Positions 1 to 64,000 of a DNA stretch of 64,000 bases are shown in pieces. The notes beneath the pieces were generated by a model. The model made no database searches and had not been told where the DNA came from. It worked only from the letters and a program-made list of their open reading frames with translations. Source of the stretch: a bacterium (GTDB taxonomy: Bacteria > Krumholzibacteriota > Krumholzibacteriia > LZORAL124-64-63); the NCBI GenBank assembly GCA_024223715.1, contig JAAEOA010000332.1, positions 5,407 to 69,406 of the forward strand, given 5' to 3'. How positions within the stretch are numbered: the stretch's first letter is position 1; each line of letters begins with the position of its first letter. A program made the translations under genes and the position numbers.

Positions 1-1092
1 AGGCAGCAAATGATACTTTGCATATCGGTCCAGCAGCGTACCCCCCGAGTCGAACAAACCCGATGAATTAAATTTTTCGGTTGTACCATTAGCCAAACGT
101 TCAGCATCGGGAAAACCGGTAAAAAGGGCCACTCCCGATTCCCTGATAAGGTTGCGCAGCCAGACCAGGTGCCGGGTATCAAATCTGATATATGCAGGCA
201 AAGCCGTTTCCGCCCAAATCACAAAATCGGCGCCATTTTCAGCAGCTTGCCGAGTCAATTGCCCATAAGGTACCCGGGTGGAGTCGATCTTTCCCTTTTG
301 CCATTTATCGGCCAAGGATACATTCGCCTGAATAGCTGCGATTCTTAACGGCACCGAGGTTGTGGCCTGCATTGAAGCTTGATCAATAGATTCACTTGCA
401 CCCCATTGGGGTTTCATTTGAGAGGCTATTACAATGCTCAGCAACAAAATACCAAACCCAAGATTTGCTACCAGAACAGGGAGCCGGTTGCTCTTCCGGT
501 TCTGGTACCAAAACCAGACAAAAGCCATGGCCACAGATAAAAAAATCACTAAGGAACTGATGCCAATTTCACCACTGGCCCGTAACCAGCCCATTAAAGG
601 CCCCGAAACCACCGAAGAACCTGTCAGACACCAAGGGAAAGCCATTTCACCCTGAGCCCGCAAAGCCTCCATCCCGGTCCAAAGAACGGGCATTAACAAT
701 AATGCAGTCACTGAACCCAGACGCCGCTTTAATAACCCAAAGAGCCATCCCAGAAGAAGATAAAAAACCGTCACGTAAAAAATGGCCAGACTAGCCTGAA
801 TGGGAACAAGAGCCCGGGTTGGTATCGTTTTGGCAGGAATAAGGAGAAAGAGCCAGTGCAGAAGTGACGTTTGATGAAAAAGAGCAAAAACCCACAACAA
901 GCGGCCCGGCCTTGGAGTATCTTTCAGCAGCACCATGAGCAAAGCCAAGCCTACCGGTACCAAAAGACCGGTTCCTGGCACCGGTGGCAACCCCAGAGTG
1001 ACCAGAAGTCCAGCCAAGGCCGCCAGAGAGATTTCCCGCAGATTCAGTTGGGGCAATTTCCCAGCCTTTATTTTTTGAGAAGGTGATTCCAT
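1..1092 (-). CDS. lnt: Apolipoprotein N-acyltransferase (3' end runs off window)
   Basis: Not in the ORF track; translated manually from ATG at 1092 (MESPSQKIKAGKLPQ...). Hydrophobic N-terminal half, then nitrilase-fold motifs DFVIWAETALP and DRYAKYHLLP at the window edge. Confidence 0.9.
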   Translation of the reverse strand, partial: MESPSQKIKAGKLPQLNLREISLAALAGLLVTLGLPPVPGTGLLVPVGLALLMVLLKDTPRPGRLLWVFALFHQTSLLHWLFLLIPAKTIPTRALVPIQASLAIFYVTVFYLLLGWLFGLLKRRLGSVTALLLMPVLWTGMEALRAQGEMAFPWCLTGSSVVSGPLMGWLRASGEIGISSLVIFLSVAMAFVWFWYQNRKSNRLPVLVANLGFGILLLSIVIASQMKPQWGASESIDQASMQATTSVPLRIAAIQANVSLADKWQKGKIDSTRVPYGQLTRQAAENGADFVIWAETALPAYIRFDTRHLVWLRNLIRESGVALFTGFPDAERLANGTTEKFNSSGLFDSGGTLLDRYAKYHLLP

Positions 1093-1149
1093 GGGTGGCA
1101 AAATACCCCAAGGACAAGCCACTGTAAAGCACCTCTTGGGGTTTTAGAC

Positions 1150-2694
1150 TCAAGGTTGCAAATCCCGGCTGGAAATCAGATCTCGCATCCCATACCGGGT
1201 TATTTTTTTATACAGCCCTTGCCTGGAAAGCCCCAACTGGCGGGCAGCAGCCGATTTTTGGCCATTAGCCACTGCAATGGCCTTACGAATAAGATACTGT
1301 TCCAGGATCTCATTTGCCTGATCCAGATTGCGAAGAAGGCCCAAATCTGCAGGATGGGAAATACCCTCGTCCCCGGTTTGAACTTCCAGGGAAAGATGTT
1401 CCAATTTGATGTGCTCCACTCGGGGATTCAAAGCCATAAACCGCAGGGCCTCATTTTCCAATTCCCGTACGTTTCCCGGCCACCGCCAGGTTTGAAGTCT
1501 CTGCAAGGCCCTCTCAGATAGAGAAATTCTGTTTATATTCAGATTTCCTTTTTGAAGAAAAAATGAAAATAAGGGAAGAATGTCTTCGGGTCTTTGGCGT
1601 AAAGGAGGAATCACCATATTGACCACTTTCAAACGGTAAAACAGGTCGAGTCGAAATTTCCCGTTTTCAATTTCCTGATGCAAATCTTTGTGAGTTGCTG
1701 CGACAAAACGTAAATCGACGGGCACTCCCTTTATTTCCCCAATCCGCCTTATTGTTCTTTCCTGCATTACTCTCAATAATTTTATTTGTAGCGGGAGAGG
1801 CATATCTCCAATTTCATCTAAAAAGAAAGTTCCACCACTGGCCGCAGCCAGGAGTCCCTTCTTATCTCCCTGCGCTCCGGTAAAGGAACCTGCTTTGTGC
1901 CCAAATAATTCACTTTCAAATAATGCTTCCGGCAGGGCAGCACAATTTTGGCCAACAAAAGGTCCTTGGTGACGGGGACTGCAAGTGTGAAGAGCGTGGG
2001 CAATTATTTCCTTACCTGTTCCACTCTCCCCGTTCAGCAAAACGTTCACGCCACTACTGGCAATACTGGCCAATCGCTGGCCCAGAATTTTCATCTCCTG
2101 ACTTACTCCCACACAACCGGGAATGCCTGGGATAGTCACAGGGAGAGGTAAACTGACTTCCCGGGAATTTACAGACCATTGTTTCGTGGGCGCTGGCAAA
2201 TGAGTCAAATTATTTATGGCTTTTGTTTCCGAAGTGGGTTCTGGCATTGGAAACAAGGTTGGTTGCCATGGCAGTCCTTTGCCCGGTGACATGGTGGGCA
2301 TATTTTCCAGTTGCCCTAGGACCGGTCCCAACCTGGCAGCCAAACGTTGAGCCCACATGAAAATAGCTTCTTTCCAAGGGCCTTTGCCGTGAAACCAAAC
2401 CCCAATGCAACCATGAGCTGTGGAATCACTTATTAGGGGTTCAATCCAAAGAGCCACTTCTTCTTTCCAATGAACCAATTCCTCCTGTCCCCGATTCATG
2501 GCTTTCAAGAAGCTGCTCAAAGGTGGACGGGAGGCCGTTCCCTCCTGACGAGCTTTCCCCGTTGCCCAGGCATATACTATGTTCAATGGAGAACCTGCCT
2601 CGGATCCCTCCTGGCGAACCACCCATAAAGCCACTCCCTCTGAACCGTGTGGAAAATTCCGCATTTCTTCGTGCCAAAAACTCATTGTATCCAT
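1150..2694 (-). CDS. Sigma-54-dependent enhancer-binding regulator (putative GAF-like sensor, AAA+, Fis HTH)
   Basis: Walker A GESGTGKE, ESELFGH, GSFTGA loop, Walker B FFLDEIGD, WPGNVREL and a C-terminal HTH (AARQLGLSRQGLYKKI). Start moved to ATG 2694, which follows the SD AAGGGGGA. Confidence 0.92.
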   Translation of the reverse strand: MDTMSFWHEEMRNFPHGSEGVALWVVRQEGSEAGSPLNIVYAWATGKARQEGTASRPPLSSFLKAMNRGQEELVHWKEEVALWIEPLISDSTAHGCIGVWFHGKGPWKEAIFMWAQRLAARLGPVLGQLENMPTMSPGKGLPWQPTLFPMPEPTSETKAINNLTHLPAPTKQWSVNSREVSLPLPVTIPGIPGCVGVSQEMKILGQRLASIASSGVNVLLNGESGTGKEIIAHALHTCSPRHQGPFVGQNCAALPEALFESELFGHKAGSFTGAQGDKKGLLAAASGGTFFLDEIGDMPLPLQIKLLRVMQERTIRRIGEIKGVPVDLRFVAATHKDLHQEIENGKFRLDLFYRLKVVNMVIPPLRQRPEDILPLFSFFLQKGNLNINRISLSERALQRLQTWRWPGNVRELENEALRFMALNPRVEHIKLEHLSLEVQTGDEGISHPADLGLLRNLDQANEILEQYLIRKAIAVANGQKSAAARQLGLSRQGLYKKITRYGMRDLISSRDLQP

Positions 2695-3037
2695 AAGTCC
2701 CCCTTGGATGATAAAAACTTCAGGAATCAAATCTGAAAACACCAATTCAGATGCTAAGTTTAGAATTGATGCCAGGAGGGTTCAAACCGGTTGGAAAATC
2801 CTTGTTCGGCGAGAACAAGCTCCAGTTGCAGGAGACATACCAAAACTCACTAAGGACAATAATTCATCACAAGACTTTTTTAAGTTCTTTTCAATTATGG
2901 AGTTAAAATATTCAAACAAGGGGTAGAAAAGACAAAAAAATGGCTGGCAGAAAACCACATGAATACTGTTTCATATTTGGTTCAGCTGAAAAAACAGCAA
3001 ACGTTGCATCAGTCTTAGCAAAGATACAATCAGGTTT

Positions 3038-3127
3038 TTACAGTAAGGCAGGAACCACTACCACCAGCATGAGAAGGGCGCAAGCCAAGGCAACGATCAG
3101 TCCACCCATTTCTTTGATCATAGTCAT
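3038..3127 (-). CDS. Small single-pass membrane peptide, 29 aa (MTMIKEMGGLIVALACALLMLVVVVPALL)
   Basis: Strong SD TAAGGAG 6 nt before the ATG, an uninterrupted hydrophobic helix and a TAA stop. Below the ORF-track length cutoff. Confidence 0.7.
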   Translation of the reverse strand: MTMIKEMGGLIVALACALLMLVVVVPALL

Positions 3128-3198
3128 GAGAATCTCCTTAAATATAACTCACAATCCGTGTGACTTTCCTGCTCGGTGCAGGGACTCCATTAACTAAG

Positions 3199-3225
3199 GT
3201 ATCGGCTGAATGCGTCGCGGGTTAA
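3199..3225 (-). promoter_or_regulatory. Sigma-28 (FliA/SigD/WhiG)-like promoter for the small ORF
   Basis: TTAA-N15-GCCGATAC versus consensus TAAA-N15-GCCGATAA. Confidence 0.55.
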
Positions 3226-3230
3226 TCCAT

Positions 3231-3267
3231 AAAACGCACCCGCCCCAAATTAAATTTCGGAGCGGGT
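3231..3267 (-). terminator. Probable intrinsic terminator after purM
   Basis: Minus-strand hairpin ACCCGCTCCGAA...TTTGGGGCGGGT followed by GCGTTTT. Confidence 0.6.
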
Positions 3268-3294
3268 TCATAAAAAATCACCAGGTTACAAATT

Positions 3295-4308
3295 CTAGAA
3301 TTTTAGCTCCACTGCTTTATCACCAAAGAAAACTTCACCCAGCAAAACAGCCGAAGATCCTTCAATAGCTGAAAGATCCACAGATGGATTAGCAATGACC
3401 ACCATGCCAATGCCCATGTTGAACACACGATGCATCTCCTCCTGGCTGACATCACCATGGTCCTGAATCAACCGGAAAATGTCGAGGGTTTTAAAAGCTG
3501 TAGTATCCACATGAATACACAAGCCCTTTGGCACAACCCGGGGAATGTTGTCGTAGAATCCACCTCCGGTAATGTGCACCAAGCCATGAACAGATTCCCT
3601 ACCAAAATCCCGCCAAATTTTTCGGACATCGGTCAGATAACTTTTGTGCACTGCCAGCAAGGCTTCACCAACCGAAACACCATTCAGCATTTCGGGTTTG
3701 TCATCTACTGAAAAACCCGCTTTATCGAACAAGACAGCCCTGGCAAGACTGTACCCGTTGGTCTGCAAACCTGTGCTGGGCAAGCCCCACACTTTATCGC
3801 CGGTGGAGATTTTCTGGCCATCGATAACATGTTCAGGCAAAACACGCCCGACCACGGTTCCGGCAAGATCAAATTCACCCTTGCCGTAAACTCCAGGCAT
3901 TTCAGCAGTCTCACCACCGAGAAGAGCGCACCCATTTTCACGACAGCCGATGGCAAAACCTTCAATAATTTCCGGCAAAACTGCTTCATCAAGCTTGCTG
4001 GTGGCAAAATAATCTAAAAAGAAGAGGGGCTCTGCACCCTGGACCAGGATATCGTCAACGCAGTGGTTAACCAGATCCTGCCCCACTGTGTTATAGACTC
4101 CGGCCATTCGGGCGACCATAACCTTGGTACCCACACCATCGACACTGGCAACCATTAAAGGTTCACCCTCAGCTGCTTGGAACAGTCCACCAAAGGCTCC
4201 CATTTCATTCTTTACCCGGGAATCCCAAGTGGAGCGTATGGCGGCTTTGCTACGGCCCAGGGCGCGAGTGGCTGCATCAATGTTCACACCACTGTCGGCG
4301 TATTTCAT
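3295..4308 (-). CDS. purM: Phosphoribosylformylglycinamidine cyclo-ligase (AIR synthetase)
   Basis: YADSGVNI, DGVGTK, GAEPLFFLDY, GGETAEMPG, HITGGG and FNMGIG motifs; SD GGAGG before ATG 4308. Confidence 0.97.
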   Translation of the reverse strand: MKYADSGVNIDAATRALGRSKAAIRSTWDSRVKNEMGAFGGLFQAAEGEPLMVASVDGVGTKVMVARMAGVYNTVGQDLVNHCVDDILVQGAEPLFFLDYFATSKLDEAVLPEIIEGFAIGCRENGCALLGGETAEMPGVYGKGEFDLAGTVVGRVLPEHVIDGQKISTGDKVWGLPSTGLQTNGYSLARAVLFDKAGFSVDDKPEMLNGVSVGEALLAVHKSYLTDVRKIWRDFGRESVHGLVHITGGGFYDNIPRVVPKGLCIHVDTTAFKTLDIFRLIQDHGDVSQEEMHRVFNMGIGMVVIANPSVDLSAIEGSSAVLLGEVFFGDKAVELKF

Positions 4309-4360
4309 GAGTCCTCCGGTCAAACGGGAGTGGGAATAAATTCACTGGTTCATGCCACAG

Positions 4361-4389
4361 ATGATAAGAGAGCCAACCCGAAGGTTCAA
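4361..4389 (-). promoter_or_regulatory. Sigma-70-type promoter of purM
   Basis: TTGAAC-N17-TATCAT. Confidence 0.55.
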
Positions 4390-4426
4390 GGCCCAGAAAC
4401 AAAAACATGAAAAAAAGAAGGAAAAA

Positions 4427-5512
4427 TTAGCCTTCTGCGGCATCTGCTTTCAAAGAAAACAAAGAAAGGCGTCGGTTTAAAGCATCCATCACCGAAAAGA
4501 CAACAGCCTGTTGTTCATTGTGCAGATTGCTGCAAGAACCAAACAGGGTTTCACTTTTTCGGCCCTCAACCAGATTGACAGCACAAAGAATTACATTTTC
4601 ATCGCCCAGGTGATCCGATCGAACTTCTTGCAGGTGCAGGACAATTGGATCAACAACAATTTGGGTCAGTGCGTTTAGGGTTGCCCTGGCCACCAGTACA
4701 ATCGCACTACCGGAATGATTGGCGCCTTCCTCAATACCCCGAACTTCAACATTGCCGATTTTCAATTGCACTTCAGCCCGCACCAACATGTCTGAGGCCA
4801 TGACCCCCACACCGCTGCAAACAACCCGTAAAGGGCCAGCCTCGGCTAGCAAGACGGCGGGAATGGGACCAGCGGATGGTGTTTGAATGGTTTTGGCGGC
4901 CGATTTGTTGTCTTCAGCTGTTTCTTCAGCTGTTTCTTTAGCTGTTTCTTTAGCAGTATCTTCAGCAATATCTTCAGCAATACCTCCAGCAAAATTTCCA
5001 AACTGATTCAAAGATTCCTGATCCGATCCCTTTGACAGCTCTGATTCAATCTCTGATTTAAGACCTGAGCCCAATCCCAGTCCCGGAAGAGGTTCATCTT
5101 GGAGACCGTCATCATCGGCAGGGTGAAAAGTTACACCGGAAAACTCTGGAGATTGTTCTGGAATAGAAGCAGAAGAAGATTTTTGCACAGGAGTGGGTTG
5201 GGAAATGGCTTCAGTTTGGAGGGAAGAAGGCGTTTTCTCCGATCCTGAGTCTGCCTCAGCCCCGTTGTCCAGGACTTGAACCACCCCTATCTTCTTATAG
5301 AAAACATCCATTTCCAGCCGGGCTTTTAACAAACTCTCAACATCGCGCACAATATGGCGCGGCTCCCGGTCCATACCAGCCACTACGTGGACACCCGAGA
5401 CTTCTCCCTCGGCATCCAGATCAATTTTGCACTGCAGAACACCCTTGATGGAACTAATCCATCGTTGAGCATCAAATACCCAGGCATCCCGCTCGTTGGG
5501 GTCCCACTCCAA
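4427..5512 (-). CDS. Hypothetical protein: two compact domains joined by a long acidic low-complexity linker
   Basis: 361-aa ORF with TTG start after AAGGAG. N-domain contains IVRDVESLL; C-domain ends SVMDALNRRL. Confidence 0.8.
   Translation of the reverse strand: MEWDPNERDAWVFDAQRWISSIKGVLQCKIDLDAEGEVSGVHVVAGMDREPRHIVRDVESLLKARLEMDVFYKKIGVVQVLDNGAEADSGSEKTPSSLQTEAISQPTPVQKSSSASIPEQSPEFSGVTFHPADDDGLQDEPLPGLGLGSGLKSEIESELSKGSDQESLNQFGNFAGGIAEDIAEDTAKETAKETAEETAEDNKSAAKTIQTPSAGPIPAVLLAEAGPLRVVCSGVGVMASDMLVRAEVQLKIGNVEVRGIEEGANHSGSAIVLVARATLNALTQIVVDPIVLHLQEVRSDHLGDENVILCAVNLVEGRKSETLFGSCSNLHNEQQAVVFSVMDALNRRLSLFSLKADAAEG
4911..4982. repeat. 12-bp tandem repeat, 6 degenerate copies, in frame
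   Basis: Plus-strand units tcttcagctgtt x2, tctttagctgtt, tctttagcagta, tcttcagcaata x2; encodes IAED-IAED-TAKE-TAKE-TAEE-TAED. Confidence 0.9.
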
Positions 5513-5645
5513 GACGTGCTCCTTAGTTGCACAGCAAAAAACCGCAGGGAATGTTATTCGTCATTCCAATAATTCCGACCTGTGACTGGACTGAAAACCA
5601 ATGTCAAAGCAAGAATATGCAGTAAAAGTTGTTTTCCATCAAAGG

Positions 5646-5674
5646 ATATTATCACAGTCCAATAAACCGCACAA
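5646..5674 (-). promoter_or_regulatory. Sigma-70-type promoter with extended -10
   Basis: TTGTGC-N17-TAATAT, with TG upstream of the -10 box. Confidence 0.45.
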
Positions 5675-5715
5675 CCTGATCTTTGCAAAATCCTTCTTTT
5701 TCATGATTTCTTTAG

Positions 5716-5752
5716 AAAACGGTCCCGCTCCAGTATGGAATGGGACCGTTTT
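5716..5752. terminator. Intrinsic terminator ending the argS/pfkB operon (symmetric)
   Basis: AAAACGGTCCC...GGGACCGTTTT inverted repeat about 20 nt after the pfkB stop. Confidence 0.8.
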
Positions 5753-5772
5753 AGTCATTCTCTGACAGGCTC

Positions 5773-6681
5773 CTAGGGAACCATCATACTTTTCAGAGTT
5801 TTCATTCGTTCGCTATAGGCCTGGTCGTCAATTTTCAGAAGACCCTCCATGCTGAACCCCTCCGGACAGAAACTGGCCGTCACGGTACCATCGAGCATAG
5901 CTTGGCGGAAAACACCATCGGAGGAGTCCCGATGGGCATTAGCCTCTGAAAGCGAGCGCATAAAACCACCGGCAAAACAATCTCCGGCTCCTGTGGGATC
6001 GATCACATCGTCCAGAATTATGGCCGGGACCGAAAGCACACTTTCGCGACCAAAGAACAGGGCTCCGTGTTCACCTTTTTTGACAATAACCAATTGTGGG
6101 CCCATGGCGCGAATATCTTCTGCAGCATGAGCAAGGCTGCGTTTGCCGCTGATCAGACGGGCTTCACTGTCATTTACCAACAGGACGTCCACCTTGGCCA
6201 GAACCTTGGCCAGATCGTCGGGAGTGGATTCAATCCAGAGGTTCATGGTATCGAGAGCCACCAGCTGAGGATTGTTCATGGTCTCCAGAACATGCAACTG
6301 CAGAGCAGGATGAATGTTAGCCAGGAACAGATATTCGCTGTTACGCCATTGATCTGGGATTTCCGGTTGGAAATCAGCAAAAACACCCAATTCAGTGGCC
6401 AGAGTATCACGGTCAATCATGTCTGCATGATAGCGGCCGGACCAATGGAAACTCTTTCCTTCAACTTTTTGAATCCCGCTAATATCTGCCCCGTGGCTGG
6501 CCAGTAAATCCAGGTCAGATTGCAGGAAGTCGTCTCCCACCACTCCCACACAACGCACATCAGCTTTACCAAGAGTGGCAATAGAGAAAAAGCTTGCACT
6601 TCCCCCCAATTGGCGGTCCCGCTTTTCACGGTGGGTTTCAACGGTATCGTAAGCAACAGATCCAACGACGAGAATGGACAT
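5773..6681 (-). CDS. PfkB/ribokinase-family carbohydrate or nucleoside kinase
   Basis: Starts MSILVVGSVAYD; has LGGSA, VKKGEHG and DPTGAGDCFAGG. True start is ATG 6681, just after the argS stop. Confidence 0.92.
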   Translation of the reverse strand: MSILVVGSVAYDTVETHREKRDRQLGGSASFFSIATLGKADVRCVGVVGDDFLQSDLDLLASHGADISGIQKVEGKSFHWSGRYHADMIDRDTLATELGVFADFQPEIPDQWRNSEYLFLANIHPALQLHVLETMNNPQLVALDTMNLWIESTPDDLAKVLAKVDVLLVNDSEARLISGKRSLAHAAEDIRAMGPQLVIVKKGEHGALFFGRESVLSVPAIILDDVIDPTGAGDCFAGGFMRSLSEANAHRDSSDGVFRQAMLDGTVTASFCPEGFSMEGLLKIDDQAYSERMKTLKSMMVP

Positions 6682-6682
6682 T

Positions 6683-8434
6683 CTATTTACCCTTCTTTTC
6701 CATGGCTTCGGGAGCGTCAACACCCAGCAAATCAAGAACAACCCGCAGAACATGGCGTGTCACCAGGCCGAGCTGCAGACGGCTTTGAGCCACATCCGGC
6801 TCGGTCTCTATAATTTTCAGTACTTTGCATTCATGGTAGAACCTGTGGTAAAGCTCTGCCACTTCCTTGATGTATCCGGTCAAACGATGCGGTTCTCTTG
6901 CCCGGGCCGCTGAAACAATCACATGAGGCAGGCGAATGAGCTCCTGCACCAGTTCCCATTCTTCTTTTGTCTTCAGCATATTTAGGAATTTCGACGAAGG
7001 TTCCAGGGTTTTCATACCCGCCTCTTCGGCTTTGGCAATCAGCGAACAAATTCGGGCATGAGCATATTTCACATAGAAAACCGGATTGCTGTTAGACTGT
7101 TCTTTGGCCAAATCAAGATCAAAATCCAAATGACTGTTGGGCTTGCGAGTCAGGAAAATGTACTTGGCAACATCAGGCCCCACATCTTCCATAAGGGCAT
7201 CCATGGTCACAAACTGCCCTTTGCGTTTGGACATGTTCATGGGTTTGCCATCTTCAATGAAAGTGACCTGTTGCAGAATTTGAATTTCCAGCCAGTCACC
7301 ACTAATATCCAAAGCCTCCATAGCCCCCTTCATGCGCTGAATGTAGCCATGATGATCTGGACCCCAAAAATCGATGGCGTGTTCGAAACCGCGCTGGAAT
7401 TTATGGTAATGATAGGCAATATCGGCCAGGAAATAGGTTGGCATGCCATCGGCCCGAACCACAACCCGGTCTTTTTCATCGCCAAATTCGGTAGACCGGA
7501 ACCAGGTTGCCTCTTCTTCTTCATAAATGGAGCCAAGTTTTTTCAGCCGTTCCAGAGCCCGGTCCAACCGTTTGGTTTCGTGCAATTCACTTTCAAAATA
7601 CCAAGTATCGAATTGTAATCCAAAACGACGGCAGGTCTCACGCTGCCAACTGAGAATTTTCATCAGAGCATATTTACTGAAGGACCCGACAGATTCGTCT
7701 TCCTCAAGCTTTCGCCAATCTTCAGCATTGCCAGCCGGTGGTTGAACCCGCTGGAAACTTTCATCATCAAAAGCCTTGGCAGCTTTTTGAATGCTTTCTG
7801 TATCCTGTTCCATAAGTTCAGCAGCCATGATTTCCAGATAACGCCCCTGGTACCCGCCTTCTGGAAATTCATTTTCAATGCCCATCAGCTGCAAATAATG
7901 AGAGCGCAGGCTGCGTCCCAGTAACTTCACCTGGCGCCCGGCGTCGTTAACGTAATACTCTGCATGAGAATCGTAACCAATGGCTGCCAAAAGATTTACA
8001 AGACACATACCAAAAGCTCCCGCACGAGCGGAAACCACATTCAAAGGCCCTGTTGGGTTGGCACTAATGAATTCAACATTGATGCGTTTGTCGGCACCGG
8101 TTTTTATATCCTCGAGAGAACCATTGGGGTCCCATACCGAGAGAAGAAGTTCAATGCGATGCTGTTCGGCTATGCGAAAATTGATAAAACCAGGGCCGGC
8201 AATTTCCACCGACTCAATAATCTCTTTGGGAAGCACAATGTCTGCAGCAATATTGCCAGCCAATTCTCTGGGATTAATTTTCAGCCGTCCGCCGAGCATG
8301 AGAGCCAAATTTGCACTCAAATCACCGTGGCTGCGATCACGAGGCTTTTCCAGTTCCACATCAACATCTTCTTCAAAGATGCCATATTTCTCAACAGTGG
8401 CCAGAAGGGCCGATTTTATTAGATCCTCAAGCAT
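6683..8434 (-). CDS. argS: Arginine--tRNA ligase
   Basis: EFISANPTGPL, EYYVNDAGRQ, GPDHHGY, MSKRKG, NPVFYVKYAHARICS and C-terminal LGVDAPEAM. Confidence 0.97.
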   Translation of the reverse strand: MLEDLIKSALLATVEKYGIFEEDVDVELEKPRDRSHGDLSANLALMLGGRLKINPRELAGNIAADIVLPKEIIESVEIAGPGFINFRIAEQHRIELLLSVWDPNGSLEDIKTGADKRINVEFISANPTGPLNVVSARAGAFGMCLVNLLAAIGYDSHAEYYVNDAGRQVKLLGRSLRSHYLQLMGIENEFPEGGYQGRYLEIMAAELMEQDTESIQKAAKAFDDESFQRVQPPAGNAEDWRKLEEDESVGSFSKYALMKILSWQRETCRRFGLQFDTWYFESELHETKRLDRALERLKKLGSIYEEEEATWFRSTEFGDEKDRVVVRADGMPTYFLADIAYHYHKFQRGFEHAIDFWGPDHHGYIQRMKGAMEALDISGDWLEIQILQQVTFIEDGKPMNMSKRKGQFVTMDALMEDVGPDVAKYIFLTRKPNSHLDFDLDLAKEQSNSNPVFYVKYAHARICSLIAKAEEAGMKTLEPSSKFLNMLKTKEEWELVQELIRLPHVIVSAARAREPHRLTGYIKEVAELYHRFYHECKVLKIIETEPDVAQSRLQLGLVTRHVLRVVLDLLGVDAPEAMEKKGK

Positions 8435-8449
8435 TTTCGATTCCGTTTC

Positions 8450-8950
8450 TCAGTCGTTTTGGGCCATATCGGCGCCAGTTTTAAAATTCATTTCCGGGTG
8501 ACGAGCTTTTACCTCATCATCCTGATACCATTCTGGTGTCACATCAAGACGCATTCCATCGGCCCAAAGACGTTCAAGCTGGAAATACTCGCGGGCTTCT
8601 TCCTGAAAGATATGCACAACCACATCAAAGTAATCCAGCAAAGACCATTTGCCAGTTTCCTGGCCTTCAATGCCTTTGGGTTTTTGCCCGATATAAGAAA
8701 GCTCTTTGTTTACATGGCGGGCAATGGCCTGAACTTGTTTGGTGGTTTTACCCGACGCAACAACGAAGAAATCACAGACATCGCTGCGGCCACGTAAATC
8801 AAGGACAAGAACACCTTCTCCCTGTTTTTCCATTATGTGCCAGCAAACCCGCTCCGCCAAAGTCCAGGAGGCGGTATCGTCGGGAATGTTGAATTGGGAC
8901 TCAGGTGCTGTTTCGGTCAAGTCACTGTTTTCAGGCAATTTGTCGCTCAT
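8450..8950 (-). CDS. rsfS: Ribosome silencing factor (Iojap)
   Basis: WSLLDYFDVVVHIF...REYFQLERLW. Confidence 0.95.
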   Translation of the reverse strand: MSDKLPENSDLTETAPESQFNIPDDTASWTLAERVCWHIMEKQGEGVLVLDLRGRSDVCDFFVVASGKTTKQVQAIARHVNKELSYIGQKPKGIEGQETGKWSLLDYFDVVVHIFQEEAREYFQLERLWADGMRLDVTPEWYQDDEVKARHPEMNFKTGADMAQND

Positions 8951-8960
8951 TTTATTCTTC

Positions 8961-9974
8961 CTAGTTCAATCGGTTGATGACATATTCAACGGCTACAGCC
9001 AAGAGATCTTTCTGGGCACCATTGGCCACAGGCCCCAAAGCTGATTTGGCGTCTTCTCCAAATTCCCGGGCTTTGGCAAATGAATAATCGACCCCGCCAA
9101 AATCGGTCACAAAGGTTTTCACTTCTGCCCAGGCCTCTGCTCTTTTGGCTGTATCTTTTTCGGCAGCCAATTCACCAATTCTCTTTTTGGCTTTTTCATC
9201 GGCATTGCGCCAGGCAGCAATCAGGGGCAATGTAATTCGCCCCTCTTCCCAATCCTGTCCTGTAGGCTTGCCTAACCGGCGCTCGTCACCAAGATAATCA
9301 AAAATATCATCGGTGATTTGAAAAACCATGCCGGTTTTTGCCCCAAACTCACCAAAAACTTCTTCGACGGGTGCCAAATCAGGATTTAAGCTGGCACCAA
9401 TTCGACAACTGTTCTCAATGAGAGACGCTGTTTTTTGGTAGATGATTTGCAAATACCGCTCTTCGGTGATGGCCATGTCAAACCTGTGTTCGAGTTGTAG
9501 CATTTCCGCTTCACTCATCAGTACAGTGGTTCGAGCCAGCAACTCAACAGAATGATGCTGCCCTGCCATACACAAAGTGTGCAAAGCCTTACTGTATAGA
9601 TAATCTCCCATAATGAGGGCAGCGCTGGAACCAAACTGTACATTGACCGCAGGCAGGCCCCGCCGAGTCAGGGCCTCATCAATAAAATCATCATGCACCA
9701 GTGTGGCGGTATGGACCAGTTCCACACAGGCGGCCGCACCAATGGCCTCTTCGGCAATTCCATTTTCATTCTGGGCCGAAAGCAATAACAGAGTGGGCCT
9801 GAATTTTTTGCTCTTACCCTTGAGAATGTGTTCGCAAATGGCCCGGGTCATGGGGCTGTCCCCATCGGTGATTCGACGGAACTCGGTATCCACCTTCTTC
9901 AGAGATGGGCCAATTTTGCGCTGTAGAGTGATCAGCTTGATGCGTTCGCGATCCATCAGGGACATGAAAATCAT
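8961..9974 (-). CDS. Long-chain trans-polyprenyl diphosphate synthase
   Basis: FARM ATLVHDDFID..RRG and SARM FQITDDIFD, plus KTA. Small Ala five residues before FARM implies a long product. Start may be 9965. Confidence 0.92.
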   Translation of the reverse strand: MIFMSLMDRERIKLITLQRKIGPSLKKVDTEFRRITDGDSPMTRAICEHILKGKSKKFRPTLLLLSAQNENGIAEEAIGAAACVELVHTATLVHDDFIDEALTRRGLPAVNVQFGSSAALIMGDYLYSKALHTLCMAGQHHSVELLARTTVLMSEAEMLQLEHRFDMAITEERYLQIIYQKTASLIENSCRIGASLNPDLAPVEEVFGEFGAKTGMVFQITDDIFDYLGDERRLGKPTGQDWEEGRITLPLIAAWRNADEKAKKRIGELAAEKDTAKRAEAWAEVKTFVTDFGGVDYSFAKAREFGEDAKSALGPVANGAQKDLLAVAVEYVINRLN

Positions 9975-10079
9975 CTCTCGTAAAAGGACTGGCAGGCGGA
10001 TTGCATCCCCCTATTATCAGGAAAATGTCTATCGGGTGAACCGCCCGGATGCTCAAATATTCGCTATTTGACGATTATG

Positions 10080-11081
10080 TCAATCCTCTTTCCCTCGTTT
10101 TTTCGTTACCACCAGAGCCACCAGTACTGAAGACCAGTAAAGCAGCAGAACGGGACCGGCCATCATGACCTGACTGATCACATCAGGAGGGGTCAAAAGT
10201 GCCGAGAGTCCAAAGATTGCCAAAATGGCGTAACGCCAGGTGCGCAAAAGGGTTTTGGGCTTAATGATGCCAATCCAGCTGAGGAAAAGCACCAGCAGGG
10301 GAAGCTGAAAAACCAAACCGAAAGCCAGACATAATTTGCTCACAAAGTCGAAATAACTGCCCACCCCAATAAGAGGTGATAAATAGGCGGTACCGAAGCT
10401 CATCATAAAAAGAATCACCTGCGGGATCACTACTAAAAACCCAAAACTTACTCCTGTGTAAAACAGAAGGGTCGTGACCAGCAGCAAGGGGGTGATAACT
10501 TTTTTCTCTTTGGAATAAAGCCCTGGCATAATGAACATGTAAATCCGGAAGAATATAAACGGAGCCACTACAAATAACCCAAGGGCTGCGGCAAGCTTTA
10601 AGCGCACCAGAAAAGCCTCATTGGGAGCTGTAAAATAGACACCTTGATCTTTAATGGGATTCACCAGTAAATCCAGCAGATCGGCCGAAATAAACCAACA
10701 AATAATGGTGGCTGCAAGCCCGGCAATAAGGGATTGGATCAGGGTTTTGCGCAGGTCTTCAAGATGATCAACAAAGGTAAGGTTTTTTTCCCCCCGGGAT
10801 TCCACCAGGTCCTCTTCAAGTTCCTTTTGAATATCGCTATCCATGACATCGTCAGACGGACTTGGGTCTGAATCGGACTCCTGGCTACCTGGCTCGCTCA
10901 GGGGATGATCCTTATTAGGCTTTAAACCATCAAACCCAAGCTGATCCCGGGGACCGGTTTGATCTTCAGGACTTTCATCCGGATTCAGGTCATACAAATC
11001 ATCGCCGGGATTTTTTTTGCCGGGATTATTGTCATCTGAATTATTGCCATCTGTTTTTTTGTCGTCGGGGAAATCTGTCAC
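10080..11081 (-). CDS. tatC: Twin-arginine translocase subunit TatC with acidic N-terminal extension
   Basis: HLEDLR, PGLYSKEK, FGLVFQLP and TPPDVISQ motifs. Confidence 0.95.
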   Translation of the reverse strand: MTDFPDDKKTDGNNSDDNNPGKKNPGDDLYDLNPDESPEDQTGPRDQLGFDGLKPNKDHPLSEPGSQESDSDPSPSDDVMDSDIQKELEEDLVESRGEKNLTFVDHLEDLRKTLIQSLIAGLAATIICWFISADLLDLLVNPIKDQGVYFTAPNEAFLVRLKLAAALGLFVVAPFIFFRIYMFIMPGLYSKEKKVITPLLLVTTLLFYTGVSFGFLVVIPQVILFMMSFGTAYLSPLIGVGSYFDFVSKLCLAFGLVFQLPLLVLFLSWIGIIKPKTLLRTWRYAILAIFGLSALLTPPDVISQVMMAGPVLLLYWSSVLVALVVTKKRGKED

Positions 11082-11545
11082 AGGGTTTCATCTTTCCCAC
11101 CCTGCAAATCCGTCAGCAGGGAAAAAAATTCGTCAATACTCTGGAAGTGCCGGTAAACCGAAGCAAAGCGGACGTAAGCCACTTCATCAAGACCCTTGAG
11201 TTCTTCCAGTACAAAATGGCCAATAGTTTCACTGGGGACTTCACGGCGGCCTGAAGAAGCCAGCCTCTGCTCCACATGATCAACAATGATTTCGATTTCT
11301 TCCAGAGTCACTGGCCGTTTCTCGCAGGCTTTGGTAACTCCGATAATAACTTTATTCCGGTGATATGAAACCCGTCCACCACTACGTTTGACCACAATAA
11401 CGGGTCGCATTTCAACACCTTCATAAGTGGTAAAACGCTCTTCACAATGAAGACATTCCCGCCGACGGCGCACCGCTCGTCCATCACGAACGGCACGCGA
11501 ATCAACGACTTTATCTTCATCGTGGCTGCAACGGGGACATTTCAA
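11078..11545 (-). CDS. nrdR: Transcriptional repressor NrdR
   Basis: MKCPRC...VVDSR...RRRRECLHCEERFTTYE, ATP cone and VAYVRFASVYR. Confidence 0.97.
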   Translation of the reverse strand: MKCPRCSHDEDKVVDSRAVRDGRAVRRRRECLHCEERFTTYEGVEMRPVIVVKRSGGRVSYHRNKVIIGVTKACEKRPVTLEEIEIIVDHVEQRLASSGRREVPSETIGHFVLEELKGLDEVAYVRFASVYRHFQSIDEFFSLLTDLQGGKDETL

Positions 11546-11563
11546 AAGATCATCCTTCAGCGA

Positions 11564-12811
11564 CTAAGCCATACCAGGGTACAGCGGAAACGATTGACAC
11601 AGATCTTCAGCCTCAGCACGCAGGGCGTCCAACTTATCCTGGTTCTCCTGATTTTGAACAGCTGAATCAATAATATGGGCAATGCGACCCATTTCTTCTA
11701 CACCCATTCCCCGAGTTGTCAGGGCAGGAGTTCCCAAACGAACACCACTGGTCACGAAGGGGCTTTCTTTATCAAAAGGAACAGTGTTTTTATTACACGT
11801 GATGCCAACATGCTCAAGCAACTCCTCCATGGCTTTTCCAGTCAGGCCTTTGCCGGCAACATTCACCAAAAGCAAATGGTTGTCTGTGCCGCCACTGACC
11901 AAGTGAAAACCACGTTCCATCAGGGCATCGCCCAAAGCCTTGGCATTGTCCACCATGCTCTTCGCGTATAACTTAAAGTCACCCTGCATACACTCCTGGA
12001 AACAAACAGCTTTGGCCGCCACCACATGCATCAGAGGGCCGCCTTGTATGCCAGGGAAATTCATTTTATTAATGGCTTTGAATTTGTCTTTCCTACTCAA
12101 CACCAAACCACCACGAGGACCCCGCAGTGTTTTATGAGTAGTGCTGGTCACCACATCACAGAAAGGCACTGGACTTGGGTGAACGCCACCGGCAACGAGG
12201 CCGGCAATGTGAGCCATATCAAACATCAGGATGGCATCAATTTCGTCAGCAATGCTGCGCAGTTTTTCATAATCCCAAAAACGGGGATAAGCGCTGGCGC
12301 CACCGACAAGCATTTTGGGCCGTTCGGCCAAAGCCTGAGTTCGAAGTTTGTCGTAATCAATGGTTTCAGTGTCAGGACTGACTTCGTAATGCAAAGCATC
12401 GAATAGTAAGCCACTGAAGTTTACTGGATGCCCGTGTGTAAGGTGTCCACCATGACTGAGGCTAAGGCCCAGAATTTTATCGCCAGGCTTCAGGAAGGCC
12501 AGATAGGCGGTCATATTGGCTGTTGAACCACTGTGAGGTTGAACATTGGCCCGTTCGGCACCAAAAAGAGCCATGGCCCGCCGTTTAGCCAGCATCTCGG
12601 CTTCATCCACATGCACACAACCACCATAGTACCGTTTTTTGGGATACCCTTCGGCATATTTATTGGTCAGGGTCGAACCCATGGTTTCCATCACCGCTCG
12701 GCTGGTGAAGTTTTCACTGGCGATCATTTCCAGCTGGTTACGCTGACGTCCCAGTTCAGCCTCGAGAATATCTGCAATTTCCGTATCCACTTGACGCACT
12801 TGATCGTACAT
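11564..12811 (-). CDS. glyA: Serine hydroxymethyltransferase
   Basis: [20 protein letters not shown] and [12 protein letters not shown]; SD AGGAG before ATG 12811. Confidence 0.98.
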
Positions 12812-12815
12812 GGGC

Positions 12816-13295
12816 CTACTCCTGTTTCTGATGGTCATTTTCCCAGGCAATGATTTTATCAACACGACGGGCATGGCGCCCGCCTTCAAATTCACTATTC
12901 AACCAGGCTTTGGTCAGTTCCAGAGCTGTTTCCGGGTCAACTCCATCTCCACTGAGGCACAACATGTTGCTATCGTTATGCTGACGAGTGGTTTGAGCCT
13001 GAGTGACAGTAAAGCACAAACTGGCCCTTACCCCCATGACCTTATTGGCGGCAATGCTCATCCCGATGCCGGATCCACAAATAAGAATTCCAGCCACAGC
13101 TTCAGAATTTCCAACCATTTGAGCAGCAAGTAGAGCGGAATCAGGGTAATCAAAGCTGTTGGTATCGTGGCAGCCAAAATCTTCCACACGGTACCCTTCA
13201 GCTTTGAGGTATTCAGCAATAAGGTTTTTATGGGTCACACCGCGGTGGTCGGAACCCAGCGAGATGGTTTTGTTGACCTTTTGGTTTTCCGCCAT
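12816..13295 (-). CDS. rpiB: Ribose-5-phosphate isomerase B
   Basis: [27 protein letters not shown] and FEGGRHARR. Confidence 0.96.
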
Positions 13296-13319
13296 TTCCA
13301 AATCTCGTTTTCTGGGATG

Positions 13320-13808
13320 TTATTCCCGGTTTTCTATCAACCCGGAAAAAACCGGGCCCCATTCCAAGACAAGCCTATGAATTTGTTTTGCAGCCAATTC
13401 ATAGGATATTAGTGATTCCCCAAAAGGATCATCAACTTCTTCACAATCTGGTGAATAAGCTAATTCATTCAGGTCCAGACCTGGAGCCCCCAGGACACCG
13501 GTTTTTCCATCGTACAATGAACAGTATCTTGAACGGGCTATTGCCGCATGGGACCGGGTCATTCCAATTAGCCAGACTGTATCCTGCAATTGCTCACGAG
13601 ATACCTGAGAAGAGCAATGAGCTGAAAGGTCCAGTCCCTGTTCAGCAGCAATCTGCAGAGATTCTTCCGAGGCAGAATGCCGCCCCACAACCTGCAACCC
13701 TGCTGACTCGAAAACAATGCCAATCTGTCCGAATGCATCCCGGGCAAAAACTTCAGCCAAGGGGCTGCGGCACGTATTTCCTGTACATACAAAAATGACT
13801 CTGGCCAC
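13320..13808 (-). CDS. Low-molecular-weight protein phosphatase, YwlE-like (putative protein-arginine phosphatase)
   Basis: P-loop FVCTGNTCRSP and DDPFG. GTG start at 13808 after AAGGA; the longer TTG start overlaps a -10 box. Confidence 0.85.
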   Translation of the reverse strand: MARVIFVCTGNTCRSPLAEVFARDAFGQIGIVFESAGLQVVGRHSASEESLQIAAEQGLDLSAHCSSQVSREQLQDTVWLIGMTRSHAAIARSRYCSLYDGKTGVLGAPGLDLNELAYSPDCEEVDDPFGESLISYELAAKQIHRLVLEWGPVFSGLIENRE

Positions 13809-13858
13809 ATGAATATCCTTCGCCGCAGAAATATGCCCAAAGCCATTCAACTCTGACA

Positions 13859-13887
13859 AAATTAGGAGAAATACCGGGTGGGGTCAA
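13859..13887 (-). promoter_or_regulatory. Internal sigma-70-type promoter for phosphatase-rpiB-glyA
   Basis: TTGACC-N17-TAATTT. Confidence 0.55.
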
Positions 13888-13916
13888 GCAATGGCTTCTT
13901 ACGAAAGCCAGCATTA

Positions 13917-14510
13917 TTAACCGGGCAATGAAAAAGGCCCGGGCCTGAGAATCTGAGGTTCATCGCCACACAAATTTACCAGAGCACTGGCCTGACTGTG
14001 AATCGCAATATCGGTTTTAGATTTCCAGAGTCCATCAACCTCATTTTGGAAATGATGCCATGCTTCATTCATGTTCAAATGTGGTGTTTGGCCTTGCCGA
14101 TTTGAGCTGGTGGAAGCTAAGGCCCCCCCTGCCTGAAGGACCAGATCCTGCAATTCCGGAAAATCAGGCACTCTGATGGCTACCGAACCTTCAGCAGCAA
14201 CCACAGCAGCCGGTGTTCCGCTGGCGGCAGGCAAAATCAAAGAAAACGGCCCTGGCCAGCATTGCCGGCAAATGTTTTCCTGCCAGGCATCAAGAGACGA
14301 GCAGTACTGTAAAGCCTGGTTAAGCGAACCTGCCAGAATAAGCATGGGCTTTCCCTGAGTTCGTCCCTTTATTTCCTGGATACGTTTTATTGCAATACCA
14401 TTGTCAGCACGGCAGTGCAGCCCCGGCAAAGTATCAGTCTGCAACAGCAAAACACCGCCACGGCTGAGAGCCGTGGCGGCATTATTGGAATTCATAAAAG
14501 GAACTTTCAA
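13917..14510 (-). CDS. tsaC: L-threonylcarbamoyladenylate synthase (short TsaC/YrdC type)
   Basis: TDTLPGL, IKGR...KP, WPGPFSLI, VAIRVP, STSSN and ILRPG. Confidence 0.88.
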   Translation of the reverse strand: MKVPFMNSNNAATALSRGGVLLLQTDTLPGLHCRADNGIAIKRIQEIKGRTQGKPMLILAGSLNQALQYCSSLDAWQENICRQCWPGPFSLILPAASGTPAAVVAAEGSVAIRVPDFPELQDLVLQAGGALASTSSNRQGQTPHLNMNEAWHHFQNEVDGLWKSKTDIAIHSQASALVNLCGDEPQILRPGPFSLPG

Positions 14511-14512
14511 AA

Positions 14513-15001
14513 CTACCGGCCGCCTCGGGCCAGTTCCTTACGATAAAGCTCCACCTGTTCAGCAACTTTGTCATCCTTCAAAGCCAGCATCCGGGCAGCC
14601 AGACAAGCGGCATTCCGTGCTCCGGCGCTTCCGACCGCCACAGTGGCCACAGGCACTCCAGGCGGCATTTGAACAATCGACAACAGAGCATCCACCCCAG
14701 CCAGTGGCCCTGAAGCAACAGGCACACCAATAACCGGTTTGCCGGTCATGGAAGCCACTACGCCAGGCAAATGGGCGGCCATTCCGGCAGCGGCCACAAA
14801 TATTTCCGTTCCACCTTTTTCACTGGCGGAAATGATGCGCTTTAATTTGGCTGGTTGCCTATGTGCTGAAGCAACTTCCACATTGTAAGTGAGGCCGAAG
14901 CGCTCCAGCAGGGGGTACATGCCTTCAATAACCGGCAAATCACTTTTACTCCCCAGAAGGATCACAACATTGGAGGTTTTTTTACCTTTTTTTGCAGCCA
15001 T
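14513..15001 (-). CDS. purE: N5-CAIR mutase (class I PurE)
   Basis: GSKSD, SAHR, AGMAAHLPG and IVQMPPGVPVATV. Confidence 0.97.
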   Translation of the reverse strand: MAAKKGKKTSNVVILLGSKSDLPVIEGMYPLLERFGLTYNVEVASAHRQPAKLKRIISASEKGGTEIFVAAAGMAAHLPGVVASMTGKPVIGVPVASGPLAGVDALLSIVQMPPGVPVATVAVGSAGARNAACLAARMLALKDDKVAEQVELYRKELARGGR

Positions 15002-16323
15002 TATTTTTCTCCTGATTTACCGATATCACGGCGGAAGACCAAACCTTCAAAATGAGTTTCATCAAGAAGAGCATAAGCAATACCCTGAGCAAGTTCAAGA
15101 GTTGCCCCGGTCCCCACGGCACCCAGGACCCGGCCTCCATTGGTAACCACTGAGCCATCATCATTCAACTTGGTGCCTGCCTGAATAACCCAACGATCGT
15201 CACTGACTTCCGGGGGGAAATCAATGGGTCGGCCCTTGATGTATTTACCAGGATATCCATCAGACGCCCCCACCACAACAACCGCTTGCCGCAACCAGCT
15301 GGAAGCTCCTGCGCCGGGCCAATCCTGGGGAACAATATCTTCCACTTCATGAATCCCCTGGAGAAAATCTCCCAAATTTCCCTGAGATGTCTGGTAGCAC
15401 ATTTCCAGGAAATCGGCCCTGAGAAGAGGCAGCACAACCTGGGTTTCCGGATCCCCGAATCGACAGTTGAACTCCAGGACCTGAGGTCCGCTCTCGGTTA
15501 GCATCAAGCCAACATAGAGGACACCCCGGTAAGGGATATCTCTGCGACGCAGCTCGGCCAGAATTGGCAAAACAATTCGGGAATCAATTTGGGAGTACAT
15601 GGTCGATTCGAGTTTGACTGGAGCAAAGGCTCCCATGCCACCGGTATTCGGACCGGTATCGCCCTCACCAATTCGTTTGTGGTCCCTGCTCGGAGCTAGC
15701 AGGCAGTAGTCCTGGCCATCGGTAACAATGAGAACAGACAGCTCAGGACCAAAAAGGCACTCTTCCATAAGAATGCGCAATCCCGCTCCACCAAATTGCT
15801 GGTCATCGAGACAGGCTCGAATGAATTCTTCAGCCTCACTGCGGTCACTGCAAACAGCAACGCCTTTCCCCTGAGCAGCCCCACAGGCTTTAATGACCAC
15901 AGGAAGTTTGACATTATCTAAATGTTTAAGTGCAGCATGACTGCTACTGAAAGCCTGATAGGAAGCCGTAGGGACTTTTGCCGATGCCAATATTTCCTTG
16001 CTGAATTCTTTGTCTCCTTCGAGACGTGCCCCCATGGCACCAGGACCAAAAACGTTAATATCCGCTTTGTGCAAATGATCAGAAATACCGGCAATCAGAG
16101 GATCTTCAGGTCCAACAATGACCAAGTCAATGGCTTCGGCTTTACAAAACCCAACCACTTTCTCAAAGTCCATAACATCCAGATCCAAATTGGTGGCCAC
16201 GGAGGCTGTTCCAGGGTTTCCCGGAGCGCAAAAAATAGTAGGTACCTGCTCTGATGCAGCCAATTGCCTGACAATAGCATGCTCCCGTCCCCCGGACCCT
16301 ACCACTAGAACTTTCCTGGACAT
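15001..16323 (-). CDS. purD: Phosphoribosylamine--glycine ligase
   Basis: GSGGREHA, APGNPG, VGPE, GDTGPNTGGMG, EFNCRFGDPETQ and TNGGRVL. Confidence 0.97.
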   Translation of the reverse strand: MSRKVLVVGSGGREHAIVRQLAASEQVPTIFCAPGNPGTASVATNLDLDVMDFEKVVGFCKAEAIDLVIVGPEDPLIAGISDHLHKADINVFGPGAMGARLEGDKEFSKEILASAKVPTASYQAFSSSHAALKHLDNVKLPVVIKACGAAQGKGVAVCSDRSEAEEFIRACLDDQQFGGAGLRILMEECLFGPELSVLIVTDGQDYCLLAPSRDHKRIGEGDTGPNTGGMGAFAPVKLESTMYSQIDSRIVLPILAELRRRDIPYRGVLYVGLMLTESGPQVLEFNCRFGDPETQVVLPLLRADFLEMCYQTSQGNLGDFLQGIHEVEDIVPQDWPGAGASSWLRQAVVVVGASDGYPGKYIKGRPIDFPPEVSDDRWVIQAGTKLNDDGSVVTNGGRVLGAVGTGATLELAQGIAYALLDETHFEGLVFRRDIGKSGEK

Positions 16324-16449
16324 GCGTTTCCTCCTGAATACCTGATTGATTAGAATCTGGGCGGACCATCCGCCCCCATATTGGAAATTTAAATCATCAG
16401 GGGTTTATCGACAACGGTTTTTGCCATAAATTATTCAATGATGGAATTT

Positions 16450-17403
16450 TCAGGAAGCCACAATACGTGTGCCACCTTTTCCTTCAACAGAATTCAAAAA
16501 TTCACTTGGAGATGTAATGATAACCTCTCGGCCACCGCCCTCAATAAATGAAACTGCGGATTCAATTTTTGGTCCCATACTACCAGCAGGAAATTCCCCA
16601 TCAGCAAGCATTTGAGAAGCTCTTTCCACTGTCAGAACATCAAGGGCTTCCTGATCCGGTTGGCCAAAGCGGGAATAAACCTTATCAACCTGTGTTATAA
16701 TGACCAAGACATCAGCCTCAATAAGCCTTCCCAGCAAATCACTGGCCCTGTCTTTATCGATTACTGCATCGACCCCTTCGAGTTCTCCAGCATCATTTTC
16801 ACGAACCGGGACGCCTCCACCTCCAACAGCAATCACCAAAACACCGGCATCGGCCATGGCTTTGATTGCTTCATACTCCATGACTTCAATGGGTTGAGGA
16901 CTGGGAACAACACGCCGCCAGCCACGGTTAGCATCCTCAACCACGGTCCATCCTGTTTCCGCCATAACTTCGGCCGCTTGTTCTTCATCGTAAAATGGCC
17001 CAATGGGCTTGGTTGGATTGTTAAAAGCCTGATCGTTGGCATCAACACGCACCTGAGTGACAACTGAAGCTACGGGGATTTTTAAGCCTGCCGCTTTCAG
17101 AGAATTCTGCAACGATTGCTGAAGCATAAACCCCAACCCACCCTGACTGTCTGCCCCACAAACGAACATGGGCATTGCGGGAATTCCGTGCAGAGCCTGG
17201 CCTGCATCACAACGCAGAACGATATTGCCCACAACCGGCCCGTTGCCATGGGTCATAACAATATCATGCCCCTGGCTGGCCAAAAGGGATACCGTGTCCA
17301 TCGTTTCACGGGTTATTTTCACTTGTTGTTCAAAGGTTCCTTCCAGTCCCACCGGAAGAATGGCATTGCCACCAAGGGCCACTACAAAACGACTTTTCTC
17401 CAT
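16450..17403 (-). CDS. arcC: Carbamate kinase
   Basis: VALGGNA, HGNGP, NPTKPIGPF, RRVVPSP, GGGGVPV, VIDKD and GSMGPK; ATG 17403 after AAGGA. Confidence 0.95.
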   Translation of the reverse strand: MEKSRFVVALGGNAILPVGLEGTFEQQVKITRETMDTVSLLASQGHDIVMTHGNGPVVGNIVLRCDAGQALHGIPAMPMFVCGADSQGGLGFMLQQSLQNSLKAAGLKIPVASVVTQVRVDANDQAFNNPTKPIGPFYDEEQAAEVMAETGWTVVEDANRGWRRVVPSPQPIEVMEYEAIKAMADAGVLVIAVGGGGVPVRENDAGELEGVDAVIDKDRASDLLGRLIEADVLVIITQVDKVYSRFGQPDQEALDVLTVERASQMLADGEFPAGSMGPKIESAVSFIEGGGREVIITSPSEFLNSVEGKGGTRIVAS

Positions 17404-17501
17404 GGTATTCCTTTTATTGCCTCTTGGGGCCACATTCCTGCTATTGAGCAAAACTGATTCAGTAACTCTTATACTGAAATCGCTTTAATATCTGAAATTG
17501 A

Positions 17502-17530
17502 AAATTAGACGGCCAAAACAGCCAAGTCAA
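17502..17530 (-). promoter_or_regulatory. Sigma-70-type promoter of arcC
   Basis: TTGACT-N17-TAATTT. Confidence 0.55.
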
Positions 17531-17576
17531 CCCAACAAGACATCTGTTCCGGCATATTTTTGGGTTTGATGACAAA

Positions 17577-19226
17577 CTATCCCAGAAATTCCAAATACTT
17601 TTCAATTTCACGAGCCACTTCCTTGCGAATGCCCGAGCGATCTTGGCCCATTCTCCTGAGATCCACTTTGTTGACGTACTTCACGTGAATGAATTTTCGT
17701 AAGGTTTTTACCGAGACATTGCAAGGACTGCGCAAACAGATTAAGGGCACCTCCCGGTTCGCAAAACCCTCATGCAAAGCCCGGTCCTGAGCAATCGTTT
17801 CAATGATCTGCGGATTGCGCGTGCGTTCCGCCACGGCAGCGACCAGCCCCGGCACAGCAATTACTTTGGGATTCCGCAGGAAGCCCAGCAAAACACTTAT
17901 TGAGGTGATATTTGAGAGAACAAGATTCTTAACGGCTGCCGCCCCCATTTCTTTGGTGTCGGGGTCATCTTCATCAACCTCACTGGAATTTCCTGAAGTC
18001 ATAACCAACGGCAAATAGGGGTCTGTATCTTCTGATGACGGCAAACCATGAGGCCAGGTCAATGGATCTTCATCCAGTGGTTTTAACTCCATCTGAAGCC
18101 AGCCATCAACAGCCGTAAGACCTTCGGTAACCCATGATTCCCGTCCGGAAATCAATTGGGAATAATCTCTCTTCTTCTCAAGAATGGATTTCAGAACTTC
18201 CACGTGAGAAGAATCGATGGCCTTACAAAGGATTGGTCCTTCTGCATGGGTCTGAACCAGCCTTACAGCTGAAATCAAATCCAAAGGCAGCCTGGCCAGA
18301 CTCTTCTCTTTTAACCTGATATTTAAAGCAGACAAGCGCCCCACAGAGTATCCCAATTGCGATAAAGGCAGAGGATTTTTCACCACGCCCCTATGAATTT
18401 CGGCCAGGTATTTCAGAGAATCCTCTGCATCCAGGACTTTGAAAATCCCCTGTAATTCATGGCTTTCCAGAACTTCAAGAGCTCTTAGGCCTTGCCTGAT
18501 GAATGCTTCCCGGTCCTGGCCATCTTCCACCCAGCCAATGAACTGCCTAATATCGCTGATACTGGAATCGGCACGGCTCAGAATGGGCAAAACACGTTGA
18601 ACAGCAGAAACTCGATAGGGATTGACCGTTCCAGCCAACCGGCTGATTCGCTCTTGCCAGGCATCGGTTTCCATCCGCAGCAAATTAACCAGAAGAACCC
18701 GGTCATCTGAAGGAAGTCCTTTACCTTTGACTACTTCGGACAACAGATTTTCAAGGACGAATTGGATAGTTGTAAATGAATATCCGCACTGTTCCAAAGG
18801 TTCATTGTTCATGCACTGCAGGCTCAATTCCCTGGCAGAAGCCAACCATTGGGAACCAATGGAATCCATTTTTCCCTGATGGGCAACCAAGTTCAACATT
18901 TGCCTGCGTGTACTGGAAAAATGCCGTAAATGAGGAATTAATCGGGCTCCGGCAGTGGTTACGTCGAGATAAGCAGCCAAAAGTCGGGCCCCACTCACAC
19001 TCCCGGCATGGGCTAGATATTGAAGAGCAAGTAAGCTCTCCTTCAAACTTTTGGTCCCAATTTGTTTGCGTAAATACAAGAATAGTTTTCGAGATAATTC
19101 ACTGATGGGTTCGTCTGAATCAGCAAGGGCGGTCATGGCCGAAAGCGCACTCCGATCTGGAGAAAGAATTTCTTTCTCAGGAATGCCTTCAGGCAAAATG
19201 GGCTGAATTGAACAAATTTTGGTCAA
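17577..19226 (-). CDS. Hypothetical cytoplasmic, largely helical protein
   Basis: 549-aa ORF with TTG start after AAGGA. No signal peptide or TM segment; distinct helical C-terminal domain (FLRNPK...RNPQII...DLRRM). Confidence 0.8.
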   Translation of the reverse strand: MTKICSIQPILPEGIPEKEILSPDRSALSAMTALADSDEPISELSRKLFLYLRKQIGTKSLKESLLALQYLAHAGSVSGARLLAAYLDVTTAGARLIPHLRHFSSTRRQMLNLVAHQGKMDSIGSQWLASARELSLQCMNNEPLEQCGYSFTTIQFVLENLLSEVVKGKGLPSDDRVLLVNLLRMETDAWQERISRLAGTVNPYRVSAVQRVLPILSRADSSISDIRQFIGWVEDGQDREAFIRQGLRALEVLESHELQGIFKVLDAEDSLKYLAEIHRGVVKNPLPLSQLGYSVGRLSALNIRLKEKSLARLPLDLISAVRLVQTHAEGPILCKAIDSSHVEVLKSILEKKRDYSQLISGRESWVTEGLTAVDGWLQMELKPLDEDPLTWPHGLPSSEDTDPYLPLVMTSGNSSEVDEDDPDTKEMGAAAVKNLVLSNITSISVLLGFLRNPKVIAVPGLVAAVAERTRNPQIIETIAQDRALHEGFANREVPLICLRSPCNVSVKTLRKFIHVKYVNKVDLRRMGQDRSGIRKEVAREIEKYLEFLG

Positions 19227-19256
19227 AAAAATCCTTGCTGGTTTGGGTGTAATATC

Positions 19257-19283
19257 TCATCGGCAATAAATCTCAAAAGTTGA
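19257..19283 (-). promoter_or_regulatory. Sigma-28-like promoter
   Basis: TCAA-N15-GCCGATGA. Confidence 0.55.
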
Positions 19284-19292
19284 ACCCATGAC

Positions 19293-20876
19293 TTAATATT
19301 TTGACCAACTGCCGCGACACCCGGCCCAAATAGTGATTTCATTCGTTTTTTCGGCACTGGCAGTGGCCACTCTTCTCGAACAAGCCAGCGTGAACCTTCC
19401 CAAAGGGGTATTTAATCGACCTGCCAGCAAAATTTCTGATGACCAATGCCCCCAGTGTCGCGGTAAAACCAAACCCGACAATGGACTTATAGCACTGACC
19501 AGATCGACAGGATCCCCCCAGGCCCATTGATAGGCGACCAAGGCCCGGATTTTTGAAAACCACATTTTTTTAAAACGCACTCCTGCCAGTGAACGCCTGC
19601 CGTCACTCGTACTTCCTGAACGGACGAGACTTCGAAACATGATATCCAGCGACTCACTCTTCTGCTCTCTTTTAAAATCAACGGCCAGTACAGATCTGGT
19701 TTCTGTTTTTATTATCGAGGGAGGCAACCAGGGAAAAGATTCCGACCAGCCAGCCGATTCATTGATTCGATGATTCCACCGGCCCCGGGCTTTCCAATCA
19801 AATTTCAAGGGAACGCTCACTTCGAGATCTAACAACCGTCTTTCATTAACCTTATGTTCGCTCTTCATTTGTGAATTGGTATTTCCTGCAACCAGGGATT
19901 TGATTTTCAACCCCGAAACCAGAGGAATAGCCAGGCGCAAAGCCCAACCAGACCCCAACCACCCCGACAATACACCTGGGCGAAGTGCCATCAATGTGGG
20001 TGCCCCACCATTGGAACCTGCATTCTGCCACTGAAAATCAATTCCGGCTGGCAAACGGCTTCTGATGGAGACCAACCAGGCAGCCCGCAAAACTTCGTCC
20101 TTATCAGTTTTCCAGCCTGCCCACTCGAATCCCAAACTGGACCTATTGTTGGTCAATTTTCCGTTGATTGAACCTCCTTGCATTCCGGTCTGCATGATAT
20201 ACCCACTGGCAAATGAACAAGGACCATAATGCTTTTTAAACTGGAAACCTCGAAACCGTGTGCCGTGATGTTCACCGTACGACTTGCCTTCCAGATAACT
20301 CATCCCCCAGGAATTTCCAATCCAGTTAAATCCCAAACCCCGAACTGAATTCTTTTCCGCTGAAGATGACCACGGACTTATCTGGTTTCGCTCATTTGGC
20401 ATAGAGTTGGCTGCTGCCAAACCACCAGACCGACCAGGCCGATGCACCAGCAATCCATACCCCATACTCATTCCCAATCCCCCAGCCTGAATAATTACCT
20501 GCCCAAATTTAGCGGTAACCGCCCCAGTTAACATACGCTGGTCATTGCTATTTTTTAGCCATTTCCCCCGAAAGCTCAAGGGACCAAAACTACCCTTAAA
20601 TCGCGATGATGTTCGGATTTCGTTTTCTTGTTTTACTGTCCCATGGAAATTCCACTGCAGTCCAGCGGCTATTTCTGCCAAATACCCGGAAGATGGTTGG
20701 GTATCAAAAGGAGAATACTCAGCGGGCATATCCGCCGTTTCCAAGGCTTGAAGAACCTCTTGCATTTCTTCCCTGGAAATATCTTCATCTTCCACCGATA
20801 CCTGAGAAGAGGCACGACCAGCCAGAACCACGATCGAAACCAAAAAAAAACCATAAAACAGTAGATTCCTATTCAC
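19293..20876 (-). CDS. Putative outer-membrane beta-barrel protein
   Basis: Signal peptide (..GRASS-Q), short acidic segment, then many amphipathic beta strands rich in G/W/F; ends in an aromatic residue. Confidence 0.6.
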   Translation of the reverse strand: MNRNLLFYGFFLVSIVVLAGRASSQVSVEDEDISREEMQEVLQALETADMPAEYSPFDTQPSSGYLAEIAAGLQWNFHGTVKQENEIRTSSRFKGSFGPLSFRGKWLKNSNDQRMLTGAVTAKFGQVIIQAGGLGMSMGYGLLVHRPGRSGGLAAANSMPNERNQISPWSSSAEKNSVRGLGFNWIGNSWGMSYLEGKSYGEHHGTRFRGFQFKKHYGPCSFASGYIMQTGMQGGSINGKLTNNRSSLGFEWAGWKTDKDEVLRAAWLVSIRSRLPAGIDFQWQNAGSNGGAPTLMALRPGVLSGWLGSGWALRLAIPLVSGLKIKSLVAGNTNSQMKSEHKVNERRLLDLEVSVPLKFDWKARGRWNHRINESAGWSESFPWLPPSIIKTETRSVLAVDFKREQKSESLDIMFRSLVRSGSTSDGRRSLAGVRFKKMWFSKIRALVAYQWAWGDPVDLVSAISPLSGLVLPRHWGHWSSEILLAGRLNTPLGRFTLACSRRVATASAEKTNEITIWAGCRGSWSKY

Positions 20877-21700
20877 CTTTTTTTGCTCCCTCCAAACCGA
20901 CCCAGAGAAAATTCCAAACGATGGGTAATCCCTAATTGTGGGTGAACCAGGTGGCTTGTACGAAGCAATAACAATCCTTTTGAAAGTGATAGCTGAGGCC
21001 CAAGGCTTCCGGTGGCCAAATCAGTCCTCATAGCCAAACCAACTCCATCTGAAAGAACAAAAAATAATTGAAAACCAATTTGGGGAACACCATCACCATT
21101 TCGGTCAACAACTGTTGCAAAAGCAAAATCTTCCCCTTCAAAAACCCCTTTCAGGAAATTGGTCCGTTCAGTAAAATTCACATTTTCCGATGAAGAGAAT
21201 ACAGGCCATCGAAGTTCCAAATAGCAGGAAAAGCCGGTCCCATTGTATGGATACCTGAATAGGGCAAAATAGTTTTTCTTTGTTGGTTCCTGCCTTTTAC
21301 CCAATTCCTGAATTGAATGGGTAGTTCCCATTCCCCACTGGGCGTTTTGTCCCCAAAAAACATCAGCTTGAAAGCGGTTTTCGACAAAATCTCCCAGGCC
21401 TGTTTTTTGCCAGGCAAAGATGAATGCCCAGGGAATTCCATGCGTTGTAAGCTGGGTTTCAAAACTCAAGAACTGCTGTTTAAGCTCATGCATTTCAAAC
21501 AATCGGCCCTGGCCTGCTGACCATAGATAAAAATCATTACTATGGTCGTTTTGATTTGCAGGGCTCATCAAATCATGAACCAGGTTTGGCGGAATCAGCC
21601 AACTATCGTTAAAATCTTTAAGGCCACTGCTCATGGCCGAAACCGGAATCATCAAAAAGAACAGAATGCCTGAGCAGATACCAAGGTGGCTTCTTTCCAT
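20873..21700 (-). CDS. Putative small outer-membrane beta-barrel (PorV/PorP-like size), HPxLG C-terminal motif
   Basis: Signal peptide, alternating beta pattern and C-terminal HLVHPQLGITHRLEFSLG. Confidence 0.55.
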   Translation of the reverse strand: MERSHLGICSGILFFLMIPVSAMSSGLKDFNDSWLIPPNLVHDLMSPANQNDHSNDFYLWSAGQGRLFEMHELKQQFLSFETQLTTHGIPWAFIFAWQKTGLGDFVENRFQADVFWGQNAQWGMGTTHSIQELGKRQEPTKKNYFALFRYPYNGTGFSCYLELRWPVFSSSENVNFTERTNFLKGVFEGEDFAFATVVDRNGDGVPQIGFQLFFVLSDGVGLAMRTDLATGSLGPQLSLSKGLLLLRTSHLVHPQLGITHRLEFSLGRFGGSKKR

Positions 21701-23418
21701 TAACGAACCACCACCAAAGCCTTGGCCACCGGAAAAATACTGGATTCATCTTCACCGGAAAACAAAAGGACAATGTAAGCCCCTTTGGTTACCTTTTTCC
21801 CAGAATCATGACAGCCATCCCATATTCGATCCTGGAGACCTGCACCACTGCTTTGGCCTCCCAAATCCCGGATTTTTGAACCCCACAAATCGAAAATCTG
21901 CAAATGCCAAATTGAAATATCATCTTTCAATTCAAACCGAAAATGAACCGCACGTTCCCCTGCTGAAACATCCAGAACTTTTGGCTCTACAACCAGCTCT
22001 ACAGCCGGACCATCCATATCCCTAACACTGTTTAAGCAGGCCGGAGTTCCACCTTCAATGGCGATACTGCTTCTCCATTGAGACCAGCGAGGGGATGCGA
22101 CGAGATGGGACATCCGTTCCCACGACTTCCCTCCGCCATCTGGCAAAGACTGTTCCCCAGGCAGGAATACCTGGTCCAAAACCACTCCCGTTGAGTCCGC
22201 CAGCAGAACACGGTCAGCAAAAGACCGGTCTTCTGGCGGATTGTTGTTCAGGGACGGCCATGAAGAGGCCAATTCATACAAGCACAATCCCAGGGTTTGC
22301 GGTGGACAATCAACGACCAGACCTTGGTTCAAATTTGATTCATGCCACTGCAGTAGTGCCAAAGAATCCTGAGCAAAAACCACCAACTCTCCAGCACCCA
22401 GGAGAATTTCTGGCATAACCTTCCAGTCACCTTCTTCATCTCGCAAAGAAAAATCTGCCAGATTAACAGCTTCGGAACCAACTTGCAGTTCAATCCACTC
22501 CCCTTGATGTGCCGACGGGGCATGCATGACTTCAGTCAGAAACAAGGGACCTGGTCCCACTTGAATGGACTTCAACTCCACTCGCAAAGGAGGTTCCGTA
22601 ACCAAGGCATCCAATTCAAGATAAACCCTATGAAATCCTGTTTCAGGAGGTTCAAAAGAAACCATCAGCTGACAAATCTGGCCGGCTTCACATCCAGCAA
22701 AAACTGTTTGCACAATGTTAAAAATATTTCCATCGGAGTTCTCAAGAATAAGAGTGGCATTGGAAACCCCCAGGTCTTCAATGCCAGAATTTTGGAATTC
22801 AAAAACAGCCTGAACCGGTTCACCCGCAGCAGTCACAACCAATGGATTGTACTGGGTCGAAATCAATTCCAGTTCATAATCAAGAAAGTTCAACTCGCCC
22901 GGGGTGGGTTCAGTGGAAACAAAATCTGCTTCATTGTTTTGGGTGTCTCTACCGTCCGGACGACGCGATAAAGACAGACCCGGCTGCAAACCCACCGCCG
23001 AAATTTCCTGTAATTCATCATCGGACAATGAACCGTACCCAACCAAATCCAAAACTTCCTCATCTCTGACAACCCTAATTGCATCTGGACCATTTTGAAG
23101 CCCAAGCCATGCCTCAGCATCACTCAAAGCTGAGCCCACCCAATTGCGATCAACCAGCAAAAAGAGTTGACCAGGATTCAGAAAAAAGTCTTCCTGGGCC
23201 TGCCATCGAGTCATCCAGGGCAGCCCCACGGAACCGTTGGCAAATTGAAACTCAATGCCATTCAAATTGATTGCTTGGGACCCATTATTCATGAATTCAA
23301 CAAATTCCTGGCCTGAGTCAGCACCTTCAGGGTCAGGTAGAAATTCATTGATTACCAAACCGGCATCAGCCGAGGCATATGAACTTAAAAACAAACAAAG
23401 GAAAATAAGGAAAAACAA
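21700..23418 (-). CDS. Secreted lamin-tail-domain protein with FlgD-Ig/T9SS-like C-terminal domain
   Basis: Two LTD motifs (LVINEFLPDP..EFVEFMN; LFLTEVM..EWIEL) with PTPG and GTPA ends; CTD IFDLWGSKIRDL...IWDG..DSGKKV..GAYIV. Confidence 0.8.
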   Translation of the reverse strand: MFFLIFLCLFLSSYASADAGLVINEFLPDPEGADSGQEFVEFMNNGSQAINLNGIEFQFANGSVGLPWMTRWQAQEDFFLNPGQLFLLVDRNWVGSALSDAEAWLGLQNGPDAIRVVRDEEVLDLVGYGSLSDDELQEISAVGLQPGLSLSRRPDGRDTQNNEADFVSTEPTPGELNFLDYELELISTQYNPLVVTAAGEPVQAVFEFQNSGIEDLGVSNATLILENSDGNIFNIVQTVFAGCEAGQICQLMVSFEPPETGFHRVYLELDALVTEPPLRVELKSIQVGPGPLFLTEVMHAPSAHQGEWIELQVGSEAVNLADFSLRDEEGDWKVMPEILLGAGELVVFAQDSLALLQWHESNLNQGLVVDCPPQTLGLCLYELASSWPSLNNNPPEDRSFADRVLLADSTGVVLDQVFLPGEQSLPDGGGKSWERMSHLVASPRWSQWRSSIAIEGGTPACLNSVRDMDGPAVELVVEPKVLDVSAGERAVHFRFELKDDISIWHLQIFDLWGSKIRDLGGQSSGAGLQDRIWDGCHDSGKKVTKGAYIVLLFSGEDESSIFPVAKALVVVR

Positions 23419-23448
23419 ATCATACGCAATCCCGGGAGGGGATAAGAA

Positions 23449-25773
23449 TCAAAGAAGTCCGTGGCGTCTACGCAAGAACCATTCACACACCAGAAGTAGA
23501 ACAACCAGAACCAGAAAGGGCCAACCAGCTACAGGATCCCACTGTTTTCGGTTGGAGACACGCTTGCTTTCCCAGGACAATTGAGCCAACTGGTTGACCA
23601 ATTCAGTTATAGAATCCTGAGTGGTCAAATCGATGTACCGACCACCGGATAGTCGATTGGCAAGCAGTTTCAATCTGCGTGCATCCTGTCGGTTCTGAGT
23701 TTCTTCCACTGAGTGACTGGTGACTACCAGTTGGGCCTCAGTGCTTTCCACTTCCTGATCTCCGTGGCCTACCAATTTTATACCGTACCGGCCAGGTGGT
23801 ATGGCGTGCAGGTCAAATCCATATTGCTGACTTTCGGGATCAAAACCAGTAGATGGATACGTTTGTTCCGAAAAATCTTTTGAATTTTCATTCAGGGAAT
23901 GAACCATCAAACTGACCCGGCCATCAGCAATATTTTGTCCCCTCATATCCAGCCACTGACCAGCCAGGAGAACAGGCTCACCTTCCTGGAAAAAAGGCTG
24001 ACGTCCAACAAATGACAGGCCTGACTCTTCAGTCCCATCAGCAAGCCAAACCAGTAGGTTTCGTAGCAATAACCGCACTCCCGAATTTTCGATCTCCCGG
24101 GATTCAGTTTCCACTCGAGCCCAAAAGGCCATCTCCCAGAGGCGACTGCCAGACCAAAAGACGGTCCTTCCTTTTCCATTTTCACCAGTTACCAGCAAAG
24201 GTTTCTGTTTATCCGCGCCCTGAGCACTTGACGATACGGTCAGTAAAGTTTGAACCCCGGGCTTGGCTGTATTCTCCAGAATAGAAAGTACCGGTGGGGC
24301 TTGTTTCAGGAATTCCATTCCACTGCCCTGCCCAAACCCGGAAAATACAGGATGATCGGTGGCTGCATCAGGTGCCGATGCAAACCAGGGACCTTTCACC
24401 CTTCGGGAGGAGGAAAGTGAAACAGGCAACAACTCTCGCAATCCATTAGGAAGATTTTTTACCAAGGACGCTGAATCTTCTCCTGTTGGAGGTAAAACCC
24501 AAAGCCCCAGCCCCGCCCTGACGGCCTCACTAAGCAATTTATAATCCAGATGGTTTTGGCCCCCGCCCCATCCCAAAAGGATCACCCCATCATAAGATTG
24601 CCATTTTTCCAGATCATTCGGCTCCACAAATCGAATCATGCTATCTGCAAAAACCAGCCCCTGTTCAGTGGAATAAACAACGTCCAGAGCCAAACGAGTT
24701 TCTCGTTGAGCAGCTTGAGCAAGAAAACGAACATTCCATCCGGGGCGGTCAGCCAACAGCAACAAACGGCTTCGGGCTTTATGGATGTCAACCCCAAAGG
24801 ACACTTGATTGTTGCTCAGGAAACGTTCGTTGTCGAAACTATCAGCCTGATTTCCCCCCGCTGCACCAAGAACCAAAGGAGAAACCTTTAATTCAAAAAC
24901 CTGCAAACCAAGCTTATCGGGCACGACCGAAATTTCAAAATTTGTTACTTCTGATTCGAGTTTGATATCTTTTTCGGCCAGAATTTTTTCACCCTGCATC
25001 AACCAAACTGTCGCTGTTTCATTTGGCCGTACAGCAAATTGGTTTTGAACCACGGTTGCTTCAAAAGTCACCCGGTCACCCTGAAAAGCGGTCTGAGGGT
25101 AACGTAAATCAGAAATAATTCTATCAGGTGTCCCTTGGGCATCTCCCACACCACCAATAAAGAACTGAGCCGATGAATGAAGCCTCCTGTCAGGTTGAAG
25201 ACCATTCTGTTCCCCAGCGGAAATTGTTTCATTACCATCACTCAGAAGAACAACCGCCTGAACCGGGTCTGCAGCCAAACGAAGATTGACTCCCCGCAGA
25301 AGAGATTCCAGAAAAGTTCCATGATTCACTGGGCGACCAATGACAGGATCTGCCATGTCAAATTCATTTAACTCTTCGAGGCCATTACCTCTAAACATAC
25401 GGCTTGAAAAATTAACATCTAATTCAGTCAGTGAGGCTTCAACCTTGCTCATTACATCAAGGGCAACCTCCCAACGACTAAAGGAGCCATCACCATCAGA
25501 GGGTAAATCCATACTGGCTGAGTCTTCAACTACAAAAACCAGTTCGGGTGCTATTTCAGTTGAAAAAACCCGGCTCAACAGAGGCGCCCCAACCGCAAGG
25601 ACCAACAAAAGCAGTGCTATGGAACGAAAAACGACCAGAATCTGCCTCAACCCCTTACTGGGGTCAGGCTTACTCTGGCCGTAAAAACGTACTGTCAGAA
25701 AGACTGCCCCTGCTGCTGTTACCAGCAGCAAGGGCCAGATCCAGGCCGGTGATGTCCAGAGAACAGACACCAA
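23449..25773 (-). CDS. Membrane-anchored protein with VWA-like and GATase-like domains
   Basis: Two N-terminal TMs, EDSASMD and LLSDG MIDAS-like motifs, a YDGVIL..GLGLWV Rossmann-like segment, and a C-terminal TM followed by EWFLRRRHGLL. Confidence 0.8.
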   Translation of the reverse strand: MVSVLWTSPAWIWPLLLVTAAGAVFLTVRFYGQSKPDPSKGLRQILVVFRSIALLLLVLAVGAPLLSRVFSTEIAPELVFVVEDSASMDLPSDGDGSFSRWEVALDVMSKVEASLTELDVNFSSRMFRGNGLEELNEFDMADPVIGRPVNHGTFLESLLRGVNLRLAADPVQAVVLLSDGNETISAGEQNGLQPDRRLHSSAQFFIGGVGDAQGTPDRIISDLRYPQTAFQGDRVTFEATVVQNQFAVRPNETATVWLMQGEKILAEKDIKLESEVTNFEISVVPDKLGLQVFELKVSPLVLGAAGGNQADSFDNERFLSNNQVSFGVDIHKARSRLLLLADRPGWNVRFLAQAAQRETRLALDVVYSTEQGLVFADSMIRFVEPNDLEKWQSYDGVILLGWGGGQNHLDYKLLSEAVRAGLGLWVLPPTGEDSASLVKNLPNGLRELLPVSLSSSRRVKGPWFASAPDAATDHPVFSGFGQGSGMEFLKQAPPVLSILENTAKPGVQTLLTVSSSAQGADKQKPLLVTGENGKGRTVFWSGSRLWEMAFWARVETESREIENSGVRLLLRNLLVWLADGTEESGLSFVGRQPFFQEGEPVLLAGQWLDMRGQNIADGRVSLMVHSLNENSKDFSEQTYPSTGFDPESQQYGFDLHAIPPGRYGIKLVGHGDQEVESTEAQLVVTSHSVEETQNRQDARRLKLLANRLSGGRYIDLTTQDSITELVNQLAQLSWESKRVSNRKQWDPVAGWPFLVLVVLLLVCEWFLRRRHGLL

Positions 25774-28467
25774 CTATTTTCCGGCTTCGAGTTTTTCCCG
25801 AACAACTACCTGAGCGGCAGCCAAACGAGCAATAGGCACGCGGAATGGCGAACAGCTAACGTAGTCCAGGCCCACTTTGTGGCAGAATTCCACACTGCTG
25901 GGGTCTCCTCCATGTTCACCGCAAATGCCCAGGTGAATATCCGGGTTGGTTTGGCGGCCTTTCACACAGGCCATTTCGACCAATTGTCCAACACCGGTTT
26001 GATCCAACTGCTGGAACGGATCGCTTGGCAAAATACCCTTGGCAACATATTCACCCAGGAATCCACCAGCATCGTCACGACTATAACCGAAAGTCATCTG
26101 GGTCAGATCGTTAGTCCCAAAGCTGAAGAAGTCTGCCACTTCAGCCATTTTATCGGCCATCAAAGCTGCCCGGGGAATTTCAATCATAGTACCAACCAGG
26201 TAGGTAACTTCAGATTTGTTCTCAGAAATAATTGCATCGGCAATACGAATGGCCATTTCCCTCAAATCACCCAACTCGCGTTGAGTCCCTGTCAGAGGAA
26301 TCATAATTTCAGGTCGCACATCGATGTTGTTCTTTTTGACTGCAACAGCAGCAGCAATAATGGCTTCAACTTGCATTTCATAAATTTCAGGGTAGGTCAG
26401 CCCCAAGCGACAGCCACGGTGACCCAACATGGGATTTTCTTCATGCAGAGCATCAACTTTTTGAGTAATTACGGAAACATCCACACCCAGTTCATCGGCC
26501 ACACCTTGCTGACCAGCAGCATCATGAGGCAGGAACTCGTGCAAAGGTGGATCCAGCAGGCGAATGGTAACCGGCAAGCCGTCCATTTCCTCAAAGATGC
26601 CTTCAAAATCAGACTGTTGCATTGGCTTTATTTTCACCAGCGCTTCGCGCCGTTCTTCAACATTATCAGCAAGAATCATTTGACGCATTTTCAGAATGCG
26701 ATCTTCACCGAAGAACATGTGTTCAGTCCGGCACAAGCCAATGCCCTGAGCCCCGAATTCACGAGCCTGTTTGCTGTCAGCAGGACTGTCAGCATTGGTC
26801 CGAACTTTCAAACGACGGGTCGCATCGGCCCAGGTCATAATTTTTTCCAGATTGAGGTCATCCATGTGAGGGGGAACCAGATTGGGAGCGCCTTCGATAA
26901 CCGAACCAGTAGTACCATTAATTGTTACCATATCGCCCGCTTTGAAATTAACACCACCAATAGACATAGTTCCGGCAGCAGTATCAACCAAAAGTTCACC
27001 GCAACCCGCAACACAGGGTTTACCCATTCCGCGAGCCACCACAGCGGCATGACTGGTCATTCCGCCACGGCTGGTCAGGATTCCCTGAGCCACATTCATT
27101 CCGGCAATATCTTCAGGACTGGTTTCACGACGAACCAAAATAACTTTTTTCCCAGTTTCAGATTCCGTAACAGCATCTTCAGCACTGAAAACAACCGTTC
27201 CCTGAGCTGCACCAGGACTGGCTGGCAAACCGGTTCCCAGAACCTTCAGTTCAGCATCTGGATCAATTTGATCGTGCAGCAACTGGTCCAGGTGTTCGGG
27301 CTCAACCAGAAGCAAGGCACCATTGGAATCAACCAAACCTTCGGATTCCATTTCTGCAGCCACACGAATTGCAGCCACACCGGTACGTTTGCCGCTCCGG
27401 GTTTGCAGCATCCAAAGACGACCATCCTGGATGGTGAACTCAATGTCCTGCATGTCCTTGTAATGTTTTTCCAAGCGTAAACGAATGGCGTTCAAAGCTT
27501 CATAAGATTCAGGCATGAGCTCTTCAAGAGTTTTCAAATCTTTGGCTTCGTTTCCCTCAGGCAAAAGATCGCGACCATGATTGTTCAACTGTTGAGGCGT
27601 CCGGGTCCCTGCTACCACATCTTCACCCTGGGCATCAACCAGGAATTCACCGTAAAAGTAGTTCTCTCCATTGGATGGATCACGGGTGAAAGCAACACCC
27701 GTGGCACTGTTTTGCCCCATGTTACCAAAAACCATAGCCTGAACATTAACCGCAGTTCCCCATTCTCCGGGAATATGATTGATTCGGCGATATTCAATGG
27801 CCCGTTCCACATTCCAACTTTTAAACACTGCTTCAATGCCGCCCCAGAGTTGTTCAAAAGGATCTTTTGGGAAATCCTGGTGAGTCTCTTCCTTAATAAT
27901 GCTTTTGAAGGTTCCAATTAGCTCTTTCAGATCGTCAACTGACAAGTCTGTATCGAGTTTAACGCCACGGTCCTCTTTGATTGCGTCGATGGCATGTTCG
28001 AATTTTTCACCTTCTACGCCCATAACCACGTCGCCATACATCTGTACCAGGCGTCGGTAGCTGTCAAAACTAAATCGTTCGTTACCACTAACAGCAGCCA
28101 GACCTTGAACCGTATCATCATTCAGACCTAAATTCAGGACTGTATCCATCATGCCGGGCATGGAAACCCGTGCACCCGAACGAACAGAAAAGAGTAAAGG
28201 ATCGGCAGCATTGGCGAATTTTTTTCCCATGACTGCTTCAACTTTTGCCAAAGCTTCTTTGACTTCAATTTTTAGCTCGTTGGAAAGAACATGAGTTCGT
28301 TGATATTCAGTGCATTGTTCTGTAGTGATGGTAAAACCAGGAGGCACTGGAATATTTATCCCTGTCATTTCAGCCAGATTGGCACCTTTGCCGCCCAGCA
28401 GGTTTTTCATTGTCGCATTGCCATCAGCTTTACCGTCACCGAAGAAAAACACTCTCTTGCTGTTCAT
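25774..28467 (-). CDS. ppdK: Pyruvate, phosphate dikinase
   Basis: LLGGKGANLAEM, SVRSGARVSMPGMMDT, GGMTSHAAVVARG, GIGLCRTEHMF and GICGEHGGDP; ATG 28467 after GGAG. Confidence 0.98.
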   Translation of the reverse strand: MNSKRVFFFGDGKADGNATMKNLLGGKGANLAEMTGINIPVPPGFTITTEQCTEYQRTHVLSNELKIEVKEALAKVEAVMGKKFANAADPLLFSVRSGARVSMPGMMDTVLNLGLNDDTVQGLAAVSGNERFSFDSYRRLVQMYGDVVMGVEGEKFEHAIDAIKEDRGVKLDTDLSVDDLKELIGTFKSIIKEETHQDFPKDPFEQLWGGIEAVFKSWNVERAIEYRRINHIPGEWGTAVNVQAMVFGNMGQNSATGVAFTRDPSNGENYFYGEFLVDAQGEDVVAGTRTPQQLNNHGRDLLPEGNEAKDLKTLEELMPESYEALNAIRLRLEKHYKDMQDIEFTIQDGRLWMLQTRSGKRTGVAAIRVAAEMESEGLVDSNGALLLVEPEHLDQLLHDQIDPDAELKVLGTGLPASPGAAQGTVVFSAEDAVTESETGKKVILVRRETSPEDIAGMNVAQGILTSRGGMTSHAAVVARGMGKPCVAGCGELLVDTAAGTMSIGGVNFKAGDMVTINGTTGSVIEGAPNLVPPHMDDLNLEKIMTWADATRRLKVRTNADSPADSKQAREFGAQGIGLCRTEHMFFGEDRILKMRQMILADNVEERREALVKIKPMQQSDFEGIFEEMDGLPVTIRLLDPPLHEFLPHDAAGQQGVADELGVDVSVITQKVDALHEENPMLGHRGCRLGLTYPEIYEMQVEAIIAAAVAVKKNNIDVRPEIMIPLTGTQRELGDLREMAIRIADAIISENKSEVTYLVGTMIEIPRAALMADKMAEVADFFSFGTNDLTQMTFGYSRDDAGGFLGEYVAKGILPSDPFQQLDQTGVGQLVEMACVKGRQTNPDIHLGICGEHGGDPSSVEFCHKVGLDYVSCSPFRVPIARLAAAQVVVREKLEAGK

Positions 28468-28571
28468 GATCACTCCATAGGAAAGAGTCATGGCCAGACC
28501 CCGGCTTACCCGACGCCTATACCTAGTTTAGTTGTACATTGTGCAAATAGCACCCTTATTGCACTAGCGTC

Positions 28572-28610
28572 AAATAAAAAACACGGTTCCGGCCTGAGAC
28601 CGAAACCGTG
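28572..28610 (-). terminator. Intrinsic terminator after the lipoprotein/BNR operon
   Basis: CACGGTTTCGG..CCGGAACCGTG followed by TTTTTTATTT. Confidence 0.85.
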
Positions 28611-28644
28611 ATGGTTGACTTTGCCCCAAATATTTCATCAGGAT

Positions 28645-30981
28645 TTATCTGATAATCACCAAACGCCCCCAGAAGTCATCTCGTTGGGTCATTTCGACCT
28701 TATACAGATATACCCCAGCAGAAACACGTTCATTTTCACGGTTTCGGGTTCGCCAATAAATATTTCCGTCATGAAGGTTGTCCGGGCCCAAATTAATAAC
28801 ATCGTCGCCCGCAGGGGTAAAAATCCGAATTCGGGAGTCAATGGGCAAATTAGTGAAGACCACTGTTTCGCCTTCTTGCCCAGGAAGTCCGCTTTCCTCA
28901 CGCAAAGGATTGGGGTAAACGTAAATTTCATTCTCACTACCAGCAGTGGCCGCCGGGTCATTTAACAAAATGTTAGTCCGGTTTCCATCACCTTCAAACG
29001 GCGTGAGAGGGTCGTTGACAAAACGAGGAGAAAAGACTGCAATTTGGGAACTGTTTTGAGGAGAACTCAAAGCGGTATTTCCATAATCGTATGAAGAAAT
29101 GGCATAATAATATGAAAATCCATTATAGACTTCTTCATCAAAAAAACGAATCGTATCAGGAGTATCAAAATCAAAACAGGCGGCTCGTTTTGAGTTATAA
29201 CATTCGGGTACAAGCTCGTAGTTAATGTTTCCGCAATATCCCTCAATGCATGACTCAGGATTAACCCTATCAAACAGCCCAATCATGCTCATGTTATTTG
29301 GGTCATGATTTGGAGATCGCCAAACAGCCCATCCTTGGAAAGTTTGACAAATGAGGGAAAATTGAACTCCCGAGACAAGACTCCCCGTACTGAAGGAAAT
29401 GTCCAGGCCGAGGTCAAGATCGCGAAGTCCCAGACTGGTACCACTGTTGTAACTATCAGAAAGATTGATGGGGGAATCCGGAATGTAAATACCACCACCG
29501 TAGGAGCTCATCAGGAAATCTCCAGAGCCATCGCCAATAAGAACCAATCGGGTACCGGAATTCCTCAGCGGCTGATTTGCAACCTCACTCCAGTTAATCC
29601 CCTGATCGGAACTAACTAAAACACGCCAAGAATCCTGCATGCAGTAATAATTACCATCAGCACCGTCGCTGATCAAGAGGCTCAATTCACGAATCTGGCT
29701 CGGGTTCGGATTTGAAACCCCAGCTCCAACCAATTGCCAATTCATTCCGCCATCTACACTGCGATAAAGACCCTTATTTTTCATCCCAACAATAAGAATA
29801 TTTTCGTCACTAGGGTCGACCCTAACCGAAGATGCACTGTGTAGCCAAGCTCCATGGTTATCGGGGTCGGGAATCATTAAGGTGCCATAAGTATCAGACC
29901 AGGTTGTACCACCATCGAAACTTTGGAAAACACCATTGGATTCTATTGCTAACAAAACATGGTCAGGATTGGACGGATTTGTATGAATTTCATTGATTAA
30001 CAGAGGTAACGTTAAACCCATTTCCGGAAAATCTAAATCAACGTCAACTTCAAGATCAGAACGTTGGAAGGTGGTTCCATTATCAGAAGAATAAAACAGG
30101 CCAAAGTTGGATACAAAAGCCCAGATTTTATCTTCGGACCATTCCATTGCCCCAATTCGCACTGAAGTGGGGGCCGGTTCAAATGTCGGATCCAAATTGG
30201 CCGCCCAATTTACAAAATTTTCCCCACCATCGGTGGTAACAAAAAGACCGGAATCGGTAGTTCCAATGGCAAAATAATCATTATTCGCAGGCGAAATGCT
30301 TACCCACAAGATATTAACTGAATCAGTGAAGATCTCATCGGCAAAACGAGTCCATTGGGCACCATCAAATTTATAAGCACCCTGGGGACTTGCCTCATTA
30401 GTTTGACCACCAGAGAAAGCAGCCACAGCAAAACCACTTGTACCGTGATCTAAAGCAACGGTATTTGTCTGCCGCCAGGACATGGGTAAATTTTCATTCA
30501 ACTGGCCCCAGGTTCCGGTGGCTTGATCAAACTGAAACACACCCCCATTATTGGACAAATTAATAATTCCCGAAAGAACTCCGTAGGTAATCGGTCCTTC
30601 TGAGGTCCAGCTGAGGGTAAGGCTCTGGCTATTGGCTTCACCAATAATTCCGCTGTCAGTTGTTTCAAAACGCAATTGGCGATCGACCTGATCGGCAAAA
30701 CCACCCGAAACGTCAACTGAATAACCCAAGTTCTCGTGACCAGAAAGAGCATAACAGGTTGCATCGGAAAGCTCGAGGTCTTCCCAACTGACCACTAGAC
30801 CCTGACGGCCTTCAATTTGCTGTTCCATATGAAGGCTAGGTGGCGACACAAGGAAAAGAGTATCGTTGGCACAGGTACTATCTGGAGTTTCAGCGAAGCT
30901 GGAGAGCCCCGAAAAGACCAGAAGGAAAATGGCCAGCAGCCCCAGTAGTGACCGGTGGGTTACCAAGTTCCCAGATTTCAT
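28645..30981 (-). CDS. Secreted BNR/Asp-box beta-propeller protein with T9SS-like C-terminal domain
   Basis: Signal peptide; five Asp-boxes (TTDGGENF, SSDNGTTF, SFDGGTTW, SVDGGMNW, SSDQGINW); CTD IYVYPNP..FTNLP..IRIFT..G..GVYLY..GRLVIIR. Start likely ATG 30981. Confidence 0.8.
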   Translation of the reverse strand: MKSGNLVTHRSLLGLLAIFLLVFSGLSSFAETPDSTCANDTLFLVSPPSLHMEQQIEGRQGLVVSWEDLELSDATCYALSGHENLGYSVDVSGGFADQVDRQLRFETTDSGIIGEANSQSLTLSWTSEGPITYGVLSGIINLSNNGGVFQFDQATGTWGQLNENLPMSWRQTNTVALDHGTSGFAVAAFSGGQTNEASPQGAYKFDGAQWTRFADEIFTDSVNILWVSISPANNDYFAIGTTDSGLFVTTDGGENFVNWAANLDPTFEPAPTSVRIGAMEWSEDKIWAFVSNFGLFYSSDNGTTFQRSDLEVDVDLDFPEMGLTLPLLINEIHTNPSNPDHVLLAIESNGVFQSFDGGTTWSDTYGTLMIPDPDNHGAWLHSASSVRVDPSDENILIVGMKNKGLYRSVDGGMNWQLVGAGVSNPNPSQIRELSLLISDGADGNYYCMQDSWRVLVSSDQGINWSEVANQPLRNSGTRLVLIGDGSGDFLMSSYGGGIYIPDSPINLSDSYNSGTSLGLRDLDLGLDISFSTGSLVSGVQFSLICQTFQGWAVWRSPNHDPNNMSMIGLFDRVNPESCIEGYCGNINYELVPECYNSKRAACFDFDTPDTIRFFDEEVYNGFSYYYAISSYDYGNTALSSPQNSSQIAVFSPRFVNDPLTPFEGDGNRTNILLNDPAATAGSENEIYVYPNPLREESGLPGQEGETVVFTNLPIDSRIRIFTPAGDDVINLGPDNLHDGNIYWRTRNRENERVSAGVYLYKVEMTQRDDFWGRLVIIR

Positions 30982-31118
30982 CAAACCCCTGCCTTTCAAG
31001 TCCAAAATTGGACTGACAAAATTGATTCCGGTTATCCGGATTAAGTCGATTCTCGCCTAACCTGCTCGTTTTGTTCAAACAGGTTTAAATACAATCCCCG
31101 CCAAACCCATGCGGGTAA

Positions 31119-33605
31119 TTATTGTGACACAGGTAACCCGAAATATTTCAAGACCCACATCACAGCTTTTCGGCTTTCAGTGTGGTTAAATCGGTAAGGA
31201 TCAAAACCCCAATAAACATCAGCTTTTGAGCTGGGCTTATCGACAATTGTTTTGTAGGACATGAATCCAAAGACCTTACCAGTAACCCTGCTGGTTCCTC
31301 TGGGAACTTCAATTCCCTGATCCTGGTCCACATAAGTGGTCAGGCCCATGCCACCACAAATTTCATCCAGTTGAGTGCTGGAATACCAGCTACCAGGCCA
31401 GGCATCGTCACCATTTTCCCAGATCAATTCGCGCATCCAGTCAAAGCGGGCTTTGCCGGTAAACATTGATTCAACACAACGACCCTCGTAACCATAATCC
31501 CCACAATCCTGGAGAATAATGGTTGTTGGAGTGTCGGAAATGGCATCATCCACAAATTCATCACCCGGGAAGGGGAAGTCGACATTCAGCAGGGTGTCGA
31601 GTCCGGCATCAACCATAGGGTCTCGCCAATCAATAAGTTCGTCCGTTTCAAAAATATCAGCAATGGCGGTTGTGGCAATTGCATGATGAGAACGGAACTC
31701 AGGAATCAATTGAATTTCCTTTAGCCCGGCACAAGTAACACGCCGGTCAGTTGAAGCAGCCAAACTCCGCCCGTAAATATTCTTATTCAGAGGGGTACTC
31801 CAATCAAGCGAAGCAATCCCGACTGTGGCATAAGGGTACATTAAAGGCCCACGCATTACTTCCGTACCATCGGCCAATTCTTTTTCGCCAAAACCAATGA
31901 CGAAGTTAACATCATTCATCGAGTAAAATTCCTGCGTGCTGGTAAAAATCAAAGGTGTCATATAAGTTCGCACTTCCAGGAAAGATTCCAAGGAGCGAGC
32001 ACCCACCATAAAGATGTTTCCACCTTGTTCTTGATATGGCGCCAACCAAACAAACTTATCAGCTGGTCCCTCAGGCCGAAATTTCTGAAACATCAGCTGC
32101 TGGGAATTTGATCGGGCAAAAATTAGCGCAGCTTTGTAATTCACCAAAGTTTCATAATCGAAAGAACCATTACTGTGATCGTAGAAATCCCTCGGCCAGC
32201 TAAATCCATCAATACCCCCCACATCACCCAGGAACTGCCAGTAGGCATTACGATAGTCTTCCCTATCGTAAACAATGCTTCCGTTCTCATTAGGCCAGCG
32301 GTTGGACTGATTATCTACAATTTGATCAACCAACGCCAGAGACAACTGGTTTTCGCGAGCAACAAAAGGAATAACTGACAAATTCCAACGAGCAACAGTA
32401 ATTCCACCTGAATCATCTTTGACCTTAATCCAAAAAGAGTGCTCCCCATTTGCAAAAGCCCGCACTTCAGCAAAACGGTTTTGCTCTGTCAGTCCTTCAG
32501 GCACGGCCCAACCCAGGTCATTTTCATCATCCACGTCATCCAGATCCCAACCGTGCCGCATGGAAACGATGTTTCCATTATAAGAGTCGGCTCTGGCCGT
32601 CCAGCGGAAATTAAGAGGCTGTCCTGTGGCAATATTACTGTTAGCAAGAATTCCGCTTTCACCAAGAAAATCTTCTGTCACCTCAATACTGGGACTGAAT
32701 CGGGTATGGGAGATTCGGAAATTCAGGACTTGCTGACTATATGTGCGGCCAATACTTTTGGCCCCTGCGGTATCGCGCACCTGAACAGCAAAAAGTTTAT
32801 ATTCTCCGTCAGCCTGGTTGCCATAGCTGATTTTTCGGTCTTCATCTGAGACCGAAAAAGTTTGCCAGGAACTCCATTCAGGATCTTCGAAATCAATAAG
32901 CTCATCAACGTGTGCCTCATACTGATAATCGGATCCGACATTTACAGGAGACCCATTTTCCATAATCACTGCAGGAACAAGCAGAAAACGGATTTTTGTA
33001 GGTATGCCCTGTTCATAATCAGAATCGTTTCCTTCATAGGAAAGATTCAAAGTTGCAGGTGCTGTCATCGCAGTTGGAGAAGGGGGTGTATCGGTAAATC
33101 TACCCCTACAAGTTGGCAAAATAGTTGTTGAGGTGAAGGAAATCATAGCAGGTGAATCATCCACCCCACCATCTTCATCCATGCACCTTACAAAGAAAGA
33201 ATGAGACCGAAAACTTCTTTCCTGGCCTTCAGGATCTCCAGGGAAATTTTCCTGATCAGCAAGAACATAGAATGAAGAATCAGTGGCTGTGGTAAACCGC
33301 CAAGGATTAATTTCTGCCCCTGTTAATGGATCAAAGGTCAGAGTATCACGGGGACTAATGCCGTCTATACCATTATTACTGATTTTCCACTGGAACCCGG
33401 TAACTAAACCGTCCGGATCAGATCCAGTCCAGTTCAGATCCACTTTAAAACCCGCCTCCAACAAAGTTGGCGGCTGGCCGGTCACTCGTGTATCGGGACG
33501 ACTGTTTGGCAGCAGGCTTCCACCCAGCTCTGTATTGGTGGAACAAGCACCAAGAACCAAGAGCACAATACCAGTAAAACCAATCGCTAATTCACGCCTT
33601 ATCAT
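31119..33605 (-). CDS. Large lipoprotein with tandem Ig/FN3-like domains and a Rossmann-like C-terminal region
   Basis: Lipobox LGA-C; WTGSDPDG, FFVRCMDEDG..DDSPA, FAVQVRDTAG and FWIKVKDDSG motifs; SD GAGGAG. Confidence 0.8.
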   Translation of the reverse strand: MIRRELAIGFTGIVLLVLGACSTNTELGGSLLPNSRPDTRVTGQPPTLLEAGFKVDLNWTGSDPDGLVTGFQWKISNNGIDGISPRDTLTFDPLTGAEINPWRFTTATDSSFYVLADQENFPGDPEGQERSFRSHSFFVRCMDEDGGVDDSPAMISFTSTTILPTCRGRFTDTPPSPTAMTAPATLNLSYEGNDSDYEQGIPTKIRFLLVPAVIMENGSPVNVGSDYQYEAHVDELIDFEDPEWSSWQTFSVSDEDRKISYGNQADGEYKLFAVQVRDTAGAKSIGRTYSQQVLNFRISHTRFSPSIEVTEDFLGESGILANSNIATGQPLNFRWTARADSYNGNIVSMRHGWDLDDVDDENDLGWAVPEGLTEQNRFAEVRAFANGEHSFWIKVKDDSGGITVARWNLSVIPFVARENQLSLALVDQIVDNQSNRWPNENGSIVYDREDYRNAYWQFLGDVGGIDGFSWPRDFYDHSNGSFDYETLVNYKAALIFARSNSQQLMFQKFRPEGPADKFVWLAPYQEQGGNIFMVGARSLESFLEVRTYMTPLIFTSTQEFYSMNDVNFVIGFGEKELADGTEVMRGPLMYPYATVGIASLDWSTPLNKNIYGRSLAASTDRRVTCAGLKEIQLIPEFRSHHAIATTAIADIFETDELIDWRDPMVDAGLDTLLNVDFPFPGDEFVDDAISDTPTTIILQDCGDYGYEGRCVESMFTGKARFDWMRELIWENGDDAWPGSWYSSTQLDEICGGMGLTTYVDQDQGIEVPRGTSRVTGKVFGFMSYKTIVDKPSSKADVYWGFDPYRFNHTESRKAVMWVLKYFGLPVSQ

Positions 33606-33656
33606 TTAAGTTTCTCCTCGAAACATTTGGTCGTCTCTAGTGACACACGGTCTAAT

Positions 33657-36035
33657 TTACTGAGAATCAGCACATTGCATTTCATCGCCAACACCGTTGA
33701 GGAAAATCACCTCAAAATGTTGAGTAGCAGGGGCAAGATTACCATCACCGTCAAATAACGAGCTATCCATTGCCCCGCTGCTTAATCCCATGGACAGGGA
33801 AATATCTACATAGCTGCTATTGTCACAGTCTCGCCAGGTGCCTGAATTCAAGCCCCCGGGAGGCCGGATATTATCAAACATGTGATATTTTGCCGGTCTT
33901 GTAGGTGACAGGTTGCACTTGGCTTGATCAATAGCAATGGCCTGCACTGATCCTGAGCTCATTTGTCTCAAACTAATATTAATGAGTTCCTGATTTAGTG
34001 CGGAATCAGGTCCATATTCACCCGTTTGGGCACCCATCATATAGGAAAAAGTAACGGCACCGTTATTTGCCAAATCCTGGGGTAAATAGAAGTCCACACG
34101 GATTTTCCACAAGCCGTCTGATTGGCTGATTTCAATACCCTCCGCACTGGATGGTTCACCCCAGGTCGGATCATAAATGTCATCCGTTCCCCCACCATCC
34201 AAAATGGTATTGGCCGGATCGCAATCATAATCAACCTGGTAACGAAGGGCACCCATTCGGCTTTCTGGAATGTTAACGGTATTGATCCAAGCCTCACGTT
34301 CATCATCTTTTCCATGCATTAACATGGTCATGGAATAACGATTCACCTGGAAATAGTAGTAGTTCTCAACATTGTCTGGACTATCAACAATGGAAGTTGC
34401 CCTCGATGGTCCCTTGCTGATAGAAAGATAAGCAATACCCTCAGTAGGGGTCAATGCCGTAATTTGATCCGGATCATAGGGTGTACCTGATTTTACAACA
34501 TAAAATTTTGTCGTGTCGGCAAAACAAGGATGCCCAGACACATCATGATAATAACAGGCTAAGGTTTCATCATAGGCAGACCCATCCTCACCCAAGTTGG
34601 GCAACAATTCAACACATTGCAAACAAGGAGGATATCCTACATGAAAGCTTAATTCGGCCGGTGTACCGTCGCGTCGCTCATGCTCATCAACAGCCTGCAT
34701 TTTAAAGGTAAACTCTGTACTTGGGCCCACCAGGAAACCAAGAGTATCGGCATACCATCCGGTCAATCCGGCATCCCAGGTAGGATCGTAATCAATGGCA
34801 CCAGCACCGGAGGAGAATGAGAATGGATTACCTGTATAGTTGGTTCTAAGACCATCAACCACACCTGTCATTCCCATTTGGAAATCAGGGTCAAGCAAAA
34901 GATCATCATCATGATCTTTGGCCAAAGCTTTGAAAACCACATAACTTCGGTCAGGAATACGATCCCCGGCCACAAAAGGAACATGAGTGTGAGTTGGATC
35001 ATTCAGCTGAATATAGTAAGGGTACACTTCAGTATCTTCTGGGTGATCCCAATCGGTTTCACCATTCAAAAGAATGGTTTCAGGATCTCGATTAACTACG
35101 AATTCAAAATTTCTGGAAACGGTACCAACTTCAACACCGGCAACATCAATGGAATTGATTCTCAAGTGAATGGAACCGCTATCGAGTTCTTTTCCAAATG
35201 GATCTGAACTGGAATCGTCGTTTCTAAATAGCAAACTGTTGATTTCAGCATAATAGGAAAAGCTATCACCTGTTGCTTCGTTAAAACGCCTGGGGTGCCA
35301 GCAGTCATCGAAAGGACCACATTCTCCACCAATATCCCCCATCAAGCGCCATTTATAACCAAAAAGTCCATCGTCACGGGGAGCAACTGTATCTACTTGA
35401 GCCAGTGCAACAGGGTCGTATCCCAGCACATTGGGAGTACTGCCTTTCCAGTGCAACTGATAAGACTGCCCAAAACCAACAGTGTCGGCAACGCCAGAGG
35501 CCAAGGCAATGGTATCGTTTCCGTCAATACGGAAAAAGCTGATTTGAGGAGTTCCAAGGGTATTTGAGAAAAAATGCAACCGTGCAGGAGTACGATCAAA
35601 GTCCCCGCGGTCATCCATTGCCACCATATGGAAAGTCATGTCCACAGAAGGCGACGTGCCTTGGTTGATTTGAAAATCAAAAATGGAATCAGTTTTGCTC
35701 GTCCAATGACCAATGGTCAGATGGTCGATATCCAGGGCTGGATTGAACCGAGAATCTTCTTCATCATCCGATGTGTCTTCATTTTGCACACTGGTATCGG
35801 TCAGTGCCCAAACAAAACGATCCACCACTCCATCTTCATCACTGCCATACCAGAACATATGGTAGTGGTAATAACCACCACCACCTTCGAGGGGGGCACC
35901 AATAAGAAAGGTCTCCGGAGCGCGATTTACAATAACTGCCTCGGGCTCAAAGGCCCGGCAACCGGCAAAGAAGCTCAACGCCATAATTGCCAAAGATAAT
36001 ATTAACCACCAGAAAAGCTTGGGTCTGGTATTCAT
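33657..36035 (-). CDS. Large lipoprotein with tandem Ig/FN3-like domains, paralog of the downstream gene
   Basis: ATG 36035 after AAGGGG; lipobox FAG-C; WYGSDEDG, FHMVAMDDRG.FDRTPA and FKMQAVDEH..RDGTPA motifs. Confidence 0.8.
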   Translation of the reverse strand: MNTRPKLFWWLILSLAIMALSFFAGCRAFEPEAVIVNRAPETFLIGAPLEGGGGYYHYHMFWYGSDEDGVVDRFVWALTDTSVQNEDTSDDEEDSRFNPALDIDHLTIGHWTSKTDSIFDFQINQGTSPSVDMTFHMVAMDDRGDFDRTPARLHFFSNTLGTPQISFFRIDGNDTIALASGVADTVGFGQSYQLHWKGSTPNVLGYDPVALAQVDTVAPRDDGLFGYKWRLMGDIGGECGPFDDCWHPRRFNEATGDSFSYYAEINSLLFRNDDSSSDPFGKELDSGSIHLRINSIDVAGVEVGTVSRNFEFVVNRDPETILLNGETDWDHPEDTEVYPYYIQLNDPTHTHVPFVAGDRIPDRSYVVFKALAKDHDDDLLLDPDFQMGMTGVVDGLRTNYTGNPFSFSSGAGAIDYDPTWDAGLTGWYADTLGFLVGPSTEFTFKMQAVDEHERRDGTPAELSFHVGYPPCLQCVELLPNLGEDGSAYDETLACYYHDVSGHPCFADTTKFYVVKSGTPYDPDQITALTPTEGIAYLSISKGPSRATSIVDSPDNVENYYYFQVNRYSMTMLMHGKDDEREAWINTVNIPESRMGALRYQVDYDCDPANTILDGGGTDDIYDPTWGEPSSAEGIEISQSDGLWKIRVDFYLPQDLANNGAVTFSYMMGAQTGEYGPDSALNQELINISLRQMSSGSVQAIAIDQAKCNLSPTRPAKYHMFDNIRPPGGLNSGTWRDCDNSSYVDISLSMGLSSGAMDSSLFDGDGNLAPATQHFEVIFLNGVGDEMQCADSQ

Positions 36036-36239
36036 ACTTGTGTACGTCCCCTTACAAGTGCCGCGACGACTTCGGGTTAAATACCGCCTTGGGGTGGGCC
36101 TATGGGGCAACCAGCACTCACCTATCATTGCTGATAAGGTCGTGTGGAAGAACCAATAGCTGGGGGCCAATTGGCGGTAGCAATCCGGTCTGTGAAAAAC
36201 TACTTCCGGATTTTGGAACTGTCACTGTCTGACCCATGA

Positions 36240-36269
36240 AATATAGGGATTTAGGCCATCATGTGTCAA
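36240..36269 (-). promoter_or_regulatory. Sigma-70-type promoter of the lipoprotein operon
   Basis: TTGACA-N18-TATATT, about 200 nt upstream of the start. Confidence 0.6.
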
Positions 36270-36309
36270 CCTCAAGGTTTTTTTATTTGATGAAAAATTA
36301 AGAATAATT

Positions 36310-36343
36310 AAAAAAAAGGGAGCACTCCCGAAGGAGTGCTCCC
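36310..36343 (-). terminator. Strong intrinsic terminator
   Basis: GGGAGCACTCC-TTCG-GGAGTGCTCCC followed by T8 (perfect 11-bp stem, UUCG loop). Confidence 0.95.
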
Positions 36344-36374
36344 AAACAGCCAAGCAAAGATTCTCAAATGAGAA

Positions 36375-39300
36375 TTACTTCACCAATGCCATTTTGTTGA
36401 TCGATACTTCGCCAGCAGTGCGTGCTTCGTAGAAGTACACACCGGAGGAGACGCTGGAACCCTGGTCGTTGGTACCGTCCCACATGATGTGGCCGGCGCC
36501 AGCAGCGCGGGATTCGTCGATCAGAGTCTTAACCAGTTCGCCACGAACATTGTAAATTTTCATGCTCAAGTGGCCTGCTTTAGGCATGTTGAACTGAATT
36601 TTAGTGCTCGGGTTGAAAGGGTTAGGATAGTTGCTGGCGACGAATTTCTCGGCGTCAGGCACATCGGAAGGAACCAGAACACCGGTATCGAATCCGAAGA
36701 AAGTCAAAACATCGTCAAGAACCTGAACGCGAGTAGCAATGCCGCCGCCAACAGGGTTGTCAATGTCAGTGTAAATGTTCATGAAATCGTAAGGCATGGT
36801 AATGATGTTGTCGCCACCAGCAGTTTGGTTCAGAGTTGCAGCAGAGTAGCTGTAGTCAGCAACGCCACCGGGATCTGCGAAACGAGCCAGTTGTTCGGCA
36901 CCAGGACGAACTTCAACAGCATCAAAGGTATTAATACCATTACAACCACCATACGCAATCCAGGTCAGACCAGCGGAGAAAACAGAAGCACCTGTTTCAA
37001 CGATAACCAGAGGAGTGGTTTGGTTTGCAATCAATGGACGAACGTCGTCAGAGATTGGGGTTACGTTGATGTAGTTATTGAGCAGGTTACCGGTGTCAAC
37101 ACCAGAACCATTCATATCACTAACCAGTTCATCACCAGTTGCGAACAAGTTAACTGCACCAAAATCAAGCCAATCAGAAACCAAGCCAATATCATCACTA
37201 GGATCGAATGCGGGGTCACCATTAGAAATGGTGTTCACTCCGAGGTCGCCACAAGTGTAAAGCATGGTATCATAACCTTCGAGCAACAGGTTGCTTGCAC
37301 GTCCACCAAGACCGTTACCAACACCAGATGAAGGAGCATTGGTGTAATACGCATCGTAGTGTTCGCCCATTACGAGACCAATGTTATTCAGGGCGCCGTA
37401 CCATTCGTTCTCTCCACCACGGTTGGCGAAATCATTCCAGAACAGAATGCTTGGGTGGTTACCTTCAGCATCTACCGTAGGCAGAGCATGAACCTGGAAA
37501 CCAGTGTTGTAAGCGGTTGGGTTGTCGAAATCTCCATAGCCGTCAAGGTTTGCAGGCAAAGTAGAGGTTTGGGGATTAGCGTGTCCAACTTCATCGGTTG
37601 CCTCGAAATAGTAATGCAACACGTCACCTGGGAACAGGAAGCCTTCATCGGGCAAGTCATATGCAAAGGTACCGGGAATAATGTTGCCATTAGCCTCGGC
37701 AGGTACTGCATCAACAGAACCGGATGCACCCCAACCACCATCACGTACGGAGTTGAATACGGGGTTGCGTTGCATGGTGTAAACCAGGCGGTTTACAGTC
37801 AAGGAGCCACCAACACGAACAGAAGCAACGTCACATACAATGGAGTCACCAGGTACGTTCAGTTCGTCGCTACCGTTATTCTGAGCAGCGTCAAAACGAA
37901 CGCTGTTTGCAGCCAGGTTACCCATGTCAATCTGACCAATTGTAGGCCAGTTATCATTGGCAATATCCAACTCACGAGTCGACATTCCAGGGCCTTCAGC
38001 AGTGTAAGCAGTCAAACGGACATTATCAAAGTAAGGAGCAGGATAACCATCGTCACCGATGAAGCCCCAGTTCCAACCCAGCTCGTAACAGGTCAACTGA
38101 ACCTGTGCGTGAGTCAGGCCAGGAGCCAGCAAGTCACTGACAACATCGCCAGCGCGAACGTAATCTGGTCCACCGTAGTAAACGAAGTTACGATCAGCCC
38201 AGGATGCAGACAGAGCTGCAGCTTCGGAAGTACCGGAACGAACACTCCAGGTGTAGAACATACCCGGGGAGTCGGGGGACAGATCTTCGTGACGAAAAAT
38301 ACCAAAGGTCAACTGAGAACCAATGTAGCCGCCGCCGGCAGGCCATTCAACAACAGGGCTTTCAATGGCATTGTACATGTAAGCAGCAGGATCGTCGACA
38401 ATGGCAGCACCACCAGTGGTGTTGACAATGTAGCCGCCGGGTCCGTAACACCAGTCCTGGCAATAGCTAGGACCAACGCCCGGAACCTGGGTGCCATCAT
38501 CAATAAAGGCTACCTGGGGGCTGTAGTTAGTGTAACAAGGATCGATTTCTTCCAGACCTTGCCAAATTTGAGAAAAGTCGCCAGTACCCAGAGGGTAAGC
38601 AAATTCCCAGTCGCCATAGTCAACTGAGAAATCTTCAGTAACATCGTAGCCACCATTTGTGCAAACGGTATGGATATCATCCACGGAGCAGGCACCAGCG
38701 CTAGGGTAGTTACAGTCACCATCATCATAGGAGCCATCACTTTTGAAGTTGATATCGAAACGAACTTCATCAGCATTGTCACCGACATAATCGGAGGTGC
38801 CATAGGTATGGCTGTAAGTAAACATTACGCCAGTTCCAATACCGTCAACAGAACCAGCTTCAACTGGACCATTGGCAGTAATGAATTTGAAGTAGGTGTA
38901 ATCAAAACCAGGTTCACTGTCATGGCTAATAATACCAGAAACAGTAATAGTACAACTGGCGTTGGCATCAGCAACAACGTAGCTGAAGCGCATAATGTCA
39001 TTCCAGCTGCTTTCGTAACCACCGTCAACATCGGTAATAGAGCAAGCGGGAATGGTTTCGTCACCACAGTACAGAGCTTGGTTACCAGCACCATTAGGGC
39101 TGTTGTAATCACTCAAGTGGAAGTGATTGACAGTTGGCTGGGTGATGTCCCAGTGGGTCCATCCATTCCAGTCAGGGTTGCCATTAATGTCTTCGAACTG
39201 GCCATTGGCACCGGCGCCGGAACCCCAAGGTCCAACGACAAAAATCGTGTCACGGCCAGATTTGGAAACTTCGGTGCTGCCACCGTGAAACACACTGTCA

Positions 39301-39395
39301 TGGCCAATAGCCCGCTGCGGAAGACCCGTAGCGAAAGCATTCATGGCAAAGACAAGCGTGATTGCGAGGCAAACGAACATTGTGAATCTTTTCAT
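36375..39395 (-). CDS. 1006-aa secreted acidic surface protein with FlgD-Ig/T9SS type-A-like CTD
   Basis: Signal peptide (..AFA-T); beta-sandwich motifs (SEPGFDY, FKSDG..VDDI); Rossmann-like segment; CTD NYPNPFNPSTKI..IYNVRGELVKTL..WDGTND.G..VSSGVYFY..KMALVK. Confidence 0.88.
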   Translation of the reverse strand: MKRFTMFVCLAITLVFAMNAFATGLPQRAIGHDSVFHGGSTEVSKSGRDTIFVVGPWGSGAGANGQFEDINGNPDWNGWTHWDITQPTVNHFHLSDYNSPNGAGNQALYCGDETIPACSITDVDGGYESSWNDIMRFSYVVADANASCTITVSGIISHDSEPGFDYTYFKFITANGPVEAGSVDGIGTGVMFTYSHTYGTSDYVGDNADEVRFDINFKSDGSYDDGDCNYPSAGACSVDDIHTVCTNGGYDVTEDFSVDYGDWEFAYPLGTGDFSQIWQGLEEIDPCYTNYSPQVAFIDDGTQVPGVGPSYCQDWCYGPGGYIVNTTGGAAIVDDPAAYMYNAIESPVVEWPAGGGYIGSQLTFGIFRHEDLSPDSPGMFYTWSVRSGTSEAAALSASWADRNFVYYGGPDYVRAGDVVSDLLAPGLTHAQVQLTCYELGWNWGFIGDDGYPAPYFDNVRLTAYTAEGPGMSTRELDIANDNWPTIGQIDMGNLAANSVRFDAAQNNGSDELNVPGDSIVCDVASVRVGGSLTVNRLVYTMQRNPVFNSVRDGGWGASGSVDAVPAEANGNIIPGTFAYDLPDEGFLFPGDVLHYYFEATDEVGHANPQTSTLPANLDGYGDFDNPTAYNTGFQVHALPTVDAEGNHPSILFWNDFANRGGENEWYGALNNIGLVMGEHYDAYYTNAPSSGVGNGLGGRASNLLLEGYDTMLYTCGDLGVNTISNGDPAFDPSDDIGLVSDWLDFGAVNLFATGDELVSDMNGSGVDTGNLLNNYINVTPISDDVRPLIANQTTPLVIVETGASVFSAGLTWIAYGGCNGINTFDAVEVRPGAEQLARFADPGGVADYSYSAATLNQTAGGDNIITMPYDFMNIYTDIDNPVGGGIATRVQVLDDVLTFFGFDTGVLVPSDVPDAEKFVASNYPNPFNPSTKIQFNMPKAGHLSMKIYNVRGELVKTLIDESRAAGAGHIMWDGTNDQGSSVSSGVYFYEARTAGEVSINKMALVK

Positions 39396-39715
39396 GCTTT
39401 TCCCCCCATCGTCGACTTAAAGTCAACACATGGTTAGGCGAACGATTGCTGTGCCGCTATTGCGTGATTCATTTTGCGAGCGAGCACAGATAGTGGGCGA
39501 CAATAAGCTCCTGGGTACATGTCCTGCGCACAAGTGCGCACCTTAGCCAATTCAATTTTGAAGTTTTTGCAAACGAAAAATTGAGCCACACTAAGGGTGT
39601 CAAGCGAACTAAGAATTGTTCCAGATCATTCTGGATCAAATCGGAAATCTGAGTGGAAAACTCGGATCAACGCACCTCAAGGGATAGGAACAGATTGTCT
39701 GTGAGTCGCATTATT

Positions 39716-39744
39716 ACCTTATCTCAAAAGACAACCGCAGTCAA
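39716..39744 (-). promoter_or_regulatory. Sigma-70-type promoter of the 1006-aa gene
   Basis: TTGACT-N17-TAAGGT, downstream of the glyS terminator. Confidence 0.5.
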
Positions 39745-39775
39745 TACCCTAATTTTCAAATGGTGTCATTTCCTC

Positions 39776-39810
39776 AAAAACCGACCCATTTCAATGAAAC
39801 AGGCCGGTTT
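39776..39810 (-). terminator. Intrinsic terminator after glyS
   Basis: AAACCGGCCTGTTTC..GAAATGGGTCGGTTTTT hairpin. Confidence 0.75.
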
Positions 39811-39833
39811 GGAAGGGTTTCCTTGTGGGGCCG

Positions 39834-42029
39834 TCACCCCTCCGAGGGAGCTACAGCAGCAAAATCGGCATAACGGGCGAAGAGCCCATATATTTCCCGT
39901 AAGAAGCTATGACGAAGAATTCTAAGATCTTTTTCCTCAGCATTCACCCTTACTTCTTCGAAATAACGGTCAATGGCCGGGCCCATTCCCGACAGGAGTG
40001 AAAACACCCCATCATAATTATGGTTGACCTCTGCATCTCTGATGCCTTCAGCAGCTTTCACAGCTTGTTGACGAAGACTTTGTTCAACATCTTCAGGCAT
40101 GTCATCAAAATCCTCACCCAGAGCACCACTTCCACCGTTGCACCATCGCTGCAAGCAGGAATCCAGTTCCTCAACAGGCAACACATCACCTTTTAGAATA
40201 TTCCTGCACCTTTTAAAACCGGTGGCCAGTAATTGAAAATCTTCCCGATCCCGGAAATTGTTCAGGGACTTGACCCATTCCAATGCATCTGCCGGATCTC
40301 GCCACCGAACAGGAATAACGGCCCTTACCACATCAGGGTCCTGTCCTTGGCCCTCGGTGAAGTATCCAGTCAAACGGGTCACAACAAACTCATTGATTTG
40401 TTTTTGAGTCTCTGCAATATCCGCATCCTGACCATAAGCAGCCACCTGGCTGAGGGCTTTCTGCAACGCCTGCTCCAAATTAATATGAACGGAATTGGCC
40501 AAAAGAATCCTCAGAACAGCCAGAACATGCCTGCGCAGGGCATAAGGGTCCTTAGCTCCCGTTGGAACAAAACCCGCCAACCAGCAACCAGCAACATTGT
40601 CCAGGCGATCGGCAACTGATAATAATGAGCTGACTTTGTCATCGGGTAATGCCCCTGTGGCTGACCGAGGCAAGAAGTGTTGTTCAATAGCCCGGCACAC
40701 AGCAGTCGATTCACCTGCCAGCTCGGCATAACGGGCCCCAATAAATCCTTCTAGCTTAGTGAATTCCTTGCCGTCCTTGATCATCTCACTGACAAGATCG
40801 CTTTTGCAAATGACAGCAGCCCTCTCGAGAGCTGCTTTTTCTTCAGGACTTCCAGACCAACCATGATCCCACAGCCAGACACTTAAACCAGCCAGACGCT
40901 TTGTTTTGTCCAAAACTGAACCAAAATTCTCCATCCAGGTTACCGAACCGAGCATTTCCGTACGCTCATCTGGTGATTTTTTCTGATCGAAATTCCAGTA
41001 AAACAAGGCGTCATTGAGGCGGGCATGAAGGACTTTTTCGTTTCCAGCAACAACATTAGCCAAATAATTGTTGCCTCCGCACCTCACGGCAGCGAAGCAG
41101 GGTTTTAACCCTGTCGAGTCATTTTTCTCCACTGAAAAGTACTTTTGATGGCTTCTCATGGCAGTTGTCACCACTTCGGCCGGAAGATCAAGATACTCAT
41201 CCCCAAATGTCCCTAGGAATGGTGTAGGGTATTCGCAGAGGAAAACCACCTCAGTAAGCAGTTCCTGGTCATCGAGTAGTTTAGCTTCTGAGTCGTGCCC
41301 GGAAATGACCTCAAGCAAACCTTTACTGATGATCTCTCGCCGCTCTTTATGGTCTGCAATAACCCCGGCCTCTTTCAATTTTACAAAATATTCACCAGGA
41401 TTTTGCAAAGAGACTTCTTTGTCGGATGACAATGTGCGATGACCGCGCGTTTGACGGCCGGATTTTAAATAATCGACTTTCATATCAACAACCTCATCAC
41501 CCAGCAAAGCTACCAGCCATTGCAAAGGACGAGCGTAATCTAGATCATAACTCCCCCACTTCATGGTTTTCCGGAAAGGAATTCCCAGAATAATTGAGGG
41601 CATTAAATCCTGCAAAACCTCAGCCGCGGACTTACCGGGCTCAACCCTCTTGGCCAAAAGGAACTCGCCTCGTTTGTCCTGCCCTCGGCCACACTCTGTA
41701 ATATCGAGGCCTGCTTTTTTTGAAAACCCAATAGCAGCGGGAGTGGGATTGCCATCGGCATCAAAAGCAACGCTCACCGGTGGACCCTTAATTTCAACAT
41801 TTCTATCAGGCTGACGAACAGAAAGGCCTTCAACCAGCAAAGCCATACGGCGAGGAGTAGCTACAATACGCAAAGAGTCCCAACTGAGGTAATTACTCTC
41901 CAGAGCCTTTACTGTTGTTTTCTCAAAGTGCTCCATGGCCCCGGGAATAAACCGGGCGGGAATTTCTTCACTGCCAATTTCCAGGAGGAATGGTAATTTT
42001 TCACTGTTTTTTAAATTTTCCTGACTCAT
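39834..42029 (-). CDS. glyS: Glycine--tRNA ligase beta subunit
   Basis: [37 protein letters not shown] and [12 protein letters not shown]. Confidence 0.97.
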
Positions 42030-42910
42030 TCGGCTAGCTTCTCCTTGAGCAGAGGGAATCCCAGATCTTCCCGGCTTTTGACATAAGATCGAGCCGCCAG
42101 GCGAGATAAGTTTCTCACCCTGGCAATATATCCAGTTCGTTCGGTTACCGAAATGGCTCCACGAGCTTCCAACAGATTAAATAAATGGCTGCATTTGATT
42201 ACAGCATCGTACCCAGGGTAGACCAAACCCATTTCCAAAAGGGTGCTGGCTTCTTTTTCCTTGTCCTCAAAATGACGGCGGTACATTTCCACATCTGCAT
42301 GGTCAAAGTTAAATCCGGAATACTCAATCTCATATTGACCCATAACCTCAGCCCAGGTCAGGCCTCCACCCCAAACAATATCCTTAACATGATCCACTTC
42401 CTGAATGAACATACAAAGCCTCAGCAAACCGTAAGTTAATTCAACAGATACAGGCTTGCAACGAACCCCTCCAACTTGTTGGAAATATGTAAATTGAGAT
42501 ACTTCCATACCATCCAGCCAAACTTCCCAGCCCAATCCAGCGGCCCCCAGAGTCGGGCTTTCCCAATCATCCTCTACAAATCGAATGTCGTGCTCTTCAG
42601 CTTTAATGCCAATACTGGCCAGACTTTGTAAATACAATTCCTGACTGTTTGTAGGATTGGGTTTGAGAATAACCTGATATTGAAAGAACTGATGAACCCG
42701 ATTGGGATTTTCCAAATACCGACCATCCTTGGGTCTTTTGCTGGGCTCCACATATGCCACTTTCCAAGGTTCAGGGCCGAGAGAACGCAAAAAAGTATTG
42801 GGATTGAAAGTACCAGCCCCCACTTCACTGTTATACGGTTGAGTAATTACACAACCATAATCACTCCAGAACTTCTGAAGGTTAGCAATCATTTGCTGGT
42901 ATTCCATCAT
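42026..42910 (-). CDS. glyQ: Glycine--tRNA ligase alpha subunit
   Basis: [36 protein letters not shown] and QFTYFQQ. Confidence 0.97.
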
Positions 42911-42911
42911 A

Positions 42912-43775
42912 TCAAGATTTCTCCTTGGACTTAATTGTCACAGTCGCACTTGGTGCAGGTCTGAGCAGTTCCAAAGCCGATGGCAGACGATACCCAGGCA
43001 AATGAAACCCCAAAAAACGATGCAAATGGCCTCCGATTTCCCGCCGCAGGGCTCGGGGCATTTCTTCAAAACCATCTTCCACAAAAGAACCGGTCTCATA
43101 ATTTCTGAATTCCTGAAGGGCTCCAGCACTCAGAGGACGACCTCCCCCAATTTTCACACCGCATTCTGAACAAATCAAACCGCCCTCAGTAACATCAAAC
43201 CACAGGGCCCCTGAGGGCCGTTGATTCGATTCAGCAGTGGTCTCATCCAAAAAAGCCACCTTCCCGCAGGAAGAACAGCAATTCACTTCCGGATCCAAAC
43301 CATGACGGTGCAGAAACTGCCATTCAAAAGCAAAAAACAACCGACCGGCACAAGCTTCGGGGAAAGACGATAACATCCGGATGAAAGCATCGCAAACCTC
43401 AAACAACTCTTCGCTGGCAGGTTCATTGTCCGTAGACTCAGCTGGTCGGCATCGATCAACTAATTCCAGGACAGCCAAAAGATAGGCAGACTGCTCCAGG
43501 CTGAGACCTGTCGTCATTGGATCCCACTGCACCGACCCCGAACGAAGATACTGCAATTCCCGGGTTGCATTGAGGGAAAATTCAACATTTAAAATCCGCC
43601 CCGGTTCCACCAGGGGCCTTAGTGTCGAGCGAGGGCGCCGGGCAGCCTTGGCCAGCAACCGTACAAAACCCTGATCCTTCGTCAAAACCGAAGTAATAAC
43701 ACTGGTTTCTCCACAAGGCCAGGATCGTAAAACAACCGCATCACAACTAACAGACGGTTGGTTAAGAATCCCCAT
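42912..43775 (-). CDS. recO: DNA repair protein RecO
   Basis: N-terminal OB fold (AVVLRS..GET), CxxC...CxxC zinc finger and position upstream of glyQ. Confidence 0.9.
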
Positions 43776-43781
43776 GGTTAT

Positions 43782-45230
43782 TTACGTCCCCAACCCAAGC
43801 AACAGCACTGCCAACCCAAAATAAATGAGCAATCCGACAATATCATTGGCCGTGGTAATAAAAGGACCTGTGGCAACTGCCGGATCAACCCCGAGGCGAT
43901 GCATTAGAAGTGGAATTCCCGAACCTGCCATGGCAGCAAAAACAATAACGGCAAGCATTGAAAGACTTAAAACCAGGGAGACCTGCTGGTCACCATTCAA
44001 GGCAAAAGATACCACATAACTGAGTAGGGCGATGGAAATACCAGTGAGTAAGGCCGTACCTAATTCACGCAGCAAGTGTCGTCCAAGGTGGAAAAAGTCC
44101 AACTCACCAGTCGCCAGGCCACGAACAACAACACTGGAAGTCTGGATGCCAATGTTTCCGGCCATCGCCATAATCATTGGGATATAAAAAGCCAGAGCCA
44201 CCCGGGATTCCAAACTGGCTTCAAAATGATCAAGAACGGCTACAGCTCCGACTTGACCCATCAAAGCCCCAGCCAACCAAGGCAATCTAGACCGGGCAAC
44301 ACGAAAAGAAGACTGCTCGCCAAATTCATGAACACTCACCCCGGCCAGACGGGAAATATCTTCAGTCGCCTCATCTTCCATAACATCCAGTACATCATCA
44401 GCGGTAATTCTTCCCACCATTTTTAAACGATGGTCCACCACAGCAAGATTAATGAGATCGTGCATCCGGAAAAAGGCGGCAACTTCTTCCTGGTCAAGAT
44501 CCACATTCACATACAATGGATCAGGGTCCATAACGTCCTGAACCAGCGTCGACGGTGAGGCCAGCAAAAGATGAATAAGAGAAAGCACACCGGTTAATGT
44601 ACCTTTACCATCAACAACAAAAACATAGGTTGTTTCTTCGAGATGATCTTCGTCCATTTGACGAAGCTGATCAACGGCCTCCCCACAGGAAATGCCACCC
44701 TCAACCGCAAGGTACTCTTTGTCCATGAGACCACCCGCGGTCTCACTTTCATATTGCAGCAGTTCAGTGACTTCTTCCCGTTCCTCATCGTCCATGGCCT
44801 TCAGAATTTCCTGGGCCTGGTCCTCTTCCAGCCCGCCGAGAACATCGGTGGCTTCATCTGAAGGCATTTCCTCAATAATGTCGGCAATTGCATCAACATC
44901 CAACAAATCGAATAACGATCCCAAACTGCGGTTATCAATTTCACTGAGAACTTCTGCTAGCGGATCAGCAGGCAGGTTACTCAATACCCGAGCAGTGTCA
45001 GCCACACTCAGCGGGCGCAGAACTTCAGACAAATCGCCCGGTGCCAATTGAAGAGCCAATTTTGTGATTTCTTCATCTGCACCTTGGTCAAGAAGCTGGG
45101 TGAATTTTCTTTCCAGAGCATGATGCTCGGCTTCAAGATTTGAAGGATTCAACTTTTTTTCATGATGTATGGGTTCAGCTTCAAAAGCCTTCGAGTCGCC
45201 ACGATTGTTATTTTTATTTTCATTCACCAT
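43782..45230 (-). CDS. mgtE: Magnesium transporter MgtE
   Basis: Acidic N-domain, TAGGLM, CBS pair, RLPWL, GNIGIQ and DPAVATGPFITTAND; ATG 45230 after GGAGAGG. Confidence 0.95.
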   Translation of the reverse strand: MVNENKNNNRGDSKAFEAEPIHHEKKLNPSNLEAEHHALERKFTQLLDQGADEEITKLALQLAPGDLSEVLRPLSVADTARVLSNLPADPLAEVLSEIDNRSLGSLFDLLDVDAIADIIEEMPSDEATDVLGGLEEDQAQEILKAMDDEEREEVTELLQYESETAGGLMDKEYLAVEGGISCGEAVDQLRQMDEDHLEETTYVFVVDGKGTLTGVLSLIHLLLASPSTLVQDVMDPDPLYVNVDLDQEEVAAFFRMHDLINLAVVDHRLKMVGRITADDVLDVMEDEATEDISRLAGVSVHEFGEQSSFRVARSRLPWLAGALMGQVGAVAVLDHFEASLESRVALAFYIPMIMAMAGNIGIQTSSVVVRGLATGELDFFHLGRHLLRELGTALLTGISIALLSYVVSFALNGDQQVSLVLSLSMLAVIVFAAMAGSGIPLLMHRLGVDPAVATGPFITTANDIVGLLIYFGLAVLLLGLGT

Positions 45231-45891
45231 TATGGGAATCCTCTCCACCGGAAACGTTGATCGGCATCATATCATTTCCTGACAACTGACCCAAAATACT
45301 CGCCTGGTCAACAGTCATTATAGCCCCACCAGAGACAATCAACTTAATGGCATCTTCAACAAGAATATCAGTTTCTTTAACATCAGAACGGGGAACAAAC
45401 AAAAGATACCCACTTGTAGGGTTTGGCGTGGTTGGCAAAAACACACTGACCAAATTTTCATTGGATTCATCTCGAGTAACAAACCCCAGGCAGAACAACC
45501 CAATTCTTGGGTATTCAAAAAGAACCACTTTTTGGAAAGCGGTTCTGCGATCCTGAAGAAAGACCTCAGACAATTGTTTTGTCGCTGAAAAAAGACTTTT
45601 GACCACAGGGATGCGTGCAAAAAATCGGTCAACCAATCGGAAAAATGCCATTCCAATAAGATTCCGTGTAAACAATCCCACCACAGTGATCGCAACAAGA
45701 AAAACAAACAACCCCAATAACGTCAGAACGAATTCTGGATAGGTTTCCCCAAGCCCGGGAATTTTCCCAACAAAAGGCCGGACCCCAACACTTAGCACTT
45801 GGTAAATACGCCAGAGAATCCAACAGGTAATGGCCAAGGGAGTGATGGCTAATAAACCAGTCAGGAAATGGCGCCGTAGAAAATTCAGCAT
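45220..45891 (-). CDS. DUF502 family membrane protein
   Basis: RIPVVKSLF, VFLPTTPNPTSGYL and IVSGG. Confidence 0.92.
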   Translation of the reverse strand: MLNFLRRHFLTGLLAITPLAITCWILWRIYQVLSVGVRPFVGKIPGLGETYPEFVLTLLGLFVFLVAITVVGLFTRNLIGMAFFRLVDRFFARIPVVKSLFSATKQLSEVFLQDRRTAFQKVVLFEYPRIGLFCLGFVTRDESNENLVSVFLPTTPNPTSGYLLFVPRSDVKETDILVEDAIKLIVSGGAIMTVDQASILGQLSGNDMMPINVSGGEDSHNGE

Positions 45892-45913
45892 AACGGTCTC
45901 CGGAAAAGAAAAA

Positions 45914-47218
45914 TCATGCTTCCTCTTTTTTCTTAAAACCCGTCAGAGTATGATCCGAAACAAACAAAACTCTGGTGATTCGTTGTCCCGACACACCTTC
46001 AACAGTTACAGAGTACCCCGAAACCACAACCTGGTCCCCATCTGCGGGAACCTTACCAGCCGCTTCATAAACCAAACCGGCAAGGGTTTCACTGGTGTCG
46101 GCTCCTTCGGCGTCCTGTAAATCGACACCAACTATTTCTTCAAAATCATCTAACGACAATTTGGGATCCAGTCTCACACGTCGGTCATCGAGCCACTGAA
46201 CCAACTCCTCATCAGCATCAAACTCATCCTCAATTTCACCAACAATTTCCTCAATTACATCTTCAAGAGTGACCAGCCCCGCCGTGCCGCCATATTCATC
46301 AATAACCACGGCCATGTGAATGCGTTGATTGCGAAATTCGTCAAGAACTTCATCAATTTTTTTGCTTTCAGGAATGAAGTAGGCGTCCCTGACTAAATCT
46401 GAAAGTTTCATGTTTTGCGAATCAAAACCTCCATTCTTTACAAGCTTTAATAAATCCTTGCTGTAAAGAATTCCAATTACCTGATCAATGTTGCCCTTGA
46501 AAACAGGAATTCTGGAATGGCCGTTTTCATTAACCTGATCGACAATATCACTGACCTGAGCATCGGCATCCAGAGCCGCCATATCTATGCGCGGAACCAT
46601 AATTTCCCGAACTGCTGTATCGTGAAATTCAAAAATACTTTGAATCATCTCCCTCTCGTCACCATCGAGTGCCGACTCTTCGGTTTCCGAATTAATAAGT
46701 TCACGAATTTCGCCTTCGGAAAGATGCTGTTGCATATCTCCCACCCAAATCGTATCTCCCATTTTGTCCATGGCGGCAAGAAGCAAAGAAGCCCATGGAT
46801 CCAATAACCAGAACACCGGATAAAGTACTGTTCCGGCAACCTTGGAAAATGACACTGCCAGGGTGGTGGCTAACATTCGGGACAAGGCTCCGCCCAACGA
46901 CCAAGCCGTCAAAATTCCCAATACAAAAAACAGATAAAACAACCAGGAGCTGGCTTCAGGGAGAGCCACTTTTAAAAAGCTTCCCCAAGAGAAACCACCC
47001 AGGAGAGAAAGTGTTAAAAAAAATGTTCCCGTAGTGATTTGAAAACGTCGTGGATTTGCCAAAAAACCATTTAAAACCCGTCCAACGCTATCCTCTTCCA
47101 ACAACCCATTTCGATGCAAACCCGAGACCCGATAGAAAGCTGAAATAAGGCCCACAACAATCATTGCCAAAAACCAGAACACCACTGCAGGTATTAAATA
47201 CATTAAAAAATCAGTCAT
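45914..47218 (-). CDS. Hemolysin/CorC (TlyC, GldE-like) CNNM-CBS protein
   Basis: N-terminal TMs, VREIMVPRIDM, HSRIPV and HMAVVIDEYGGTAGLVTLEDVIEEIVGEIEDE. Confidence 0.93.
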   Translation of the reverse strand: MTDFLMYLIPAVVFWFLAMIVVGLISAFYRVSGLHRNGLLEEDSVGRVLNGFLANPRRFQITTGTFFLTLSLLGGFSWGSFLKVALPEASSWLFYLFFVLGILTAWSLGGALSRMLATTLAVSFSKVAGTVLYPVFWLLDPWASLLLAAMDKMGDTIWVGDMQQHLSEGEIRELINSETEESALDGDEREMIQSIFEFHDTAVREIMVPRIDMAALDADAQVSDIVDQVNENGHSRIPVFKGNIDQVIGILYSKDLLKLVKNGGFDSQNMKLSDLVRDAYFIPESKKIDEVLDEFRNQRIHMAVVIDEYGGTAGLVTLEDVIEEIVGEIEDEFDADEELVQWLDDRRVRLDPKLSLDDFEEIVGVDLQDAEGADTSETLAGLVYEAAGKVPADGDQVVVSGYSVTVEGVSGQRITRVLFVSDHTLTGFKKKEEA

Positions 47219-47763
47219 TAAATTCCGCCTTCATTCAACGGATGCTTGAGGTGACACGAACCAAGAATTTCTGTTTCTTCTTTTCGCATGGCCAGAGTTT
47301 GCTCAACTGTTTCATGGTCCCAGCCCAGGAGGTGCAAACAACCATGAACAACCAGCATTGGGAGTTCTGTTTCAGGCTTCCAACTTCGTTCGGCACACCT
47401 TTGAAAAATAAAGTTTGGAGCTAAAATTATTTCACCAATTTCAGAGTCATTCAACGCATCAGCAGATCCTGCAATTCCGTCCATCCACAAATCAACATAG
47501 GCATGATTTATTCCTTGAGGAAGATGAGAACCCTCCCCACTTTCCGACAGTAGATAAGAAAAAGAAAGAACGTCGGTAACAGTTTGCTTGCCTCTGAATT
47601 CTTCATTCAGACTCTTCATGTTGTCATCGTCAACCAGAACCAAATTAAAATTCCATTCCCCATTTCCCATGCCGGAGACAAGTTTTTGGTAGAGACCCAT
47701 CTGATCCGTTACAAGATCATCGGCAGGTGTTTGAGTACGGCGGTCTATTAGCCGGGGAATCAT
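47218..47763 (-). CDS. ybeY: rRNA maturation endoribonuclease YbeY
   Basis: LNEEFRGK..TDVLSF and HGCLHLLGWDH. Confidence 0.93.
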   Translation of the reverse strand: MIPRLIDRRTQTPADDLVTDQMGLYQKLVSGMGNGEWNFNLVLVDDDNMKSLNEEFRGKQTVTDVLSFSYLLSESGEGSHLPQGINHAYVDLWMDGIAGSADALNDSEIGEIILAPNFIFQRCAERSWKPETELPMLVVHGCLHLLGWDHETVEQTLAMRKEETEILGSCHLKHPLNEGGI

Positions 47764-50039
47764 TGGCGTGACTTCCTTTTTCCCTTTTTCTCAGGGACTG
47801 ATTCCGAGTCTTTTCCTCTTTGTCCCGGATAAACAATTCGTGAGTGATGGATGCCAGTTAACAACGGAATAAATGACTCTCTGATCCTAGCCAGATCACT
47901 CAGAGTCAGGCCCGACTCATCCATCTCTCCGCTAAGAGCTCTTTTATCTATTACCTGTTTCGTAATTTCCCTGATTCGACTGGCCGTTGGTTTAGCCAAA
48001 GAACGAGTGGCTGCTTCGGCGGCATCAGCCAACATCAAGATGGCAGTTTCCCGAGACCGGGGCTTGGGACCCGGATAACGGAAATCATCAACTTTAACCG
48101 AAGCATTCGAATCGCTACTTAAAGCTTTGTGATAAAAATATTCCATAACCATGGTGCCATGATGTTCCGGAATAAAATCAATCACAGCTTGTGGTAACCG
48201 CCATTTTCTCCCCAGTTCGATTCCATCTTTAACGTGGGCCCCAATAATCAGGGCGCTCATGCTCGGACTAAGCTCATCATGTTTGTTTCGATTGACATTT
48301 TGATTTTCAACATAGTATTCCGGTTTTTCCATCTTACCAATATCGTGAAAAAGTGCTCCCACACGAGTCAGCAATGAGTTTGCGTCAATGGCACGGGCTG
48401 CATGCTCACTCAGTTGCCCCACAACCTGACTGTGGTGATATGTACCCTGAGCCTCCAAGGCCATGCGTTGCAACAAGGGATGATTCAAATCTGACAATTC
48501 CAACAAAGTCAAATCACTGCAAACTCCAACCAGGGGTTCAATGACCGGCAGCATAAACAACCCGAAAGCAACCAGCAGTACCGGTGCAAAAACACCCACC
48601 AGATAATCACCCGTATTCGGTGCAGATCCGGTTTGTTCCAAAAGGAAAATTAAAGATATCGATAAAAATGTAAGGACCAGAATGGTTTGATAAAATTGCG
48701 CCCGCCGACGAATTCGCCGAACAGAACCCACCGTCACCATTCCCAGGAAATACCAGGCCAGCACCTGCCCTGCCGAGTATCCAGGCAGAACAGCAACAAG
48801 AGTTACCCCCAGCAGAGTAACATTATAGCCAACTTTATCCCGAAACAGAACCGTCCCCAACAGAGAAAGCAAAATTACCGGAACACCAAAAACACCCAAC
48901 TCCAAAGTCCCGAGAGAGAAGCTGGATCCAACAAGAAAAACGGCTAAAATAATGGACAGAGCCACAATAATTCGAACGTTGTAAAGCGAACCGGGAAAAT
49001 GGACATGCCCGAACCACCCAAAGAGCCCTAAAGTGAAAGCCAACAAAACAGTCCGGCTAAAGAAACGAGTCAGTTGTCCCGATTGGGAGTCCCCTGCTCC
49101 GGCTGCAATCATTAGTTGTTCCAATTCATTCAGAAACAACTCCTGTTGCGGTGTCACACGGACACCTTGGTCAATAATTCGCTCCCCTTTTATGAACTCC
49201 CGATCGGCCACCACCGTATTACGTGCCAATTCCTGTCGAAGTCTTGTTTCCTGAGCGGAATAGACAAGATTTGGACGAACAAAATGGCGCATTTGAGAGG
49301 CAGTCCCAACCGCCATTACCGGTTCAAATCCTTCGGCAATTAATTCAGAAGTCAAACGATCCTGAAGTTCTGCCTGACTGACAACACTGGATCGGTTCCT
49401 AAAACTTTCACTGCCCTGGGTTGCCACCACAACCCTGTCATAACGACCAGGAGGCAAGACATCGACAACACCACCAGCCAATACTTTTTTCCAGGCCTTC
49501 TCCATTCTAATTACAACAGAATCCCCCGGATCAGAAGAAAGCAATCGGTTCAGGGCTACTTGGCCAATGCCGGGGAACTGCAGGGAGAAAAATCCAACTT
49601 TTTCATCCATTGTTGAAATTGAGTCCTGCAAAGCAGCTTCAACAGAATTCAACCAGAGTTCCATTCTCGTACCGGAGGCCTCGACAACGCGGTGGGCATC
49701 AGCCTTTAGAACTGGCGGCTCAACAACCACTTTTTGCAACCGGAGCATTTCAACATCCTGCTCGGCCAAAGGGGCTTCGAATGTGAAAGGAGCCCGAATT
49801 TGGTGAGGAGCAATTTCGCCTACCCCGGGAAAATCCATGTTCAGTTTTTTAACAGGAGGAAAAAGAAAAATATGCAAAACAAGAATGGCAATTCCACACA
49901 ACAAGGGAACAGTCAAATTCTGTTTTGCCTTTAAAGGCCGAACTGTGGCCAGACCACTTCTGCGTCCAGCATTTCCTGACTCCCGCATACGAGGGCTCCG
50001 AGTCAAAAAACTGCGAACACGCAACCATAACATGGACAT
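47760..50039 (-). CDS. 7TM-HDIG phosphohydrolase (PgpH/YqfF-type cyclic-di-AMP phosphodiesterase family)
   Basis: Periplasmic domain and 7 TMs; LLELSDLNHPLL, GTYHHS, FHDIGK, EHHGT, FRYPGPKP and MLAD..EAA motifs; between phoH and ybeY. ATG 50039. Confidence 0.9.
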   Translation of the reverse strand: MSMLWLRVRSFLTRSPRMRESGNAGRRSGLATVRPLKAKQNLTVPLLCGIAILVLHIFLFPPVKKLNMDFPGVGEIAPHQIRAPFTFEAPLAEQDVEMLRLQKVVVEPPVLKADAHRVVEASGTRMELWLNSVEAALQDSISTMDEKVGFFSLQFPGIGQVALNRLLSSDPGDSVVIRMEKAWKKVLAGGVVDVLPPGRYDRVVVATQGSESFRNRSSVVSQAELQDRLTSELIAEGFEPVMAVGTASQMRHFVRPNLVYSAQETRLRQELARNTVVADREFIKGERIIDQGVRVTPQQELFLNELEQLMIAAGAGDSQSGQLTRFFSRTVLLAFTLGLFGWFGHVHFPGSLYNVRIIVALSIILAVFLVGSSFSLGTLELGVFGVPVILLSLLGTVLFRDKVGYNVTLLGVTLVAVLPGYSAGQVLAWYFLGMVTVGSVRRIRRRAQFYQTILVLTFLSISLIFLLEQTGSAPNTGDYLVGVFAPVLLVAFGLFMLPVIEPLVGVCSDLTLLELSDLNHPLLQRMALEAQGTYHHSQVVGQLSEHAARAIDANSLLTRVGALFHDIGKMEKPEYYVENQNVNRNKHDELSPSMSALIIGAHVKDGIELGRKWRLPQAVIDFIPEHHGTMVMEYFYHKALSSDSNASVKVDDFRYPGPKPRSRETAILMLADAAEAATRSLAKPTASRIREITKQVIDKRALSGEMDESGLTLSDLARIRESFIPLLTGIHHSRIVYPGQRGKDSESVPEKKGKRKSRQ

Positions 50040-50083
50040 GGTCAAAATCCTTTCCACAGACAAACCAGTGAGCAACAAACAGG

Positions 50084-51088
50084 TCAGAGATTTTCTGATT
50101 CAACCCCAGCGGCTTCAAAAGCGTCAACAATTCGCCTCACCAAAGGATGACGCACGATATCCGCACCATCGAGATCCACAAAAGAAACACCTTCGGTTTC
50201 CCCCAGGATCTCCTGGACATGAACCAAACCGGACTTATCCCTGGTATGCAGATCAATTTGAGTAATGTCTCCGGTGATCACAGCTTTGGACTGAAATCCC
50301 AAGCGTGTTAAAAACATTTTCATTTGCCCCACGGTGGTATTTTGGGCTTCATCCAGGATAACAAATGCATTGTTCAGGGTTCTCCCTCGCATATAAGCCA
50401 AGGGTGAAGCTTCAATGACACCGCTGGCCAGATAGCGTGATATCTTAGCCGCTCCTGTAATGTCAGACAAAGCATCGAAAAGAGGCCGTAAGTAGGGATT
50501 GATCTTGTCCTGCAAATCACCAGGTAAAAAGCCCAATTGTTCCCCGGCTTCCACCGCGGGCCTTACCAAAATAATACGGTCAACCAGCTGACGTTTCAGG
50601 TAATCCATTGCCATAACAACAGCCAGGTATGTTTTGCCTGTTCCCGCAGGACCAATAGCAAAGACCACATCATCCTGACGCACTGCATCAACATATTTTT
50701 GCTGTCCGGCAGTCTTTGCTCGCACTGCCAAACGACTACTGCTGGCAAAAAGAATAGGGTCTTCCCGGCTATCATCAGCAGGAGTTAAGCCCTCTTCGCT
50801 GCTAATCCGGTCCCAAAGGTAAGACACAGTCACTTCATCAATTAATTGACCATGCCGTACCCTTTCCACCATCTCGACTAAAACCTTTTGCACATCGGCT
50901 GCACCGTGGTCGTCACCGGTAATTACCAATGCGTCATCCCGAACAACCAGAGTCCCGGAAAATTGTTTTTCCAGGAACCTCAGGTTGATGTCACGAGGAC
51001 CGGTAAGACTGAGCAGATCAATCCCTTTTGCCTCCACCCTTACTTGTTTCTCGCGAACGGGGCCCTTGTTTTTACTCGACGATTTCAT
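50084..51088 (-). CDS. phoH: PhoH-family ATPase
   Basis: [40 protein letters not shown] and VRHPLV. Confidence 0.96.
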
Positions 51089-52896
51089 TCGGATTCGACT
51101 TCCTTCTGGTCCGCTGTTTCAGGTTTCGGTCGCGGAACCACTTTCAGGCACAATTCTTCAAGTTGATCGTCACTGATGTGGCCGGGGCTGCGGTCCAAAG
51201 GCGACGCAGCCAAATTGGTTTTTGGAAAGGCAATTACTTCTCGCAAAGAAGGGCTTTTGGTCAAAAGCATAACCAATCGGTCCAGACCCAAGGCAATTCC
51301 ACCATGAGGTGGGGCACCAAATCCAAGAGCATCCAAAAAGAAACCGAATTTTTCCAGATATTCATCCGGTTCCATTCCTACAATGCGGAAAACTCTTTCT
51401 TGCAATTCTCGCTGATGAATCCGGATACTTCCGGAACCCAATTCCACACCATTGCAAACCAGATCATACAACTGAGCTCTGCCTTTGCCGGGATCCTCTT
51501 CCAAGCCATCAAGGTCTTCAGGACGAGGCTGTGTGAACATATGATGGCAAGCAGTCCATGCACCGGACTTTTCATCTTTTTCGAAGAGTGGGAAGTTACG
51601 AACCCAAGCCAGTGCCCAGCTGTCAGCCGGAATCCAGTCAGCCTTGGCTGCGATCTCCAAACGCAAAGCCCCCATGGCTTCAACTGCCATTTTCCAATCG
51701 CCGGCAATAAACAGGAGTAAATCTCCTTCAGAACAACCGGTACGCTCTTTCAAAGCCAATTGGAAGTCGTCGCCCAGGAATTTTGCAATACCGGTTTCAA
51801 ATCCATTTTCAGTTACCTTCAGGCGGGCCAGGCCAAAAGCGCCTCTGGTTTTAACAAATTCTTCAAGCTCATCAACCTGCTTGCGGCTCCAGGAAGCCAA
51901 ACGAGTGGCGTTCAAACAGCGTACTGTTCCGCCTTTTTTTATAGTGGATTCAAAAACGGAAAATCCACAATCCGGAACGATATCATCCAAAGTGTGCATG
52001 GGGCTACCGAAACGCAGATCAGGTTTGTCAGAGCCATATAAATTCATGGCGTCGTCGTAACTGATCCGCAAGAAAGGCGTAGGCAGATCAATGCCAAGGG
52101 TTTCTGTAAAAATAGCCGAAACCATTTCTTCAATGATGGAATAAACTTCTTCTTCAGTTACAAAGCTCATTTCAAGGTCAATTTGTGTGTGTTCCGGTTG
52201 GCGGTCTTTGCGCAAATCTTCATCCCGCAAACAACGAGCCAATTGGAAATAGCGATCCACACCGCCAGCCATAAGCATTTGTTTGTAAAGCTGGGGCGAC
52301 TGCGGCAAAGCATAGAATTGACCATGGTGGATACGACTGGGTACCACATAGTCCCGAGCCCCTTCCGGGGTCGTTTTAATTAACAACGGAGTTTCCACTT
52401 CCAGGAAATCCTGGTCTGATAAATACCGCCGGGCAGCCATGGACGCCAAGTGCCTAATCTTTAAATTCCGAGCCATCACCGGATGACGCAAGTGCAAATA
52501 CCGGTGCTTCAAACGAAGCTCTTCACTGGCATCCTCCGCTTGGTCAATCTGAAACGGCAGAGGCAAACAAGTATTAAGAATTTCAACCTTGGTTGCCACA
52601 ATTTCAATGGCTCCGGTAGCCATGTCCGGGTTGACCATATCATCGGGTCGGGGTCGAACGGTGCCGGTTATTCCCAGTACTGATTCCAATTTGAAACTTT
52701 TGGCCAGTTCCAAAGGTTCTCCATCTTCAAAAACAACCTGAACGTTTCCGTAGCGGTCCCGAAGGTTTACAAAAACTACCCCACCAAGGTCTCGGATTTT
52801 AGCAGCCCAGCCAGCTACCTTGACTTCCAGTCCCACCATGGACTCCCCTACGCTTCCGCAGCGGTGTGTCCTTACACTGTTATTGTTGGTACTCAC
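51085..52896 (-). CDS. aspS: Aspartate--tRNA ligase
   Basis: [32 protein letters not shown] and [15 protein letters not shown]. Leu in RDLGG suggests the discriminating type. Confidence 0.97.
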
Positions 52897-54167
52897 CCGT
52901 TCATAACCTCCTGAACTGCAACCAGCAAATCACTGCCTGCAACCTGATTTTGTTCACCTGTATTCAGATCTTTTAACTGCACAGTTTGGACCTTTATTTC
53001 ATCAGGCCCAACCACCAGCAAAATTTTTGCCTGTCTCAAATGAGCCGACTTGGCCTGGGCCTTCAAAGAGCGCCCCGAAGTATCAACCTCTACACTGAAT
53101 TCTTTTCTCAAAAGCTCAGCAAGGTGCAAACCATATTCCTGATCTGGCAAATCCCTGCAGGCAACATAAACCTCAACCGGCGATTGGCGACTTCGCTGAG
53201 GATCAAAAGGCTTATCGTTCAAGTGCAGCAGAGTGCGTTCAACGCCAATGGAAAAGCCAATGGCTGCAGTAGCAGGTCCCCCACATTGTTCCACCAGATA
53301 ATCATATCGTCCACCGCCCGCAAGACTGCTTTGCTTACGGCCACTGTTGGCCGTAAATTCAAATGTAGTACGGCAGTAATAATCCAACCCCCGCACCAAA
53401 GCAGGGTTGTTTACAAAAGGAACCCCAAGTTCTTTTAGAGTCCGCAAAACCACATCATGATGATCAAGGCAACCCTGACAAAGGGCTTCGGTAATGGGCT
53501 TGAAACCAGAGAGTAAACCAGCCACTCCGTCATCTTTTGCATCGTACAGACGCAGGGGATTGGTTTCAATTCGCCCACGCATAGACTCAGGAATTTGCTC
53601 AATGTTGTCCTTCAGAAAAACCGTCAGGTCTTCCAGGAAAGCAGGGCGGCACTCTGGACAACCAATGCTGTTCACATGAACCTCAACACCTTCAGCACCA
53701 ACAGCCTCAAAAAGAGCCATGGCGGTTTGAATGACTTCAGCATCCAAAACAGGGCTGTCACTGCCCAGGGCCTCAACTCCAACCTGATGAAATTGACGAT
53801 ACCGGCCAGCCTGAGGTTTGTCGTGCCGAAACATGGGCCCAATGTAGAAGAACTTCACCGTACCCGGCTGACGCATCAAACCATTTTCCAGATAAGCCCG
53901 AACTACCGATGCGGTCATTTCAGGCCGAAGAGTCAGGCTGTCACCACCCTTGGTTTCAAAAGTGTACATCTCTTTATCAACAATGTCGGTGCCTTTACCA
54001 ACCGAGCGTAAAAAAAGGTCCGTGGGTTCAAGAACCGGCGTGCGAATCTCACCATAGCCATACCGGGTCAGAACTTCATTCCAGCGTTGTTCACACCACC
54101 GAAGCTGTTCCATTTCCTCCAGGAGAATATCCCGGGTCCCTTTCATTCGACGATACCGCAGCTTCAT
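52893..54167 (-). CDS. hisS: Histidine--tRNA ligase
   Basis: [27 protein letters not shown] and GGGRYD. Confidence 0.98.
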
Positions 54168-54221
54168 TTCAACCTTTCAAATTGCAGATCTGTAATTTCC
54201 AATAGGACCCGACAATATGCA

Positions 54222-55169
54222 TTATTTTCCTTCTGGAGGCCAATCCCCAGAGAATTTTCGGCGAACCAATTCAAAATCAGGTTCCAGAAGAATGTTAAAA
54301 CCTGTAAGTCCCACGGCTCCGAGCTGTTCAATCAAATGATGAATATTTTGAGATTTTAGGGATGGGTCTTCAGAATTTTCACCTGACCGCCCCAGCAAAG
54401 CGAGACTATCGGCCCATTTAAGTCTCTCCACCAAGGGTATTTTCCGTGAGGCCATTACAACCAGGTCAGGAACAGGATCCGTATGATCTTTGACGATCCA
54501 CTCTTTGGGGTCCAGCAAACCAGACCGAAAAAAAGAATCAGCATCCCATTGGCGCACGCAAGCAAAGTCGAACGCCCCCAAGCGCAGGGCATGAAGTACC
54601 GGTCTGTGGTCATATGGATCAGGACCAAAAGAGCAAAGACTTAAATCCGCCTGGGAATTCACACTTCCCAACGAAACAAGCGAAAGAGAGTCACCAAACA
54701 CGGTTCGCCTGGCATGATTCATCCATGGCTGCTTCACTTCAGACATGTCCGCACGCGAGACAACCACCCCACGGGGGCGCAAATTGTCCGGTAGCTTGCG
54801 TCGACCGCAGACAAGTAAGCCAAAGTCATCCTGAGCAAGTTGCAGAGCCAGGCCATCGGGACAAAGTACAAAATCTACACCCTTTTGGGCTTCTTTGAAA
54901 AATTCTGAAGTTTTATTTACCACGACCAAGTTCATGGATTGTCCACTGGCATCTTCCAGAACTGAGCAGATGGACTCAAAAAGTTCCTGCCTTTCGGGGC
55001 CGGAATGAGGACCATCAAAAACGAGGAATACACCCTGAAGGTTGTATCCCCCTGAATCGGGAAAAAGTACGGCAGCAAAAGCCAGAACCAAGACCAGCAA
55101 GGCAGCAATGAGGGTAACCCAAGGCAGACTTTTCTTCCTATCATGCTGATAAATTGTATTATCAGTCAT
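54222..55169 (-). CDS. Membrane-anchored periplasmic binding-fold protein (PhnD/SsuA-like)
   Basis: N-terminal TM; PBP-II-like pattern (GVDFVL, FGDSLS, H.PVLHALRLGAFDFA, DPVPD.VV); ATG 55169 after GGAGG. Confidence 0.6.
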   Translation of the reverse strand: MTDNTIYQHDRKKSLPWVTLIAALLVLVLAFAAVLFPDSGGYNLQGVFLVFDGPHSGPERQELFESICSVLEDASGQSMNLVVVNKTSEFFKEAQKGVDFVLCPDGLALQLAQDDFGLLVCGRRKLPDNLRPRGVVVSRADMSEVKQPWMNHARRTVFGDSLSLVSLGSVNSQADLSLCSFGPDPYDHRPVLHALRLGAFDFACVRQWDADSFFRSGLLDPKEWIVKDHTDPVPDLVVMASRKIPLVERLKWADSLALLGRSGENSEDPSLKSQNIHHLIEQLGAVGLTGFNILLEPDFELVRRKFSGDWPPEGK

Positions 55170-56145
55170 CTTCCCCCTCCACAGGCCTTGTAAATACATC
55201 TGAATCCAAATCTTCAGATGAAGAATCTGCAGAGGCCCCCGACCCCACAATCACTTGAAAAGATGGAGGATCCAGTCCAATAACTTCCAACCAGGGAGGG
55301 CTGTCAATTTGGCCGGGGAGTTCGTAAATCCCATCTTCCAGGGCACCAACCGAAACAGTCACCATGAACCGATTTGCAGTCAGAGCACTCACTGAATCAG
55401 CAACACCCCTGACCATTACATCCACAACAGGAGGCGAAACCCCGACAGCCGGACGGCCGGCATCAACAAGGGGAACCACCGGAATATTAGCCAAAGTTCG
55501 GTCACTGAGGGAAGCAATTTGGACATCCAGTGATACTTTGCTGGTCACCAGATACAAAAACTCTCCAGGTTGCTCAAGAGGTACGCTGATGTTGCCGCTT
55601 TTCTGTAATTCAGAAAAATCGATGGGTTTAGCCACAATTTTTAAATTTTCCTTAAAGAACCGGCTGGGTCCCGAAACAAGTACAGAATCGGGTTTCAAAT
55701 ATGGTGTTTCAAGAAAGGCCAGCCCTTTGGGTAATTGCCCTGATTGGTCCTGTACAATGGGTAAAAGACGGAATTCCTGTTTGTCCACAGTCAGGCGCAG
55801 CCGGACTTTTGGTTTGATTGCTACAACTTTCAAATCAGAAAAGACATCTGTGGGAACCACCTCGTAGGAAAACTCCTTTCCCGGTTCCTTGTCCCACAAA
55901 TTTACCCGAACCTCCCCCACGTATCGCTGAAAAAACCGATGAAGGAACAAACGAAGCTTGCTGCCTTCCAAAACAACATTCACATGGGAATCTATCTGAC
56001 TGCCTTCAAGAGTGAGATTCTCTCCCAGGCCGTGAATAACCAAAGGCAAATTGGCTGACTGCTGCACAGTTGAATGAGATGCCACCTGTACCCAGATAAC
56101 AATGGAAATCAGCAAACAAGAAATTTTTAACCCCAGCCTGTTCAT
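55162..56145 (-). CDS. YbbR/CdaR-family protein
   Basis: N-terminal KISCLLISIVIWVQV anchor and three YbbR-like repeats (VNVVLEG, PDSVLVSGP, PPVVDVMVRG). Confidence 0.85.
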   Translation of the reverse strand: MNRLGLKISCLLISIVIWVQVASHSTVQQSANLPLVIHGLGENLTLEGSQIDSHVNVVLEGSKLRLFLHRFFQRYVGEVRVNLWDKEPGKEFSYEVVPTDVFSDLKVVAIKPKVRLRLTVDKQEFRLLPIVQDQSGQLPKGLAFLETPYLKPDSVLVSGPSRFFKENLKIVAKPIDFSELQKSGNISVPLEQPGEFLYLVTSKVSLDVQIASLSDRTLANIPVVPLVDAGRPAVGVSPPVVDVMVRGVADSVSALTANRFMVTVSVGALEDGIYELPGQIDSPPWLEVIGLDPPSFQVIVGSGASADSSSEDLDSDVFTRPVEGEDD

Positions 56146-57551
56146 GGCCTGCTTCCCTCTCCAGGCAAACGTAAAATCTGGCCTACAGCCAGAGATGCAG
56201 ATTGCAGTAAATTGTGTGATTTTATTTCATCAATGGTGGTATCGAAACGGCTGGCAAGAGCCCACAAGCTGTCGCCTTTGCGCACCGAATAATTCTCTCG
56301 CCAAATTACACGATTCTTTTGGGCCAAAACAGCTTCACCCCGAAGGTCATGCCGCCAGGATAAAAGCCCATCAGCCAGGACCCGGGCATATAGCTTTTGC
56401 CCTTTGACAGAAACCAAATTCTTTTGATCTGATTCATTGGACAAATAAGCCAACTCAACCAATGCCGAGGGCATGGCCAGTGACTTCAAAACCTGAAAAC
56501 CTGCTTGTTTGGCTTTGCGCTTTTGAGCAATCTGGCTCGCATCTGCTGCCATCAGAATATGTTCGGACAGTCGGGCCGACTCATGCAGAACAGCCGTCAT
56601 TCGCATATCCATCAAAATCCTCATGACCCAATCATCTGAAGGCTTTTCCGGGTCCAACCCAATCAGATCCGCTGCATTTTCCTTGTCTGCCAATTCACTG
56701 GCTTGACGATCGGTTGCCCCCTGAAGGGAAAGAAAATAAATTTCCATCCCCTTAATGTCTTTTTTCCGGTGAGTATTACAATGAACACTCAGGAATAAGT
56801 CACCCCGGACTTCTCTGGCAATTTCAACCCGTCGGCCCAAATTGGGATAATAATCTCCACTACGGGTCAGTACAGCCCTATATCCGGGAATGGAATCGAT
56901 GAGATTGGCCAACTCAAGACAAACCTTCAGAACAATGTCCTTCTCCTGGAACCCTTTTCGAACCGCACCCGGATCCAGACCTCCATGCCCCGGATCAATA
57001 ACAACAGTAAACAATTCATTCAGGCCAGGGCGCATTGTCACTGAAGAAGGCTGGGAAGAAGGTTGGGCAATCACTGATTTTGTTTCAGTTTGTTCACCAA
57101 AAACATCTAAAACCACACGATAGGGTAACGATGACGTTGCCGGCAATGAAAACACTTTAAAATCAGAACTCTTAACAAGGTCCAAGACCACCTGCGACCT
57201 GCTCGGACCCGGGTTGCAGCGAATGGCATGCACTAAGTTATCTTGCACAACAATACTGGCAGAATTAGAAAAAGAAAAACCAGGTAAGTTCACCGCAACC
57301 CGGTGGGGGGAATTAATTTCCCTCACTTCGTATGATGCACTGGAACTCAGATCCAGCACAACTCGAGTTTTTTCAGGACCTGAAAAATATCGTATTTGCA
57401 AGACTTCGGGTCCCGGGGCCGCCCTCAACCCCCCACTAATCCATGAAGAGAAAAACAGAGCCCAACAGAGCACAAACATAACCACATGTCTGGTTTTGCC
57501 AATGAGGTTGGGAGAATCCCGAAACATGAAGTTCGCTCCTTCGACGGCCAT
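56142..57551 (-). CDS. N-acetylmuramoyl-L-alanine amidase (AMIN, Amidase_3, LysM)
   Basis: TRVVLDL AMIN motifs, VVIDPGHGG.DPG, EK, FLSVHCN, LVELAYLSN and LysM YSVRKGDSLW. Confidence 0.93.
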   Translation of the reverse strand: MAVEGANFMFRDSPNLIGKTRHVVMFVLCWALFFSSWISGGLRAAPGPEVLQIRYFSGPEKTRVVLDLSSSASYEVREINSPHRVAVNLPGFSFSNSASIVVQDNLVHAIRCNPGPSRSQVVLDLVKSSDFKVFSLPATSSLPYRVVLDVFGEQTETKSVIAQPSSQPSSVTMRPGLNELFTVVIDPGHGGLDPGAVRKGFQEKDIVLKVCLELANLIDSIPGYRAVLTRSGDYYPNLGRRVEIAREVRGDLFLSVHCNTHRKKDIKGMEIYFLSLQGATDRQASELADKENAADLIGLDPEKPSDDWVMRILMDMRMTAVLHESARLSEHILMAADASQIAQKRKAKQAGFQVLKSLAMPSALVELAYLSNESDQKNLVSVKGQKLYARVLADGLLSWRHDLRGEAVLAQKNRVIWRENYSVRKGDSLWALASRFDTTIDEIKSHNLLQSASLAVGQILRLPGEGSRP

Positions 57552-57724
57552 TTAACTATGCAATAAAAAGATATGGTAACAAACGATGGCATCAGTTCCT
57601 TCCGAAACCCTCTGAACCAAGGAAAACTTAACACATAGCTGCTATTGTTCCCATAGAAAGTTACAAAATGGAAAAGCAAAAAATATTAAATAAGTAATGA
57701 ATTCCTGGCGGTCTTAATCAACCA

Positions 57725-58669
57725 TCAGTTCCTGCTGGCATAGGAGTCCAAAATATAGGAAACAGGATTCACCGATCGTCCCTGAATACGGATTTCATAA
57801 TGAAGATGAGGTGCCGTACTACGTCCAGTATTACCTGAAGTAGCAATGACCTGACCTCGTTTGACTAAATCGCCCTTCTTCACATCCTGCCGATTCAAGT
57901 GAGCATAAACAGTAACCACCGAGTTTCCATGATCAACTTTGATCACTTTGCCGAGTCCTCGTTGATGCTGAACAAGAACAACCACTCCATCGCCGGTCAC
58001 CCGAACTTCAGTACCAGTAGGAGCCGAAAAGTCCAAACCATGGTGAAATCGGCCTTTTCCTGTAAAAGGATCATCGCGTAAGCCAAATCGGGAGCTGACC
58101 CAGCCAATATCAATTGGTCGAATGGAAGGAATTTTACAACGAATATCTTTGTGACTGCTCAAAGTATCCAGCATTGCCTGATAACCTTGTCGCTGAATTC
58201 GGGCCTGGCGCAGCATTAAGTTAACTTCTTCTCCCAGGCCTGAAAATTCATCACTGAATGGCTGCCGGGAATCGTATCCGGGAATTTCGCTGTCAAGATA
58301 GGAAAGGCTTTCACGGCCACCAATACCCGCAGCAAACGTTTCTTCATCGAGAGGGTTCAGATTGACGGCCGTAGCCACCATATTCTGCATTTCAAACGAT
58401 TGATCCATTTCCAGACGCAAACCCTCAACCTGGTTTTGCAAACGATCAACCCTGACAGCCAGTTGATTATTTTCCAGACGCAATTCAGATCCCCCGGGAA
58501 GCCACCCGGAACCAGCATAAATCCCCATGCCATACATTCCAGACAGTACCACTAAAACCACAGCAACCGAGCCAGCAACGTACAAAGCCCAACGGGGAAC
58601 TCGAAAATGACGCACGGGTCCGTGGTCATCCGGAGTGTAAATAAAAGAATATGTCCGCTTGAGCTTCAT
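57725..58669 (-). CDS. M23-family peptidoglycan endopeptidase with TM and coiled coil
   Basis: HHGLD, YAHL and GNTGRSTAPHLHYEI; start approximate. Confidence 0.92.
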   Translation of the reverse strand: MKLKRTYSFIYTPDDHGPVRHFRVPRWALYVAGSVAVVLVVLSGMYGMGIYAGSGWLPGGSELRLENNQLAVRVDRLQNQVEGLRLEMDQSFEMQNMVATAVNLNPLDEETFAAGIGGRESLSYLDSEIPGYDSRQPFSDEFSGLGEEVNLMLRQARIQRQGYQAMLDTLSSHKDIRCKIPSIRPIDIGWVSSRFGLRDDPFTGKGRFHHGLDFSAPTGTEVRVTGDGVVVLVQHQRGLGKVIKVDHGNSVVTVYAHLNRQDVKKGDLVKRGQVIATSGNTGRSTAPHLHYEIRIQGRSVNPVSYILDSYASRN

Positions 58670-58883
58670 AACCATCCAACAATCGAAGAAAACCACCAAT
58701 TTCAGGCAAATGTGACAATACTATTTGATTCAGGTTGATCTTTGTATTGTATTTTTCAGGTCCCAAAATCACTTAAGAGACCCAATTTGTCAACGTTGAA
58801 CCATTATTTGCCATTTTCCGGGTCCAGAAGACCCTATCAGGAACGAATAGCAATTACTGGACCACATGAGTAAATACCATGGC

Positions 58884-58917
58884 AATAGAGCCAGCACCTA
58901 ATGGTGCCGGCTCTATT
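58884..58917. terminator. Hairpin terminator after the sigma factor gene
   Basis: AATAGAGCC.GCACC-TAAT-GGTGC.GGCTCTATT. Confidence 0.7.
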
Positions 58918-58941
58918 TCTCTCTAAAAGCAACAAAGAGGC

Positions 58942-59796
58942 TTAATAATAATCAAGCAACAAATTACGGCTTTTTGAGGTCCGAATTTTACCCAAAGCTT
59001 TTTCCTTAATCTGCCGGATTCGTTCACGGGTCAAGCCCATGCGTTCACCAATTACCTGCAGAGTTTGGGCTTCTTCAAAACTCAAACCAAAATATTGCAC
59101 AATGATGGTCGCCTCACGGTCCGAGAGATGAGACAAGCATTTGCGCACGTCCTCACGAAGGCCCCGTTGAAGAACTTCAAAATCAGGAGGTTCCTGATTA
59201 CTGTCTTCCAGGACTTCGGTTAAGGGACGATCACTTCCATTGTCGCCAGAATCTTCAAGACCAAGCTCTTTCCGATCAGACCTGAGGGCGTGCACCACAT
59301 CTTCAACATCCAGATCAAGCCTTTCGGCAATTTGGTGCGAAGTGGGTGAAGGATTGCCCTCATTCTGCAAAACTGAACGGGTTCTACTGATTTTAATCAA
59401 CAAAGCCGTTTGGTTTTGAGGCAACCTTATTGTTCGCGATTTGTCCAGCAATGCTTGCATTATGGATTGACGAATCCACCACACGGCATAAGAGATAAAG
59501 CGGAAACCCCGTTCTTCATCAAAACGATGGGCGGCCTTCAACAGGCCAAGGTTTCCTTCGTTGATAAGGTCAGACAACATCAGCCCTTGGTGAATGTAAC
59601 GTTTTGCTACTGAGACAACAAAACGCAAATTGGCTCTTACGAGAATTTGCAATGCCTCTTCTTCACCAGAGCGAATACGCTTGGCCAAGTCAATTTCTTC
59701 TTCTCTGCTCAACAATTCGTAGCGATTGATGTCACGAAAATAGACCTCCAGGCCTTTTTCGTGCATCGCGGGTAAAACATTCCTTCTGCCAGCCAT
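58942..59796 (-). CDS. RNA polymerase sigma-70 factor, RpoD/RpoS family, lacking region 1.1
   Basis: Region 1.2 (YFRDI...LLSREEE), ANLRFVVSVAKRY, DLINEGNLGL, FISYAVWWIRQ and region 4 TRERIRQIKEKAL. Confidence 0.93.
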   Translation of the reverse strand: MAGRRNVLPAMHEKGLEVYFRDINRYELLSREEEIDLAKRIRSGEEEALQILVRANLRFVVSVAKRYIHQGLMLSDLINEGNLGLLKAAHRFDEERGFRFISYAVWWIRQSIMQALLDKSRTIRLPQNQTALLIKISRTRSVLQNEGNPSPTSHQIAERLDLDVEDVVHALRSDRKELGLEDSGDNGSDRPLTEVLEDSNQEPPDFEVLQRGLREDVRKCLSHLSDREATIIVQYFGLSFEEAQTLQVIGERMGLTRERIRQIKEKALGKIRTSKSRNLLLDYY

Positions 59797-59936
59797 AAGG
59801 ATTCCTCCGTGCCAGCGTGGGGGTTGCCATTCCGTTGTCGAAACAGCTTCGGCCTAAGCCGATGGATTCGGTACGAACCGAATCCCGCCCGGACTCTCTC
59901 CAGGCATCCAGCCAAACCCCTTACAGGAGGGTTTGG

Positions 59937-61436
59937 TCAGTTTTCAATCCCGCCTTGGCGGGGAACAACCGTTACATAGTTCTCGGTCTCACCGGTCCGG
60001 ACCAAAAAGGTCAGCGGATCGGTACGTGTGACCATTAGGTTTCTGGCTTCCTCGTAATCGGGAAGGCCGGAAATCTCATGACCATCAATAGACACGATCA
60101 CATCGCCTGGACTGATACCGGCATCAGTCGCAGGCTGATTATCTTCAACAGCAACAACCATCACCCCGGTTGTTGCAGAAATTCCCAGCATATCCTTCAA
60201 GCGGGCAACTTTGGGGTTACCAGCACTGAGGTCAGCCGCAAAAATTCCAAGCCAGTTATTAGCCGCGGAATCGGCTTTACTGTCTTGCTCATTTATCCAT
60301 TCAACAGGACGAATTTGGGTGCTCTGCGGAGCTCCGTCCCGATAAAAACCACAATCCACTTTATTTCCAGGTTCTGCTGCGGCAATCAAAAATTGAAGAC
60401 CATTGCGGGAATCAACCTCATGGCCATCAAAAGAAACAATTACATCCCCAGCTAATAAGCCGGATTCAGCAGCAGGACCATCGGTAATAACAGAAATAAC
60501 CCTGGCCCCGACCAAAGGCTGGCCATCTATTTCCTGTCCCATAACCGCAGCCATGTCTTCAGTACGAATGCCCAGATATCCGCGAATGACCCGACCATTG
60601 TCTCTCAGCTGATGATAAATGCGTTGAACCATATTGCTGGGTACGGCAAAACCAATGCCTTGCCCCTGTTGGTTCACAGCCGTATTAACACCAATGATTT
60701 GGCCACGAACATTTACCAACGGTCCCCCACTGTTACCAAAATTGATAGAAGCATCTGTTTGAATAAAATCCTGATAACGGGGAGTCAGACCACCAATGAC
60801 AAGATCACTGCGACCTTTGGCACTGACAACACCAACAGTTAAACTGCTTTCGAGATTCCCAAAGGGGTTTCCCACCGCAACAGCCCAAGCGCCCACCTCA
60901 AGCTTATCGCTATCGGCGAATTCCAGAACGGAAAGGTCACGCCCAAGAGGGTCGATTTGAATCAAGGCTAAATCCGTGCTGGGATCGTCTCCACGCAGAG
61001 TGGCTTGATATTCCCGGCGTTCGCCACTGAAGCGAACAAAAATGGCATCGGCATCGGCAATAACATGGTGATTGGTCAAGATGTCCCCAGAAGCGGAAAC
61101 GACAAACCCAGACCCGGTGGACGGCATTTCAAACCGCCCCCCTTTGCCTTCTTCGTCAGGAAAGAATTGACGAAACATGTCTTGCAAAGGACTGGTGCCA
61201 ATACCCTCTTCGGTCATGGAACGAATGGTACGAATATTGACCACTGCGGGACGTGCAGTGTGCCCGACAGCGATAAAAGGAGATTCCTGAATTTCAGCCG
61301 AGGCTTGAGGAGGAGTTCCCAAAAGAACGGAAAGAAACAAAAATGCACACAACAAAATGGTCGCCTGGTCTGATATTAAACCAAGGCCACAATTACTTGC
61401 GCACACTGTTTGTTTTCCACAAATCCGCAACTTCAC
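59937..61436 (-). CDS. HtrA/DegP-DegQ family serine protease with two PDZ domains
   Basis: GSGF, TNHHV, TDLA, IQTDASINFGNSGGPL and two PDZ domains; start uncertain. Confidence 0.94.
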   Translation of the reverse strand: MKLRICGKQTVCASNCGLGLISDQATILLCAFLFLSVLLGTPPQASAEIQESPFIAVGHTARPAVVNIRTIRSMTEEGIGTSPLQDMFRQFFPDEEGKGGRFEMPSTGSGFVVSASGDILTNHHVIADADAIFVRFSGERREYQATLRGDDPSTDLALIQIDPLGRDLSVLEFADSDKLEVGAWAVAVGNPFGNLESSLTVGVVSAKGRSDLVIGGLTPRYQDFIQTDASINFGNSGGPLVNVRGQIIGVNTAVNQQGQGIGFAVPSNMVQRIYHQLRDNGRVIRGYLGIRTEDMAAVMGQEIDGQPLVGARVISVITDGPAAESGLLAGDVIVSFDGHEVDSRNGLQFLIAAAEPGNKVDCGFYRDGAPQSTQIRPVEWINEQDSKADSAANNWLGIFAADLSAGNPKVARLKDMLGISATTGVMVVAVEDNQPATDAGISPGDVIVSIDGHEISGLPDYEEARNLMVTRTDPLTFLVRTGETENYVTVVPRQGGIEN

Positions 61437-61552
61437 GTTTTCACCAATCTCAAAAAAAGAGTTTTCGGTGAAGGAGTGAGCTACTTCCCGGATCTTTCAA
61501 GAGGTTGCCGCCTCCGGTTTCCTCTCCAAATCACCGAGCATTACAGGGAACA
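61437..61552 (-). ncRNA. Candidate structured cis-regulatory leader of the degP-like gene
   Basis: Nested helices and an alternative SD-sequestering stem between the promoter and the start codon; see findings. Confidence 0.5.
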
Positions 61553-61557
61553 TGAAG

Positions 61558-61586
61558 ATCATATCCGCATCTGCAGATATTGTCAA
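61558..61586 (-). promoter_or_regulatory. Near-consensus sigma-70 promoter
   Basis: TTGACA-N17-TATGAT. Confidence 0.8.
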
Positions 61587-61667
61587 CAGTCTTTTTTGAC
61601 AGCTTGTTATCAACGTTTGTCACGTTAATGATTCGAAATGGTCCTAAAATCCTCCGTATTCCAACGA

Positions 61668-62159
61668 TTAGGCTTCTTTTTCATGGTCATTATTCGAATC
61701 ATTGGAGTTGTCAACGTTACCTTCAACAGGTTCCATCAAAATGGCGGAATCATCGTTTCCAACCTCCAAAACTGGATCTTTTAGGACTGTTTCAGTAACA
61801 GGCTCTGACTCAGTCACAGGTTGTTCCACTTCCTGATCGGCACCTCCAGCAGCACTGGCTTTTGCGTATTCAGTCTTAATATTCTCAATTTCTTCACTCT
61901 TGGCAGCCAATTCTGTTTCCAGAGTTTCAATTCGAGTTACAAGTTCCAGCAAAGGCTCCTGATTAAGAATGTTCTCTTCATCATTCTTCAAACCTGAATA
62001 TACCAAACTGCCCAATTCACTGAATTGTCGTTCAATATCACGACTGATTCCAAATTTGTCCCACCGGCGAGAACCAATTTTGGCAGCCTCGGTCGTTTTG
62101 TCTGAAGTAATTGTATACCACTCCACCAGGTTGCTTTTAACTTCGTCCCATAAAGCCAT
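61668..62159 (-). CDS. Hypothetical coiled-coil protein with acidic tail
   Basis: SD GAGGAG; amphipathic helices (ELGSLVY, IETLETEL). Confidence 0.8.
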   Translation of the reverse strand: MALWDEVKSNLVEWYTITSDKTTEAAKIGSRRWDKFGISRDIERQFSELGSLVYSGLKNDEENILNQEPLLELVTRIETLETELAAKSEEIENIKTEYAKASAAGGADQEVEQPVTESEPVTETVLKDPVLEVGNDDSAILMEPVEGNVDNSNDSNNDHEKEA

Positions 62160-62237
62160 GATGCTCTCCTCATCTCATTCAGTTCCAGAATTACATTTCA
62201 GGTTGCGACATTCCTTCTAATAGGGCAAATTAACCCC

Positions 62238-62993
62238 ATGCAGAAAAATACACAACCCACAGCCATTTTTGTGGCCGATTCCCATTTCCATATTCAGCCC
62301 GATGCTGCAGAGCAGCACCGAATTGCGCAGTTCTGCCAACTGATGCAAATGTCGGAAAAGGTCGACCATTTATTCCTGTTAGGTGACATTTTCGATTTTT
62401 GGTTCGACTACCCTCACTTCCGTTTGCGAGGTTATGACGGCATTCTGGCAGCTTTGGACCGGGTTCGCGATGCTGGAACCACTGTTCATTTTGTGGGTGG
62501 CAATCACGATATCTGGGCCGCCAAATTCCTCAGTCAGCGATATGGCTCCAACAAAACTGGTGATCCATTTACCATTTCCCTGGGAAAACGCTCCATAAAG
62601 GTCTGCCATGGTGATGGCCTGCTGGGTTTTGATTGGGCCTACAATACCTTCCGAGCCATTGTACGCACTCAACTGGGAATTGTTCTGGCTAAAAGCATGC
62701 ATCCTGAAATTCTTTTCGCATTCAGTGTTTGGCTTAGCGGAAAAAGCCGAGGTGCCAATCGGGACGAAGCCCTTCAAATTGAGCAAAAAGCACAGAACTG
62801 GATTGAATCCTGTAAAGAAATCGACTGGGACCTAATGGTCATGGGTCACGTCCACTATCAATTTGAAGTCACTTCAGGCAAGCAGACCTTAACCGCTCTT
62901 GCCGGCTGGTTTGATCGTTTGGGATATGGAGTTCTTCAAGATGGGGAATTCAAAATGCTGGACTTTGAAAAAGATGGCCGACCCGAATTTTAA
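62238..62993 (+). CDS. lpxH: UDP-2,3-diacylglucosamine diphosphatase
   Basis: Metallophosphoesterase motifs DSH, LGDIFDFW, GNHD, HGD and GHVH. Confidence 0.85.
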   Translation: MQKNTQPTAIFVADSHFHIQPDAAEQHRIAQFCQLMQMSEKVDHLFLLGDIFDFWFDYPHFRLRGYDGILAALDRVRDAGTTVHFVGGNHDIWAAKFLSQRYGSNKTGDPFTISLGKRSIKVCHGDGLLGFDWAYNTFRAIVRTQLGIVLAKSMHPEILFAFSVWLSGKSRGANRDEALQIEQKAQNWIESCKEIDWDLMVMGHVHYQFEVTSGKQTLTALAGWFDRLGYGVLQDGEFKMLDFEKDGRPEF

Positions 62994-63013
62994 CCGAGCC
63001 GGCCCAAAAAAAT

Positions 63014-63949
63014 TTACCAGTGCAAGTTTAATGAGAATTTATGCCCTGCATCAAAACCTTCAGTTTTGGTTTCTTCGTAAGCATAATCGACTCCCAGTAC
63101 ACCGGTACGGAATCCAGCACCGGCAGTCCAGCCCTGACTTTCGTAGTTTACTTTAGTACCACCACGGAGAATTAGCTGATCAATGACTTTGAACTCGGCT
63201 CCCACATGGGCTTTTTCATTGGTATCATTGGGAAAAACCACGTCACCCGTTAAAGTAACCCGACCGGCCAGTATTTCATCGGGTGACCAGGCAAACCCGA
63301 TACGAAAAGCCGCAGGCAAATCAAAGGGTTCTTCGTTCAAATTCATTTGTGAACCGATGTTGGTTGCAGAAGCAGCGAAAGTCAGCCCTTCAATCATGCT
63401 TTTGTGAGTGATGAAGAAATCAAAAGCAAAACCTGAATCGGAATACAGATCAATTTTCTCATAGATCATTTTTGCCGTCAGACCAACCCCGAAACGATCT
63501 CCAAGAGAATGAGCATAAGAAATGCCAAAACTTACATCATAAGGGCTGAATGAGCCTTCAGTCACTCCCACGGGTTCATTACCTGTTCGGGGTATTTCAT
63601 CAGAATAAAATCCAGTGAATAAAAACCCTATAACCCCACCGCCGGCTTTGTGTGCCACGGCTGCTGACTCATGACTGAACAGCCCCAGGTACCGGTAATG
63701 TTGTAAAACCAGTTCGGTTTCAAAATCGGCAAAAACATTATTGGCCGGGTTCCAGAAAATAGCAGAAGCCCCCTGACTGGATGCAACACCTGCTCCTCCC
63801 ATTCCCGCTTCACGAGCCCCTACTCCCAAGCGAAGAGACAAGAGCCCGGCTTCACCAGGGTCTCCGGCAAAAGCAGAAGTTCCGCTGACACTAAAGACCA
63901 ATAAAACTGCAAAGATAATCAGCAGTACTCGTTTGGATTTGCGAACCAT
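63014..63949 (-). CDS. PorV/PorQ-family outer-membrane beta-barrel
   Basis: Signal peptide; L.LGVGAR..GMG.A......SAIFWNPA N-terminal motif; C-terminal VDYAY...HKFSLNLHW. Confidence 0.85.
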   Translation of the reverse strand: MVRKSKRVLLIIFAVLLVFSVSGTSAFAGDPGEAGLLSLRLGVGAREAGMGGAGVASSQGASAIFWNPANNVFADFETELVLQHYRYLGLFSHESAAVAHKAGGGVIGFLFTGFYSDEIPRTGNEPVGVTEGSFSPYDVSFGISYAHSLGDRFGVGLTAKMIYEKIDLYSDSGFAFDFFITHKSMIEGLTFAASATNIGSQMNLNEEPFDLPAAFRIGFAWSPDEILAGRVTLTGDVVFPNDTNEKAHVGAEFKVIDQLILRGGTKVNYESQGWTAGAGFRTGVLGVDYAYEETKTEGFDAGHKFSLNLHW

Positions 63950-64000
63950 GGGTTCCCTTTCCTTTGTTTGGACCCCGGGCCAAAAATACCCAGGCCATTT

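Follow-up and report, generated by a model that had tools for sequence, protein, structure and literature searches.

In Flavobacterium johnsoniae, the sprCDBF genes encode the cargo SprB together with accessory proteins that help to secrete it or to anchor it at the surface. Type B CTD (C-terminal sorting domain) proteins are reported to associate with PorP-like proteins (PMC9143113). In P. gingivalis, PorU, PorV, PorQ and PorZ are described as anchoring cargo to the cell surface through A-LPS (PMC10947112); PorZ is reported to supply A-LPS to PorU, and the CTDs of PorU and PorZ to be longer and retained (PMC11285876). TfsA and TfsB of Tannerella forsythia are described as large, CTD-bearing S-layer glycoproteins whose surface layer needs the T9SS (PMC4175972).

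We analysed a locus of four large open reading frames, here called A to D, on the minus strand of a 64,000-nt window (the whole stretch of DNA that was analysed); all coordinates below refer to this window and all features lie on its minus strand. The host genome is a Candidatus Krumholzibacteriia MAG, confirming the placement in a poorly studied FCB lineage made in a reading without database searches (the sequence-only reading); the Krumholzibacteria are uncultured. The locus is best explained as a two-part cell-surface module specific to Candidatus Krumholzibacteriia, and we give about an even chance that it encodes a surface coat built by the T9SS, together with an accessory complex dedicated to it. 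The earlier interpretation as an envelope layer or surface complex is partly supported: the genes are syntenic in relatives, A and C show no enzymatic fold, and the genome encodes a SprA-like translocon. If the coat reading is true, the gene of a probably abundant surface protein and its partner operon, which this lineage keeps at one fixed place in the genome, would together build part of the outer coat of the cell.

Locus layout and conservation across the class

A to D lie between glyS, with glyQ and recO, on the upstream side and ppdK downstream. As the sequence-only reading had stated, all four encode exported, acidic, Cys-containing proteins (pI 4.05, 4.26, 4.44 and 4.19, with 14, 11, 7 and 8 Cys, for A, B, C and D, respectively), two with matches to sorting-domain models (A and D) and two lipoproteins (B and C). 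Gene A (36375..39395) encodes a 1006-aa secreted protein with a type A T9SS CTD and is the syntenic copy of a multicopy family; gene C (31119..33605) encodes an 828-aa lipoprotein. The ORF of B spans 33657..36170, its probable real start being the ATG at 36035 (33657..36035, a 792-aa lipoprotein), and that of D spans 28645..31005 with a probable start at 30981 (28645..30981, a secreted protein of 778 aa).

The locus comprises two transcription units, A alone and B-C-D, since strong terminators were found only after A and after D and a near-consensus promoter precedes B. The proposal that the genes have their own promoters and terminators is therefore correct for these two units but not for four separate sets. 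The intrinsic terminator of A (36318..36343) has an 11-bp stem with 8 GC pairs followed by T8, and an equivalent lies 3' of A in two other genomes (G002 and G037). The B-C-D promoter (36240..36269) is TTGACA-18-TATATT, with 11 of 12 consensus positions, and TTGACA-N18-TATATT precedes B in 18 of the 20 loci of the class. The gaps between B, C and D are short, and the operon ends at the intrinsic terminator of D (28582..28610), a 13-bp stem with 8 GC pairs and then a T-run, which also has an equivalent in G037.

Seven families of the class share the order glyQS-A-B-C-D-ppdK. In relatives, where the sequence-only reading had called for a synteny check, B, C, D and ppdK occurred in order in 20/20 loci from these 7 families. 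A full or contig-cut A adjoins B in 16 of the 20; it is missing at the syntenic place in two (G018 and G034), both of which carry A-family copies elsewhere. C was present in 41/41 relatives, representing 29 genera and 7 families. At class distance the identity of A to D was 25-31%, compared with 34-41% for glyS and 54-63% for ppdK. The A to D proteins thus diverge faster than their neighbours, indicating that the cluster has been retained despite fast change.

Upstream, the conserved order also takes in recO, glyQ and glyS, and downstream it reaches E774 and an LTD protein, so that the region as a whole is stable. A to D could accordingly be functionally unrelated exported proteins whose adjacency reflects slow rearrangement around glyQS and ppdK, and no tool returned a contact of A with B, C or D. 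We nevertheless regard this explanation as very unlikely: B, C and D share a conserved promoter and terminator and short gaps, B is a paralogue of C, a rare exported GATase1-like domain is common to A and C, and the four proteins diverge at similar rates. Moreover, the sole C paralogue in the genome likewise lies beside a CTD cargo gene, 10 bp behind it.

Gene A: a type A CTD protein with a conserved leader

Residues 923-1002 of A matched FlgD_ig (39.6 bits, cut-off 27), Por_Secre_tail (27.0 bits against a cut-off of 27) and TIGR04183 (24.1 against 23), defining a type A T9SS CTD at residues 912-1006 (36378..36662). Among the matches listed for the host genome, about 140 further loci cover only residues ~846-1006, i.e. 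the CTD. Outside the CTD, no Pfam model exists for the A family. The structure model (pLDDT 81.9) contains jelly-rolls, a GATase1-like domain and the CTD. Fold matches assigned residues ~50-465 (38001..39248) to a CBM-like jelly-roll with a nested MAM/InhA-like jelly-roll at 97-267. VIA-align of this region returned immune inhibitor A2 (4yu5; Z 12.8, rmsd 2.9, 134 aligned), CBM61 (2xom; Z 12.0) and the Kgp cleaved-adhesin domain (4itc; Z 10.9), and an Atlas search gave low-score leads to MAM and Cleaved_Adhesin clusters. Residues 646-905 (36681..37460) matched GATase1-like (ThuA/GIFT-like) alpha/beta domains, namely 3rht (Z 16.8, rmsd 3.2, 209 aligned), 2gk3 (Z 16.5) and IFT52 (5fms; Z 12.9), and the best Foldseek matches were GH42 domains B+C and OST48/Wbp1. 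In the orthologue alignment D681, Y708, D735, G754, C818 and F824 were invariant in this stretch, no His was, and a conserved catalytic triad was absent. By all tests run, the modelled body of A is non-catalytic, made up of jelly-rolls of the carbohydrate-binding type, a beta-sandwich and a GATase1/GIFT-like domain that lacks the triad. Neither the models nor the Foldseek and VIA-align fold matches revealed a catalytic domain in A or C, whose modelled parts are jelly-roll, Fn3 and GATase1-like domains, in agreement with the earlier statement that no catalytic motif was recognised. Among the matches of A and C, GATase1-like domains of exported proteins recur in proteins that handle glycans: GH42 domain B, OST48/Wbp1, Agd3, PelA and IFT52.

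Upstream of A, a promoter-like block (39716..39744) was read by eye as TTGACT (39744-39739), a 17-nt spacer and TAAGGT (39721-39716); the promoter consensus scan made no call here. The sequence TATTGAC was kept at -308 to -322 of A in 7/7 loci of one family (f1) and was invariant in 5/5 genus members, whereas it was not found upstream of A in 7/7 loci of other families. Genome-wide, the promoter pattern has a single occurrence. It is followed by a conserved 5' leader of ~320 nt (39396..39715) that contains a hairpin, GTTGAC/GTCGAC (39427-39411), directly 5' of a G6 Shine-Dalgarno sequence (39407-39402). Across five genus members the leader showed 74% mean column identity with long invariant runs; the blocks GCGACTC, TTCCACT, CTTGAC and the hairpin with Shine-Dalgarno were conserved over seven genera, and promoter and leader blocks in 7/7 family f1 loci. 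In one genome (G008) both hairpin arms are altered. The predicted fold has an MFE of -95.4 kcal/mol (z -2.5), and 2 of 100 shuffles folded as well. The leader matched no Rfam family, its motifs are unique in the genome, and the other A paralogues are without such a leader.

Against a reference set of 24 ribosomal-protein genes, the CAI of A was 0.776, at the 97.9th percentile of 1934 ORFs; GroEL, identified by N-terminal reading, was among the top 30. The corresponding percentiles were 40.9, 40.1 and 16.0 for B, C and D, and 18.7-63.4 for the seven other A paralogues scored. In five other genomes, A ranked first among the locus genes in two (G029 and G015); it came second in G002, fifth out of nine in G016, and last in G037. 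The high codon-bias signal is thus not class-wide. The codon bias and unique leader lend indirect support to the proposed role of A as major CTD protein and abundant subunit in this genome; elsewhere the codon signal recurs only in part.

A, the CTD protein of the locus, is one of at least eight paralogues in its own genome, the syntenic copy included. Of 41 genomes, 32 gave matches to the family, 1-13 in each, with some copies in tandem. Such multiplicity, and the pairing of a cargo gene with accessory genes as in sprCDBF, would suit A-type proteins that are mobile or variable adhesins (SprB/RemA-like) for gliding or attachment, with B, C and D as SprC/SprD/SprF-like helpers. This seems extremely improbable to us, as GldL, GldM and GldN were not detected in searches without a positive control, A is compact (1006 aa) and has no repetitive giant-adhesin architecture, and 0/4 locus proteins matched the PorP/SprF family in Pfam and NCBIfam scans.

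Gene A is monocistronic, with a conserved promoter ahead of the long structured leader, a strong G-rich ribosome-binding site and a terminator of its own. In the surface coat reading, the ~1000-aa protein would be exported by Sec, and its type A CTD would then be recognised by the T9SS (SprA, PorV), placing A on the surface as an abundant coat or glycan-binding protein. We infer both the abundance of A and coat formation. Classical S-layer proteins usually have few Cys; the 14 Cys of A are a point against an S-layer.

The B-C-D operon and a PorZ-type CTD

B and C carry the lipoboxes FAGC and LGAC, and the lipobox Cys is invariant in both (Cys26 in 16/16 orthologues of B; Cys21 in 19/19 of C). 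Neither protein matched a Pfam or NCBIfam family, and 0/16 B members had a Pfam match. B, single-copy in its own genome, is apparently all beta/Ig-like. Its profile retrieved 1090 cluster representatives at E<=1e-3, and the 27 scanned of the 150 listed gave only weak PKD, fn3, Y_Y_Y and Big matches. Two predicted Fn3/Ig-like domains at residues ~27-306 (35118..35957) are homologous to the C N-terminus (hhalign probability 99.6%, E 2.6e-24, 257 columns). The paralogy of B and C proposed earlier is confined to the N-terminal ~290 residues. The structure model of C (pLDDT 82.6) shows three tandem Fn3/Ig-like domains at residues 35-415 (32361..33503). The best Foldseek matches of this region were tandem FnIII proteins and adhesins, and its single domains reached Z 8.7-9.9 in VIA-align. 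The remainder (residues 418-828; 31122..32354) is a GATase1/ThuA-like domain with large insertions and without conserved Cys or His, which matched the ThuA-like 8i5a, 5xb7 and 1t0b (Z 12.1 each) and 3rht (Z 11.7). Residues D427, Y490, P551, E683, G800 and F801 are invariant in it. Compared with A, C gave an hhalign probability of only 33%, and all 164 named database relatives of C are labelled 'hypothetical'.

In D, an N-terminal beta domain and an inserted BNR propeller are combined with an Fn3-like domain and a PorZ-type CTD. The propeller (residues ~150-500; 29484..30534) was recognised by Sortilin-Vps10/BNR repeats in the Pfam scan and by profile matches to GH74 propellers (E 3.9e-27) and Ycf48 (1.1e-10). 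The BNR propeller claimed by the sequence-only reading is present in D, but 7 of 16 aligned orthologues, with lengths of 431-554 aa, lack it; it is a lineage-specific insertion, dispensable in much of the class. The GH74 match is to xyloglucanases, D scored 60.3 bits with the 'F510_1955 family glycosylhydrolase' model (under its cut-off of 175), A has CBM-like jelly-rolls and GH42-like domains B+C, and Ig-stalked surface lipoproteins are a typical feature of PULs. The locus could thus be a PUL-like set in which A and D bind or cut plant or algal glycans and B and C are glycan-binding lipoproteins. We consider this quite improbable. GH74 enzymes use two propellers, whereas D has space for one, itself missing from many orthologues. 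A and C have no catalytic barrel or other hydrolase domain, the locus has no SusC/SusD-like genes, and a class-wide fixed place amid housekeeping genes, with conserved strong promoters, is unlike variable substrate-specific loci.

The CTD of D (residues ~684-778; 28648..28932) is of the PorZ/PorU kind and has an invariant ...IIR end, with I777 and R778 invariant among orthologues. In the HMM scan, which recovered the A CTD and the D BNR repeats, the match of the D C-terminus to the PorZ and PorU models (46.8 bits) was confined to their CTD part. The D profile aligned with the P. gingivalis PorZ CTD (5m11) at E 2.8e-14 (positions 659-757 against 668-758), compared with E 0.36 for PorU (6za2). 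D is single-copy in its genome except for the C-terminal region, a type common to only three other loci, one of which, D-like, adjoins a PorV/PorQ-family barrel (NF033709, 184 bits). Complex prediction of D residues 505-778 with this PorQ-like barrel scored 0.89 against 0.00 for the best control; the docking mark is reached by 58/80 solved complexes and 2/110 mismatched pairs. At least 95% of contacts agreed between runs, through D residues 687-778, with a partner pLDDT of 66-69. The score may reflect likeness to solved CTD/PorV-type complexes rather than a pairing specific to D, and the true partner of this barrel, which is encoded away from the locus, may be the adjoining D-like paralogue.

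The genome encodes a SprA-like translocon (SprA_N, 57.5 bits), PorU (480.6 bits, cut-off 420) with PorV adjoining, and three PorV/PorQ-family barrels, so the search for Por components succeeded for SprA, PorU and PorV. In searches without a positive control, it failed for PorL, PorM and PorN, and GldM was found in 0/11 genomes, GldN in 0/11 and GldL in 1/11 (weakly). A PorZ search of the genome gave no canonical member at E<=1e-12. B, C and D, single-copy and universal in the class, and possibly A, could therefore be lineage-specific T9SS parts rather than a coat. As an attachment or processing module they would replace Bacteroidota-only components, PorZ among them, for instance by presenting an anchoring glycolipid to PorU. 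The PorZ-like CTD of D, its modelled place on a PorQ-like barrel and the GATase1/GIFT-like domains of glycan-handling complexes agree with this. We judge it a credible but unlikely explanation. D fails the PorZ model and has a single propeller of another type (BNR/GH74) that many orthologues lack, neither B nor C is similar to any Por or Gld protein, and the separate D-like protein beside the PorQ-like barrel is a more natural PorZ analogue. The PorKLMN searches were run without a positive control, and a dedicated accessory would better account for such close linkage to a single, specially expressed cargo gene.

In the surface coat reading, B-C-D, driven by the near-consensus promoter, would form an accessory complex of low copy number whose role is to anchor, organise or attach A-type proteins on the cell surface. 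The roles that the sequence-only reading gave to the lipoproteins, as anchors, and to the propeller, as a ligand-binding partner, are putative. B and C would be outer-membrane lipoproteins with Fn3 stalks, C bearing a second GATase1-like head, and the CTD of D would probably be kept rather than cleaved, probably tethering D to a barrel of the PorV/PorQ family. We likewise infer that A contacts B-C-D and that the D CTD is retained.

Comparison with known systems

Like sprCDBF, the locus links one T9SS cargo gene to accessory genes. In contrast to sprCDBF, its CTDs are type A or PorZ-like, it has no PorP/SprF gene, and gliding genes were not detected in the host. The likeness to the PorU-PorV-PorQ-PorZ complex lies in D, whose CTD is most PorZ-like and was modelled on one of the three PorV/PorQ-family barrels. 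PorZ has two propellers, whereas D has one BNR-type propeller or none and, at 46.8 bits, falls short of the PorZ cut-off of 260. The P. gingivalis attachment complex includes nothing comparable to B and C. The likeness to TfsA/TfsB lies in A, a type A CTD protein of ~1000 aa with signs of high expression in a genome with SprA, PorU and PorV. A itself consists of jelly-rolls and a GATase1-like domain besides its CTD. We know of no counterpart of the dedicated class-wide accessory operon B-C-D for TfsA/TfsB. The GATase1-like fold of A and C is that of 3rht (Planctomyces), 2gk3 (STM3548), GH42 domain B, IFT52 and OST48/Wbp1, with matches that reach Z 16.8 in A and Z 12.1 in C across ~200-230 aligned residues. 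As in GH42 domain B and OST48, the amidotransferase triad is not conserved. Sequence similarity to the matched proteins is negligible, with no Pfam matches, and, unlike in them, the domain occurs here in a T9SS cargo and, behind Fn3 stalks, in a lipoprotein.

Two transcription units in a conserved exported-protein locus

The locus lies on the minus strand, with recO, glyQ and glyS upstream and ppdK downstream, and encodes four proteins: A (36375..39395, 1006 aa), B (ORF 33657..36170; translation almost certainly begins at ATG 36035, for a length of 792 aa), C (31119..33605, 828 aa) and D (ORF 28645..31005; probable start at 30981, giving 778 aa). All four are acidic (pI 4.05-4.44) and contain 7-14 Cys residues each. 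The N-terminus of A is MKRFTMFVCLAITLVFAMNAFA followed by TG, read from the sequence as a Sec signal peptide, and equivalent signal-peptide-like N-termini are present in 29 of the 33 A-family members listed. Residues 923-1002 of A form a C-terminal sorting domain (CTD) matching TIGR04183 (24.1 bits, cut-off 23), PF18962 (Por_Secre_tail; 27.0 bits, cut-off 27) and FlgD_ig (39.6 bits, cut-off 27). By these curated cut-offs, A is classed as a predicted type A CTD cargo of the T9SS. B and C have lipoboxes after hydrophobic signal sequences (...SFFAG-C26 and ...LVLGA-C21, respectively), and the lipobox Cys is invariant in 16/16 B and 19/19 C orthologues. The sequence-only reading had described two sorting-domain proteins and two lipoproteins. 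Both descriptions were borne out, the second sorting domain being the C-terminus of D, whose matches to the PorZ and PorU models are confined to their CTD portions.

Of the four genes, only two are followed by a strong intrinsic terminator, A (terminator at 36343-36318) and D (terminator at 28610-28582). The promoter before B, TTGACA-18-TATATT, matches 11 of 12 consensus positions; 18 of 20 loci carry this pattern ahead of B, and a second genome of the genus and one from a different family show the same terminator/promoter arrangement. Upstream of A, after the glyS terminator, a promoter-like TTGACT-17-TAAGGT precedes a leader of ~320 nt. The two strong terminators, the one promoter before B and A's own upstream elements together point to two predicted transcription units, A alone and B-C-D, rather than four genes each with its own promoter and terminator, as had been proposed earlier.

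The leader of A ends in a hairpin directly before a G6 Shine-Dalgarno sequence. Within the genus, its conserved blocks barely vary and are better preserved than the A protein, and they are kept in 7/7 loci of the family; in other families, the sole retained element is the G-run before A's ATG. Both arms of the hairpin are changed in one genome. The leader folds somewhat better than shuffled sequences (z -2.5), and an Rfam scan of the window gave no family match. The leader motifs occur once in the genome that carries the window (G000) and are therefore not common to A's paralogues.

C was found in 41/41 relatives, spanning 29 genera and 7 families. The gene order B, C, D, ppdK was the same in all 20 loci compared, each from a different genome, so that the anticipated synteny across related genomes holds. 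A lies next to B, either in full or cut by a contig end, in 16 of these loci. Two more begin at a contig start, leaving A undecidable, and A is absent beside B in the remaining two (G018 and G034), whose genomes have A-family genes elsewhere. That the four genes are unrelated neighbours appears very unlikely. At class distance, the identity of A-D is 25-31%, compared with 34-41% for GlyS and 54-63% for PpdK. B and D are single-copy in G000 and C has one N-terminally shorter paralogue. The A family gave 1-13 matches per genome in 32 of the 41 genomes, and at least eight members, with 36-69% identity, are encoded in G000.

Three A paralogues, 50-69% identical to A, share one contig (G000:C47:391-9825), where two form a tandem pair and the third is divergent. 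They show unremarkable codon adaptation (23rd-57th percentile) and are without A's leader motifs. The only paralogue of C, of 699 aa, lies within G000:C15:30034-33440 (locus L020, 3-3408); it is without the first Fn3 domain, and its N-terminus is signal-peptide-like with no lipobox Cys. It starts 10 bp after a gene for a 431-aa beta-helix protein with a type A CTD, and a short C paralogue of equivalent kind is present in five genus mates.

Predicted folds of A, B and C

Scans against Pfam and NCBIfam gave no family match for B or C. Among their orthologues, Pfam matched none of 16 for B and one of 19 for C (a weak Big_13 match, E 0.0065). Single-sequence searches against solved structures returned nothing useful for B, for C or for A outside its CTD, a profile of B matched no solved structure, and ESM Atlas feature matches were limited to clusters of A's own kind and Ig-like clusters. 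B and C share homology over their first ~290 residues (hhalign 99.6%, E 2.6e-24); the paralogy of the two lipoproteins claimed earlier is thus upheld over this N-terminal part rather than over their whole length. The wider B family comprises 1090 cluster representatives at E<=1e-3, and those scanned show weak Ig-type matches only.

The predicted model of C (pLDDT 82.6) consists of three Fn3/Ig-like domains (residues 35-415) followed by a GATase1/ThuA-like domain with large insertions (residues 418-828). A Foldseek search with the whole model missed this C-terminal domain, the list being filled by tandem Fn3 proteins; it was found by VIA-align against all representatives, with 1t0b (Z 12.1, rmsd 3.7, 212 aligned), 5xb7 and 8i5a (Z 12.1 each) and 3rht (Z 11.7). 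The model of A (pLDDT 81.9) has four parts. The first is a CBM-like jelly-roll in which a second one, MAM/InhA-like, is nested (4yu5, Z 12.8); it is followed by a further beta-sandwich, then by a GATase1-like domain at residues 646-905 (3rht, Z 16.8, rmsd 3.2, 209 aligned; 2gk3, Z 16.5; IFT52, Z 12.9), and finally by the CTD, modelled over residues 912-1004 (Z 11.2 to a CTD-like beta-sandwich).

On these models, the domains of A and C both adopt the GATase1 alpha/beta fold. Their homology to each other is weak (hhalign probability 33%, E 4.5e-4). In the orthologue alignment, no Cys or His is invariant, or nearly so, in residues 418-828 of C, and residues 646-905 of A contain an invariant C818 and no invariant His, as read from alignment columns rather than from positions mapped on a catalytic template. 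Judged from the alignments, the Cys-His-Glu triad of class I glutamine amidotransferases is conserved in neither domain. The best Foldseek matches of A were to domains B and C of GH42 enzymes and to OST48/Wbp1, with the catalytic barrel missing. A glycan-utilisation set would accommodate the CBM-like part and the GH42 matches; with no catalytic barrel or other hydrolase domain in A or C, we regard it as quite unlikely.

A third GATase1-like protein is encoded within 16 kb. It belongs to a run of unknown genes after ppdK (17577-25773, minus strand) that is syntenic in the family too. The run starts with this protein, E774 (23449-25773, minus strand), which has two hydrophobic segments at its N-terminus and matches PF07090, GATase1_like, weakly (24.2 bits, cut-off 27). 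A Lamin-tail-domain protein follows (21700-23418, minus strand), and then three minus-strand ORFs without a family, of 275, 527 and 549 aa.

D and the type IX secretion apparatus

The genome G000, a MAG, comprises 439 contigs totalling 4.62 Mb, at 90% completeness and 6.65% contamination. A search for SprA, PorU and PorV, proposed with the original description of the locus, matched all three: an SprA-like protein in a 2186-aa frame (SprA_N, 57.5 bits, cut-off 27), PorU (480.6 bits, cut-off 420) and, directly adjoining PorU, PorV (58.3 bits). Two further barrels of the PorV/PorQ family were also found. By these profile matches, the translocon and the shuttle/sortase (SprA/Sov, PorV, PorU) are encoded in this genome, and A's CTD alone matches at least ~140 further loci in it.

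The Gld components gave a different picture. GldM (TIGR03517) had no match in G000, in a search without a positive control. Across 11 genomes of the class (G000 and ten relatives; G000-G006 and G025-G028), again without a known-positive control genome, GldM_1st (PF12081) and GldN matched none, GldL matched one (21 bits, below cut-off), and GldK matched all 11, in each case through the FGE-sulfatase domain alone and below the 350-bit cut-off. Because no positive control matched, absence of the Gld proteins is not established. This could be a T9SS without PorKLMN, or else the models could be too specific to Bacteroidota.

D matches Sortilin-Vps10/BNR repeats in Pfam. Against the PorZ model NF052228 it scored 46.8 bits (cut-off 260), with D 690-776 aligned to model positions 669-744 only, which places D below the cut-off for membership as a whole PorZ protein; a search of G000 for PorZ gave nothing at E<=1e-12. 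Two beta-propeller domains reportedly precede the CTD in the PorZ structure. The window's D has a single BNR region of propeller size (~residues 150-500), and 7 of 16 orthologues have none, so that D appears to lack PorZ's two-propeller layout. The D orthologues share a core made up of a beta domain at the N-terminus, then an Fn3-like domain, and lastly a CTD ending in an invariant IIR. The D profile also matched GH74/Ycf48-type propellers (E 3.9e-27), the similarity to GH74 being clear and in three stretches. In GH74 xyloglucanases, tandem seven-bladed propellers form the catalytic cleft. D has only ~350 residues of propeller, a region absent from 7 of the 16 orthologues, and was rated unlikely to be a GH74 enzyme.

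The profile of D matched the P. gingivalis PorZ CTD (5m11) with E 2.8e-14. A C-terminus of this type occurs at only three other loci in G000, one of which directly precedes a PorV/PorQ-family barrel (NF033709, 184 bits; best equivalog PorQ, 91.6 bits). Here, a 962-aa frame with a D-like/PorZ-like C-terminus (G000:C241:~29650-33060, locus L025) is separated from the barrel by 4 bp, and the two are a candidate for the lineage's PorZ/PorQ-type pair. Another protein with a D-like C-terminus (G000:C34:~25186-27200, locus L026) lies beside pyruvate kinase on the opposite strand; that D adjoins pyruvate phosphate dikinase and its lookalike pyruvate kinase is probably coincidence.

A predicted complex of D 505-778 with the PorV/PorQ-family barrel scored 0.89 (best control, 0.00); 58 of 80 solved complexes reached this mark, as did 2 of 110 mismatched pairs. 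The predicted contacts on D fall within residues 687-778 and include the last four residues; D's was the one CTD tried against the barrel. The runs agreed in >=95% of contacts, with a pLDDT of 66-69 for the barrel, and the score may reflect likeness to solved CTD-barrel complexes. In P. gingivalis, the attachment complex consists of PorU, PorV, PorQ and PorZ (PMC10947112), and PorU and PorZ retain their longer CTDs (PMC11285876). The PorZ-like CTD and the predicted docking would suit a reading of B-C-D as lineage-specific T9SS attachment parts; weighed with the partial PorZ match and the different propeller layout of D, this seems rather unlikely.

Codon usage of A and a proposed surface module

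Codon adaptation (CAI) was used as a proxy for expression, with 24 ribosomal-protein genes of G000 (3503 codons) as reference and 1934 ORFs of >=300 aa ranked. A had a CAI of 0.776 and stood at the 97.9th percentile, with ppdK at 87.3, B at 40.9, C at 40.1, D at 16.0 and A's seven other scored paralogues at 18.7-63.4. Judged from N-terminal sequences, GroEL and further housekeeping proteins that are usually abundant appear to be among the top ranks. The GC skew is ~0 over gene A (+0.018 and -0.018 at 36001-40000) and lies between -0.07 and -0.20 in all other 2-kb bins of the window, which fits A's distinct codon usage. Results from five other genomes were mixed: among the genes of the locus, A had the top rank in two genomes, the second rank in a third, the fifth of nine in a fourth and the lowest in the remaining genome.

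The best-supported reading, to which we give an even chance, is that the locus encodes a surface module dependent on the T9SS. In it, A would be abundant at the surface, have no catalytic role and probably bind glycans. B-C-D would assemble at the outer membrane as a dedicated accessory complex, and D would probably be retained on a PorV/Q-type barrel through an uncleaved CTD. A reading of the locus as adhesins with helpers we find most improbable. A bolder version, which we think unlikely, is a reduced T9SS with SprA, PorU and PorV/Q barrels and no PorKLMN, in which B-C-D would be a phylum-specific attachment machine and A its one dedicated, massively expressed substrate, making a new T9SS-built surface layer. 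A would then be received by two lipoproteins with Fn3 stalks, together with a CTD protein of PorZ type held on a PorQ-like barrel, and layer subunit and anchor would both use a glycan-binding GATase1/GIFT-like domain.

Krumholzibacteriia are uncultured, and to our knowledge nothing is known about their envelope. The A-B-C-D locus is the most strongly conserved exported-protein set seen in the lineage, and its families, the CTD and propeller excepted, have no Pfam model. If the surface-module reading is right in making A the main surface protein, A would offer a handle for labelling, enriching and imaging Krumholzibacteriia cells, and T9SS-built coats would extend beyond Bacteroidota. The B-C-D operon is a testable example of cargo-specific accessory proteins, and the apparent lack of PorL, PorM and PorN alongside SprA, PorU and PorV is relevant to the question of which components all T9SS share. 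In the main texts searched, we found no paper that joins Krumholzibacteriota with type IX secretion or describes the locus; the available main-text portions of the Krumholzibacteria papers make no mention of this locus, a T9SS or an S-layer. The proposed module is alike in kind to the S-layer of T. forsythia, which depends on the T9SS (PMC4175972), and to cargo-plus-accessory operons. New here are its protein families, the occurrence of GATase1-like domains in exported proteins and an operon fixed across the class.
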